Shown here in pieces: positions 1 through 46,364 of a DNA stretch of 46,364 nt. Numbering within the stretch: position 1 is the first letter of the stretch; each line of letters begins with the position of its first letter. Position numbers and translations under genes: made by a program. Under the pieces are notes generated by a model that saw only the letters and a list, made by a program, of their open reading frames with translations, searched no databases and was not told the DNA's origin. Origin of the DNA: an uncultured Christensenella sp. (GTDB lineage: Bacteria; Bacillota; Clostridia; Christensenellales; UBA1242); assembly GCA_905203645.1 (NCBI GenBank), contig CAJKWP010000001.1, forward strand, positions 1 to 46,364, given 5' to 3'.

Positions 1-1
1 G

Positions 2-172
2 GACAGAAACACAGATAAAATAAGAGATTCAACAAAATATCTTATCCATATAAATATTACAAAAAATATTACTAATAACCTGAAAAAAATACTGAATATT
101 GATGATAATTTTACTTTCATATACAAAATTTTTGACACTTTTTATTATTTTATACATTTTGTTTGTTTTTAA
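2..172 (+). CDS. possible C-terminal fragment of an unidentified CDS entering from the left edge
   Basis: Frame 2 is open from the window edge to TAA at 170-172 (56 codons, long for such AT-rich DNA). The hairpin terminator at 182-216 follows. No recognisable motif. Confidence 0.2.
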   Translation, partial: DRNTDKIRDSTKYLIHINITKNITNNLKKILNIDDNFTFIYKIFDTFYYFIHFVCF

Positions 173-181
173 TTAAATAAC

Positions 182-216
182 AAAAAAGTAAACTCATTGA
201 GAGTTTACTTTTTTTT
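182..216. terminator. bidirectional rho-independent terminator (ends nifJ on the - strand)
   Basis: 10-bp stem AAGTAAACTC (186-195) / GAGTTTACTT (201-210), with an A-run on the left and a T-run on the right. Confidence 0.8.
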
Positions 217-224
217 GTATTATT

Positions 225-3200
225 TTAAGAATTTTGGTTTGCCATTTTTTCCAGTTGCTCATGACGTTTGATTGCATCTTGTGTGGCAAGTTCAAAAAGT
301 TCTTTTGCTTTTTGTTGATCTTTTTTCAAAAGTGCGGAATATCTTGTTTCGCCGAGCAAAAATTCTTCATAACTCATGGATGGTTTTGGACTGTCAAGTT
401 TAAATTGGTCTGTCGTTGGGTTGTATCTGTACAAGTTCCAATATCCACTTGCAACAGCACGTTTTATTTCCTGTTGGCTTTGCTCCATATTGAAGCCATG
501 ATTGACACAAGGTGAGTATGCCAAAATCAAACTTGGGCCGTCAAATTCTTCTGCCTCTTTGAATGCTGTTATGGATTGCTGTATGTTTGCACCCAATCCA
601 ATGCTTGCAACATAGCAATTTTTGCCTGCAATTGCAATAATTCCCAAATCTTTCTTTTTTGTTTGCTTTCCGCCAAATGCGAATTTTGCAAAACTGCCAC
701 GAGGAGTTGATTTTGAGCTTTGACCACCTGTATTTGAATATACTTCTGTGTCCAAAACCAAAATGTTGACGTTTTGTTTTGAATTTAGGACTTGGTCTAA
801 ACCGCCATAGCCAATATCATAAGCCCAACCATCTCCGCCAATTATCCAAATACTCTTCTTTGCCAAAAAGTCGGAAAGCGCGATTATTTGTTGTTGCAAT
901 TCATCTTTTGGTTGTCCTTGAAGCAAACTGACAATTTTTTCTGCGACGTCGTTTGAACATTGTTTTGTTTGGCACCATTCTGTCAAAAGTTCTTTAAGTT
1001 CACCGGATGTATTTGGAAGATAAAGGTTGACAAGATGCAAAAGTCTTTGTTTGTTTGATTGAACAGCAAAACTTATGCCTGCGCCAAATTCGGCATTGTC
1101 TTCAAACAAACTGTTTGCCCAAGCGGGACCATAGCCTTTGCAGTTTTTGCTGTATGGGCAAGCAGGCGAAGAACCACCATATATGCTTGAACACCCAGTT
1201 GCGTTTGCTATTATCATGTTTTCACCGAAAAGTTGAGATGCAAGTTTGATATATGGTGTTTCTCCGCAACCAGCACATGCATAGTTGTATTCAAAATACG
1301 ATTTTTCAAATTGCAAACCTTTTGTTGAGTTTTTGTTGAAAGGCGAATTTTCTTTTTCAAGATTTTGAAAATAGTCAAAATTTTGTTTTTCGTCGTCCAA
1401 AATTTCGCTTGTATGCTTCATTATTATTGCTTTTTGTTTTGCTGGACATGTATTTGCACAAACACCGCATCCAGTGCAGTCAAGTGGACTGACTTGCAAT
1501 TTGAATTGTTTGCCGACACAACCCATTGCATTTGCCGTTGCAAACGAAGTTGGTTTATTTTCCAAATTTGCTGGTGATAGTATGGCAGATTTCAAAGCAC
1601 TGTGAGGACAAACAGCAACACACATGCCACATTGAATACAATTTTCACTTTGCCAGCAGGGAAGTCGAGAAGCAATGCCACGTTTTTCAAATTTTGTCGT
1701 ATCAGTAGGTACTTTTCCGTCGACAGAAAATTTTGAGACAGGTAAATTGTTGCCCTGAAGACAATTTATTGGTTGAATATATTCACGGAAATATTTGTCA
1801 TCAGTTTGTTTGTCATAACTTGAACCAGTGGTTTCACTTAAATTGTTCAAATCGACTCTTATCAAATTTTCGCTGCCTTTATCAATAGCCAAAAAGTTTG
1901 TTTTGACAACTTGTTCGCCTTTTTTTCCATAAGTTTTTTCAGCGTACTTTTTCATATATTGTTTTGCTTGTTCAAAATCAATTACGTTGCTTATTTTGAA
2001 GAATGCCGATTGCATTATGGTGTTTATTTTATTGCCAAGTCCAATTTCTTCTGCAATTTTTTGTGCGTTTATAATGTACAAATTCGCATTTTTTGCTTTC
2101 AAATCTTTTTTAAAATTCATTGGCAAGCATGTATCAAGTTCATTTTCAGAACAGGTCGTATTCAAAAGTACAACGCCACCTTTTTTAAGGTCTTTCAGTA
2201 TGTCATATCTAGCGACAAAATTAAAGTTGTGGATTGCAATGAAATCCGCTTTGCTTATAGTGTAGGTGCTTTTGATAGGATTGTCACTTATGCGAAGATG
2301 TGAAATCGTCAAACTACCAGATTTCTTGCTGTCATATTCAAAATATCCTTGAGTGTACTTGTTTGTATTTTCACCAATAATTTTTATAGAATTTTTGTTT
2401 GCACTTACTGTGCCGTCTCCGCCAAGTCCATAAAATTTGAGTTGTTTGGCGCAAGTTGGCAATTCGTAATCCATATTGATTGGCAAAGACAAATTTGTAA
2501 CATCGTCTTCGATACCAACAGTAAAGTGAATTTTTGGATTTTTTGAAAGCATATTGTCAATTATGGCTTTTACACAAGCAGGGTCAAATTCCTTTCCACC
2601 AAGACCGTATCTTCCAGCAAGCACTTCGGCTTTGATATTTTTTTGAGAAAGGGCAGAAATAACGTCAAGAGCCAGTGGTTCATATGGACTTCCGCTTTCT
2701 TTTGTTCTGTCCAAAACGGTTATTCTTTTGACATTTTTTGGAAAGGTGGAAACAAACGCATCAATATTGAATGGTCTGTAAAGTCTTACATTTACAAGTC
2801 CAATATTTGTTGTGTGTTCAAGCGCTTCTTCAATGGTTTCTGCACCACTTCCCATAACAACAATTACATTTTCGGCATTTTTGTCACCAAAGTAATCGAA
2901 TGGGTGATAAGTCCTTCCTGTTTTTTGTGACAAATCTTCCATTATTTTGCAAACTATATCATATACTTTGTCATAATATTTGTTGCAAGCTTCACGATTT
3001 TGGAAAAACACGTCTGGATTTTGTGCTGTTCCCGCTTGTGAAGGGTGAGATGGATTCAGACATCTTTTTTTGAAATTTTGAATTTCTTCAAAAGGTGTCA
3101 GTTCTTTGAGTATACTTTCGTCAATCGCTTCAATTTTTTGAACCTCATGAGATGTGCGAAAACCATCAAAAAAATGTAAAAAGGGAAGAGATGATTTGAG

Positions 3201-3677
3201 CGCGGCAATGTGTGCTACAACAGCCATATCTTGTGCTTGTTGAACGGATGATGAAGCAAGCATACAAAATCCAGTTGCACGACATTGCATAACGTCTGAA
3301 TGGTCACCAAAAATTGACAGAGCGTGAGTGGCAACTGCTCTTGCAGAAACATGGAAAACAGCAGGTAACAGTTCGCCTGCGATTTTGAGCATATTTGGTA
3401 TCATAAGCAAAAGCCCTTGGCTTGCAGTAAAAGTTGTGGTAAGTGCACCTGCAATCAAACTTCCATGAACGGCACCAGCGGCACCTGCTTCCGATTGCAT
3501 CTCTTCAACTTGAACCGGCATGTCAAACAAATTTGTTTTTCCAGTTTGTGACCATTCATCGGCAAGTTCCGCCATAGTTGATGAGGGAGTGATAGGATAG
3601 ATTGCAGCAACCTCGCTGAAATAGTATGCAATGTTGCTTGTCGCTGTGTTTCCATCGACATTTATATATTTTTTCAT
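225..3677 (-). CDS. nifJ: pyruvate:ferredoxin (flavodoxin) oxidoreductase, single-chain PFOR
   Basis: 1150-aa ORF. Two 4Fe-4S ferredoxin motifs (CIQCGMCVAVCP, CTGCGVCANTCP) and a TPP-binding GGDGWAYDIGYGGLD region. Length and domain order are typical of NifJ/PFOR. Confidence 0.95.
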   Translation of the reverse strand: MKKYINVDGNTATSNIAYYFSEVAAIYPITPSSTMAELADEWSQTGKTNLFDMPVQVEEMQSEAGAAGAVHGSLIAGALTTTFTASQGLLLMIPNMLKIAGELLPAVFHVSARAVATHALSIFGDHSDVMQCRATGFCMLASSSVQQAQDMAVVAHIAALKSSLPFLHFFDGFRTSHEVQKIEAIDESILKELTPFEEIQNFKKRCLNPSHPSQAGTAQNPDVFFQNREACNKYYDKVYDIVCKIMEDLSQKTGRTYHPFDYFGDKNAENVIVVMGSGAETIEEALEHTTNIGLVNVRLYRPFNIDAFVSTFPKNVKRITVLDRTKESGSPYEPLALDVISALSQKNIKAEVLAGRYGLGGKEFDPACVKAIIDNMLSKNPKIHFTVGIEDDVTNLSLPINMDYELPTCAKQLKFYGLGGDGTVSANKNSIKIIGENTNKYTQGYFEYDSKKSGSLTISHLRISDNPIKSTYTISKADFIAIHNFNFVARYDILKDLKKGGVVLLNTTCSENELDTCLPMNFKKDLKAKNANLYIINAQKIAEEIGLGNKINTIMQSAFFKISNVIDFEQAKQYMKKYAEKTYGKKGEQVVKTNFLAIDKGSENLIRVDLNNLSETTGSSYDKQTDDKYFREYIQPINCLQGNNLPVSKFSVDGKVPTDTTKFEKRGIASRLPCWQSENCIQCGMCVAVCPHSALKSAILSPANLENKPTSFATANAMGCVGKQFKLQVSPLDCTGCGVCANTCPAKQKAIIMKHTSEILDDEKQNFDYFQNLEKENSPFNKNSTKGLQFEKSYFEYNYACAGCGETPYIKLASQLFGENMIIANATGCSSIYGGSSPACPYSKNCKGYGPAWANSLFEDNAEFGAGISFAVQSNKQRLLHLVNLYLPNTSGELKELLTEWCQTKQCSNDVAEKIVSLLQGQPKDELQQQIIALSDFLAKKSIWIIGGDGWAYDIGYGGLDQVLNSKQNVNILVLDTEVYSNTGGQSSKSTPRGSFAKFAFGGKQTKKKDLGIIAIAGKNCYVASIGLGANIQQSITAFKEAEEFDGPSLILAYSPCVNHGFNMEQSQQEIKRAVASGYWNLYRYNPTTDQFKLDSPKPSMSYEEFLLGETRYSALLKKDQQKAKELFELATQDAIKRHEQLEKMANQNS

Positions 3678-3695
3678 AATTTACCTCTTGAAAAA

Positions 3696-3725
3696 ATTTT
3701 ACTTTTTCTTATATGTTGTTGTCAA
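3696..3725 (-). promoter_or_regulatory. candidate sigma-70-type promoter of nifJ
   Basis: The - strand reads TTGACA (3725-3720), 18 nt, TAAAAT (3701-3696), just upstream of the AGAGG RBS and ATG at 3677. Confidence 0.5.
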
Positions 3726-3752
3726 ATTATTTGTACAACACTTGCAAAATAA

Positions 3753-3791
3753 GTTTGTGCAAATCAATAACTATTTATTGATTGTTTGTGC
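3753..3791. promoter_or_regulatory. candidate operator: perfect 9+9 bp inverted repeat flanked by 8-bp direct repeats
   Basis: AATCAATAA (3762-3770), ctat, TTATTGATT (3775-3783). GTTTGTGC occurs on both sides (3753-3760 and 3784-3791). Lies in the divergent nifJ/truA intergenic region. Confidence 0.35.
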
Positions 3792-3810
3792 TTTTATTTT
3801 GAAAAAGTGT

Positions 3811-3839
3811 TTGAGTTTAATCAAAAAAAATGATATCAT
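3811..3839 (+). promoter_or_regulatory. candidate promoter of truA (possibly giving a leaderless mRNA)
   Basis: TTGAGT (3811-3816), 17 nt, TGaTATCAT (extended -10, hexamer 3834-3839). The truA ATG is at 3846 and no Shine-Dalgarno precedes it. Confidence 0.35.
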
Positions 3840-3845
3840 AAAAAC

Positions 3846-4595
3846 ATGAGAGTGCTTTTACAAATCGAATACGACGGGACAAATTATCACGGTTGGCAAT
3901 TACAAAAAAATGGAGTTTCTGTTCAACAAACTTTGCAAGAATGTTTGCAAGGCATTTTGTGTCAGCCAATTACACTTGTTGCAAGTGGAAGAACGGATAG
4001 TGGTGTGCATGCAAAAAATCAATATGCACATTTTGATTACGATGGAAAATTTGATGTAAAAAAATTGCCATACGCACTTCAAGGATCATTGCCGAATGAT
4101 ATCAGTGTAAAAAATGCATGGGTTGTATCTGATGATTTTCACGCAAGATATAGTGTGAAGTTCAAAACATATCACTATTGCTTGTATGTTGGAGATTCTA
4201 TTCAACCATTGAAAGAAAGATATCGCGTTTATTTGAAGCATAAGCCAAATTTGCAACTTATGAAAAAGGCGTCAAAGTATTTGGTTGGCATACATGATTT
4301 TAGTTCATTCTGCGTTCCAAGGAAAATTGAAAACGAAAATAATACAAGAACAATAAAAAATATAAAGATCTGCAAGAAAAATGAATGTATAACATTAAAG
4401 ATTTGTGGAAACGGTTTTTTGCACAATATGGTAAGAATAATTGCAGGTACTTTGCTTGATGTTGGCTTTGGCAAAATATCACCAAAACAAATAAAAACAA
4501 TATTGGAGCAAAAAGATCGAACAAAAGCGGGGAAGACTGCACCTGCAAAAGGACTTGTGTTGTACAACGTCGACTATGGCATAAGATTTAAGTAA
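3846..4595 (+). CDS. truA: tRNA pseudouridine(38-40) synthase
   Basis: 249 aa. IEYDGTNYHGWQ and ASGRTDSGVHA (catalytic Asp motif). Classic position upstream of rplM-rpsI. Confidence 0.93.
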   Translation: MRVLLQIEYDGTNYHGWQLQKNGVSVQQTLQECLQGILCQPITLVASGRTDSGVHAKNQYAHFDYDGKFDVKKLPYALQGSLPNDISVKNAWVVSDDFHARYSVKFKTYHYCLYVGDSIQPLKERYRVYLKHKPNLQLMKKASKYLVGIHDFSSFCVPRKIENENNTRTIKNIKICKKNECITLKICGNGFLHNMVRIIAGTLLDVGFGKISPKQIKTILEQKDRTKAGKTAPAKGLVLYNVDYGIRFK

Positions 4596-4662
4596 TACAA
4601 ATGATGTTGACAAACAATCAGAACAAATTTGTTTGAAATTATCATTTTTTTGCAAAAAATAC

Positions 4663-4787
4663 TTGACATCATTTTTGCCTTAATATATAATTGCTATGTC
4701 TTATTCGTGAAGGCAATTTTTTTTGTAAATTAGCCCCTTGCAAAAATGTTATTGTTTTTTCGAATGGTAAAATATTTGGAGGAAAAA
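4663..4787 (+). promoter_or_regulatory. rplM promoter plus about 90-nt leader (candidate L13 ribosomal-protein leader)
   Basis: TTGACA (4663-4668), 17 nt, TATAAT (4686-4691), followed by a long untranslated leader before the GGAGG RBS. Firmicutes carry an autoregulatory L13 leader at this position. The fold was not verified. Confidence 0.4.
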
Positions 4788-5228
4788 ATGAAAACATTTA
4801 TGGCAAAGCCAAACGATGTTGAAAGAAAATGGTTTGTTGTTGATGCAACAAGAATGCCTCTTGGAAGATTGGCAAGCCAAGTTGCTGATATATTAAGCGG
4901 AAAAAATAAACCTACTTTCACACCACACGTTGACAGTGGCGACTATGTGATAGTTATAAATAGTGACAAAGTTGTTTTGACAGGAAAAAAATTGGAACAA
5001 AAGAAAATGTATCACCACAGCGGTTATGTTGGTGGACTCAAAGAAGTTGATTACAAAACACTTATGTCAAACAAATCTGACCTTGTAGTTATGAACGCAG
5101 TAAAGGGAATGCTTCCAAAAACTGTTTTGGGAAGACAAATGCTTACAAGACTCAGAGTATTCAAAGGTGCTGAACATGACCATGAAGCACAAAAACCAGA
5201 GTTAATCACTCTTAAAGGAGTAAGATAA
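4788..5228 (+). CDS. rplM: 50S ribosomal protein L13
   Basis: [20 protein letters not shown]. Start moved to the ATG at 4788, behind GGAGG (4778-4782). 146 aa. Confidence 0.95.
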
Positions 5229-5229
5229 A

Positions 5230-5661
5230 ATGGCAGAAGAAAAGAAAACAAAAAAAGCAACAAAGCAAACTGCACAAATTTATTGGGCAACTGGAAGAAG
5301 AAAAAGTTCAGTTGCAAGAGTTAGACTTGTTGCAAACGGAAGTGGAATAATTGTTATCAACGACAAAAATATCGATGAATATTTTGGACTTGAAACTTTG
5401 AAGCTTATTGTTCGTCAACCACTTGCATTGACAAACACTGCTGAAAAATATGACATAATCGTAAACGTTTATGGTGGTGGACTTACAGGTCAGGCTGGTG
5501 CAATTTGTCATGGTATTTCAAGAGCACTTTGCGAAGCAGAAGAAACATTAAAACCTGAACTTAAACAAGGTGGTTTTTTGACAAGGGATGCAAGAAGCAA
5601 AGAAAGAAAGAAATACGGCTTGAAAAAAGCAAGAAAAGCATCACAATTCAGCAAAAGATAA
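5230..5661 (+). CDS. rpsI: 30S ribosomal protein S9
   Basis: 143 aa. GTGRRK-like [22 protein letters not shown] and a C-terminal [12 protein letters not shown]. Confidence 0.95.
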
Positions 5662-5670
5662 TTTTTGGAA

Positions 5671-5698
5671 AGTGCAACCTTTGGTTGTGCTTTTTTTT
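5671..5698 (+). terminator. rho-independent terminator after rpsI
   Basis: AGTGCAACC (5671-5679) pairs with GGTTGTGCT (5683-5691) including two G-U pairs, followed by a T8 run. Confidence 0.7.
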
Positions 5699-5707
5699 GC
5701 TAAATAC

Positions 5708-5820
5708 TTGACAAAAAATATATATCTATGATAATATTATCGCAGTGCCACATATCCATGGCTTCAAAGTGTAACTTGTTACCGCCTGGGGATAGTGAGA
5801 TTTGGATAGGAGGAAGAGCG
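5708..5820 (+). promoter_or_regulatory. rplU promoter plus about 80-nt leader (candidate L21 ribosomal-protein leader)
   Basis: TTGACA (5708-5713), 17-18 nt, ATAATA/TAATAT (5731-5737). In the leader, TATCCA (5752-5757) can pair with TGGATA (5804-5809), which abuts the AGGAGG RBS. An L21 leader is known in Firmicutes at this position. Confidence 0.4.
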
Positions 5821-6126
5821 ATGTTTGCAATTATACAAACAGGTGGAAAGCAATACAAAGTTGCTGAAAACGACGAAGTTTTGGTTGAAAAACTTGACCA
5901 AGAAATTGGAAAAAATATCGAATTTGATGCTTTGTTTGTAAATGACAATGGCAAAATCAAAACTGGAACACCAGTTGTTAAAGGTGTAAAAGTTGTTGCT
6001 GAAGTTGTTGAACATGGAAAAGGTGAAAAAATCCTTGTTTACAAATACAAAGCAAAAAAGAACGTAAGAAGCAGACAAGGTCACCGTCAACCTTGGACAA
6101 AACTTAAAATTGTTAAAATTGGTTAA
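5821..6126 (+). CDS. rplU: 50S ribosomal protein L21
   Basis: MFAIIQTGGKQYKV. Start at the ATG at 5821. 101 aa. Confidence 0.95.
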   Translation: MFAIIQTGGKQYKVAENDEVLVEKLDQEIGKNIEFDALFVNDNGKIKTGTPVVKGVKVVAEVVEHGKGEKILVYKYKAKKNVRSRQGHRQPWTKLKIVKIG

Positions 6127-6128
6127 TT

Positions 6129-6467
6129 ATGACAAAAATAAAGTTTTATGAAAAAAATGGTTTTATTGTAAAGATGGAACTTGATGGACACACTGGTTTG
6201 GCTCAAAGTGGAGAAGATGTTTTGTGTGCAGGTATATCTGCCATAAGCCAAAGTGCCGTTTTGGGGCTCAAACAAGTTGTAAAATGCCATTTGCAATTTG
6301 AACGCAGGGAAAAACAAGGGTATTTGTGTTGCAAAATTCTTGAATCTGAAAAAAGTATTTTAGAAAAAACGCAAATTATCATGGAAACCGCACTTATTGC
6401 ATTGCAAGATTTGCAAATTGGCAATGAAAAATTTATGAAAGTGGAGGTTTGTGATGAAATTTATTAA
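6129..6467 (+). CDS. prp: ribosomal-processing cysteine protease Prp (YsxB/DUF464)
   Basis: 112 aa. Contains the GH..(n)..C arrangement ([20 protein letters not shown]). Sits between rplU and rpmA as in Firmicutes. Confidence 0.85.
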
Positions 6468-6729
6468 CTTACAACTCTTTGCGCATAAGAAAGGTGGCGG
6501 AAGCACAAAAAACGGCAGAGATTCACAAGCAAAAAGACTTGGTGTAAAATGTGGAGATGGCCAATTGGTAAGTGCTGGAAGCATTATTATTCGTCAAAGA
6601 GGAACAAAATTTTATCCTGGTAAAAATGTTGGCTTAGGAAAAGACTACACAATCTATGCAAAAGTTGACGGCAAAGTTAATTTTGCAGAAAGTGGCAGCA
6701 AAAAATATGTCAATGTAATTGAAGGTTAG
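6454..6729 (+). CDS. rpmA: 50S ribosomal protein L27 with N-terminal propeptide
   Basis: [27 protein letters not shown] at 6454 lies 6 nt after GGAGG (a GTG at 6451 is also in frame). The 9-aa extension ending in a Phe-Ala junction matches the Prp cleavage-site pattern. Confidence 0.93.
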
Positions 6730-6762
6730 ACTTGAAATTTTTTTGAAAATTTGTTATAAAGG

Positions 6763-6790
6763 TTTTGTAGAGATACAAAATCTTTTTTTT
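6763..6790 (+). terminator. rho-independent terminator after rpmA
   Basis: TTTTGTA (6763-6769), GAGA loop, TACAAAA (6774-6780), then TCTTTTTTTT. Confidence 0.75.
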
Positions 6791-6799
6791 ATAATAACT

Positions 6800-7666
6800 A
6801 TGGAAAAAATATTTGAAATTGAAAATAACTTAATAAAAATAAAAAATTGTGATGAGTTTGATATTGAACACATTCTTGAATGTGGTCAAATTTTTACATA
6901 CGAAAAGAAAGGTGATGATTTTGTTGTGTTTTCAAACGATTATGTCGCAAAAATAACCAAGGTTAAGGATACTTATCTGATTGCGTCAAACAATGCTCAA
7001 TATTTTGTAAATTTTTTTGATTTGAACACTGACTACAACCAAATCAAACAACAAGTTGCCAAGATTTTGACAGATAACAAATTTGACATTGATATTCAAG
7101 AAATGTTCAAGTTTGGAAATGGAATAAGAATTTTGAAGCAGTCCTTTTGTGAAACAGTGATTGGTTTTATGATCTCAGCCAACAACAATATCCCAAGAAT
7201 CAAAAAAAGTATGCAATATATACGCAAAAACTTGGGTGAAAAAAAGTGTTTTGAAAATACTGAATATTACACATTTCCAAGTTTGCAAACACTTTCAGAG
7301 CAAAACGAATATTTTTTTGAAAGTGCAGGCTGTGGGTATAGAGCCAAAAGTTTGGTCAGTACCATAAAAATTCTTCAAAACTCGAATTTTGACGAACTTT
7401 CCAAACTAGACACGCCCAGTTTGAAAAATATCTTGTTGTCTTATAGTGGCATTGGTCCAAAAGTTGCTGATTGCATTTTGCTTTTCTGCTTTGGCAGAAT
7501 GGATGTTTTCCCAGTTGATACTTGGGTGAAAAAAGTTTATTTCGATTTGTACAAACAATGTCCGAATGAAAAAATAATGGCAAAAACACTTGTTGACACA
7601 TTTGGAAGGTATGCTGGCTACGCTCAGCAGTATATGTTTTATTATAAACGAAACAAAAAAGTATAG
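6800..7666 (+). CDS. ogg: 8-oxoguanine DNA glycosylase / HhH-GPD family N-glycosylase-lyase (Ogg type)
   Basis: 288 aa from the ATG at 6800. HhH-GPD signature SGIGPKVADCILLF...VFPVDTWV. The upstream part of the track ORF overlaps rpmA and is discarded. No obvious RBS. Confidence 0.75.
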   Translation: MEKIFEIENNLIKIKNCDEFDIEHILECGQIFTYEKKGDDFVVFSNDYVAKITKVKDTYLIASNNAQYFVNFFDLNTDYNQIKQQVAKILTDNKFDIDIQEMFKFGNGIRILKQSFCETVIGFMISANNNIPRIKKSMQYIRKNLGEKKCFENTEYYTFPSLQTLSEQNEYFFESAGCGYRAKSLVSTIKILQNSNFDELSKLDTPSLKNILLSYSGIGPKVADCILLFCFGRMDVFPVDTWVKKVYFDLYKQCPNEKIMAKTLVDTFGRYAGYAQQYMFYYKRNKKV

Positions 7667-7733
7667 TTTTTTAAAATACCATCTATACAAATGTAAAAAT
7701 ATATGATACAATACTTACGCAAAGGAGAAATAA

Positions 7734-8273
7734 ATGTTTTGGGAAGAGGTAACAAAACTTGTAACACAAACGTCCTGGATAGTATTTGGGCTTCTTGGCT
7801 TGGGAATTGTGCTTTGTTTGATTGAAGCAGTTATCCCATCCTATGGTTTTGTTGGAATAAGTGGACTTATATCCTTGGTTGCGGGTATTGTTCTTCATGC
7901 GTTTTTGTCTGGTTCTGTTCTGCAAGTTGTTATAATGCTTGCTATCGTTCTTTTGATTTTGATACTGATAATTTTGCTGTTTATTCGTTCCGCAAAATAT
8001 GGACTTTTGGGAAAGTCCGCACTTGTAGAAAATCATACCGCACTTCCAACAAATTACAACGATCATTTTAACAACGTCAATGTAAGTTTGATAGGGCAAG
8101 TTGGTGTTGTCGTAACAGATTGCAGACCTGTTGGGAAAATGCAATTTGGGGAAGAAATATTGGATGTCCTTTCACGTGATGACTTTTTGTATGTAGGTGA
8201 AAAAGCAAAAGTAATTGATGTTGTTGGAAACAACATTTATGTAGAAAAAATTGTTAAAGGAGTTTTGAAATGA
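7734..8273 (+). CDS. NfeD-family membrane protein
   Basis: 179 aa. Three N-terminal TM helices plus a C-terminal soluble OB-like tail ([25 protein letters not shown]). ATGA overlap with floA. AAAGGAG RBS. Confidence 0.8.
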
Positions 8274-9277
8274 ATATTTTATTGGCTGTTCAAACTTGGG
8301 AAATTATACTTTATGTATTTTTGGGCTTGTTGGTTGTTGCACTTGGTATTTTGATTGCAATAGTGCCACTTAAAACTTGGTTTGTTGCACTTGTGTCTGG
8401 TGCACATGTTTCAATGACAAGATTGGTCGGAATGAAAATGCGTCGTATCAAAGTTGCCGAAATTATTGATGCGTACATTCAAGCAAAAAAAGCCGGCTTG
8501 AATATTGAAATCGTTGACCTTGAAACACACTATATGGCAGGTGGTGACGTTCAAAAAGTTGTAAACTCACTCATATCAGCACACAGTGCAAAATTCAATT
8601 TGTCACTTGACTTGGCAAAAGCAATTGACCTTGCCGGTCGTGATATCTCTCTTGCTGTAAAGCAAAGCGTAACCCCAAAGGTAATTGAAACGGATTGGAT
8701 TTCAGCTATTGCAAAAAACGGTATTGAACTTAGAGTTAAGGCAAGAATTACAGTAAGAGCAAATATATCCAGACTTGTTGGTGGTGCAGGTGAAGAAACA
8801 ATCCTTGCCCGTGTCGGTGAGGGTATCGTTACAACGGTTGGTTCAGCCGAAACTCACACAGTCGTTTTGGAAAATCCTGACTTGATTTCAAAAACGGTAC
8901 TTGCAAAGGGCTTGGACAGCGGTACATCTTATGAGATTATATCAATAGATATGGCTGACATTGACGTTGGAAAGAACATTGGTGCAAGACTTGTTATGGA
9001 CCAAGCTGAAGCAGACAAAACAGTTGCACAAGCAAAAGCCGAAGAAAGAAAGGCGATGGCAGTTGCAACAGAACAAGAAATGCGCGCAAGAACGCAAGAA
9101 ATGAAAGCTATGGTACTTTCGGCAGAAGCAGAAGTTCCAAAAGCGATGGCGGAAGCAATAAAAAACGGAAAAATGGGTGTAATGGATTATTACAAAATTC
9201 AAAATCTGAATTCGGACACAGCAATGCGCAATGCGTTGGCAGGTAATGATCAAAACAAGCCTACTTCACGAAGATAA
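8270..9277 (+). CDS. floA: flotillin-like protein FloA (SPFH domain, YqfA/UPF0365)
   Basis: 335 aa. N-terminal TM then [19 protein letters not shown]...IDAYI, an Ala/Glu-rich coiled coil, and C-terminal [10 protein letters not shown]. Typical of FloA. Confidence 0.9.
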
Positions 9278-9290
9278 TTAAAGGAAAAAT

Positions 9291-9923
9291 ATGGCCGGTT
9301 GGTTGATTTTGATATTTATAGCGATGGCATTGTTTGTTGGTTTTATAATTTTTGACAAGCGTAAGTTTTTGTTGGAAAAAATAAAAAAGATACTTAAAAT
9401 TAAGCCCAAAGTAAAGAAGGAAAAAAAAGAAAAATTAAATAAAGAGAAAAAGAAAGAGAAAGTATCCAAAAAAAACAAAAAACAACATGATGCTCACAAA
9501 GAAGAAAAACAAGATTATGACACAATGGTCGACCAAGATAATTTGATGGTTGGAAAAGTTTTTGAACCAGAAGTTAATGATACCAATACAGAATTTGTTG
9601 ATAATTTGCATGAAGACGATATTGACCTTGACAAACTTTTGGCTGAACTTGAAAAAGCTGACCATGAATCAGCTCAAAAGTATAAAGATGACAAATTTAA
9701 TGAAGATAGCAATTTTTTCAAAAACGCTGACAATTTGTCGCTTGACGAAATGAATGACTTTTTGGAAAACACACTGACAAATGATACATCATCTCGCAAC
9801 CATCTTGGAAGATATGGTCTAAACACAAACCTGAGTGGGAAAGAACTTGGCGATGCAATAAAAAATCTTCCACCACAAATCAAAGCAATAATCATAAGCG
9901 ATATACTCAAACCAAAATTTTGA
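9291..9923 (+). CDS. hypothetical membrane-anchored protein with Lys-rich then acidic low-complexity regions
   Basis: 210 aa. One N-terminal TM (WLILIFIAMALFVGFIIF), a KKEKKEK stretch, an acidic middle and a conserved-looking C-terminus. Starts 14 nt after floA. Confidence 0.6.
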   Translation: MAGWLILIFIAMALFVGFIIFDKRKFLLEKIKKILKIKPKVKKEKKEKLNKEKKKEKVSKKNKKQHDAHKEEKQDYDTMVDQDNLMVGKVFEPEVNDTNTEFVDNLHEDDIDLDKLLAELEKADHESAQKYKDDKFNEDSNFFKNADNLSLDEMNDFLENTLTNDTSSRNHLGRYGLNTNLSGKELGDAIKNLPPQIKAIIISDILKPKF

Positions 9924-9986
9924 TATTGCTTAAAATATTGATAAAAATAATTCATCATAATAAAAATACGAATTTAAAAAAAAATA

Positions 9987-10029
9987 AAATCACAAAATAA
10001 TTATTTTCAATTTTTTGTGATTTTTTTTA
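9987..10029. terminator. bidirectional terminator between convergent genes
   Basis: AAATCACAAAA (9987-9997) pairs with TTTTGTGATTT (10013-10023). A-run on the left, T-run on the right. Confidence 0.7.
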
Positions 10030-10047
10030 CAGTTTTTTTGTTATTTA

Positions 10048-10788
10048 TCAATATCCTTCGATAAGCATCTTGTCAGCAACAAGTGCAATAAATTCGCCAT
10101 TTGTTGGCTTTTCATTTGTATCATAAACCTTTATTTTGAATACCGAATTTATATTTTCGATTTTTCCACGGTTCCATGCAACTTCGATGGCGTGTCTTAT
10201 TGCTCTTTCAACTTTGCTTGCACTTGTTTGAAATTTTGTAGCAATGGCAGGATACAGTTTTTTTGTGATAGAATTTATTATATCAGGATTGTCTATTGCA
10301 AGTTTAATTGCTTCACGCAAATATTGATATCCTTTGATGTGGGCAGGGATGCCGACTGTAATAAATATGTTTGTTATTTTTTCTTCCAATGCCTTGTTTT
10401 TTGCTGCAGGCGCAGGTGCTTGCTCGGTTTCAAAAAGCTCGACTATCCTTTTTTGAAGTACGTTTTTGTCTACAGGCTTGATCATATAATAATTGGCTCC
10501 TTCTGACATGGCTTTTGAAATAAAACCGTCCAATGTCAATGACGAATTGATAATTATTTTTGGTTTGTTTTCAAGTTTGTTGATTTTTGAAAGCAATTCA
10601 AATCCATCAATTCCGCCGATAACAACATCTAAGATAAGCAAGTCGACTTTATTGTTTTTCAAATACTCAAATGTTTTTTCTCCGTTGTTTTCTGTGCCGA
10701 CTACATCATATTTATCTTTAAAAAAATCTTGTAACTCTGCACGATAATTATCGCTATTGTCTGCGATAAAAAGTTTTAATTTTTCCAT
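10048..10788 (-). CDS. spo0A: sporulation master response regulator Spo0A
   Basis: 246 aa. Receiver domain plus the Spo0A-specific C-terminal domain (GIPAHIKGYQYLREAI..., SASKVERAIRHAIEVAWNRG, KPTNGEFIALVADK). Confidence 0.93.
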   Translation of the reverse strand: MEKLKLFIADNSDNYRAELQDFFKDKYDVVGTENNGEKTFEYLKNNKVDLLILDVVIGGIDGFELLSKINKLENKPKIIINSSLTLDGFISKAMSEGANYYMIKPVDKNVLQKRIVELFETEQAPAPAAKNKALEEKITNIFITVGIPAHIKGYQYLREAIKLAIDNPDIINSITKKLYPAIATKFQTSASKVERAIRHAIEVAWNRGKIENINSVFKIKVYDTNEKPTNGEFIALVADKMLIEGY

Positions 10789-11055
10789 AAATCCTCCCGA
10801 TTTCTGCTTTAGGATAGCACACCATTTTTTTTTGTTAAAGCAGAAAAAACGCTATAAATTGGGTATTTTTGAAAGAAAAAAAGATATACGCTAGAAAAAT
10901 GTCAAATTATTTTCGATAAACTTAAATTAAATTAAAGATTTCAGTAATTTTTTAGAACGAAAAAGCGAATTTTGCGATATTAGTTTTTGCTTGTAATTTG
11001 TTGATTGTTTTTGAAAATTGCTGTATTATTATAGATGTAAGTTGAAGAGGGTAAT

Positions 11056-11721
11056 ATGAAAAAATTGGTAATCGCAATTGATGGTCCAGCGGGGAGTGGA
11101 AAGTCTACAGTCGCTAAGCAATTGGCAAAAAAATACAACATACTCCATTTGAATACGGGAAGTATCTACAGAGCATTTTCTCTGTATTGTTTGGAAAATA
11201 ATATTGACATTTATGATCAAAATTCAGTTGAACAAGTTTTACAGAATATTGATTTACAAATCAAATTTGAAAATAACGAGCAAATTGATATTTTGAATGG
11301 CAGAGTGGTTACGCCATTTCTTAGACAAGAAAAAATTTCCAATGCCAGTTCGGTTGTTTCACAATACGCATATGTAAGACACAAAGCTGTCGAATTGCAA
11401 AGAAAAATTGCCAGCAAAATGAGTGTTATTGTTGAAGGAAGGGATATAACAAGCGTTGTTTTGCCAGATGCGAACTTCAAGTTTTTTATTACTGCCAGTC
11501 CACAAATTCGTGCAAAACGTAGATATGATGAAAATATTCAAAAAGGCATTTTGTGTGATTATGAAACAATACTTCAAGATATAAAAGAACGCGACCTGCG
11601 TGACGAAACACGAAAAAATTCACCACTTGTCATCGTCAAAGACGCTGTTGTAATTGATACGTCAAACATGAATATTGATCAAGTGGTGTCCGAATTTGAA
11701 AAAGTTATAGACAAGGGATAA
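11056..11721 (+). CDS. cmk: cytidylate kinase
   Basis: 221 aa. IAIDGPAGSGKSTVAK P-loop and GRDITSVV. Confidence 0.93.
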   Translation: MKKLVIAIDGPAGSGKSTVAKQLAKKYNILHLNTGSIYRAFSLYCLENNIDIYDQNSVEQVLQNIDLQIKFENNEQIDILNGRVVTPFLRQEKISNASSVVSQYAYVRHKAVELQRKIASKMSVIVEGRDITSVVLPDANFKFFITASPQIRAKRRYDENIQKGILCDYETILQDIKERDLRDETRKNSPLVIVKDAVVIDTSNMNIDQVVSEFEKVIDKG

Positions 11722-11798
11722 TTTTTTAAAAAAACACTTGCTATTTGTGCAAAGAAATGATATATTATGTGTAAAGTTTTTTTACTTGACAGGTGATT

Positions 11799-12098
11799 AT
11801 GGGCGAACTTAACAAAAATGTGTATATTTGCAAGTTGATTGACTGTTATGGTGAACTTTTGAAGCAATCGCAACTTCAACTTTTGAAAGATTATTATTTT
11901 GATGATTTTTCGTTGTCAGAACTTGCTTCAAACAACGGCATAACACGTCAGGCGATAAGTGAAAGTTTGAATTTGTCACTTGGAAAACTTGAAAAGTATG
12001 AGCAAAAATTGCATCATGTTCAAATTATGGAAATCGTTGATGCAATGGATGAACAAAATTTTCAGCAATCAAAAAAAACTTTGAAAAATCTTTTATAA
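11799..12098 (+). CDS. ylxM: YlxM/UPF0122 putative helix-turn-helix protein upstream of ffh
   Basis: About 99 aa. LLKDYYFDDFSLSELA...GITRQAIS HTH. An alternative GTG start lies at 11793. Conserved ylxM-ffh pairing. Confidence 0.8.
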   Translation: MGELNKNVYICKLIDCYGELLKQSQLQLLKDYYFDDFSLSELASNNGITRQAISESLNLSLGKLEKYEQKLHHVQIMEIVDAMDEQNFQQSKKTLKNLL

Positions 12099-12107
12099 GG
12101 TGGAGAG

Positions 12108-13421
12108 ATGGCTTTATTTTCTGGACTGAGTGAAAAACTTGGGCACGTATTTTCAAAACTTACAAATCGTGGAAGATTGACAGAACTTGAAGTGAAAGAA
12201 GCAATGCGAGAAATCAAACTTGCTCTTTTGGAAGCGGACGTCAATTATCTTGTTGTAAAAGATTTTATTGCCAAAACAAGTGAAAAATGTTTGGGTGATG
12301 AAGTTTTGAAAAGTCTTACACCATCACAACAGGTTATAAAAATCGTAAATGAAGAACTTGTTGCTTTGATGAGCAGTCCAAATCAAAAACTTGCCGTTTC
12401 AAGCAGTTTGCCAACTGTCTACATGATGTGTGGATTGCAAGGTGCGGGCAAAACTACAATGTGTGCAAAACTTGCTGGTTATTTGAAAAAATCTGGCAAA
12501 AAGCCTTTGCTTGTCGCTTGTGATATTTACAGACCCGCTGCGATTGATCAACTGAAAATTGTTGGGAAACAGACCAATACACAAGTGTTTGAAAAGGGAA
12601 CTCAAAACCCGGTAAAAACCGCAAAACAAGCGGTTGACTTTGCATTGAAGCAAGGATTTGACACGGTTATAATTGACACTGCGGGCAGACTTCATATCAA
12701 CGAAGAATTGATGAACGAACTCAAAAAAATCAAAGCCGAAGTCAAACCAACCGAAATTTTGCTTACAGTTGACGCTATGACTGGACAAGATGCAGTCAAC
12801 GTTGCAAAGGCATTCAATGACGAACTTGACATCACTGGTGTGATTATCACAAAACTGGATGGTGACACAAGGGGTGGTGCAGCGCTTTCAATAAAAGCGA
12901 TTTGCAACAAGCCAATCAAATTTTGCGGTGTAGGTGAAAAAATTGGTGATATTGAACCATTCTATCCAGACAGAATTGCAAGTCGTATTTTGGGAATGGG
13001 CGATGTACTTTCACTTATTGAAAAAGCGCAAAATGCAGTTGATGAAGAAAGTGCCAAAAAACTTGAACAAAGTTTCAGGCAAAACACTTTTACTTTTGAA
13101 GATTACTTGGTTTCGGTTGAACAAATCAAAAAGATGGGCAATTTGAAAGATATTTTGTCTATGTTGCCAGGAGTTTCAAACAAGATTTCAAGTCTTGACA
13201 TTGATGAAAAACAAATTGTCAGAAACAAAGCAATCATTCAAAGCATGACAAAAAAAGAAAGACTTAATCCTGACCTTATAAAAGCCAGTCAAAAGAAGCG
13301 TATCGCACAGGGAAGTGGAACGTCAATTCAGGACGTTAACATGCTTTTGAAACAGTTTGAGCAATCAAAAGAGATGATGAAGCAGCTCAAAGGCAAGAAA
13401 GGCTTGAAAGGGATGTTTTGA
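12108..13421 (+). CDS. ffh: signal recognition particle protein Ffh
   Basis: 437 aa. GLQGAGKTT, DTAGR and TKLDGDTRGGAA GTPase motifs. Met-rich M domain. Confidence 0.96.
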   Translation: MALFSGLSEKLGHVFSKLTNRGRLTELEVKEAMREIKLALLEADVNYLVVKDFIAKTSEKCLGDEVLKSLTPSQQVIKIVNEELVALMSSPNQKLAVSSSLPTVYMMCGLQGAGKTTMCAKLAGYLKKSGKKPLLVACDIYRPAAIDQLKIVGKQTNTQVFEKGTQNPVKTAKQAVDFALKQGFDTVIIDTAGRLHINEELMNELKKIKAEVKPTEILLTVDAMTGQDAVNVAKAFNDELDITGVIITKLDGDTRGGAALSIKAICNKPIKFCGVGEKIGDIEPFYPDRIASRILGMGDVLSLIEKAQNAVDEESAKKLEQSFRQNTFTFEDYLVSVEQIKKMGNLKDILSMLPGVSNKISSLDIDEKQIVRNKAIIQSMTKKERLNPDLIKASQKKRIAQGSGTSIQDVNMLLKQFEQSKEMMKQLKGKKGLKGMF

Positions 13422-13513
13422 TGCGTCGAATGGCGTATTGATCAAGACGGATATTATTCAACTTGAAGAAATTTGAGTTGTTAATATAAACAAAACAAAT
13501 TTAGGAGGAAAAA

Positions 13514-13765
13514 ATGGCAGTAAAAATCAGACTTACAAGAATGGGAGATAAAAAATCACCTTTTTATCGTGTAGTTGTTGCTGATTCAAGATCACCAAGA
13601 GATGGCAGATTTATCGAAATTCTTGGTACCTACAACCCACTTACAGAACCAGCAGAAATCAAGTTGGATGCTGACAAAGCAAAAAAGTGGATTGCAAATG
13701 GCGCTCAACCAACCCAAGTTGCAAAAGATTTGCTTGTAAAGAGTGGCATTATCGAAAAGAAATAG
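13514..13765 (+). CDS. rpsP: 30S ribosomal protein S16
   Basis: 83 aa. [41 protein letters not shown]. Confidence 0.95.
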
Positions 13766-13775
13766 GAGCAAATTG

Positions 13776-14009
13776 ATGAAAGATTTAGTAAATTATATCA
13801 TTTGTGCTTTGGTAGATAATGCTGACAACATTTCGGTGGACGAAAAAATTGACGCCAATACTGTTGTTATAACTGTAAAAGTTCCAGCTGACCAAATTGG
13901 AAAAGTTATCGGCAAAAATGGCAGAATCGCAACAAGTATAAGAAATATAGTAAGAAGCATTTCTGCAAAAGAAAAGAAAAAATATATTGTCAAAATTGGT
14001 GAAAATTGA
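13776..14009 (+). CDS. khpA: KH-domain RNA-binding protein (YlqC/KhpA family)
   Basis: 77 aa from the ATG at 13776 (AGGAG at 13764-13768). KH GxxG motif (IGKVIGKNGRIA). Conserved rpsP-KH-rimM order. Confidence 0.8.
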   Translation: MKDLVNYIICALVDNADNISVDEKIDANTVVITVKVPADQIGKVIGKNGRIATSIRNIVRSISAKEKKKYIVKIGEN

Positions 14010-14506
14010 TGCAACAAGTTTCCGTTGGCAAAATTGTAAAACCACAAGGTTTGAATGGCGAAGTAAAAATATTGCTTTCGACAGATAACCTTGCGGTTTT
14101 TAATAATTTGAAATATCTTTATGTGGGTGTTTCAAAAGCAAAGATTGAAAGCCTAAGGTTGAACGACCAATTTGCATTTGTAAAATTTGCAGGAATTGAT
14201 GATGTTGACAAAGCCGAAATGTTAAGGGGAAAGTTTGTCAGTGTTGACAAAAACGACTTTTTGTTGCCTGAAGATCAATACTTGATTGAAGACATTTTGG
14301 ACAGTCAAATATTTGACCAACAAAACAATTTTGTTGGCAAGCTTGTTGATGTTGAGCAATATGGTGCCGCTGATGTTTGGGTTATATTTGCAGATGGCAG
14401 AGAGTATCAAGTCCCTTTTTTGAAGGAAATATTTGTAAAAGTTTTTCCACAGCAAAAGCTGATAATTGTTGACAAAGAAAAATTTGACCAACATAAAATT
14501 TGTTGA
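14009..14506 (+). CDS. rimM: 16S rRNA processing protein RimM
   Basis: VGKIVKPQGLNGEVKI and a PRC-barrel C-terminus. ATG at 14009 overlaps the upstream stop (the track ORF begins at TTG 14006). Confidence 0.88.
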   Translation: MQQVSVGKIVKPQGLNGEVKILLSTDNLAVFNNLKYLYVGVSKAKIESLRLNDQFAFVKFAGIDDVDKAEMLRGKFVSVDKNDFLLPEDQYLIEDILDSQIFDQQNNFVGKLVDVEQYGAADVWVIFADGREYQVPFLKEIFVKVFPQQKLIIVDKEKFDQHKIC

Positions 14507-14512
14507 GGACAT

Positions 14513-15193
14513 ATGAAAATCGATATTTTAACTTTGTTTCCCGAAATGTTTTCCGCACTTGATGAAAGCATTTTGAAAAAAGCAAAAGAAAAAGGTATTT
14601 TGGATATTGACTTGGTTAATATTCGCGATTTTTCATTGGATCCAAACAAACGTTGCGACGATTATTGCTATGGCGGTGGAAGCGGAATGTTGATGACGCC
14701 TCAGCCATTGTATGACAGTATAAAAAGCGTTTTGAAAGATGACACAACATTGATATATATGTCACCAAAAGGCAAAAAATTGAACGACAATTTGGCGTTT
14801 GAACTCAGCCAAAAACCACATATTGCAATAATTTGCGGTCATTATGAAGGCATAGACGAACGTATACTTGATATTTTCAAACCAATGGAAATAAGCATTG
14901 GTGATTATGTTCTTACAGGTGGTGAATTGCCTGCTATGGTGCTTGTAGACTGTGTATCTCGCAAAATACAAGGTGTATTGGGCAATCAACACTCAGAAGA
15001 AGATGAAAGTTTCAAAAATAACCTTTTGGAGTATCCACAATACACAAGACCTGCTGATTTTATGGGACACAAGGTTCCCGAAATTTTGCTTTCGGGAAAT
15101 CATCAAAAAGTTGATGAATATCGCAAAGAATTGGCAAAAAAAATCACAAAAGAAAGACGTGCAGATTTGTTGGGGGAAGGAAATGAAAATTAA
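14513..15193 (+). CDS. trmD: tRNA (guanine37-N1)-methyltransferase
   Basis: 226 aa. ILTLFPEMF, DDYCYGGGSGMLM and ICGHYEGIDER. Confidence 0.95.
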   Translation: MKIDILTLFPEMFSALDESILKKAKEKGILDIDLVNIRDFSLDPNKRCDDYCYGGGSGMLMTPQPLYDSIKSVLKDDTTLIYMSPKGKKLNDNLAFELSQKPHIAIICGHYEGIDERILDIFKPMEISIGDYVLTGGELPAMVLVDCVSRKIQGVLGNQHSEEDESFKNNLLEYPQYTRPADFMGHKVPEILLSGNHQKVDEYRKELAKKITKERRADLLGEGNEN

Positions 15194-16013
15194 CTGGTTT
15201 CCAGGGCATATGACCAAGTCATTAAGAATGATGCAAAAAGAAGTAAGCAACGTTGATGTGCTTATTTATCTTTTGGATGCCCGCGCACCCAAAAGTTGTA
15301 TCAATCCAAAATTTGTTTCGATTGCAAAAGACAAACAAATTTTGTACGTGCTTAACAAATATGACCTTGCAGATGAAAAAAAACTCAAAGCAATAAAATC
15401 TGAACTTTCTTCAACAGCTCCCGTTTTGGAACTTAACAGTGCAAAATCTGGCGCAGGCAAAATTGTTGAGTCGATGCTTTTAAAGCTTTCAAAAACAAAA
15501 ATTGAAAAGTACAAGCAAAAAGGCATAAAATATACTCCAAAGGCAATGGTAATCGGTGTTCCCAATTGCGGCAAAAGCACGCTTATAAACAACCTTTGTG
15601 GTGAAAGCAAAGCAATCACCGGTAACAGACCTGGAGTTACTCGTGGCAAACAACTTGTCACACTGAAAAGTGGAATACAACTTATTGACACACCAGGTAC
15701 ATTGTGGCCATCATTTGATGACCAAACAACAGCACGAAACTTGGCGCTTGTTGGCAGTATCAAAGATGACGTTGTCAATCTTGTTGAATTGGCGTGTGAG
15801 TTTGTAAAATTTTTGAAACACGCATATCCTGATTGCTTGCTTCAAAGATACAAACTTGAAAGTTTGGCAGATGACGATTTGCAAGTTTTGAGTGATATTT
15901 CAAAAAAACGCGGTTTGCTTTTGAAAGGCGGAGAGCCTGATATTGACAAGGGTGCCGTTGCACTGTTGAACGATTTTCGCAAAGGCTTGCTTGGAAAAAT
16001 TTGTTTGGATTGA
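15183..16013 (+). CDS. rbgA: ribosome biogenesis GTPase A (YlqF)
   Basis: 276 aa from the ATG at 15183. MKINWFPGHM. Circularly permuted GTPase order: NKYDLA (G4) precedes GVPNCGKSTLIN (G1) and DTPG (G3). The upstream 77 codons of the track ORF overlap trmD and are discarded. Confidence 0.9.
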   Translation: MKINWFPGHMTKSLRMMQKEVSNVDVLIYLLDARAPKSCINPKFVSIAKDKQILYVLNKYDLADEKKLKAIKSELSSTAPVLELNSAKSGAGKIVESMLLKLSKTKIEKYKQKGIKYTPKAMVIGVPNCGKSTLINNLCGESKAITGNRPGVTRGKQLVTLKSGIQLIDTPGTLWPSFDDQTTARNLALVGSIKDDVVNLVELACEFVKFLKHAYPDCLLQRYKLESLADDDLQVLSDISKKRGLLLKGGEPDIDKGAVALLNDFRKGLLGKICLD

Positions 16014-16017
16014 AAAT

Positions 16018-16356
16018 ATGCAACATATAATTTTGGGAATGAAAGGTGAGATACTTGCAAGAAAGTATCTTGAACAAAACAATTACAAAATATTAAAGAC
16101 CAATTACAAAAACAAAATTGGTGAAATTGATATCATTGCAAAAGACAAAAACTGTGTTGTTTTTGTCGAAGTCAAAACTCGAACTTCGGAAAAATACGGC
16201 CGAGCAAGTGAAGCAGTTGACAAACGCAAACAGCACAAAATTCGAAACATTGCAACAGTTTATCTTATGAAACAAAAACTGTTGGACGGGCAAGTCAGAT
16301 TTGATGTAATCGAAGTATATGATGAAAGTATAAACCATATACAAAATGCGTTTTGA
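16018..16356 (+). CDS. yraN: YraN-family (UPF0102) endonuclease-like protein
   Basis: [30 protein letters not shown]...[12 protein letters not shown] at 16018 lies just after the rbgA stop. Confidence 0.8.
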
Positions 16357-16405
16357 TACAAAAAAAGATATTTGTCAATTTCAAAAAAAAATATAAAAAA
16401 AAGAC

Positions 16406-16517
16406 TTGCCAACAAAAAAGAAATATGCTAAAATACAACAAGACTTCGGGTGCTCCGCTGTTTTATTTGTTGCAAACAAAGGACAAACATGAACACTTTG
16501 ATAAAAAGGAGAATGAA
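16406..16517 (+). promoter_or_regulatory. rplS promoter plus about 80-nt leader (candidate L19 ribosomal-protein leader)
   Basis: TTGCCA (16406-16411), 17 nt, TGcTAAAAT (hexamer 16429-16434), then a long leader before AAGGAG. Firmicutes have an L19 leader at this position. The fold was not verified. Confidence 0.35.
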
Positions 16518-16865
16518 ATGAACATAGTTGACGTTATTGAAAAAGAAAATATGCGTGAAAATGCTCCAGAAATTCAAGTCGGTGATACTGTAAAAGTATA
16601 CTACAAAATCAAAGAAGGTGACAAAGAAAGACTTCAAGGTTATGAAGGCGTTGTTATCGCAAAAAGAAATGGCAGTGTTCGTGAAACATTTACTGTAAGA
16701 AGAATATCCTACGGTGTCGGTGTTGAAAGAACTTTCCCTGTACATTCACCTTTGATTGAAAGGGTAGAACTTGTAAGAAAAGCCAACCCAAGAAGAGCAA
16801 AACTTTACTATGTAAGAAACCTTACTGGAAAAGCCGCTAAAATCAAATCAAAAGATAACAAATAA
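16518..16865 (+). CDS. rplS: 50S ribosomal protein L19
   Basis: 115 aa from the ATG at 16518. [43 protein letters not shown]. Confidence 0.95.
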
Positions 16866-16911
16866 TCAAACACAAGGTTTTCCTTGATTGATGTTTTGTT
16901 ATAAAGACCAA

Positions 16912-16937
16912 AATTGCCCAAAAGGCAATTTTTTTTA
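16912..16937 (+). terminator. rho-independent terminator after rplS
   Basis: AATTGCC (16912-16918), caaaa loop, GGCAATT (16924-16930), then T6. Confidence 0.8.
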
Positions 16938-17060
16938 TGCAAAAATATCAGCAAACTCGATATTTTTGATGAAATTCATCGAGTTTCTCGATAATTGCTC
17001 AAAAACGACTAAATCATGTTGGGCGTTAATACTCAGTAAAAAGCAATGATATACAGGAAA

Positions 17061-17092
17061 AAAAGTGGCAGTGAAATGCCACTTTTTGTTTT
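17061..17092 (+). terminator. second strong hairpin terminator about 125 nt after the rplS terminator
   Basis: AAAAGTGGCA (17061-17070), gtgaaa loop, TGCCACTTTT (17077-17086), followed by a T-rich run. Confidence 0.7.
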
Positions 17093-17189
17093 TTATATTT
17101 TTTTCTGTTTTTTGCGGAAAATAAAAGCTTTTAGGCAAAATATTAACATAAATTTCTGTTGGCTAATATATTGTTACTGAGAGGTTTCA

Positions 17190-18467
17190 GTGGATAAAAT
17201 AGAAATTTGTGGTGGCAAAAAACTTTATGGCACCTTGAGTATATCAAGCAGTAAAAACGCAATACTTCCTATTTTGGCAGGAAGTATTTTGTGTAATGGC
17301 AAAGTTGTTTTGAAGAACATACCAGAGTTTGAAGATATAAAAAATATGTGCAATATTTTGCAAACATTGGGTGCCGATATAACAAAGAAAAATGGAACAT
17401 TGGAATTAAACTGCAAGAATATTTGCAATTTTGAACTTCCTGAATGTCAAACAAAACTTTTACGGTCTTCGATTTTTTGTTTGGGGCCGATGCTTGCAAG
17501 GCTCAAAAAAGCAAAAATATCATATCCTGGTGGATGTGCGATAGGGGCAAGACCAATAGATTTACATATTGAAGGTTTGAAAACACTTGGTGTGAAAATT
17601 GATGAACAAGACAGTTTTTTGATGTGTGATGGTGAAAATATGAAGGCAAACGACATACACTTGCGATTTGCAAGTGTGGGTGCCACTGAAAATTTGATGA
17701 TGGCTTGTTGTTGTGCCAAGGGAATGTCACACATTTTCAATCCTGCTCGAGAGCCAGAGATTGTTGATTTGCAGAACTTTTTGAACAGTATGGGGGCAAA
17801 AATAAGTGGTGCCGGCACAAAACGCATCACGATAAAAGGCAGTGAAGACTTTTGTTCAACAATTTACTCGCCTATTTCTGACAGGATAATCACTGGAACA
17901 TTTTTGACAGCGGTTGCTATGACAGGTGGAAAGGTTACATTGAAAAATACAAAAGCGGAACATTTGAAATCTTTGATACAAAAAATTGAAAATAAATGTT
18001 GCAAAATACAGGTTGATAGTGATAAAATAATTGTGCAAGGTGATGGATGTCCAAAGTCATTTGGACACATCCAAACAAAACCTTATCCAGGGTTCCCGAC
18101 GGACTTGCAATCTCAGATGGTTGCGTTGGCTTGCGTTTGCAAAGGGAAGAGCAGTGTAACTGAAAATCTTTTTGAAACGCGTTTCAAGCATGTTCCGCAA
18201 CTTCAAAAAATGGGCGCTGATATAACTGTGGATGGCAAAGTGGCAACTATAAACGGTGGTTTTTTGCATGGGGCGCAGGTGACTGCAACAGATTTGCGAA
18301 GTGGCGCATGTTTGGTTTGTGCTGGTCTTGCTGCAAATGGGAAAACCACAGTGAGTGATGTACATCATATTGACCGTGGATATCAAAAGATTGAGCAAGA
18401 TTTTGCCAGTCTTGGGGCAGACATAAAAAGGATAAAAATTGAAGAAGAAAGCGATAATAATATCTAG
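17190..18467 (+). CDS. murA: UDP-N-acetylglucosamine 1-carboxyvinyltransferase
   Basis: 425 aa with a GTG start. Active-site loop YPGGCAIGARPIDLH retains the Cys. FPTDLQ motif. Confidence 0.95.
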   Translation: MDKIEICGGKKLYGTLSISSSKNAILPILAGSILCNGKVVLKNIPEFEDIKNMCNILQTLGADITKKNGTLELNCKNICNFELPECQTKLLRSSIFCLGPMLARLKKAKISYPGGCAIGARPIDLHIEGLKTLGVKIDEQDSFLMCDGENMKANDIHLRFASVGATENLMMACCCAKGMSHIFNPAREPEIVDLQNFLNSMGAKISGAGTKRITIKGSEDFCSTIYSPISDRIITGTFLTAVAMTGGKVTLKNTKAEHLKSLIQKIENKCCKIQVDSDKIIVQGDGCPKSFGHIQTKPYPGFPTDLQSQMVALACVCKGKSSVTENLFETRFKHVPQLQKMGADITVDGKVATINGGFLHGAQVTATDLRSGACLVCAGLAANGKTTVSDVHHIDRGYQKIEQDFASLGADIKRIKIEEESDNNI

Positions 18468-19239
18468 CGTAGTTTTCGTATGTTTAGCAACGATTTTAAC
18501 GTTGCTTTTTACCGTGTTTTCTGTAAAAAGTATAGAGTATGTTCCGCATAACAAAAACAACATTGACACCTCCTCATTGCAAGTAAACAAAGGTGGTGTG
18601 GTGTTCTTTTTGGACAAGCACAAAATAGAAGATGAAATCCAAAACCAAAACCCACTTATCGACGTGATTAACGTTGAAATAAAATTTCCAAATAAATTGG
18701 TTGTTCACTTTGCTCAACGTGAAGAATTGTTTGCAATAAAAGACAATACAAAAGATACTTTTTATATTTGTGACGAAGATTTTTATGTTGTGAATGTGAT
18801 AAACAGTGCAACTTACGATTCTGTTCAATCAAATGCGGTGTTGATTGAAAACACAAATTTTGATTTTTTACACAAGATTATCAAAGCAGGTGACAGGTTG
18901 TTGTTTTTGGACAAGTCTGACTTGATTTGCAAATTGTCTGATGCATTTTTGCTGAACAATCGTGATATAACCGAGCAAAAGGCTTTGATAAAAAATATAA
19001 AAATTGATTACAGTGACACGCAAGAAATAATATATGACGATGGCGATATAATTTCACTTTACACACATGACGATTTCTTGATAAAAATCTATGCGCCAAA
19101 TTCAAAATTAAATACAAAAATTCAATCTGCGCTTGCATCACTTTCGTTCTGTGTGCCAGATTATTTGAATACACACTATTTGGAAGTTTTGCAAGACGAC
19201 CAGGGTGAAGTGTTTTGCAAATTGTCAATCAAATCTTGA
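18439..19239 (+). CDS. ftsQ: cell division protein FtsQ/DivIB (POTRA)
   Basis: 266 aa. N-terminal TM anchor and a POTRA-like segment (IDVINVEIKFPNKLVVHFAQREELFAI). Lies directly upstream of ftsA-ftsZ. The TTG start overlaps the murA end and is uncertain. Confidence 0.7.
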   Translation: MKKKAIIISSVVFVCLATILTLLFTVFSVKSIEYVPHNKNNIDTSSLQVNKGGVVFFLDKHKIEDEIQNQNPLIDVINVEIKFPNKLVVHFAQREELFAIKDNTKDTFYICDEDFYVVNVINSATYDSVQSNAVLIENTNFDFLHKIIKAGDRLLFLDKSDLICKLSDAFLLNNRDITEQKALIKNIKIDYSDTQEIIYDDGDIISLYTHDDFLIKIYAPNSKLNTKIQSALASLSFCVPDYLNTHYLEVLQDDQGEVFCKLSIKS

Positions 19240-19247
19240 AAAAAGTG

Positions 19248-19276
19248 TTGACATAATATTTTTGAACGCTTATAAT
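19248..19276 (+). promoter_or_regulatory. consensus sigma-70-type promoter upstream of ftsA
   Basis: TTGACA (19248-19253), 17 nt, TATAAT (19271-19276). Confidence 0.65.
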
Positions 19277-19349
19277 TATAAAAAAAATGTTATATTTATG
19301 CATTTTGTAACAAAAAGTCACAATTAACTAGAGGAGAAAAATTTTTGAA

Positions 19350-20489
19350 ATGAAAAAACTTGCAGTTTTGGATATTGGCTCATCAAAAATAAGGGTTGCA
19401 GTGATAAGTGCTAACGCGAAAACCTTTTCTGTTGTTGGTTATGGTGAATGTGAATATGCTGGTTTTTGTGAAGGCAATTTTTTGGAAGAAGATGGATTGA
19501 AATATGCGTTTGGTTTGGCTTTAAGCAATGCGGAAGCAAGTGCGAATTTTCATATAAAAGAGTTGTACGTAGGTTTGCCTGCTGAGTTTTTGACCGTTGT
19601 AAACAAAACCGCAACATTGCAACTTGGTGCAAAGCGCAAAGTTTTGCAATCTGATCTTCAAATTCTGTTTGATCAAGCAAATGATTTCAAATATAACACA
19701 GATTTGACTTTGATTGACGTAACAACACTTGAGTATACACTTGACAACGGCAAAAAATTGGATGACCCGGTTGGCAAAAAGACTGAAAAATTGACTGGTG
19801 ATTTGTCTTATCAGTTAGCAAACAGGCAGGTTATAAATTTACTTAACAATGTATTTGAAAATCTTGGTTTGATTTCGGTTGAATATGTTTCAAGCCCTTT
19901 GTGTGAATGCTTGGCGTTGCTTGATGAAAATGCGCGTAAAGATTATGCTTTGATGATTGATTCTGGTTACATATCAACGCATATTGCTATCTGCAGAGGT
20001 GGTGGGCTTGCTTACTTGGGAAGTTTCTCACTTGGTGGGGGACATATTATGGCCGATTTGGCAGAAGTCCTTAAACTTAATTATAACGACGCAGAAACAT
20101 TGAAAAGAAAACTGGTTTTGACTGTTGAAAACAGAGAGCAAACATATGAAATTCCTGGTGGACAACCTGTAAATGCAATTTTGGCAAATGACGTTGCAAA
20201 ATCTCGTATAAGTATGATTTGTCAAGTAATTGAAAAATGCATTGAAATGTCAAACATAAATTATCCAAAATATTTTCCAGTATTTTTGACAGGCGGTGGA
20301 CTTTCAATGATGAAGGGAGTTAAAGAAGAAATTTCAAAAGAACTTGGACGTTCTGTGGAAATTTTGAACAGTAACACACCGCAATTTACAAGACCGTTTA
20401 ATACGTCGTTGACGTCAATTTGTCAAATGGCATTTGAAAAAAATAAAAAAGCGAACAATTCAATATTGTCAAAAATTTTTAAAAGATAA
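19350..20489 (+). CDS. ftsA: cell division protein FtsA
   Basis: 379 aa. Actin-fold phosphate motifs [10 protein letters not shown] and [13 protein letters not shown] near the C-terminal half. Confidence 0.9.
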
Positions 20490-20503
20490 GGAAGGGAGAA
20501 CAA

Positions 20504-21748
20504 ATGTATAATAATAACAATATCAACCAAATTGCAAACATCAAGGTAATTGGTATCGGTGGTGGTGGAAACAATGCTGTCAATCGTATGATCAGTGCCA
20601 ATATTACAAGTGCACAATTTGTTGCGATTAACACCGACAAACAAGCATTGCTCTTGAGCAAGGCAGAATTAAGGCTTCAAATTGGTGAAAAACTTACCAA
20701 AGGTCTTGGCGCTGGTGCTGAACCTGATATTGGTCAAAAAGCAGCAGAAGAAAGCAAGGCAAGCATAAGCGAAATGTTGAAAGATTCTGACCTTGTATTT
20801 ATTACCGCTGGTATGGGTGGTGGTACAGGCACAGGTGCTGCTCCAGTTGTTGCACAAATTGCCAAAGAAATGGGGATATTGACAATCGCAGTTGTAACAA
20901 AACCATTCAATTTCGAAGGTAAAAAGCGTCTTATGAATGCCGAAAGAGGTATTGAAAACCTTAGAAAACACGTTGATACATTGGTAGTTATACCAAACGA
21001 CAAACTTTTGAAGATTGCTCCAAAAGGAACTCCAATCGTTGAAGCGTTCAGGTATGCAGATGACGTGTTAAGACAAGGTATCCAAGGTATCTCTGATCTT
21101 ATTGTTACTCCAAGTCTTATCAATCTTGACTTTGCCGACGTACGTTCAATCATGAAAAATCGTGGTCTTGCACATATGGGTATCGGTCACGGCAAGGGTG
21201 AAAACAAAACTTTGGAAGCTGTTCGTCAAGCAGTTTCAAGTCCACTTTTGGAAACAACAATCGAAGGTGCAACTGGTGTGCTTTTGAATGTAAAGGGTGG
21301 TATGGATTTACCATTGGATGAAGTTTACGAAGCAGCTGACCTTGTAAAAGGCGTTGTTGATGCAGATTGTAACATCATATTTGGTTCTGGAATTGACGAA
21401 TCAATGAACGACGAAGTGGAAATCACGATTATCGCTACGGGATTTGCTGGCAGTGGAATTTTGGAAGAAAAGGAAAAAGAAAATCCTATTGAAAAAAATG
21501 TAAGAGCATTTTCAAATTTTGAAACAAAAAAAGATTTTGCTGGAACAGATATTTTTGGAAGACCTTTGCAACAACAATCTGAACAACAAGTTCAACAACA
21601 ACCCGCTTCACAACAACCACTTTATACAAATGAAAGACCACAAATTTCAGCTGAAGCGGTTCAGCATGCTGATGGAACACCATCTTCAAGAATACATATT
21701 GAAAATTCGGATATTCCTCCATTTTTGCAAAGACTCAAAAAATTATAA
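20504..21748 (+). CDS. ftsZ: cell division protein FtsZ
   Basis: 414 aa. [10 protein letters not shown] and the tubulin signature [12 protein letters not shown]. Gln-rich linker and conserved C-terminal DIPPFLQR peptide. Confidence 0.97.
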
Positions 21749-21767
21749 TTGCAAACAAAACTTGAAC

Positions 21768-21792
21768 CAGCCATAATATATGGCTGTTTTTT
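21768..21792 (+). terminator. rho-independent terminator after ftsZ
   Basis: CAGCCAT (21768-21774), aatat loop, ATGGCTG (21780-21786), then T6. Confidence 0.8.
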
Positions 21793-21958
21793 GTTAAAGA
21801 AATACAATTTGAAATTCAATTTTGTTTTTGGCATTGTTGACGTGGAGTTAATGGGGATAAGAGTTGTTATAATAAATTTTTTTAGAAGAATTTTTATCAA
21901 CAAGTAAAATTATTTGATAAAAAAAATCAATTATGATATATTAAATAATATAAATAGT

Positions 21959-24292
21959 ATGAGAGGCAAAAATCCATTTATAGTGTCCTCAGACACAACA
22001 TACAGGGTTACGGTACCGATGCTTATACTTGCAGTGGTATTGCTCCTTGCTGGATGGGGATTTTTGCCTTTTTCTTTAAACCAGACTTACGCAGCAAGTT
22101 ATTGGTCTAGTTATTATGCTTCAAGTTTTGCTGGTGGAACTGGTTCTCAAAGCAATCCGTATTTGATTTCGACACCTGAACAACTTGCACGTGTGGCGCA
22201 TGTGACAAACAGTAGTTATTATTCTAAATCTTATACCAACAAATATTTCAAATTGACAAACAACATAAATTTGTTAAAGGTTGACAGCAGTGGCAACTTT
22301 GTATTGTGGAAGCCGATTGGAACTTCTACATATCCTTTTTCTGGTCATTTTGATGGTTGTGGATACGAAATCTCTGGTATGCGTATAAAAGATTTTTATA
22401 GCAGCAGTGGTGCACAAGGATTTTTTGGGTGTGTGTACGTAAAAACTGAAAACAGCGTAAGTATAGAAAATGTAAAAATTTCTGGTTCGATTTCAACAAC
22501 CGCATCAATCAATGCTGAAAAAGTCGGTATTGGCGGTTTGATAGGATTTATGGACGGTCTTTATGATATTCAAATTTCAAAAGTGTCAATGAATGTGAAT
22601 ATAAATACACCAAATTCTTTAAATGTTGGCGGACTGATAGGTATTGGTAGCGGTGGTCAGTATGATCAATGCATGAATCAAGCGAATATCATAGCAAAAA
22701 CAAACGTTGGCGGATTGATTGGTCAATCTTGCAGGGTAAGAAGAACAGTAACTGCAAACGGAAAAACTATGACAGTTTCCTCATTATTGAGAATGGAAAA
22801 TTGTTATAATATTGGCAAAATCTCTGTCAATGTAAGCGGCGGGAGTTCTATCGGTGGTTTGATAGGATACATATATGGTTCTTCGACAGACAGCAATATA
22901 GCATATATATATGCTAGTTATAATGGTGGCAATATCGAAGGCGGAACTTCATATCTTAATCCAGCATCAGATGTTGGAGGAATTATCGGCAATGGTGGTA
23001 CTGATACAAACATAGGGATTTCAAACAGTTTCAACAATGCGCGAATTAAAGGTGGAACCAATACAGGTGGCATCATAGGTGGTTTGAGTGGTTGTGCACC
23101 AGATTATTCAAGATCACTAAGATATTGTTATAACTTTGGCAATGTAACAAGTACGAGTAGTGCTTGTGGTGGAATTGTTGGCAGTGTTAATGATAGATTG
23201 GATTTGGTTTCAAATTGCTTTAACGAAGGAAAGGTTGAGGCAACTGGTTCTGCAGGTGGAATAATTGGTTCTTTTTATGGTGTAAATTCATCATCCAATC
23301 TTTTGTATGTCAATAAAAACACAAACATCGGAACGGTTATTGCACAAAGTAATTATTCTGGTGGAATAGTGGGATATGTTAGTCCAAGTACAAAATCAGC
23401 TGAAGTAACAATATTAACTTGTTTGAATAAGAGCGTGAATGGTAGTTATATCAAAGCAAAATTCTATTCTGGCGGTATTGTGGGATATCTAAGTGGTAGA
23501 TCTACAGATTTGATAATAAGAAATTGTAGCAATGAGTCAATAATAGATTGTTCCTTGGTCGCAGGTGGTATTGCGGGCTATATAAATGCACCTTATTACG
23601 AAAAAACAACAGATAGTTGGGTCGGAATAGTTGAAAATTGTGTAAATAAAACGCAAGTAGGAAGATGCACTCGAAAGAATGGTGATGCAAATATATTTGA
23701 TACACCAAATAGTTCTGACATACAGTCTATAGCAAATGAACTTGGTAAACAGGGGCTGTATTATGGTGGGATTCTTGGATACAATGCTGTAGACAGTGTA
23801 AAAGTAACCAATTGTTTGAATTTATTTAATAATTTTCCTGTTATAAATACAGATCCAAACTTGGCTTGGGAAACTGAAAAACCTAAATTGGTTGTTACGG
23901 GACAATATGTGGGGCAAATAATTGGCAGAAATACCAGCGATAGTTCACCAACTGGTATAAATTATTTTGTAATTGAAAAAAGTCCATATATGATATCTTA
24001 TGCATATGGGAATAGCGGTGATGAACAAACCAAGGGGTCTTTATGGAACAAAAGATATCGTATTGTTTATGGTGTAAATGTATCAAATGGACTCGAAGCT
24101 CAAAGTCGTACATCGTCTGTGTACACTAATGATTATATAGACAAAAATTTTCTTGTTTTAAGTTTGCCATCAGATAGTTGCAGTTTGTATAATTGGCGTG
24201 ATAGGTTAAATATAGTTTCCAAGCCTGTTTGGGCATACGGAAATGACAATATCAACAATGGATTGCCATACTTCAAGGATTGGTATTGGTAA
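21959..24292 (+). CDS. secreted GLUG-motif repeat protein (predicted beta-helix surface protein)
   Basis: About 777 aa from the ATG at 21959 (the track ORF begins at TTG 21914). Signal/TM segment MLILAVVLLLAGWGFLPFSLNQTYA. At least 12 repeats of G-G-[LI]-[IVAL]-G (VGGLIG, TGGIIG, SGGIVG, etc.). N-terminal G..SNPY.I.T.EQL...FSGHFDG module typical of GLUG proteins. Confidence 0.7.
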   Translation: MRGKNPFIVSSDTTYRVTVPMLILAVVLLLAGWGFLPFSLNQTYAASYWSSYYASSFAGGTGSQSNPYLISTPEQLARVAHVTNSSYYSKSYTNKYFKLTNNINLLKVDSSGNFVLWKPIGTSTYPFSGHFDGCGYEISGMRIKDFYSSSGAQGFFGCVYVKTENSVSIENVKISGSISTTASINAEKVGIGGLIGFMDGLYDIQISKVSMNVNINTPNSLNVGGLIGIGSGGQYDQCMNQANIIAKTNVGGLIGQSCRVRRTVTANGKTMTVSSLLRMENCYNIGKISVNVSGGSSIGGLIGYIYGSSTDSNIAYIYASYNGGNIEGGTSYLNPASDVGGIIGNGGTDTNIGISNSFNNARIKGGTNTGGIIGGLSGCAPDYSRSLRYCYNFGNVTSTSSACGGIVGSVNDRLDLVSNCFNEGKVEATGSAGGIIGSFYGVNSSSNLLYVNKNTNIGTVIAQSNYSGGIVGYVSPSTKSAEVTILTCLNKSVNGSYIKAKFYSGGIVGYLSGRSTDLIIRNCSNESIIDCSLVAGGIAGYINAPYYEKTTDSWVGIVENCVNKTQVGRCTRKNGDANIFDTPNSSDIQSIANELGKQGLYYGGILGYNAVDSVKVTNCLNLFNNFPVINTDPNLAWETEKPKLVVTGQYVGQIIGRNTSDSSPTGINYFVIEKSPYMISYAYGNSGDEQTKGSLWNKRYRIVYGVNVSNGLEAQSRTSSVYTNDYIDKNFLVLSLPSDSCSLYNWRDRLNIVSKPVWAYGNDNINNGLPYFKDWYW

Positions 24293-24313
24293 AAGCGGCA
24301 AACTTTTTATAAA

Positions 24314-24350
24314 CAAAAAAACAAGTCGGATGACGTCCGACTTGTTTTTA
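24314..24350. terminator. bidirectional rho-independent terminator after the GLUG gene
   Basis: ACAAGTCGGA (24321-24330), tgacg loop, TCCGACTTGT (24336-24345). A-run before, T-run after. Confidence 0.85.
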
Positions 24351-24435
24351 AGTAAGATAATCTTGAAAACGTTTTGTTTTTGATTATATCTTACGTTTTT
24401 ATTATGTGCTGAAACATTTTGAATATACATTTTTT

Positions 24436-24466
24436 TCAAAAAAAAATCCCAACTTTTAAGTTGGGA
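24436..24466 (-). terminator. rho-independent terminator of rpsU
   Basis: TCCCAAC (24447-24453) pairs with GTTGGGA (24460-24466). The A9 run at 24438-24446 gives the T-run on the - strand. Confidence 0.8.
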
Positions 24467-24472
24467 AGGAGT

Positions 24473-24655
24473 TTAACCTCTTTTTCTTGCTTTTTTTCTT
24501 GCTGCCTCAGATTTCTTTTTGCGTTTTACGCTTGGTTTATCATAAGCTTCTTTCTTTCTCAAATCGCCGATGATACCGTCTTTTTGGCATTTTCTTTTGA
24601 ATCTTTTCAAAGCACTTTCCAAACTTTCGTTTTCGCCGACTTTGACTGTGGTCAT
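24473..24655 (-). CDS. rpsU: 30S ribosomal protein S21
   Basis: 60 aa from the ATG at 24655 (RBS AAAGGTGGTGA). [29 protein letters not shown]... Confidence 0.93.
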
Positions 24656-24691
24656 ACTTTCACCACCTTTTAATGAACAATTTTCCTTGGT

Positions 24692-24720
24692 ATTATATAC
24701 AAAAAACACTGTTGTGTCAA
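24692..24720 (-). promoter_or_regulatory. consensus promoter of rpsU
   Basis: The - strand reads TTGACA (24720-24715), 17 nt, TATAAT (24697-24692). Confidence 0.65.
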
Positions 24721-24840
24721 GGATTAAGTAGAAAAATATTCTAAAAAAAAAGAAAAATATTTTGATGCAATTTGGGTTAAGTTTACAAAAACATTTGTCG
24801 AATATGGCAAAATTTTATATAATAGTCCAAAGGAAATTTT

Positions 24841-26376
24841 ATGTTATCAAAAGTTCTTAGTTATGGTATTTTGGGATTGGATGGTTATCCTGTTTCTGTT
24901 GAGGTTGATATTTCGGGTGGTCTTCCAGGTGTAGACTTGGTAGGACTTGCAGACACTGCTGTGAAAGAAGCGAAAGAAAGAGTTAAATCTGCAATAAAAA
25001 ACAGTGGACTAGAATATCCAATCAACAAAATTACGATAAATTTGGCACCAGCAGACAAAAAGAAAGCTGGGCCACTTTATGACATGGCTATTGCAGTCGC
25101 AATACTTTCTGCTATTGGAAAAATTGATTTTGAAAACACCAAAGACATTGTTTTTTTGGGCGAATTATCACTGGATGGTTCTGTAAAAAAAGTTAATGGT
25201 GTTCTGCCAATAATAATTTCAGCCAGGGAAAATGGATACAAAAAAATTGTTATTCCTGAAGAAAATTGCAAAGAAGCAAGTTATATCGAAGGATTGGACA
25301 TATATACCGTTTCAAATTTGAAAGATTTGGTTTTGATGCTGAATGGCGAAAAAGTATGGAACAAGGTTAAGACGACAGATTATCAAGTATTGAAACAACA
25401 AACAAACAATGAGAGTTTTGATTTCAAGTATGTAAAAGGACAACAAAGTGCCAAAAGGGCAATGGAGATTGCAGCGGCTGGCGGGCACAATATGATTATG
25501 ATAGGTCCACCAGGCAGTGGAAAAACAATGCTTGCAAAATGCTTTCCAACTATTTTGCCAGACATGACGTTTGACGAAGCATTGGAAGTAACAAAAATTC
25601 ACAGTGTTTCGGGCAATCTTGACAACAATCAAGGTATAATTTTGAAAAGACCTTTCCGTACACCACATCATACCACTACAAAGATAGCGTTGATTGGTGG
25701 AAACAAAAATGCAACTCCAGGTGAGGTGTCATTGGCGCACAATGGGGTATTGTTTTTGGATGAAATGCCAGAATATGACCGTAAAACAATCGAAACATTG
25801 CGTCAACCACTTGAAGATGGTGTGATAACAGTTTCACGAGCTATGCTTTCAGTTACATATCCAGCATCATTTACTTTGATTGGAAGCATGAATCCTTGCC
25901 CATGTGGATACTATGGCAGTTCTGCCAAGATCTGTAAATGTTCGCCTGCACAAGTTCACAATTATTTAAGCAAGTTAAGTGGACCACTTATGGACAGAAT
26001 TGATTTGCATATTGAAGTGGACAATATCACTTATGATGATTTACACAGCGATTTTGAAGAAGAGCCATCATGTGCGATAAAAGAAAGGGTGGACAGGGCA
26101 AGAAAAATTCAAACAGAAAGATTTGCTGGAACCAATGTTCATTGCAACAGTAAAATGAATGTTGCAATGACAAAAAAATATTGTGCTTTATCTGAGGATT
26201 GCAACGAACTTTTGAAACTTGCATTCGAAAATTTGAATTTAAGTGCAAGAGCACATGATAAAATATTGAAAGTAGCCAGAACTATTGCAGATTTGGATGG
26301 ATGCAAGGATATTCAAGTTGAACATATAGCTGAAGCTATTCAATACAGATCATTGGACAACAAATATAAGGCGTAG
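24841..26376 (+). CDS. comM: YifB/ComM family Mg-chelatase-like AAA+ ATPase
   Basis: 511 aa. N-terminal Lon-protease-like domain. Walker A GPPGSGKTMLAK and Walker B VLFLDEMPE. Cys cluster CPCGYYGS..CKCS. Confidence 0.9.
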   Translation: MLSKVLSYGILGLDGYPVSVEVDISGGLPGVDLVGLADTAVKEAKERVKSAIKNSGLEYPINKITINLAPADKKKAGPLYDMAIAVAILSAIGKIDFENTKDIVFLGELSLDGSVKKVNGVLPIIISARENGYKKIVIPEENCKEASYIEGLDIYTVSNLKDLVLMLNGEKVWNKVKTTDYQVLKQQTNNESFDFKYVKGQQSAKRAMEIAAAGGHNMIMIGPPGSGKTMLAKCFPTILPDMTFDEALEVTKIHSVSGNLDNNQGIILKRPFRTPHHTTTKIALIGGNKNATPGEVSLAHNGVLFLDEMPEYDRKTIETLRQPLEDGVITVSRAMLSVTYPASFTLIGSMNPCPCGYYGSSAKICKCSPAQVHNYLSKLSGPLMDRIDLHIEVDNITYDDLHSDFEEEPSCAIKERVDRARKIQTERFAGTNVHCNSKMNVAMTKKYCALSEDCNELLKLAFENLNLSARAHDKILKVARTIADLDGCKDIQVEHIAEAIQYRSLDNKYKA

Positions 26377-26385
26377 GTGCAGATT

Positions 26386-27462
26386 ATGACAGATGAAGAA
26401 AAGATTTATGTATGGCTTTGCAGTTTTGAATTTGTGGTTGCAAAAAAATGTCATATATTAAAAGAATTTTATGGTTCAGCAAAAAATATTTTTGCCGCAT
26501 TTGAAAAATGTGATCCAGAATTATATAACATTTTCCCACAAGAGCATGTTGATAAGATGTGTCAACTTGCAGACATAAATTATATAAACAATTATCTTAA
26601 AAACTTACAGAATTTGGGAGTTGAAGCAATAACATTTGTTGATCCCAGATATCCACAAAAACTTTTACAAACAAACGATTATCCTTTTGTTTTGTACTGT
26701 AAGGGTGATTTGTCGTTGCTTAATTCAAGATGCATAGCTGTTGTTGGCACACGTAATCCAGGGATATATGGAAAAACGATAACTTATGACATTTCAAAAG
26801 GACTTGCAAGGGCTGGGCTTACAATCGTAAGTGGTATGGCAATTGGTGTAGACAGCATTTCGCACAAAGCAAGTTTGGAAGCAGGTGGAAGAACAATTGC
26901 TGTATTGCCTAATGGTTTTAACAATATATATCCCAAAATTAATGAAAACATTTGTCACGAAATAGAAAAGAAAAATTTGGTGATTACAGAATATCCACCA
27001 AATGTAAGGGCGATGAAATTTACTTTTGTTGCACGCAACAGAATTATCGCTGGACTAAGTGATGGTGTTGTTATAACAGCAGGGTCAAAAAAGAGTGGAG
27101 CACTTTATACAAAAGAATTTGCCTATGATTACAATCGAAATGTCTATGCTGTACCTGGGAATATAAGCAGTGCAGAAAGTGAAGGACCCAATATGCTCAT
27201 TGCCACTTCACAAGCACAAATTGTTTTGGGGTACAAAGATATACTTAAAGACTTTGGTCTGCAAGACAAAACAAAAAAGCAAGTTTTTCAATTATCGTTT
27301 GAAGAACAACAGATTGTGGATAGTCTTAAAAACCAACCACAATATTTTGATAACTTGCAAATTTTAACAAAAATTGAGTCAAAAAAACTTAACAGTTATT
27401 TGACAACAATGGTAATTCGTGGAATAATAAAAAAGTTGCCAGGAAACATGTTTTCCTTGTGA
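26386..27462 (+). CDS. dprA: DNA processing protein DprA (Smf)
   Basis: Rossmann-like DprA core IAVVGTRNPG.YG...GMAIGVDS.SHK. ATG at 26386 (a GTG at 26377 is also in frame). Confidence 0.9.
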   Translation: MTDEEKIYVWLCSFEFVVAKKCHILKEFYGSAKNIFAAFEKCDPELYNIFPQEHVDKMCQLADINYINNYLKNLQNLGVEAITFVDPRYPQKLLQTNDYPFVLYCKGDLSLLNSRCIAVVGTRNPGIYGKTITYDISKGLARAGLTIVSGMAIGVDSISHKASLEAGGRTIAVLPNGFNNIYPKINENICHEIEKKNLVITEYPPNVRAMKFTFVARNRIIAGLSDGVVITAGSKKSGALYTKEFAYDYNRNVYAVPGNISSAESEGPNMLIATSQAQIVLGYKDILKDFGLQDKTKKQVFQLSFEEQQIVDSLKNQPQYFDNLQILTKIESKKLNSYLTTMVIRGIIKKLPGNMFSL

Positions 27463-27475
27463 CAAGGGAGCAATA

Positions 27476-29530
27476 ATGAAACTTGTTGTGATAGAAGGTC
27501 CTGGTAAACGGGACACAATAAAAAAATATTTGGGCGACAATTATGAAGTTATGGCTACAAAGGGACATGTAAGGGATTTGCCTACTAAAAGCTTTGGAAT
27601 AAACATGAACAACTTTGAACCCGAATATCAAATAATGGCAGACAAAGGCGATATTATAAAACACCTTAAAGATTTGGCTGGAAAGGCTGACGAAGTACTT
27701 TTGGCAACCGACCCTGATCGCGAAGGTGAGGCTATATCATGGCATATTGCAAATATTTTGGGATTTGACAAAGACAAAAAATGCAGGATTGTATTCAACG
27801 AAATTTCAAAGGATACAGTTCAAAATGCATTGAAAAATCCAAGGGCACTTGACCAAAATTTGATTGATGCTCAACAAGCAAGAAGAGTTTTGGACAGAAT
27901 TGTGGGTTACAAAATATCCCCAATTCTTTGCAAAAAAATTCAACCAAAACTCAGTGCAGGTCGTGTTCAAAGCGTTGCACTCAAATTGGTTGTTGAACGT
28001 GAAAACGAAATCGAAAATTTTGTTCCACAAGAATATTGGACTGTAACTGCAAGTCTTAGAAAACAAAAATCAATTTTTAAAGCATATTTGCATTCTTACA
28101 AGGGCAAAAAAGACAGACCCGAATCAAAAGAAAAAGTCGATGAAATATTGGTAAATTTGCAAAATGCTCAATACACAGTCGACAAAGTAAAGAAGACAAA
28201 GACAAAATCAAAAGCTCAACCACCTTTTACGACAAGTACAATGCAACAGGATGCACTTAACAAACTTGGAATGAGCTTGAAAAAGACATCTTCGTGTGCC
28301 CAAATGCTTTACGAAGGTGTTTCCCTTGGAAATGAAGGTAAGGTTGCACTTATAACCTATATAAGGTCAGACAGCACGCGTGTAAGTGAACAAGCTCAAG
28401 CAAGTGCCAGAGATTTTGTAAAACAAAAATACGGTGATAAGTTTGTTCCAACAAAACCAAATATTTATGCTACAAAATCCAATGCGCAGGATGCCCATGA
28501 AGCAATCAGGCCTATCAATATAAAAAGAACGCCTGAAAGTGTTAAAGAGTATTTGACCGCGGATAATTACAAACTTTACAAACTTATTTATGACAGATTT
28601 TTGGCAAGTCAAATGTCCGAAGCAATTTATAACAACGTTGCAGTTGACATAAAAGCAAATGATTGCTTGTTCAAAGCAAGTGGAAAAACCATCGAATTTG
28701 CTGGTTGGACAGCCGTGTACAAAAGTTATGAAGAAGACGAAAACAAAGAAGACAGCGGACTTTTGCCACAACTTGAAGAAAATGAAAATGTAATATTGGA
28801 AAAACTTGTACCAGAGCAAAAATTTACAAAACCACCCCTAAGATACACAGAAGCAAGTTTGGTTAAGGCTATGGAAGAAAAAGGAATAGGAAGACCTGCA
28901 ACTTATGCGCCAACTATCACTTTGCTTGATACAAGAAAATATACAGAAAAAGAAGGAAGATATCTTAAACCCACTGAATTGGGAAGAAAAATCACTGAAT
29001 ACCTTGACCAATTTTTCAAGCAAGTTATCAATGTAAAATTTACCGCTTTTATGGAAAGCAGGCTTGATGATATCGCGGAAAAAGGACAGGAATGGAAAGA
29101 CGTTGTTTCAAGTTTTTGGAACAGTTTCAAAGATTTGCTTTACAAAGCTGACAAGAGCTCTGTAAGTTACAAAACTCCACCTGTTCAGACCGATATATTG
29201 TGCGAAAAGTGCGGAAAACCCATGGTTATTCGTGAAGGAAGATATGGAAAATTTTTGGGTTGTTCAAATTTTCCAGCATGCAAAAATATTCAACCTTTGA
29301 AAGAAGAAGTTAAAACGGCGGGAATTTGTCCAATTTGTCACAAACCAACCGTTATACGAAAAAGCAAGAAGGGCAAAGTGTATTATTCTTGCACAGGATA
29401 TCCTGATTGCAATTTTATGAGTTGGGATGAACCAATTGGTGAAAAATGTCCACAATGTAAAGATGGCTATTTGATAAAAAAGAAAAATCAAATAAGGTGT
29501 AATGCTTGTGAATATAAAAAAGAAAGTTAA
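27476..29530 (+). CDS. topA: DNA topoisomerase I
   Basis: 684 aa. Toprim (VVIEGPGK, DPDREGE). Active-site Tyr region ITYIRSDST. Three C-terminal CxxC...CxxC zinc ribbons. Confidence 0.96.
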   Translation: MKLVVIEGPGKRDTIKKYLGDNYEVMATKGHVRDLPTKSFGINMNNFEPEYQIMADKGDIIKHLKDLAGKADEVLLATDPDREGEAISWHIANILGFDKDKKCRIVFNEISKDTVQNALKNPRALDQNLIDAQQARRVLDRIVGYKISPILCKKIQPKLSAGRVQSVALKLVVERENEIENFVPQEYWTVTASLRKQKSIFKAYLHSYKGKKDRPESKEKVDEILVNLQNAQYTVDKVKKTKTKSKAQPPFTTSTMQQDALNKLGMSLKKTSSCAQMLYEGVSLGNEGKVALITYIRSDSTRVSEQAQASARDFVKQKYGDKFVPTKPNIYATKSNAQDAHEAIRPINIKRTPESVKEYLTADNYKLYKLIYDRFLASQMSEAIYNNVAVDIKANDCLFKASGKTIEFAGWTAVYKSYEEDENKEDSGLLPQLEENENVILEKLVPEQKFTKPPLRYTEASLVKAMEEKGIGRPATYAPTITLLDTRKYTEKEGRYLKPTELGRKITEYLDQFFKQVINVKFTAFMESRLDDIAEKGQEWKDVVSSFWNSFKDLLYKADKSSVSYKTPPVQTDILCEKCGKPMVIREGRYGKFLGCSNFPACKNIQPLKEEVKTAGICPICHKPTVIRKSKKGKVYYSCTGYPDCNFMSWDEPIGEKCPQCKDGYLIKKKNQIRCNACEYKKES

Positions 29531-30818
29531 AATAATAGGTGCAGGTCTTGCAGGTTGTGAGGCAAGTTTGTTTTTGGCAAATCATGATGTGCAAGTTGAA
29601 TTGTATGAGATGAAACCAAACAAAATGACACCTGCACACAAAAATAAAGATTTTGGAGAACTTGTTTGCAGCAATTCACTGAAAAGTGAAGACGTTTCTA
29701 CTGCAAGCGGACTTTTGAAGAAAGAACTGGAACTTTTGGGTTGTTCGCTTTTGAAAATTGCAAAAGAAACTTCTGTTGAAGCGGGAAGTGCCTTGGCGGT
29801 GGATAGGGAACTTTTTGCAAAAAGCATAACCAATGCTGTTGAATCAAACCCGAATATAAAGGTTTTCAAAAATGTTTGTATAGAGCAATTTGATACAAGT
29901 GAAAATGTGATAATTGCAACAGGTCCCTTGACTGATGACAAATTGTTCAATTTTTTGTCAACTTTATTGGGTGAACAAAATTGTTACTTTTATGATGCAA
30001 TAGCACCAATTATCGAAACTTCGAGCATAGATATGTCAAAAGCATTTTGGGGTAACAGATACAACAAGGGAACCAATGATGGCGACTATCTTAATATTGC
30101 ACTTGACAAAAATCAATATTTGAATTTTTACAATCAACTTATAACTGCTCAAAGGGTAGAGTTAAAATCTTTTGAAAAAGTGTTTGAAGGCTGTATGGCA
30201 GTTGAAGTTATGGCAAAACGAGGTGTAGATGCACTCAGATATGGTCCAATGAAACCAGTTGGGTTTGATCTTCCAACAAAACCTTATGCGGTTTTGCAAC
30301 TGAGAAAAGAGAACAAAGATGCCACAAGTGTCAATATGGTCGGCTTTCAAACAAATTTGATTTTTTCCGAACAAAAAAGAGTATTCAGCTTGTTGCCAGG
30401 CTTGGAAAATGCAAAGTTTTTAAGATATGGTCAGATGCACAGGAACAGTTATATAAATGCTCCAAGTTGTTTGACAGGTTATAGCTCATTAAAGAATTAT
30501 CCAAATATTTTTGTAGCAGGGCAACTTTCTGGCGTAGAAGGTTATATGGAAAGTATAGCGAGTGGCTTGTATTGTGCATACAACATGTTGAGATTTTTGG
30601 ATAACAAACAAAACTATCCGCTTGAAAGAAATACTATGCTTGGGGCTATAATTGATTATATAACTTCTGCAAGTGAGAAAAACTTTCAGCCGATGAATGC
30701 AAATTTTGGAATAATATCTGTTGACAAGCCAATAAAAGATAAAAAAGAAAAGAAAGAATATATACTTGAAAATTCTTTGAAACAAGTTCAAAAATGGAGG
30801 GATGAAGAATGGATTTGA
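29502..30818 (+). CDS. trmFO: methylenetetrahydrofolate--tRNA-(uracil54-C5)-methyltransferase TrmFO (Gid)
   Basis: 438 aa. FAD-binding [12 protein letters not shown]. Conserved topA-trmFO-hslVU order of Firmicutes. Start overlaps the topA end. Confidence 0.92.
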
Positions 30819-31342
30819 AAGGAACAACTATTTGTGCAGTAAGAAAAAATGGTAAGACTGCAATAGCCGGTGATGGACAAGTAACAATGCAACAAAGCGT
30901 TATATTCAAAAACAACGCTGTGAAAGTTCGCAGAATATATAATGACCAAGTTTTGGTTGGATTTGCCGGTGGCGTTGCTGACGCATTCAGTTTGTGCGAA
31001 AGATTTGAAGAAATGCTCAATAAATATTCGGGTAATCTTATGCGCAGTGCAGTTGAACTTGCTCAACTTTGGCGCAGTGACAAGATACTCAGAAAACTTG
31101 AAGCGATGCTTATTGTTGCCGACAAAGAAAGAGTGCTTATTGTTTCTGGTATGGGCGACGTAATTGAACCACAAGATGATATTTGTGCAATCGGTTCTGG
31201 TGGAAATTATGCACTTGCATCTGCAAAAGCACTGGCACAAAATACGGATTTAAGTGCAAAAGAGATTGCAGAAAAATCATTGTATATTGCAAGTGAAATA
31301 TGTGTATTTACAAACAATCACATTATTGTTGAAGAAATTTAA
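30809..31342 (+). CDS. hslV: ATP-dependent protease subunit HslV (ClpQ/CodW)
   Basis: 177 aa. [17 protein letters not shown] and GSGG. Short N-terminal extension before the catalytic Thr, as in CodW. Confidence 0.93.
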
Positions 31343-31351
31343 GGAGTAGTT

Positions 31352-32659
31352 ATGGATTTGTCACCAAAAGAAATTGTCAATGAACTTGACAAATATATAA
31401 TAGGTCAAAACTCAGCAAAGCGTGCTGTTGCCGTTGCACTTCGCAACAGATACAGGCGTAGCAAACTTCCAAAAGAATTAAGGGAAGAGATTACACCAAA
31501 AAATATAATCATGAAAGGGCCTACTGGCGTTGGTAAAACCGAAATCGCAAGAAGACTTGCGAAACTTGTAAAGGCACCTTTTGTAAAAATCGAAGCAACA
31601 AAGTACACCGAAGTTGGATACGTTGGTCGTGACGTAGAAAGCATGGTAAGAGATCTTGTTGAATTTGCAGTGCGAATGGTAAAAGATGAAAAACAGCACG
31701 AAGTTGAAACAAAAGTAAATCCAGTTGTCGAAAAAATACTTTTGGACAAACTTGTGGAAAAACGTAAAAATGAAAACAGCGTAGATGTCGACAAAGACGC
31801 TTTGTTAAACGGCTTGCGCAAAGGTGATTTCAACAACGAGATTATTGAAGTAGAAGTTATGGAAGCGCCCAAATCCGCAGGCTTGATTGGTGCAGGCATT
31901 GGACCAGAGATAAACATTTCTGATATGTTTGAAGGATTGTTTCCAAAACGTAAATCAAAACGCAAACTTACTGTAAAACAAGCACAAGAAATGCTGTTTA
32001 ACGATGAAGCTGAAAAGCTCATTGATATTGAAAGTGTAAATTCGGAAGCAATCCGTCGTGCAGAAGAAGAAGGTATAATTTTTATTGATGAGATGGACAA
32101 AATAGTCGGCAAGGGGAATGGAACAAATGGACCGGATGTATCCAGAGAAGGTGTCCAACGCGACATACTACCTATTGTAGAAGGTTGTACGGTTGCTACA
32201 AAATATGGAAATGTAAAAACCGATTTTATTTTGTTTATCGCTGCAGGAGCGTTCCATGTTTCAAAGATCGAAGATATGATACCCGAACTTCAAGGACGTT
32301 TTCCTATACGTGTTGACTTGAACTCATTGTTAAAACAGGATTTTGTTGAAATTTTGTCTAAACCTAAAAATGCAATAATAATGCAATATCAATCTTTGCT
32401 TGAAGTAGATAATATTAAACTTAACTTTACAGATGATGCTCTTGACGAAATTGCACAAATTGCTGTGGATGAAAATGAAACAAGTGAAAATATCGGCGCC
32501 AGACGTTTGCATACAATCATGGAACACTTGCTTGAAGATATTTCGTTCAATGCATCGGGAAATCATCCTTTGCTCGAAGTTAAAGTTGATCGAAACTACG
32601 TTAAAAATGCCTTTTCTTCAACACTCAAAAAATACGATTTGAAAAAATATGTTTTATAG
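31352..32659 (+). CDS. hslU: ATP-dependent protease ATPase subunit HslU (ClpY/CodX)
   Basis: 435 aa. Walker A GPTGVGKTEIARRLA, Walker B IIFIDEMDK, PELQGRFP. Confidence 0.96.
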   Translation: MDLSPKEIVNELDKYIIGQNSAKRAVAVALRNRYRRSKLPKELREEITPKNIIMKGPTGVGKTEIARRLAKLVKAPFVKIEATKYTEVGYVGRDVESMVRDLVEFAVRMVKDEKQHEVETKVNPVVEKILLDKLVEKRKNENSVDVDKDALLNGLRKGDFNNEIIEVEVMEAPKSAGLIGAGIGPEINISDMFEGLFPKRKSKRKLTVKQAQEMLFNDEAEKLIDIESVNSEAIRRAEEEGIIFIDEMDKIVGKGNGTNGPDVSREGVQRDILPIVEGCTVATKYGNVKTDFILFIAAGAFHVSKIEDMIPELQGRFPIRVDLNSLLKQDFVEILSKPKNAIIMQYQSLLEVDNIKLNFTDDALDEIAQIAVDENETSENIGARRLHTIMEHLLEDISFNASGNHPLLEVKVDRNYVKNAFSSTLKKYDLKKYVL

Positions 32660-32668
32660 GATATCAAA

Positions 32669-33346
32669 ATGGAAATTTTTGAAAGAGAAATAAAGCTTTT
32701 GGGCTTGGAAAAATTTGAAAAATTGACCAAAAGCAATATTTTGGTTGTTGGAATAGGTGGTGTAGGTGGTTACGTTTGTGAAATGCTTGCAAGATGCGGA
32801 ATTGGAAATTTGAGCATAGTTGATTTTGATACGATTGCTCCTTCAAATATAAACAGGCAAATTATTGCACTTCATTCGACGATAGGAACAAAAAAAACTG
32901 AAGCGTTTGAAAAAAGACTTCTGGATATAAACCCCAATTTGAATTTAAAAATTTTCAGTGAAAGATTGACTGAAAATAATTTTGGTGATATTGTAAATAC
33001 TGATTTTGATTACGTCATCGATGCAATAGATACCTTTGAAAACAAAATTTCTTTGATATGTTATTGCAAAAATAAGGGCATAAACATCATTAGCGCAATG
33101 GGTGCCGGCAATCGTTTTGGAATACCACAATATGTTGTATGTGATATCTACAAAACATCTAACGATGGGCTTGCGAAAAAAGTGCGTAAAGAGCTTAGAA
33201 GTCGTGGCATAAAGGATTTGACAGTTGTTTGCAGCACCGAACCATCAACGCCTGTGAGTGGATGTGTTGGCAGTATCGCTTATCAGCCATCTGTTTGCGG
33301 AATAACACTTGCATCGTACGTTGTGAACAGAATAATAAAGGAGTAA
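32669..33346 (+). CDS. tcdA: ThiF/MoeB-fold protein, probably tRNA threonylcarbamoyladenosine dehydratase
   Basis: 225 aa. VVGIGGVGGYVCEMLAR..G...L.IVDFD..APSNINRQ. Confidence 0.75.
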   Translation: MEIFEREIKLLGLEKFEKLTKSNILVVGIGGVGGYVCEMLARCGIGNLSIVDFDTIAPSNINRQIIALHSTIGTKKTEAFEKRLLDINPNLNLKIFSERLTENNFGDIVNTDFDYVIDAIDTFENKISLICYCKNKGINIISAMGAGNRFGIPQYVVCDIYKTSNDGLAKKVRKELRSRGIKDLTVVCSTEPSTPVSGCVGSIAYQPSVCGITLASYVVNRIIKE

Positions 33347-33351
33347 AAATT

Positions 33352-33663
33352 ATGGAAATAATAACATCTGAACAATTTGAAGAAAAGGTTTTGAAAAACA
33401 AAAAGTTTGTGATTGTTGATTTTTTTGCAAACTGGTGTGGACCTTGCAAGATGCTTATGCCAGTCTTGGAAGAAATTGACCAAGAGTTTGACCAAGTTGA
33501 TATTGTCAAAGTCAATATTGACCAAGATGAAGAACTTGCAAAAAAGTTTGGTGTTTTGAGCATACCAACTTTGATATTTTTCAGCAATGGTGAAGAAGTT
33601 GAAAAGACAATAGGTTACAGGCAAAAATCACAAATTGAAGAAATTATCAAAAGATTTATTTGA
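33352..33663 (+). CDS. trxA: thioredoxin
   Basis: 103 aa from the ATG at 33352. WCGPC active site. Confidence 0.93.
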   Translation: MEIITSEQFEEKVLKNKKFVIVDFFANWCGPCKMLMPVLEEIDQEFDQVDIVKVNIDQDEELAKKFGVLSIPTLIFFSNGEEVEKTIGYRQKSQIEEIIKRFI

Positions 33664-33684
33664 CAAAAACAAGCAATATGTCTA

Positions 33685-33713
33685 TTGACAGTTGCTTTTT
33701 TTGGTGATAAAAT
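33685..33713 (+). promoter_or_regulatory. promoter of nifS-nifU
   Basis: TTGACA (33685-33690), 17 nt, TGaTAAAAT (hexamer 33708-33713). Confidence 0.55.
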
Positions 33714-33732
33714 ATGCTGAAAGGAAAATATT

Positions 33733-34905
33733 ATGGGAAACAGAATTTATCTTGATAATGCGGCAACAACTATGATGTCTGCCGAAGTATTAAACGAAAT
33801 GATGCCATGTTTTTCTGCTGTATATGGCAATGCCAGCAGTGTCCACTCTTTTGGAAGGGAAGCATGTGCAATTGTTGATCGTGCAAGGGACAGGGTTGCA
33901 AAGGCAATCAATGCAAAAAGCAATGAAATTTATTTTACAAGCGGTGGAAGTGAAGCAAACTCTTGGGCAATAAAAGGTCTTGCGCATGCTTATTCTTACA
34001 AGGGCAAACATATCATTACAAGTTCTATTGAACACGAAAGTGTTTTGAACAGTTTGCATCAACTTGAAAAAGAAGGTTTTGAAGTGACATATTTGCCAGT
34101 TGACAAAAACGGCATTGTTTCACTTGCATCACTTATGCACAACATAAGAAAAGATACAATTTTGATATCTATTATGTCTGTTAACAACGAAGTTGGAACA
34201 ATACAAAATATAAAAGCTATTGGAAAAACCGCACACGAAAAAGACATTTTGTTCCACACTGACGCTGTTCAAGCACTTGGTTCTTTGAAAATCGATGTTG
34301 AAGAAATGGAAATTGATGCAATGAGTATGTCAGCACACAAAATTTATGGACCAAAAGGCATCGGTGCATTGTATCTTAAAAATGGAATACAAATTGAAAA
34401 TTTGATTTGCGGTGGAAATCAAGAACGTAAAAAACGTGGCGGAACACTTGATGTTCCAGCTATTGCAGGATTTGGAAAAGCAACTGAAATTGCTTGCAGA
34501 GATCTGTTTGTAAATCAACAAAAACTCAAAACAATAAAACATTATTTCATTTCTCAAGTTATGGAAAAAATACCTTATACAAGTTTGAACGGACATCCAC
34601 AACAAAGTATTGCTGGAACAGTAAATATGTCTTTTGAAATGGCAGAAGGTGAATCAATAATGATGCTTCTTGACTTGGAGGGTATTGCTGTTTCGACTGG
34701 TTCGGCTTGTACATCAGGTTCATTGGAACCTTCACACGTGTTAAAAGCTATGGGACTTGAAGAAGAAGTGGCACAAAGTTCGATAAGATTTTCATTCCCA
34801 AAATCAATAACAAAGGATGAAGTCAACTGCGTTGTAGACGTTCTTGCAAAAGTCGTAAGCAAACTTAGAAGTGTATCCCCAATGAGTGCAAGGAGGAAAA
34901 AATAA
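33733..34905 (+). CDS. nifS: cysteine desulfurase (NifS/IscS class)
   Basis: 390 aa. PLP-lysine motif SAHKIYGPKG and catalytic loop GSACTSGS. Confidence 0.92.
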   Translation: MGNRIYLDNAATTMMSAEVLNEMMPCFSAVYGNASSVHSFGREACAIVDRARDRVAKAINAKSNEIYFTSGGSEANSWAIKGLAHAYSYKGKHIITSSIEHESVLNSLHQLEKEGFEVTYLPVDKNGIVSLASLMHNIRKDTILISIMSVNNEVGTIQNIKAIGKTAHEKDILFHTDAVQALGSLKIDVEEMEIDAMSMSAHKIYGPKGIGALYLKNGIQIENLICGGNQERKKRGGTLDVPAIAGFGKATEIACRDLFVNQQKLKTIKHYFISQVMEKIPYTSLNGHPQQSIAGTVNMSFEMAEGESIMMLLDLEGIAVSTGSACTSGSLEPSHVLKAMGLEEEVAQSSIRFSFPKSITKDEVNCVVDVLAKVVSKLRSVSPMSARRKK

Positions 34906-35297
34906 TGTATAACGACAACGTAATTTCAATTTTCAAAGAATTCAAAAATGTCGGCACAATACAAGGTGCTAACGGAGTGGGAAAAGTATCTGATCCAGTA
35001 TGCGGTGATGTTGTAAAATTGTACTTGAAGATAAATGAAGATGGCATTATTCAAGATGCCAAATTTAAGGCATACGGATGTGTAGGCACACTTGCTTCTA
35101 TGTCAGTTGCAACCGATCTTTTGAAAAGAAAAACAATAACTGAAGCATTGGATATCAAAAATGAACATATTGACAAACAGCTTGGCGGTTTGCCAACCCA
35201 AAAATCTTATTGTGCTGATTTGGCAGAAAAGTCGATTCACGCAAGTATTGAAGATTATTATAAAAGAATAGAAAAATTGCAAAAAGAAGAAAACTAA
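34905..35297 (+). CDS. nifU: Fe-S cluster scaffold NifU/IscU-like protein
   Basis: 130 aa. Three ligand Cys in DPVCGD, YGCVGTLAS and SYCADLA. Start/stop overlap with nifS. Confidence 0.9.
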   Translation: MYNDNVISIFKEFKNVGTIQGANGVGKVSDPVCGDVVKLYLKINEDGIIQDAKFKAYGCVGTLASMSVATDLLKRKTITEALDIKNEHIDKQLGGLPTQKSYCADLAEKSIHASIEDYYKRIEKLQKEEN

Positions 35298-35306
35298 TTG
35301 CATACA

Positions 35307-35337
35307 TAATAAAGGGCGACAAGCTCTTTATTTTTTT
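35307..35337 (+). terminator. rho-independent terminator after nifU
   Basis: AATAAAGGGC (35307-35316) pairs with GCTCTTTATT (35322-35331) with one G-U pair, followed by a T-run. Confidence 0.65.
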
Positions 35338-35384
35338 GTATTTTTTGTCGAATTTTACACATACTATTTTCAGGGAGGTAACCG

Positions 35385-35549
35385 ATGATGAAAGAAAGTA
35401 TGTTGTTTGGTTTGGCTGTGGGAATGGTTGCTGGCGCACTTTTGTTCAAACATTGCGATTCGTGCAAAGATGTTGTAAACAAAGGTGAAAATGCGATAAA
35501 AAAAGAAATCGAAAACATGACTGGTTCAAAAAAGAAAGCAGCAAAATAG
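35385..35549 (+). CDS. unannotated small membrane protein (54 aa)
   Basis: Below the ORF-track size cutoff. GGGAGG RBS at 35373-35378, ATG at 35385. MMKESMLFGLAVGMVAGALLFKHCDSCKDVVNKGENAIKKEIENMTGSKKKAAK. One TM and a charged tail. Its own terminator follows. Confidence 0.55.
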   Translation: MMKESMLFGLAVGMVAGALLFKHCDSCKDVVNKGENAIKKEIENMTGSKKKAAK

Positions 35550-35566
35550 TTTGAATATCTTTTGTG

Positions 35567-35592
35567 AAAAACGGGGGAATACCCGTTTTTTG
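35567..35592 (+). terminator. rho-independent terminator after the small ORF
   Basis: AAAAACGGG (35567-35575), ggaata loop, CCCGTTTTT (35582-35590). Confidence 0.8.
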
Positions 35593-35630
35593 CGTTTTTG
35601 TGTAAACCATGTTTAAAAGTGTTAAAATAT

Positions 35631-35660
35631 TTGACACAAAAATCGCAAAATGGTTATAAT
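35631..35660 (+). promoter_or_regulatory. consensus promoter of ruvX operon
   Basis: TTGACA (35631-35636), 18 nt, TATAAT (35655-35660). Confidence 0.6.
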
Positions 35661-35681
35661 AAAACAAATAGGAGAAAAAGT

Positions 35682-36095
35682 TTGAAAGGTAAAGCAATGG
35701 GAATAGATTATGGCTCGGTACGAATTGGTATTGCCATGTCCGATCCGTTGCGTATAATTTCAAGTCCTTTTGAAACCTATGTGCGCAAAAATATTGATGC
35801 TGATGTTGATTATATTTTGGGTCTTGTCAAAACAAACAATGTTACTACAATTGTTTTTGGAATGCCATTGAATATGGACGGTACCCAAAGTGACACAGGT
35901 ATCGCTGTAAAAGAGTTTGCTCAAAAAATAGCTGAAGGATGCGACTGCGAAATAATCTTTCAGGACGAAAGATTAAGTTCAGTCGAAGCAGAAGAAATTT
36001 TGATACAGGCAAACATAAAAAGGGAGCAGCGTAAGGCAATGATTGACAAAATAGCAGCACAAATAATTTTGCAATCTTTTTTGGAGAGGAGTTAA
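35682..36095 (+). CDS. ruvX: putative pre-16S rRNA nuclease / Holliday junction resolvase-like YqgF
   Basis: GIDYGSVRIGIAMSD, ...DERLSS. Best start is TTG at 35682, 7 nt after AGGAG (35670-35674). An in-frame ATG lies at 35697. The track start at 35598 lies upstream of the promoter. Confidence 0.88.
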   Translation: MKGKAMGIDYGSVRIGIAMSDPLRIISSPFETYVRKNIDADVDYILGLVKTNNVTTIVFGMPLNMDGTQSDTGIAVKEFAQKIAEGCDCEIIFQDERLSSVEAEEILIQANIKREQRKAMIDKIAAQIILQSFLERS

Positions 36096-36096
36096 A

Positions 36097-36426
36097 ATGG
36101 AAAAAGAAAAAGAACAAGAAGCAGTTAATATTTTGGATGTTTTGTTGGATGAAAACAATGATAAACCAATAACACTTTATGATGAAAATGAAAAAGCAGT
36201 AAGGTTTGACCAAGTGGCAATTATTCCATTGGATGAGCAATTGTATGCTATATTGAAACCAATCGATGAAATGGAAGGTGTCGCTGACGACGAAGCAATA
36301 GTATTTTTGGTTGAAGAAGACGAAGATGGAGATGCTGAATTGGTTGTTGAATCTGACGAGGCAAAAGCAATGAAAGTTTTTGATGAATATTACAAATTGC
36401 TTGATGAAGCAGAAAAAAAAGATTAG
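36097..36426 (+). CDS. DUF1292 (YrzB/UPF0473) family protein
   Basis: 109 aa, acidic. ITLYDENEKAVRFDQVAIIPLDEQLYAILKPID. Usual partner downstream of ruvX in Firmicutes. Confidence 0.8.
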   Translation: MEKEKEQEAVNILDVLLDENNDKPITLYDENEKAVRFDQVAIIPLDEQLYAILKPIDEMEGVADDEAIVFLVEEDEDGDAELVVESDEAKAMKVFDEYYKLLDEAEKKD

Positions 36427-36498
36427 TGCATGCATAATATAAACCAAACTGCGCAAAATATCTTTACAAGGTTAAAACCTTGGAGGAGGTAAAAAACT

Positions 36499-36642
36499 AT
36501 GTTTGGTAAGAACAAAAAGAATGCAGAAAAAAGAACAAGAAGTACAACTACTTCAAAGGCTCGTTCTGCTGAAGCCGCTTCTGAAGTAAACAACAGTTGT
36601 TCGGGAAAGGCTAAAAGAACTACAAAAAATTGTTCTAGATAG
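36499..36642 (+). CDS. unannotated small, very basic Ser/Thr/Lys-rich protein (47 aa)
   Basis: Below the ORF-track cutoff. Strong GGAGGAGG RBS (36482-36489), ATG at 36499. MFGKNKKNAEKRTRSTTTSKARSAEAASEVNNSCSGKAKRTTKNCSR. A terminator follows immediately. Confidence 0.5.
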   Translation: MFGKNKKNAEKRTRSTTTSKARSAEAASEVNNSCSGKAKRTTKNCSR

Positions 36643-36652
36643 TTTTTTAAGC

Positions 36653-36690
36653 AAAAATTCACACCAAATCATATTGGTGTGAATTTTTTT
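36653..36690. terminator. bidirectional terminator between the small ORF and the convergent SBP gene
   Basis: AATTCACACCA (36656-36666) pairs with TGGTGTGAATT (36675-36685). A-run before, T-run after. Confidence 0.85.
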
Positions 36691-36701
36691 TTCATGATAA
36701 G

Positions 36702-37715
36702 TTATGCATTGAGTTCTGCTATGACTTCTTCCGCAAAACTGTTGTCAACAATATCTTCAAATTTGACTCTGTTTTTAAGTTCCCCAGCATTCATCATAAC
36801 TGTTTGCAAATAATCAAGTGCACTTTCTTTCATAACGGGTGTCGTATTCCATGCGTCAACTGCGATATAACTTTTGATTGAAGTTACTATCGAAGAACGT
36901 GAACTTGCAGTAAATGATGGCTCTAAAGCATCTGCTATTTGGTCAACAGTTGCAGTTGTCAAAAATCTGTAACCACGAATAACCGCTTTCAAGAAGGATT
37001 TGATTTTTGCTGGATTTTTTTGCAAATATTTTTGGTTTGCCATAAAGCAGGTGTATGGGATTTCACCACTTTCTTGACCAACACTTGCAACAATATGTCC
37101 TTTGCCTTGTGCAACCAAATCGCTTGCAGTTGGTTCAAACAATGTGCAATATTGAGCTTCGGTCGAATCATAAACACTTGCAGTAAGATTGAATTCAACG
37201 TCAGTACGCAAGTTTACTTGATCAGCGCCAGTACCAATTTGCAAACCAGCGATTTGTTCTATGACATATTGAAGTGTCATAGCGGGAACACCGCCACGTC
37301 TGCCACCAATAACAGTTTTTCCAATCAAATCTGTCCATTGGAAGTTGTTTGTGTCTGTTTTGCAAACCAAGAATGAACCATCACGTTTGGTCAGTTGCCC
37401 AAAAATTTTTGGTTGGTTTAAAGTTTCACCATTTGCAACGTATACCGCAGTTTCAGGTCCAAGCAGTGCGACATCCGCTTCGCCACTCAACAGGGCAGTC
37501 ATCGAATTGTTTGATCCACCACCGTTGGTCAATTTGATTTTCAAACCTTCCTGTTCAAAGTATCCAAGATTTATTGCTACGTACAAGGGGGCGTAGAAGA
37601 TACTGTGAGTGGTTTCATTCAGCCTGATAACATTGTCGTCTTTCTTGCATCCTACAATGCCAAAAGAAAAAAATGTCAAAATCAGCGCCAAAATTATTGT
37701 TGTTAATTTTTTCAT
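36702..37715 (-). CDS. ABC-transporter substrate-binding lipoprotein, NMT1/THI5-like (nitrate/sulfonate/bicarbonate-type fold)
   Basis: 337 aa from the ATG at 37715 (RBS AAAGGAGAA). Signal peptide with lipobox FGIVGC. SBP-like body. No permease or ATPase gene adjacent. Confidence 0.7.
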   Translation of the reverse strand: MKKLTTIILALILTFFSFGIVGCKKDDNVIRLNETTHSIFYAPLYVAINLGYFEQEGLKIKLTNGGGSNNSMTALLSGEADVALLGPETAVYVANGETLNQPKIFGQLTKRDGSFLVCKTDTNNFQWTDLIGKTVIGGRRGGVPAMTLQYVIEQIAGLQIGTGADQVNLRTDVEFNLTASVYDSTEAQYCTLFEPTASDLVAQGKGHIVASVGQESGEIPYTCFMANQKYLQKNPAKIKSFLKAVIRGYRFLTTATVDQIADALEPSFTASSRSSIVTSIKSYIAVDAWNTTPVMKESALDYLQTVMMNAGELKNRVKFEDIVDNSFAEEVIAELNA

Positions 37716-37826
37716 GCAGTTTTCTCCTTTATCATAAGTCAGTGTATGATTTTGGCATATTTTGTGTGAATCATGCATAATGCAATGGTATAAAACAAAA
37801 AATTTTAATTATTTTTAAATTAACAC

Positions 37827-37855
37827 TTGAAATATGGATTATTATTTGATATAAT
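37827..37855 (+). promoter_or_regulatory. promoter of the small membrane protein gene
   Basis: TTGAAA (37827-37832), 17 nt, TGaTATAAT (hexamer 37850-37855). Confidence 0.6.
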
Positions 37856-37880
37856 TTTTAAGACTATAAAGGAGTGAAGT

Positions 37881-38120
37881 ATGAATTTGATACTTGGAAC
37901 CAATACTTTGATTGATTTTTTGTCACAAGAACTTGTAATAGTAGGTATCTGTCTTGCGGCAGTAGGAGTAGCTTTTGCTTTGCTTGCAAAACGAATTGCT
38001 AAAGTTGTAAGAAAATCAAGTGAAATACAACCAACGGATACAGTTATGCTTGGCTTTAAAGCTTTTGGTCTTGTATGTATTGTTGTTGCACTTTTGTTGA
38101 TAATTTTTGCAATAAACTGA
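37881..38120 (+). CDS. hypothetical small two-TM membrane protein
   Basis: 79 aa. AAAGGAG RBS. Two hydrophobic helices separated by a KRIAKVVRKSSE loop. Own promoter and terminator. Confidence 0.6.
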   Translation: MNLILGTNTLIDFLSQELVIVGICLAAVGVAFALLAKRIAKVVRKSSEIQPTDTVMLGFKAFGLVCIVVALLLIIFAIN

Positions 38121-38137
38121 AAACCAATGATTTTGGG

Positions 38138-38168
38138 AAACACAGGTGAGAATGCCTGTGTTTTTTGT
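38138..38168 (+). terminator. rho-independent terminator
   Basis: AAACACAGG (38138-38146), tgagaatg loop, CCTGTGTTT (38155-38163), then a T-run. Confidence 0.85.
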
Positions 38169-38172
38169 TTGT

Positions 38173-38199
38173 AAAAAAAGTATTCTTAAAAAGAATACT
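38173..38199 (-). terminator. rho-independent terminator of the kinase-rnhA operon
   Basis: AGTATTCTT (38179-38187) pairs with AAGAATACT (38191-38199). The A-run at 38173-38179 gives the T-run on the - strand. Confidence 0.6.
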
Positions 38200-38229
38200 C
38201 TTAAAAAAACTTTTTTTGTTATTGATAAA

Positions 38230-38679
38230 TTAAACTTCAGTCTTTCTCAACTTTTCAATTTCGCCACGTGCAAGCATATCGCAAAGATTGTTCATTTGAT
38301 TGTCACTGTGTCCTTTTACTTTGTGCCATGTGACGTTATGGGTGTGGGTGAGTGCAATCAACTTTTGCCAAAGTTCAACGTTTTTAACTGGGTCTTTGCC
38401 TTTTGTTTTCCAATTATTCAAAACCCAAGATGAAATCCAATCTTGCAAAAATGCATTGACAACATAAGCCGAATCGCTGTACAAATCAACGTTGCAAGGT
38501 TGATTCAATGCTTCCAAAGCCTTTATGACTGCCAAAAGTTCCATGCGATTGTTTGTTGTTTGATTTTCGCCACCGCTTAGTCTTTTTTCGGTTCCATTGT
38601 ACAAAAGCACACAAGCCCAGCCACCAAGTCCTGGATTGCCACTGCACGCACCATCGGTGTAAATTTGTATATTTTTCAT
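38230..38679 (-). CDS. rnhA: ribonuclease HI
   Basis: 149 aa. IYTDGACSGNPG.GGWA, TNNRMEL, YSDSAYV, W.KVKGHSD. Confidence 0.93.
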   Translation of the reverse strand: MKNIQIYTDGACSGNPGLGGWACVLLYNGTEKRLSGGENQTTNNRMELLAVIKALEALNQPCNVDLYSDSAYVVNAFLQDWISSWVLNNWKTKGKDPVKNVELWQKLIALTHTHNVTWHKVKGHSDNQMNNLCDMLARGEIEKLRKTEV

Positions 38680-38686
38680 ATTGTGA

Positions 38687-39604
38687 TTATCCTTTTATCC
38701 CTGACAAAAATTCCCATAGCAAACATTCTGGTGGGATGTGGGAAAGGTCCATTTCACAAGCATATTTAAGATCTTGTTCAAGTTGCCTGGAATCCTGTGA
38801 ATTGTCCAAAAGTGGTGGTAAATATTTCTTGTATACAAGTGGTTCAAAATTGTGGGTTGAATCAATAAGAAAATCTGCATTATTTTTGAATGGCTTTATA
38901 AACATTTCTTCACCATCACAAACATTTTTCCACATTTTTATTGTTTGCGAAATCGTTGCACCACGTGTGTAAAAGTCACGGATGCAGCGACGTATTCTGC
39001 GAAGTCTTCTTGCTGGCAGTACGACTTTGTTGTCAATGCAAAAATCTGTGTTGAGGCAAACGTAAACGCGATATAACTGATCTTTATGCTTGTCAATGAT
39101 CGCTGGATTCAAGGCATGTATGCCTTCGATAATCAAAATTCCGCTTTTTGGCACTTTGACGTTATTGTAACCTGTTCTGGTACCTGTGACAAAATCAAAT
39201 TGTGGCAGGAGTGACTGACCATGTTCGATAATTTGGTTTAAAAACTTTTTGAAATAGGGAAGGTCTATGCTGTTTATATTTTCAAAATCATAGTTTCCAT
39301 CAGGCAGAATAGGGGTATCTTCACGATTTATAAAAAAATCATCCATCGAAATAACAAAAGAATGCAATCCTATGTTTTGCAATTTTTGACTTATTATGTT
39401 TGCTGTGGTTGTTTTTCCAGAAGAAGATGGTCCAGAAAGTAAAATAACTTTGATTGATTGTTGATTTTGTATATCCGAAATCAAATCGTCGATTTGATTG
39501 AAATAACCTTGCATGCTTGATGAAACAAGTTCTTGCGGTGAATGGATTCCTTGCATGTTGACAAGATCCAAATCTATACTGCTTTTAACGATATGTTCTT
39601 CCAT
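38687..39604 (-). CDS. uridine kinase/phosphoribulokinase-family P-loop nucleoside kinase-like protein
   Basis: 305 aa. Walker A LLSGPSSSGKTTTA, then SMDDFF and IIEGIHALNP, typical of the Udk/PRK fold. Extra N- and C-terminal regions of unknown role. Confidence 0.6.
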   Translation of the reverse strand: MEEHIVKSSIDLDLVNMQGIHSPQELVSSSMQGYFNQIDDLISDIQNQQSIKVILLSGPSSSGKTTTANIISQKLQNIGLHSFVISMDDFFINREDTPILPDGNYDFENINSIDLPYFKKFLNQIIEHGQSLLPQFDFVTGTRTGYNNVKVPKSGILIIEGIHALNPAIIDKHKDQLYRVYVCLNTDFCIDNKVVLPARRLRRIRRCIRDFYTRGATISQTIKMWKNVCDGEEMFIKPFKNNADFLIDSTHNFEPLVYKKYLPPLLDNSQDSRQLEQDLKYACEMDLSHIPPECLLWEFLSGIKG

Positions 39605-39793
39605 AGTAGTCCTTTTGTTTATTACTTTAAAAGTATATGTATATTATATCAAAAAATTGATTATAAACAACTAAAATCCGTAATATTTTCAAGATAAAAA
39701 TTATAGAATATTTTATCATTTTATGCCTAGTTTTAATCAAACGCTTTATTTTTGTACTTTTGATAGTAAAATGAAATTGACAAGGAGATGAAA

Positions 39794-41245
39794 ATGATAG
39801 AATTGACTAAATTGCTTCAAGGGATAGATTTTCAAGCAAAAGGGAATATGAAAAACATCGAAATAAAAAATGTATGTTTTAACAGTAAAGAAGTCAAAAG
39901 GGGCTATTTGTTTGTATGTTTGAAAGGCGTAAATACTGATGGACATGAATATTTCCTTGAAGCCGAGAAAAATGGTGCAGTCGCTATCGTTTGTGAACAT
40001 TGGCTAGACAGTGATTTGCCACAAATCTTGGTTGAAAATACAAGAAAGACGTTGGCTCTTCTTTCTGCCAATTTTTATGGCAATCCCGCAAAAAAACTTA
40101 AACTGATCGGTATTACTGGGACAAATGGAAAAACCACCACAACAATGGTAGTAAGGGATATACTTATCCAAAACAACAAAAAGGTTGGTGTTATAGGTAC
40201 ATTGGGTTATTTTATCGACAAAAAGCATTATGTTTGTGATTTGACAACTCCAGACCCGATGCGTTTACATAAAATTTTTTCAATTATGCTTGAAAAGGGT
40301 GTAGAGTACGTTGCCATGGAAGTATCGGCACATGCTATTGCATTGGAAAAAATACATGGATTGGAATTCGTTGTCGGGGCTCTTACAAATATAACTCAAG
40401 ATCATCTTGATTTTTTCAAGACAATGGACAATTACATAAAGACCAAGTTTAAATTTATGACATCGCCAGCACTGAAAACATCTTTGCTTAATGCGGATGA
40501 CGATTCGGTACATTTTTTGGAAAACGATATTTCATTCACTTATGGCATAGTTCAACCATCTGATTGTTTTGCTATGGATTTGTGTTTACAAATGGGCAGA
40601 AGCAGATATATTCTTAATTTGTTTGATAATGTAATAAATATCGACACAAAACTTTCGGGTGTATTTAATGTTTACAATGTATTGCTCGGAAGTGCGATTG
40701 CTTGTATACTGGGGGTTGATACAAAAATTATACAGTTGGCAATTTCCAAGATGAAGCCAGTTGAAGGCAGATATAATGTAATAAATACGAACAACGGAAG
40801 TGTAGTCATTGATTTTGCACACACGCCTGACGGACTTGAAAATATTTTGAAAAGTATAAGGCAAACTTCTAACGCAAAGATTGTAACAGTGTTTGGGTGT
40901 GGTGGCAATCGCGACAATAAAAAAAGACCAATTATGGGAGCAATTGCTGAAAAATACAGCGATTTTTGTTTTGTAACAACTGACAATCCAAGATTTGAGA
41001 ATCCAGACTTGATTGCGGAAGATATTTTGGATGGAATGAAAAACAAAGATGTCGTAGTTGTAGAAAATGATCGTAAAAAAGCAATAATGTTGGCACTTGA
41101 AAAACTTGACAAAAACACGATAGTGGCAGTTTGCGGAAAGGGTGGAGAAAAATATCAAGACATAAATGGTGTAATGTCACCATTCAATGACGTTACAATA
41201 GTAAAAGATTGTTTGAAGGAACTAGGGTTTAAAATATTGAAATAA
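39794..41245 (+). CDS. murE: UDP-N-acetylmuramoyl-L-alanyl-D-glutamate--2,6-diaminopimelate ligase
   Basis: GITGTNGKTTT P-loop. The DNPR motif (TTDNPRFE) suggests meso-DAP specificity. ATG at 39794 is better spaced from AAGGAG (39782-39787) than the track start at 39788. Confidence 0.93.
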   Translation: MIELTKLLQGIDFQAKGNMKNIEIKNVCFNSKEVKRGYLFVCLKGVNTDGHEYFLEAEKNGAVAIVCEHWLDSDLPQILVENTRKTLALLSANFYGNPAKKLKLIGITGTNGKTTTTMVVRDILIQNNKKVGVIGTLGYFIDKKHYVCDLTTPDPMRLHKIFSIMLEKGVEYVAMEVSAHAIALEKIHGLEFVVGALTNITQDHLDFFKTMDNYIKTKFKFMTSPALKTSLLNADDDSVHFLENDISFTYGIVQPSDCFAMDLCLQMGRSRYILNLFDNVINIDTKLSGVFNVYNVLLGSAIACILGVDTKIIQLAISKMKPVEGRYNVINTNNGSVVIDFAHTPDGLENILKSIRQTSNAKIVTVFGCGGNRDNKKRPIMGAIAEKYSDFCFVTTDNPRFENPDLIAEDILDGMKNKDVVVVENDRKKAIMLALEKLDKNTIVAVCGKGGEKYQDINGVMSPFNDVTIVKDCLKELGFKILK

Positions 41246-41301
41246 TGTTCAAATAAATATTTTAAATTTGCACAGCATATTTATAGTACATGGAGAAATA
41301 A

Positions 41302-42291
41302 GTGGAAAAAAATATTATTGCCTTTATTCTTGCTTTGCTCATAGCAACAATTGTCGCACCTTTTATAATAAAGTACACAAAACAACTTAAAGCATCCCAA
41401 ACAATTTTGAAGTATGTCAAAGAACATAGTGGAAAGCAAGGAACACCTACGATGGGGGGAATTATATTTTTAACTTCATTTTTGGTTGTTAATTTGCTTC
41501 TGCTTGGAAATGACAGTACGTTATCGTTTGTAAGTTTGGCATCTACCATTGCATTTGGGATACTTGGCTTTTTGGATGATTTTATAAAAATTCGATTCAA
41601 ACAAAATGAGGGGCTCAAAGCATATCAAAAAATAATTGGACAAGTTGGTATATCAATAATTCTTGCATACTTCGTTTATCGTTTTGTTGGCAGTGAAGTT
41701 TTTTTGCCATTCACTTTGACCAAAGTTGATTTTGGTTTTTGGATTATTCCTTTTGTTGTTTTTGTTTATCTGGCAATGGTAAACAGTGTAAATCTTATTG
41801 ATGGTCTTGATGGATTATGTAGTGGTACATCTATTTCTTATATACTAGCAGTAGTATTATTTTTAACATTATTTGCACAAAAGATGGGGTTTGTGGGTTT
41901 GCAGATGGCAGAAATAAATAATCTTGTTATGTCGTGCTGTATCTTGATTGGAGCATTGTCAGGATTTGTTTTGGTCAATTGTTTTCCAGCCAAAATATTT
42001 ATGGGTGACACTGGTTCATTGGCTCTAGGAGGTTTTTTGACATCGGCTTTGATATTCAGTCAAAACCCATTTATGATAGCATTATTCGGCATTATGTTCG
42101 TAGTTACAGCTTTATCGGATATTATCCAAGTGTTTGTGTTCAAAACAAAACATAAGCGTGTTTTCAAAATGGCACCATTACATCATCACTTTCAAATGTG
42201 TGGTATGCATGAAAATCGAATTGTCGCAGTATACATAGTTATAACTGTGGCAGTAAGTTTGATTTGTATTTATTTGACCGCAGTTTTGTAA
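41302..42291 (+). CDS. mraY: phospho-N-acetylmuramoyl-pentapeptide transferase
   Basis: 329 aa with a GTG start after TGGAG. NLIDGLDGL, MGDTGSLALGG, APLHHHF. Confidence 0.95.
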   Translation: MEKNIIAFILALLIATIVAPFIIKYTKQLKASQTILKYVKEHSGKQGTPTMGGIIFLTSFLVVNLLLLGNDSTLSFVSLASTIAFGILGFLDDFIKIRFKQNEGLKAYQKIIGQVGISIILAYFVYRFVGSEVFLPFTLTKVDFGFWIIPFVVFVYLAMVNSVNLIDGLDGLCSGTSISYILAVVLFLTLFAQKMGFVGLQMAEINNLVMSCCILIGALSGFVLVNCFPAKIFMGDTGSLALGGFLTSALIFSQNPFMIALFGIMFVVTALSDIIQVFVFKTKHKRVFKMAPLHHHFQMCGMHENRIVAVYIVITVAVSLICIYLTAVL

Positions 42292-42299
42292 GGAGATTT

Positions 42300-43586
42300 A
42301 TGAAACTTAAAAATGTTCCTGTGCTAGTTTATGGTTTGGGAAAAACTGGCATGGAAACTATAAAATTTTTGCAAAAAAGAAAAGCAAACGTTTTTATTTT
42401 CGATGACACAAGTTTTTTGAAAATTCCAAATACTCAGTGGTTGAACGAGCAGTGCGATTTGTCATTCTTAAAATTTGTGGTTGTAAGTCCTGGGATTGGT
42501 GAAACCAAGTTTTTGAACAAATTGAAACTTTTCAAAATTCCAGTTTACAGCGAATTTAAATTTGCTTGTCAGTTTTTGAAAACAAAGCTCATTGCGATAA
42601 CTGGAACAAATGGAAAAACTACGACGGCAAGTCTTTTGGGAAAAATATTGAATGATGCTGGCAAAAAGACTATTGTATGTGGAAATATAGGCAATCCGTT
42701 GATAAGTTGTATTTGCAGACAAAAAGAGTACAAATTTATAGTATGTGAGGTAAGTAGTTTTCAACTTGAAAATTTGGGAGATGTCAATTCATACATATCG
42801 GTTTTGTTGAATATCAAGCCTGACCATTTGGAAAGACATAAAACATTTGAAAATTATCAAGAACTCAAATTTTCGATATTCAAAAAACAAAAGAAAAGAT
42901 CGTTTGCAATCGTGAACAAAAATCTGAAAAATAAATATTGCTTGCATGGATTTCAAAACAATGCAATTACTTTTTCTGCTTATGAACAAGCTGATGCTTA
43001 TATGTATGGCGCCAATCTTGTCTACAAAGATGTGTCGATTGATACAAAAAAATTGAACTTGTTTGGCAAAAAAAATTTTGAAAATATTTTGACGTGTATG
43101 ATCGTTGCAAAGGTTTGCAAAATAAAACCTGTAGTTATTGTTGAAAGCATCACATCTTTCAGGGGATTGGATCACAGAATTCAATTTGTAAAAGAAATTG
43201 GTGGTGTAAAATATTTTGACGACAGCAAAGCAACAAATCCCGATAGTACAAATTGTGCACTGGAAATTTTTGACAAAAATGTAATTTTGCTTCTTGGGGG
43301 ATATGACAAGGGGTTGGATTATACTTCAATATTTGTTTCTAACAAAAATATCAAAGCGTTGATTGCTTTTGGGCAGGCAAAAGATGCGATTGCCCTTTGT
43401 GCACAAAAAAACAACATTGACAAGATAGTGAAGTGTAACAAATTAAAAGATGCAATACTCAAATCTAACGAGATTGGGCAAAGTGGGGATATTGTATTAC
43501 TTTCTCCTGCCTGTTCGAGTTTTGACGAATTTGAAAATTTTGAAAAAAGAGGGGAGTACTTTGCTGATTTTGTGAATGGTTTATAG
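42300..43586 (+). CDS. murD: UDP-N-acetylmuramoylalanine--D-glutamate ligase
   Basis: 428 aa from the ATG at 42300 (AAGGAG at 42290-42295). GLGKTG Rossmann motif, GTNGKTTT, DDSKATN. Confidence 0.93.
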   Translation: MKLKNVPVLVYGLGKTGMETIKFLQKRKANVFIFDDTSFLKIPNTQWLNEQCDLSFLKFVVVSPGIGETKFLNKLKLFKIPVYSEFKFACQFLKTKLIAITGTNGKTTTASLLGKILNDAGKKTIVCGNIGNPLISCICRQKEYKFIVCEVSSFQLENLGDVNSYISVLLNIKPDHLERHKTFENYQELKFSIFKKQKKRSFAIVNKNLKNKYCLHGFQNNAITFSAYEQADAYMYGANLVYKDVSIDTKKLNLFGKKNFENILTCMIVAKVCKIKPVVIVESITSFRGLDHRIQFVKEIGGVKYFDDSKATNPDSTNCALEIFDKNVILLLGGYDKGLDYTSIFVSNKNIKALIAFGQAKDAIALCAQKNNIDKIVKCNKLKDAILKSNEIGQSGDIVLLSPACSSFDEFENFEKRGEYFADFVNGL

Positions 43587-43594
43587 GAGAATGT

Positions 43595-44818
43595 ATGAAA
43601 AATAAATTTGTACAGGCTTTCAGTTTGAGAAAAAGACAAGATGACAGAAAAATAAATTTTGGCAGTATTTTCAAACTGGACAAAACTTGTTGGGTTATTT
43701 TGATAAGTGTTTTGCTTCTTGCGGTATTTGGATGCATTATGGTTTACAGTGCAAGCTATTATCTTTCATCACTGGCTGGCAATAAGTACAGGTATCTTAT
43801 AAAGCAAATTGTTGGTGTTGTGCTTGGTATTGTGGGAATGATGTTCTTTTCGATCTTTCCATATCAAAATTTGAAAAAGTTTAAATGGTGGGCAGTTGTA
43901 ATTTCAATGCTGCTTTTGGCTTGCGTTTTTATACCAGGAATTGGAATTGAAAATTATGGCGCAAGAAGGTGGATTGGCTTGGGTGGATTTTCTTTTCAAC
44001 CAAGTGAAATAGCCAAATTCGCACTAGTTTTGTTTTGTGCATGTCACTTGTCTGAACATTATGATAATGTAAAATCATTCAAGGCGTTGTTGCCTGTATT
44101 GTTGGTTGGTGGCATATTTTGTGTTATGGTTATTTTGGAACCCAATATGAGCATTACAATGTGTATAGCAATAACTCTTATTGTGATGCTTTTTGTGGGC
44201 GGTATAAGTTTCAAACATTTTTCATATCTTGCAGTTCCATCTATGGCAATGGTACCCATTTTGATATTTATGGAACCGTACAGGATAAAAAGGCTTATGG
44301 CATTTTTGGATCCCTGGGCATCGCCAAAGGGTGAGGGATTTCAACTTATACAATCTTTGTATGCACTTGGCTCGGGCGGTTTGTTTGGAGTTGGGCTTTT
44401 TTGTTCCAGACAAAAATACTTGTTCTTGCCATTTTGTGAAAGCGACTTTATTTTTTCGATAATAGGTGAAGAGCTTGGATTTTTTGGTGCGCTTGCGTTG
44501 CTTATTGTATTTTTGATTTTGGTAATATTTCTGATTAAAACAGCATGCGGTGCCAAAGACAGATTTGGTTGTTTGCTTGCTGTTGGCGTGGCAACTGTTA
44601 TAGCTGTTCAAGTGCTTATAAACGTTGCAGTGGTGACAGGTTCAATTCCGCCAACAGGTCTGCCTTTGCCATTTGTGTCAGCAGGAAGTACATCACTTGT
44701 AGTTTTTATGAGTGCAATAGGTGTTTGTATCAATATAAGAAAAGAATCAAAAAGTTATGTATTTGATGAAGTGTCAAAAAACAATAAAAAAACTGTTTTA
44801 ACATCAGGAATTGAGTAG
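43595..44818 (+). CDS. ftsW: SEDS-family peptidoglycan glycosyltransferase FtsW (or SpoVE)
   Basis: 407 aa, about 10 TM. FQPSEIAK and PLPFVSAGSTSL motifs. Lies downstream of murD. Confidence 0.9.
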   Translation: MKNKFVQAFSLRKRQDDRKINFGSIFKLDKTCWVILISVLLLAVFGCIMVYSASYYLSSLAGNKYRYLIKQIVGVVLGIVGMMFFSIFPYQNLKKFKWWAVVISMLLLACVFIPGIGIENYGARRWIGLGGFSFQPSEIAKFALVLFCACHLSEHYDNVKSFKALLPVLLVGGIFCVMVILEPNMSITMCIAITLIVMLFVGGISFKHFSYLAVPSMAMVPILIFMEPYRIKRLMAFLDPWASPKGEGFQLIQSLYALGSGGLFGVGLFCSRQKYLFLPFCESDFIFSIIGEELGFFGALALLIVFLILVIFLIKTACGAKDRFGCLLAVGVATVIAVQVLINVAVVTGSIPPTGLPLPFVSAGSTSLVVFMSAIGVCINIRKESKSYVFDEVSKNNKKTVLTSGIE

Positions 44819-44836
44819 AAGAGATGATGCAGATAT

Positions 44837-44865
44837 TTGACTTTTGGATAAAAATTTTGTAATAT
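44837..44865 (+). promoter_or_regulatory. promoter of the large ncRNA
   Basis: TTGACT (44837-44842), 17 nt, TAATAT (44860-44865). The predicted start falls about 44871-44873, exactly where the terminal helix begins. Confidence 0.55.
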
Positions 44866-44870
44866 AAACA

Positions 44871-45467
44871 TGGAGGCGCAGTATTCTAGTCGCTTTGGTT
44901 TGCTTGGAAGATGAGTTTAAAGGCATCAAAGGGCACAACTGTGAAGTTTCTGGTGCATGCTTCGGTTGCCCAAATTGGGGTGTGTGCTGGGAGTTAAGAT
45001 TTTTGGGCGCGTTGTAACGGCATACAATTTCCGTCCCAACTTTCGTGGAGACCCAGTTGGGTGGGAAAAATATTATTTTTTTCCACTCCCTGGATATGAA
45101 CCTGCAGTGCGGTGATAAGCTGTGTGCAGAGTAGCCTGCTTTGCGTGACATTTGGGGATGTTCCACAAAAACAAATCGTCAAAAATGGCCAATTTGTTGG
45201 TTTGTTCGGTCTGAAACATATGTTGCAAAAAAAGCTAATGGCAAATCAAAGTGTCAAGGAAAACTTCTAGACTGTTGCTTGTCAAACATATCAGGGATTA
45301 TAGTGTGGTCTAAGTGGCGATTCGGTGCAAAAGTGATTTTCAAAAGGAAACTGCTTACACGGCAACGGTAAGTAAATCATGCAGGGAAAACCTACCGAAC
45401 CTATGCCGCAAGGTTTACTTGATATGTTGCCTCCAAAATTTGTTTGTTATGACCTTATGGTCTTTTT
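44871..45467 (+). ncRNA. large (about 600 nt) structured noncoding RNA, OLE-like candidate
   Basis: Lies in a 667-nt gap with no credible CDS. 49 G+C in 44931-45030 versus 23 in 44701-44800 (hand count). Terminal helix TGGAGGC (44871-44877) / GCCTCCA (45429-45435). Internal helices: 44931-35/44967-71, 44989-94/45085-90, 45035-41/45055-61, 45061-70/45077-86, 45360-64/45404-08, 45366-70/45393-97. G-U pairs fit only the + strand. Weak hairpin plus T5 at 45451-45467. A multi-TM protein gene follows. Confidence 0.6.
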
Positions 45468-45485
45468 ATATAAAGGATGTAAAAT

Positions 45486-46160
45486 ATGGAAGAACCCAAA
45501 CCGCCTTTACAAAATCAAAACAAGAAAAAAGTAAAGGCAACTGCAAAAACTCAAAAATGGTGGATGTGGCCCGTCAAGATTTTCTTTTTGTCATTGGCAT
45601 TATCACTGGTGTTCAGTATAGGCAGTGAATTTGTAATGTCTGCATCTGGAATAATTATTTCTTCGCTAATCATTGTTGTATTGATTGTAATTGCAGTTGT
45701 TGCAGACATGGTAGGTGTGGCAGTTACTGCGTGTTCGGTTGAACCTTTCACTGCAATGGCTTCAAGAAAGGTACGTGGTGCAAGGGAAGCACTTGTACTT
45801 TTGAAAAATGCGGAAAAGGTAAGTAGTCTTTGTAATGATGTACTTGGTGATATTTGTGGTATCGTCAGTGGTGCTGCAGGGGCGTCGATTGTAACAAGAA
45901 TAACAATCAATATGACGTCAAATGCTGGGCTTATACTGATAGGTGCACTCTTGAGTTCATTTATTGCAGCCTTGACTATATTTTCAAAAGCGCTTGGCAA
46001 AAAATATTCAATTGATAACTGCAACAAAATCACTTTGCTTGCGGGCAAGATGTTAAGTCCATTCATTGGCAAAGAAAAGATAGATATAAAACCAAAACCC
46101 AAAACAGAAAAGGTTTTGATTGAAGTAAAAACTGAAACAGACAAAGATTTGAAAAATTAA
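45486..46160 (+). CDS. multi-pass membrane protein downstream of the large RNA (OapA-like candidate)
   Basis: 224 aa. AAGGA RBS. Basic N-terminus (KKKVKATAKTQK), about four hydrophobic helices, a D-x-x-x-D inside a helix (NDVLGDICGIVSGAAG) and a charged Lys-rich C-tail. Its own terminator follows. Confidence 0.7.
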   Translation: MEEPKPPLQNQNKKKVKATAKTQKWWMWPVKIFFLSLALSLVFSIGSEFVMSASGIIISSLIIVVLIVIAVVADMVGVAVTACSVEPFTAMASRKVRGAREALVLLKNAEKVSSLCNDVLGDICGIVSGAAGASIVTRITINMTSNAGLILIGALLSSFIAALTIFSKALGKKYSIDNCNKITLLAGKMLSPFIGKEKIDIKPKPKTEKVLIEVKTETDKDLKN

Positions 46161-46173
46161 AATTTAACAACAG

Positions 46174-46202
46174 AAAGAAGGGGAGATACCTTCTTTTTTT
46201 TT
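46174..46202 (+). terminator. rho-independent terminator
   Basis: AAAGAAGG (46174-46181), ggagata loop, CCTTCTTT (46189-46196), then a T-run. Confidence 0.8.
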
Positions 46203-46364
46203 GAAACAAATTTTGTTTTGCAAACAAAACCGTTACGATTAATAACTCTATCAGTTTTATATACTGATGGACTGATAATATCATGCTGGTTATCCTTTTG
46301 CTCTTTTGAAGATACAAATGTTCCTACTCCTTTTTTTCTATACAAATATCCTTCAGTACACAGT

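Follow-up and report, generated by a model that had tools for sequence, protein, structure and literature searches.

The 667-nt gap that follows ftsW in the stretch of DNA analysed here (the window, 46,364 nt from an uncultured Christensenella sp.) is almost certainly the gene for an OLE RNA, followed by oapA for its membrane protein partner, and we put the probability of this reading at about 0.96. The whole window was scanned against all 4227 Rfam families, and OLE (RF01071) was matched at 44857–45449 on the plus strand with a score of 395.8 bits against a gathering threshold of 50 and an E-value of 6.4e-113. The alignment spans model positions 1–616 of 616 and is not truncated, and it is the sole gathering-level match in the window. 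In a permissive scan (E ≤ 0.05) no second RNA family overlapped the OLE region, and the rest of the window gave one chance-level sRNA match at 24275–24349. At this same permissive level GOLLD, ROOL, HEARO, raiA, RNase P and tmRNA had zero matches window-wide, and ARAGORN found no tRNA or tmRNA in the window; a preliminary description of this DNA had likewise seen no signature of RNase P or tmRNA. That description had also proposed an OLE-type RNA accompanied by an oapA-like gene and placed the RNA on the plus strand, and it was right in both respects, since the match to RF01071 is full-length and on that strand and the helices covary in relatives. The ole-oapA pair is a correctly identified member of a known family and not a new discovery. 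The genes and the RNA concerned are:

43595–44818 (+), ftsW, a gene of the ftsW/spoVE (SEDS) family, matched by PF01098 with 327.7 bits and by the ftsW model TIGR02614 with 354.3 bits against a cutoff of 337.5

44871–45435 (+), core of the OLE RNA from P1 to P1, 565 nt, in an overall length class of about 600 nt

45486–46160 (+), oapA, encoding a 224-aa membrane protein, assigned from its DxxxD motif, its position after ole and its fold

The oapA reading frame is preceded by a ribosome binding site (AAAGGA, 45472–45477) and starts 36 nt past the end of the Rfam OLE match. The 224-aa protein gave no match in Pfam or NCBIfam, so its membership in the OapA family rests on motif, context and fold. 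It carries the sequence D118-V-L-G-D122 (DVLGD, residues 118–122), in which both aspartates are invariant in 18 homologues, and the DxxxD motif is a distinctive feature of OapA that is not found in CNNM domains (PMC11332333). PF01595 (CNNM) is weakly matched by 16 of the 18 family members, with a best E-value of 5.9e-8, and the window protein itself has no match to it at E ≤ 1; the weak matches of the homologues agree with the weak homology to MpfA/CNNM that has been published for OapA. The AF2 model (pLDDT 66.6) contains four long helices at residues 27–53, 56–82, 109–142 and 147–177, three of which are clear in a hydropathy scan, the helix bearing the DxxxD motif being less hydrophobic. In a Foldseek search of the PDB, ranks 1–4 were taken by chains of MtCorB (7M1T, 7M1U), all of them weak matches (E 0.04–0.5, TM about 0.3), and 7M1U is the entry that Fernando and Breaker overlaid on OapA (PMC11332333). 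The OapA alignment, used as a profile against PDB sequences, matched nothing at E ≤ 1. Between helices 2 and 3 lies a basic stretch with Lys or Arg at positions 94, 95, 97, 100, 107 and 111, and this loop (residues 94–111) fits the positive-charge cluster reported for OapA. The N-terminal tail is rich in lysine and the C-terminal tail is of low confidence in the AF2 model.

The motif, the weak CNNM/CorB likeness, the predicted helices and the position directly after ole together identify 45486–46160 as oapA, as had been suggested before, on published hallmarks of the family. Compared with the Mg2+ transporters of the MpfA/CorB/CNNM group, the predicted transmembrane fold shows a weak resemblance to the CNNM domain, but the window protein is devoid of CBS and CorC domains, has the DxxxD motif and is paired with an RNA.

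Public data contain 1314 homologues of the 224-aa protein. A profile search of genome contigs with the single protein found no match, and related loci were found by searching contigs with an alignment of 18 protein sequences. The loci encoding homologues all belong to metagenome-assembled genomes (MAGs) of uncultured gut Clostridia, with Christensenellales-like, 'Candidatus Onthoplasma', 'Caccopulliclostridium' and Oscillospiraceae lineages represented. A search of these loci with an nhmmer profile built from four OLE sequences gave an OLE RNA in 82 of 86, and in 81 of them it immediately precedes the oapA homologue; two of the four loci with no match are cut by the contig end. The Rfam model confirms the OLE RNA in eight of the loci (L001–L006, L023 and L082) at 353–393 bits. 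In L082, a 'Bacilli bacterium' MAG, the OLE RNA (3243–3853, 376 bits) precedes oapA (7001–7537) at a distance of about 3.2 kb. In L043 (oapA homologue at 7001–7504) and L072 (7001–7567), neither nhmmer nor the Rfam model detected OLE in the 7 kb upstream, and in L043 tRNA genes stand upstream of the homologue in place of OLE. The genes in these two loci may be oapA separated from ole, or paralogues.

The secondary structure was evaluated on 72 distinct full-length OLE sequences from gut Clostridia genomes, aligned with MAFFT, onto which the Rfam consensus structure was projected from the window sequence, with the closing helix of the preliminary description added. The structural elements referred to below are:

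44871–44877 (+), 5' strand of stem P1, UGGAGGC, perfectly complementary to 45429–45435

44947–44993 (+), long 20-bp G-U-rich hairpin with a conserved GCCCA loop, Rfam model positions 93–139

45138–45235 (+), composite hairpin of four stacked helices with a conserved GGCCA loop, Rfam model positions 286–385

45285–45428 (+), 3' multi-helix domain, comprising helices 16–20, which are 89–98% paired with many compensatory changes

45285–45295/45418–45428 and 45304–45308/45406–45410 (+), nested stems of the 3' domain, from the Rfam alignment

45321–45326/45394–45399 (+), P12.2-equivalent stem, from the Rfam alignment, stem naming as in PMC7936274

45327–45333 (+), 7-nt linker GCAAAAG at the P13 site, where Rfam model positions of about 478–496 are deleted

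45332–45383 (+), P14-equivalent long hairpin with a GCAA tetraloop, enclosed by the nested stems, from the Rfam alignment, stem naming as in PMC7936274

45429–45435 (+), 3' strand of stem P1, GCCUCCA, from complementarity and covariation

The window sequence accommodates 147 pairs of the Rfam model, and in 133 of them the two bases form a standard pair. Across the 72 sequences 85.6% of the cells are paired, as against 41–46% when the 3' partners are slid by 1–3 columns, and compensatory changes affecting both sides are present in 121 of 154 pairs; none of 500 shuffles reaches any of the observed pairing or covariation measures. The closing helix TGGAGGC/GCCTCCA is a perfect complement, as described earlier, and is the OLE stem P1, in which 6 of the 7 pairs covary and 94.4% of the cells in the 72 sequences are paired, typical variants being GGAGGC/GCCUCC, GAAGGC/GCCUUC, GGUGGU/ACCACC and GGCGGC/GCCGCC. 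The hairpin at 44947–44993 (helix 3) has 95.9% of its cells paired and 13 of its 20 pairs covarying. In the composite hairpin at 45138–45235 the outer helices 9 and 10 are 84–90% paired and the inner variable stems, helices 11–13, are 45–58% paired. The MAFFT alignment is poor in these inner stems, and because of this their support comes entirely from the Rfam alignment of the window; the low values in this long central stem are a limit of the alignment and no evidence against the stem. Two G-U pairs had been cited earlier in favour of the plus strand, of which g45065-t45082 is real and g45088-t45201 is wrong, position 45088 being a C. About 25% of the nucleotides are invariant in the OLE alignment of 72 sequences. 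In the OLE RNAs of the Oscillospiraceae (about 670 nt, for example L062 and L074) the long G-U-rich stem is followed by an inserted GC-rich hairpin (columns 146–178) and the hairpin at alignment columns 323–344 is longer; the clade of the window has neither the inserted nor the lengthened hairpin.

The one departure from the Rfam model is found between the P12.2- and P14-equivalents, where about 20 model positions form a hairpin, P13, and the window has the linker GCAAAAG. Among the 72 aligned OLE RNAs this site is occupied by a linker of 5–7 nt in 40 sequences and by a hairpin in 32, and P13 is absent from 39 of the 71 relatives, including all of those closest to the window. Where it is retained, P13 is mostly a hairpin 24 nt long and capped by a GNRA tetraloop (GUGA, GCAA or GCGA), and a single-nucleotide bulge is seen in the retained stem sequences read by eye. 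A third state, beside P13 present and P13 absent, is observed in the OLE RNAs of L027 and L045, which have an AU-rich hairpin of 25–37 nt with no GNRA loop at the P13 site (columns 609–646). In the crystal structure, P13 with its GNRA tetraloop and bulge is the primary docking site of OapB (PMC7936274). The loss of P13 was considered as a novelty and rejected as such, since it has already been published for OLE RNAs of gut clades with reduced genomes (PMC11332333).

Because the published variant OLE RNAs are also devoid of P13 (PMC11332333), its absence excludes the full-length subtype of OLE but not the OLE family. With P13 missing, the particle cannot be identical to that of Halalkalibacterium halodurans, and since P13 is the OapB site, this OLE copy presumably works without OapB as a reduced particle, as has been reported for gut clades with reduced genomes. 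Relative to the full-length OLE RNAs of H. halodurans, Clostridium acetobutylicum and C. botulinum, the window has in common the length of about 600 nt, the conserved sequence blocks, the stems from P1 through the 3' domain, an oapA gene immediately downstream and an anaerobic Bacillota host, and it differs in having P13 replaced by the 7-nt linker. The second comparison is with the variant 1 OLE RNAs (Fernando and Breaker 2024, PMC11332333), which occur in TANB77 and further gut clades. That variant and the window copy are alike in lacking the OapB-binding P13 nucleotides, and the closest relatives here are likewise from the gut, being uncultured Clostridia known solely as MAGs. In variant 1, P7–P9 are described as shortened too, whereas the central hairpins of the window align almost without deletions. 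Assignment of this copy to variant 1 is tentative. To judge from its alignment to the Rfam model, the copy looks like a full-size OLE RNA minus P13, with central hairpins that are not shortened.

The loss of P13 could also mark a gene on its way out of a reduced gut genome, in which case the locus would be a decaying, non-functional OLE remnant. One stem, 45000–45002 with 45040–45042, has 3–4 consecutive non-standard pairs, and defective ole genes have been reported in organisms without OapA (PMC11332333). However, the same stem (helix 4) is weak throughout the family, the RF01071 score is as high as in any relative and 90% of the model pairs are intact. The 40 sequences of the 72 that are without P13 retain the covarying helices and the approximately 25% of invariant nucleotides, and in the window the oapA reading frame, the DxxxD motif and the promoter are all intact. 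We therefore consider decay very unlikely and the locus an OLE RNA gene that has the P13-less form.

Transcription of this gene was analysed through the following signals:

44837–44865 (+), candidate sigma-70 promoter of ole from a consensus scan, with a −35 hexamer TTGACT at 44837–44842, a 17-nt spacer and a −10 hexamer TAATAT at 44860–44865

45451–45467 (+), weak hairpin GACC/GGUC of 4 bp followed by U5, from a folding test against shuffles

46174–46202 (+), intrinsic terminator ending the ole-oapA unit, with an 8-bp stem AAAGAAGG/CCUUCUUU, a 7-nt loop and a U run, from reading of the sequence

The candidate promoter, described earlier as near-consensus, is present, but taken alone it is weak, as it agrees with the consensus at 9 of 12 positions, and matches of this quality are about as frequent here as in shuffled sequence (5 found against 4.4 expected). 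What stands is its conserved position. In 71% of the 72 loci P1 is preceded, at a distance of 3–12 nt, by the end of a hexamer with at least 5 of 6 matches to TATAAT, compared with 9.6% for such hexamers at random positions in the same loci, and 30 of the hexamers have the TG typical of an extended −10 element. Because the −10 position is conserved in relatives, comparison gives good support to a dedicated putative promoter of ole, from which transcription would begin near 44871. We infer a transcript start at about 44871–44873, and the approximate 5' end at 44871 given in the preliminary description agrees with this.

A terminator scan detected no terminator-like site between ftsW and ole, and read-through from the mur-ftsW genes into ole is possible. 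The hairpin and T5 at 45451–45467, noted before as a weak element just after the RNA, are present and indeed weak. The z-score of the hairpin is −0.35, with 63 of 200 shuffles folding at least as well, and the terminator scan did not call it. As a true terminator between ole and oapA it was rejected, having 4 bp and folding no better than shuffles; at best it is a leaky terminator. For the hairpin at 46174–46202 the scan reported a minus-strand site only, and the plus-strand T-run was read directly from the sequence. With no terminator between ftsW and ole, a weak hairpin between ole and oapA and a strong one after oapA, the likely transcript is ole-oapA, which would start at a promoter of its own and might additionally arise by read-through from the mur-ftsW operon. 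The ole cluster of H. halodurans gives a single polycistronic RNA (PMC12265935).

Probable co-transcription of ole and oapA, with only the weak hairpin between them, is also what would be expected of an RNA that is mainly a cis-acting leader controlling oapA rather than a trans-acting component of a ribonucleoprotein (RNP) particle. This arrangement is argued against on three grounds. In the model species OapA has as its partner an abundant RNA that is processed and localised at the membrane (PMC12265935), in L082 the OLE gene stands some 3.2 kb away from oapA, and a 565-nt core with about 25% invariant nucleotides far exceeds what known leaders need. A leader function is, in our estimation, less probable still than decay, and an RNA acting in trans with OapA is the reading followed here.

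By analogy with the particles studied in H. halodurans and Clostridium, OapA would bind the OLE RNA of the window cooperatively and hold it at the cell membrane, and the RNA would dimerise. OLE RNA is known to be bound by OapA and to require it for localisation at the membrane (Block et al. 2011, cited in PMC12265935). The binding is cooperative, with a stoichiometry of 2:1 or more, OLE RNA dimerises, and cryo-EM models suggest that one long OLE stem may cross the bilayer (PMC12265935, PMC11332333). When the OLE RNP is lost, H. halodurans becomes more sensitive to short-chain alcohols, to cold and to Mg2+ above 2 mM, and also to growth on poor carbon sources (PMC12265935, PMC11332333), and if the analogy holds the particle encoded here would help cells to withstand such stresses.

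The host separates this locus from the classical OLE organisms, as it belongs to a low-G+C, gut-type lineage of Clostridia and is no extremophile; the window encodes Spo0A and pyruvate:ferredoxin oxidoreductase, in keeping with an anaerobic member of the Bacillota. Apart from the hedge in the preliminary description, which allowed for a distinct large RNA, this non-extremophile host is the one point that would favour a new class of large structured RNA resembling OLE merely in size and context. OLE RNAs are however already known from non-extremophile anaerobic gut Bacillota (PMC11332333), and the full-length match at an E-value of 6e-113, with conserved OLE sequence blocks in register, excludes a distinct RNA and leaves this alternative with practically no probability.

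The gap itself, from the ftsW stop to the next credible start (44819–45485), has the reported 667 nt and is the longest of the 31 intergenic gaps in the window, 11 of which exceed 200 nt. Several of the other long gaps contain small genes (rpsP, a KH-domain protein, rpsU and ylxM). The G+C values counted by hand in the preliminary description are exact, with 49 of 100 nucleotides in 44931–45030 and 23 of 100 in 44701–44800. The RNA as a whole has 42.5% G+C compared with 35.0% for the window, a modest enrichment only, because parts of ftsW reach 42% too. That the region is instead protein-coding, through the open reading frames of 62–120 codons present at 44804–45166 (−), 44994–45182 (−), 45141–45371 (+) and 45314–45628 (+), can be dismissed, as these frames overlap each other on both strands, the substitutions in relatives keep base pairs and not reading frames, non-triplet indels are common among the relatives and the RNA model accounts fully for the region.

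The gene order in the window leading to the OLE gene is rnhA (−), a uridine-kinase-like gene (−), murE, mraY, murD, ftsW, ole and oapA. The same mur-ftsW-ole-oapA order is found in a species with an OapA 66% identical to that of the window (L001, L002 and L007), in which argR, recN and spoIVB continue downstream of oapA, and also in the Christensenellales MAG L023. In a species at 55% OapA identity the order is asp23-nusB-xseA-xseB-proS-ole-oapA-argR-recN. The asp23-nusB-xseA-xseB genes upstream and argR-recN(-spoIVB) downstream in relatives are the classical ole neighbourhood. Full-length OLE loci and the close relatives here share argR-recN on the downstream side, while the upstream neighbour in the window is ftsW and not ispA or xseB. 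In a count over 74 loci, ole is preceded by xseA in 13, ispA in 12, proS in 8 and ftsW in 5, with many singletons making up the rest; in the 13 xseA loci the short xseB probably lies between xseA and ole. The placement after murE-mraY-murD-ftsW, to which attention had been drawn earlier, is thus real and shared by a few species, but it is a lineage-specific minority arrangement. With ftsW in 5 of 74 loci, its adjacency was rejected as a general feature of ole and is attributed to a local rearrangement on the upstream side in a few related species. ftsW is context only and lies outside the RNP module. The division and cell-wall genes of the window form two blocks about 18 kb apart, one at 17190–21748 (murA-like/unknown/ftsA/ftsZ) and one at 39788–44818 (murE/mraY/murD/ftsW). 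No murG follows ftsW, and ole-oapA occupy the place where murG often lies.

In this small clade ole-oapA stand directly behind murE-mraY-murD-ftsW without a terminator, and the arrangement could reflect an OapB-independent minimal OLE particle that is linked in function to the synthesis of peptidoglycan or to the formation of a septum or spore cortex. Such a coupling would fit recent proposals in which a portion of OLE RNA lies beyond the membrane, close to the cell wall. A relation of the OLE RNP to cell wall biology has already been suggested (PMC11332333), cell wall biosynthesis genes have already been listed among ole neighbours (PMC12265935), and a literature search joining OLE RNA and ftsW found no paper. 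We regard the coupling as improbable, if less so than decay of the gene.

OLE RNAs are among the largest bacterial noncoding RNAs of unknown biochemical function, and each instance adds comparative data. Little is new in the present one, as the public Rfam model finds the RNA at once and the gene partner is the expected one, and both the missing P13 and this kind of neighbourhood have already been described. It is of modest use as a clean example of a P13-less OLE RNA that keeps full-size central domains, and as a pointer to the few related gut species with ole-oapA right behind mur-ftsW genes.

Three further reading frames of the window were without a Pfam match at E ≤ 1e-6, namely those of 792 aa at 21914–24292 (+), right after ftsA-ftsZ, of 210 aa at 9291–9923, and of 266 aa at 18439–19239, between a murA/EPSP-synthase-family gene and ftsA. 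The gene rpsU (24473–24655, −), encoding bS21, is the only gene in a 548-nt 'gap' that lies about 20 kb before ole. The protein bS21 was recently proposed as an OLE RNP component (PMC12054373); with rpsU not adjacent to ole, its presence in the window is probably a coincidence. NfeD and a flotillin-like FloA, which are membrane microdomain proteins, and Spo0A are encoded at 7734–9277 (+) and 10048–10788 (−). Spo0A marks a spore-forming lineage, and its presence in the window agrees with reports that OLE correlates with sporulation genes.

Follow-up and report, generated by a model that had tools for sequence, protein, structure and literature searches.

At positions 45486 to 46160 of the window, by which we mean the whole 46,364-nucleotide stretch of uncultured Christensenella sp. 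DNA that we analyzed, an open reading frame (ORF) lies directly behind a large RNA. An earlier note, made from the letters of the DNA, had suggested that the encoded protein could be an OapA-like membrane partner of this RNA. The locus therefore raises the question of whether the protein is OapA and, if it is, what the protein and the RNA might do together in a very small genome.

OapA, or OLE-associated protein A, is reportedly the product of BH2780 (WP_010898928.1) in Halalkalibacterium halodurans, and its characterization is said to go back to Puerta-Fernandez 2006, Block 2011, and Harris 2018/2019. The OapA gene is the commonest immediate downstream neighbor of ole, and the protein has four predicted transmembrane (TM) helices, binds OLE RNA cooperatively, and is required for the membrane localization of the RNA (PMC12265935). 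Judging from the defining features of the family and from co-occurrence with OLE, we conclude that the ORF is very probably oapA and encodes an OapA ortholog (probability about 0.96). The OapA family is already known and well studied, and this locus is an ordinary ole-oapA pair.

The oapA coding sequence and its product

The gene and its putative ribosome binding site lie at the following positions.

45486..46160, plus strand: oapA coding sequence, 224 aa plus stop codon (ORF list, 1314 homologs, OLE adjacency and co-occurrence)
45472..45477, plus strand: AAAGGA, a Shine-Dalgarno-like sequence 8 nt before the oapA ATG (read from the sequence)

The start codon is ATG, and the gene is single-copy. 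The earlier note had described a 224-aa protein with a Lys-rich N terminus, about four hydrophobic helices, and a charged Lys/Glu tail at the C terminus, and the ORF list, residue counts, and structure prediction bore out each of these features. Seven of the N-terminal 27 residues are K or R, the C-terminal 35 residues hold 9 K/R and 7 D/E, and hydropathy and an AlphaFold2 model gave four long helices (residues 27 to 50, 55 to 82, 109 to 142, and 147 to 177). The model was built from a 23-sequence alignment and had a mean pLDDT of 71 and a pTM of 0.58. It also predicted two short helices in a basic loop (86 to 93 and 99 to 107) and disordered tails with a pLDDT below 50 (residues 1 to 17 and 195 to 224), so that the protein would end about 50 residues after TM4, within the disordered tail. 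The motif to which the note had drawn attention, D118-V-L-G-D122, is the sole D...D match in the 224 aa, and the small-residue face ICGIVSGAAGAS directly follows it, as claimed.

We found 1314 homologs of the protein at an E value of ≤0.001, nearly all of them unnamed and from metagenome-assembled genomes (MAGs) of Clostridia/Bacillota. Down to 35 to 45% identity, these homologs have the M-E start region and the invariant motifs in common. Searches of Pfam, NCBIfam, and PDB sequences with the protein itself, and of PDB sequences with a profile of 23 homologs, matched nothing meaningful. The missing sequence matches are as expected because there is no public HMM for OapA (supplement of PMC11332333), and neither Pfam nor NCBIfam contains an OapA model.

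Invariant residues of the family

We compared the protein with its homologs in an alignment of 23 sequences (A1) and in a larger alignment of 79 sequences taken from genome loci. D74, D118, G121, D122, C124, G129, K168, and K172 were invariant in both. The conserved segments are encoded as follows.

45705..45707, plus strand: codon of D74, an invariant Asp in TM2 (78/78 in the 79-sequence alignment; invariant in A1)
45765..45785, plus strand: codons of R94-K-V-R-G-A-R100, the basic loop, a conserved positive cluster (K95 and G98 invariant in A1)
45837..45851, plus strand: codons of the DxxxD motif of OapA, D118-V-L-G-D122, which lies at the cytoplasmic end of TM3 (D118, G121, and D122 each 79/79)
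45987..46001, plus strand: codons of K168-A-L-G-K172, an invariant Lys pair in TM4 (K168 and K172 each 79/79)

The pattern D..GD is encoded at every one of the 80 closest homolog loci. In the larger alignment, G98 is present in 77/79 sequences and K95 in 69/79, and the family form of the loop, RKVRGAK, is nearly invariant in both alignments. A conserved positive cluster has been described on the cytoplasmic face of OapA (PMC12265935). Its counterpart here would be RKVRGAR, which the positive-inside rule places in a cytoplasmic loop.

The DxxxD motif of H. halodurans OapA is strictly conserved and formed by D100 and D104 (PMC11332333, PMC9723947), which correspond to D118 and D122 here. The H. 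halodurans OapA mutant PM1, carrying both D100A and D104A, is dominant negative (PMC9723947, PMC7936274), and the earlier note was therefore right that conserved TM aspartates are functionally important. It did not mention D74, which is a third invariant Asp within the membrane (in TM2), or the invariant Lys pair K168 and K172. The window protein resembles its H. halodurans counterpart in being small and in having about four TM helices. At 224 aa, it is slightly longer than that protein of about 21 kDa, and the extra length comes from a Lys-rich extension at the N terminus and from the disordered Lys/Glu tail.

OLE RNA upstream of oapA and transcription of the pair

The large RNA that had been placed directly upstream of the gene is OLE RNA. 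The features that bear on it and on transcription of the pair are these.

43595..44818, plus strand: ftsW/spoVE-like gene, the upstream neighbor, at the end of murE-mraY-murD-ftsW (ORF list, terminator scan)
44857..45449, plus strand: ole gene, encoding a shortened OLE (ornate, large, extremophilic) RNA (Rfam RF01071, 395.8 bits, E 6e-113, model positions 1 to 616)
45451..45467, plus strand: weak 4-bp hairpin GACC-UUAU-GGUC (45451-45462) and then UUUUU, between ole and oapA (read from the sequence)
46172..46202, plus strand: intrinsic terminator after oapA with a 10-bp stem, a 7-nt loop, and a U-run (fold of -12.5 kcal/mol, z = -3.81; also in the terminator scan)

OLE RNA is the sole Rfam match within the whole window, and the gathering score of its model is 50 bits. 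The gap between ole and the oapA ATG is 36 nt, and both genes are on the same strand, so that oapA follows ole immediately as it does in H. halodurans. The alignment to RF01071 showed that the hairpin at model positions ~479 to 497 is deleted. This hairpin looks like the tip of P13, to which OapB binds in H. halodurans, and its loss appears to fit the published "variant 1" type; by the same comparison, the window OLE differs from that of H. halodurans in being shortened and in lacking the P13 tip. The window OLE is 593 nt long, and its 395.8 bits compare with 470 to 560 bits in most of the sampled phylum genomes described below.

The terminator before oapA had been called weak, and we agree that it is weak at best. 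It consists of a 4-bp hairpin and five U residues and was not called by the terminator scan, and the intergenic segment between ole and oapA folds no better than its shuffles (-11.4 kcal/mol over 66 nt, z = -1.4). Efficient termination at this hairpin is unlikely. For the terminator behind oapA, 0 of 200 shuffles folded as well. After the ftsW stop codon at 44818, the terminator scan called no terminator before ole. Because the ole-oapA hairpin is weak and none was called between ftsW and ole, co-transcription of ole and oapA is plausible, perhaps together with ftsW and other upstream genes, on a transcript that would end at 46172-46202. Polycistronic transcription has been reported in H. halodurans (PMC12265935). 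The promoter search returned five promoter-like sites, with 4.4 expected, and did not establish an ole promoter; the OLE match begins within one of these sites (44837-44865).

The ole-oapA pair is at the end of a murE-mraY-murD-ftsW run (window 39788-44818), and the H. halodurans pair differs in being next to an isoprenoid/DNA-repair cluster. Published neighbors of ole include cell-wall synthesis genes (PMC12265935). Downstream, the contig ends about 200 nt past oapA, and an open-ended minus-strand ORF (46157-46363) runs off its end.

Association of OapA with OLE across genomes

We scanned 40 loci, taken from the 80 closest homolog loci, with Rfam and found OLE just upstream of the homolog and on the same strand at all 40, in each case as a full-length match (238 to 517 bits). 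The earlier note had asked whether homologs always adjoin a similar large intergenic region, and at these loci they all adjoin OLE. We also analyzed 301 genomes sampled evenly from the phylum of the window, using a protein profile for OapA and the Rfam model for OLE. OapA was found in 216 genomes, OLE in 216, and both in 215. The single genome with only OapA (G192) has a weak profile match (E 5e-10), and in the single genome with only OLE (G089), the OLE matches are three fragments and the protein profile matches nothing. Wide occurrence of the family away from an adjacent structured RNA, which the note had named as a reason for doubt, was not seen, since OLE was missing from only 1 of the 216 OapA-matched genomes. 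H. halodurans OapA is likewise confined to company with OLE, as the family is in 215/216 profile-matched genomes of our sample. The idea that the protein is an OapA-like partner of the upstream RNA is thus upheld by the identity of the RNA, by the 40/40 loci, and by the 215/301 genomes with both.

We compared the tables by eye for 34 genomes. In 33 of them, the two matches share a contig and a strand, and OapA follows OLE after 12 to 203 nt; in the remaining genome, G225, an assembly of 360 contigs, OapA and OLE are on separate contigs. The genes that flank ole-oapA are not conserved, and among the 80 loci, the murD-ftsW context is common only to the closest two (L002 and L013). The conserved unit is therefore ole plus oapA.

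Two observations concern distribution within the sample. Of about 290 genomes labeled "same phylum," 215 carry both OLE and OapA. All eight genomes labeled "same class" as the window genome (G027, G074, G115, G154, G190, G222, G251, and G278) have neither.

Relation to CNNM transporters

The Pfam CNNM family (PF01595) gave no match to the window OapA at an E value of ≤1. It was matched weakly by 18 of the 23 homologs (best E 5e-9), with profile positions 1 to 129 falling over TM2-TM4. The A1 profile aligned to four full-length CNNM proteins of 462 to 477 aa (E 1e-8 to 1e-10), which were weak OapA-profile matches from a second phylum sample made up of small genomes; OapA was found in 2/149 genomes of that sample. 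In a Foldseek search with the window OapA model, the top six PDB fold matches were all TM domains of CNNM/CorB/CorC proteins (7M1T, 7M1U, 7CFF, and 7CFG), with probabilities of 0.98 to 1.00 but modest TM-scores (0.39 to 0.56) and E values of 0.03 to 0.6. H. halodurans OapA also has 7M1U as its top reported structural match (PMC11332333), and in both proteins the likeness to CNNM is weak and the best structural match is to CorB (7M1U/7M1T). The earlier note had regarded clear homology to an unrelated transporter or enzyme family as an argument against OapA; we found none that was clear, just this published weak likeness.

TM2-TM4 of OapA align with CNNM domain positions 1 to 129 and share their predicted fold, and a juxtamembrane stretch with short helices, "mA..KvkGak.a," is almost literally common to OapA and the full-length CNNM proteins. 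Around this shared frame there are clear differences. OapA has an extra N-terminal TM helix, needs an RNA partner, and in the window form has no further domains, whereas CNNM proteins carry a tandem CBS pair and a CorC/HlyC domain. The full-length alignment also pinpoints invariant OapA residues, D74, D118, D122, K168, and K172, at conserved CNNM positions. D74 takes the place of the Ser of "S..ETA," D118xxG121D122 that of "xxIGN," and K168 and K172 those of the E and K of "GE..PK," a stretch of which only the Lys is kept. The conserved Pro of the last CNNM TM helix is Gly171 in the window OapA (F-S-K168-A-L-G171-K172). According to the CorC and CorB structure papers, the Ser, Asn, and Glu of these helices are reported to coordinate Mg2+; if so, OapA has a remodeled polar site at the same place.

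The host genome

The host assembly is 1.04 Mb in 66 contigs, is 97.8% complete, and has a GC content of 35%. A whole-genome PF01595 search found no CNNM-domain protein in it. H. halodurans likewise has no MpfA-type protein, and the result fits the published anticorrelation of OLE/OapA with MpfA (PMC11332333), the same study that reports Mg2+ hypersensitivity of ole/oapA mutants.

In H. halodurans, OapB and OapC are both essential. The host differs from it in having a reduced genome of about 1 Mb, no OapC, and apparently no OapB. No L7Ae-family protein (OapC/YbxF/YlxQ) was found in the host genome, which therefore has no OapC/YbxF. Pfam gave only two KOW matches there. The matching open frames are 148 and 183 aa long and probably encode L24 and NusG rather than OapB, a protein of about 100 aa. 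A regular expression modeled on YbzG found no OapB in the genome, and given this result and the probable identity of the two KOW matches, OapB is likely absent. OLE and OapA thus seem to be the only parts of the OLE ribonucleoprotein (RNP) that the host has kept. With OapC missing and OapB probably missing, the OLE complex may work somewhat differently here. Reduced gut lineages such as TANB77 and RF39 lack OapB and OapC, and their OLE RNAs are shortened "variant" forms in which the P13 end often has no site for OapB (PMC11332333). This pattern of reduced TANB77/RF39 genomes without OapB and OapC is already published, and what we would add to it is the residue-level reading and this genome.

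Alternative explanations

We weighed the OapA assignment against the idea that 45486-46160 is a spurious or mis-started ORF over noncoding sequence and against the idea that it encodes a stand-alone transporter. A 197-aa ORF on the opposite strand (45551-46144) overlaps oapA and could be taken to favor a spurious call. The Shine-Dalgarno sequence and the terminator are in place, however, and the invariant motifs and M-E start region common to the 1314 homologs form a conservation pattern that already excludes a mis-called ORF, so we give this idea next to no chance. The second possibility is that the protein is a truncated CNNM/MpfA/CorB-type Mg2+ exporter that works independently of the RNA and is next to OLE by accident. 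The weak CNNM homology of its relatives, the CNNM-like fold, and the lack of another CNNM protein in the host genome would all suit an exporter. The window protein itself, however, falls below the Pfam CNNM threshold, has the extra N-terminal TM helix, has neither the CBS/CorC domains nor the CNNM Pro, and carries the OapA-specific DxxxD. An accidental neighbor would also not be expected to belong to a family found with OLE in 215 genomes, against one weak OapA-profile-only and one OLE-only genome, and adjacent to it at 40/40 loci. We consider the stand-alone exporter very improbable.

Another explanation accepts the protein as an OapA ortholog and makes it purely a membrane anchor or scaffold for OLE that transports no ion, with the intramembrane acidic and basic residues serving RNA insertion or protein packing. 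Experiments on OapA show only RNA binding and membrane localization (PMC7936274, PMC12265935), and in cryo-EM models OLE P3 appears to span the membrane, where it would need shielding (PMC12265935). The replacement of the Glu of the CNNM "GE..PK" by the invariant K168 points the same way. Against a pure anchor stand the predicted CNNM-like fold, the three invariant Asp residues in the TM2/TM3 region that align to conserved CNNM positions, and the absence of another CNNM protein from the host, as well as the published anticorrelation with MpfA and the published finding that ole/oapA mutants are hypersensitive to Mg2+ (PMC11332333). We regard the pure anchor as unlikely. The identification of the gene as oapA is the same under this explanation and under the one developed below, in which OapA handles a cation.

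A possible mechanism

By analogy with H. halodurans, OapA would be required to bring OLE RNA to the membrane and would bind it cooperatively, with at least two OapA molecules per RNA, at palindromic sites near P2 and P4a; the DxxxD aspartates would be functionally needed, as they are there. The positive-inside rule predicts an N-in/C-in topology, in which the N terminus, the RKVRGAR loop, and the Lys/Glu tail would be cytoplasmic and could contact the RNA. TM2-TM4 may form a CNNM-like (CorB/CorC/MpfA) fold, and D74, D118, and D122, with K168, would then occupy the region in which CNNM transporters hold Mg2+. In such an arrangement OapA would probably handle a divalent cation, with OLE RNA in place of the missing CBS/CorC regulatory domains. 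The Breaker laboratory has reportedly proposed OLE RNA as a stand-in for the CBS/CorC domains of MpfA-type proteins.

For this host we can go one step further, to a proposal that we see as having about even chances. The OLE RNP of the cell would be a natural two-part core, made of OapA and a shortened OLE without the P13 tip and sufficient for function. The cell would have no other cation device of the CNNM type, and D74, D118, and D122 together with K168 would replace the Ser, Asn, and Glu of CNNM proteins. A very small genome that seemingly has only OLE and OapA could serve as a source of a minimal pair for structural and reconstitution work. The additions made here are small, namely the mapping of OapA residues onto CNNM proteins and a tiny genome that seemingly keeps just the OLE-OapA core. 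The broader question is the biochemical function of OLE RNA and OapA, in which an RNA that spans the membrane and a proposed device for the Mg2+/stress response may play a part, and the locus leaves that question unchanged.

The relation between the OLE and CNNM systems can also be seen in other small genomes. Two small "Bacilli" MAGs of 0.9 to 1.4 Mb, G301 (loci L075/L084) and G303 (locus L081), each contain an OapA-OLE pair alongside a full CNNM-domain protein, which scores 165 and 132 bits, respectively. Since these two genomes hold both systems, the anticorrelation between OLE and MpfA is not absolute in reduced genomes.
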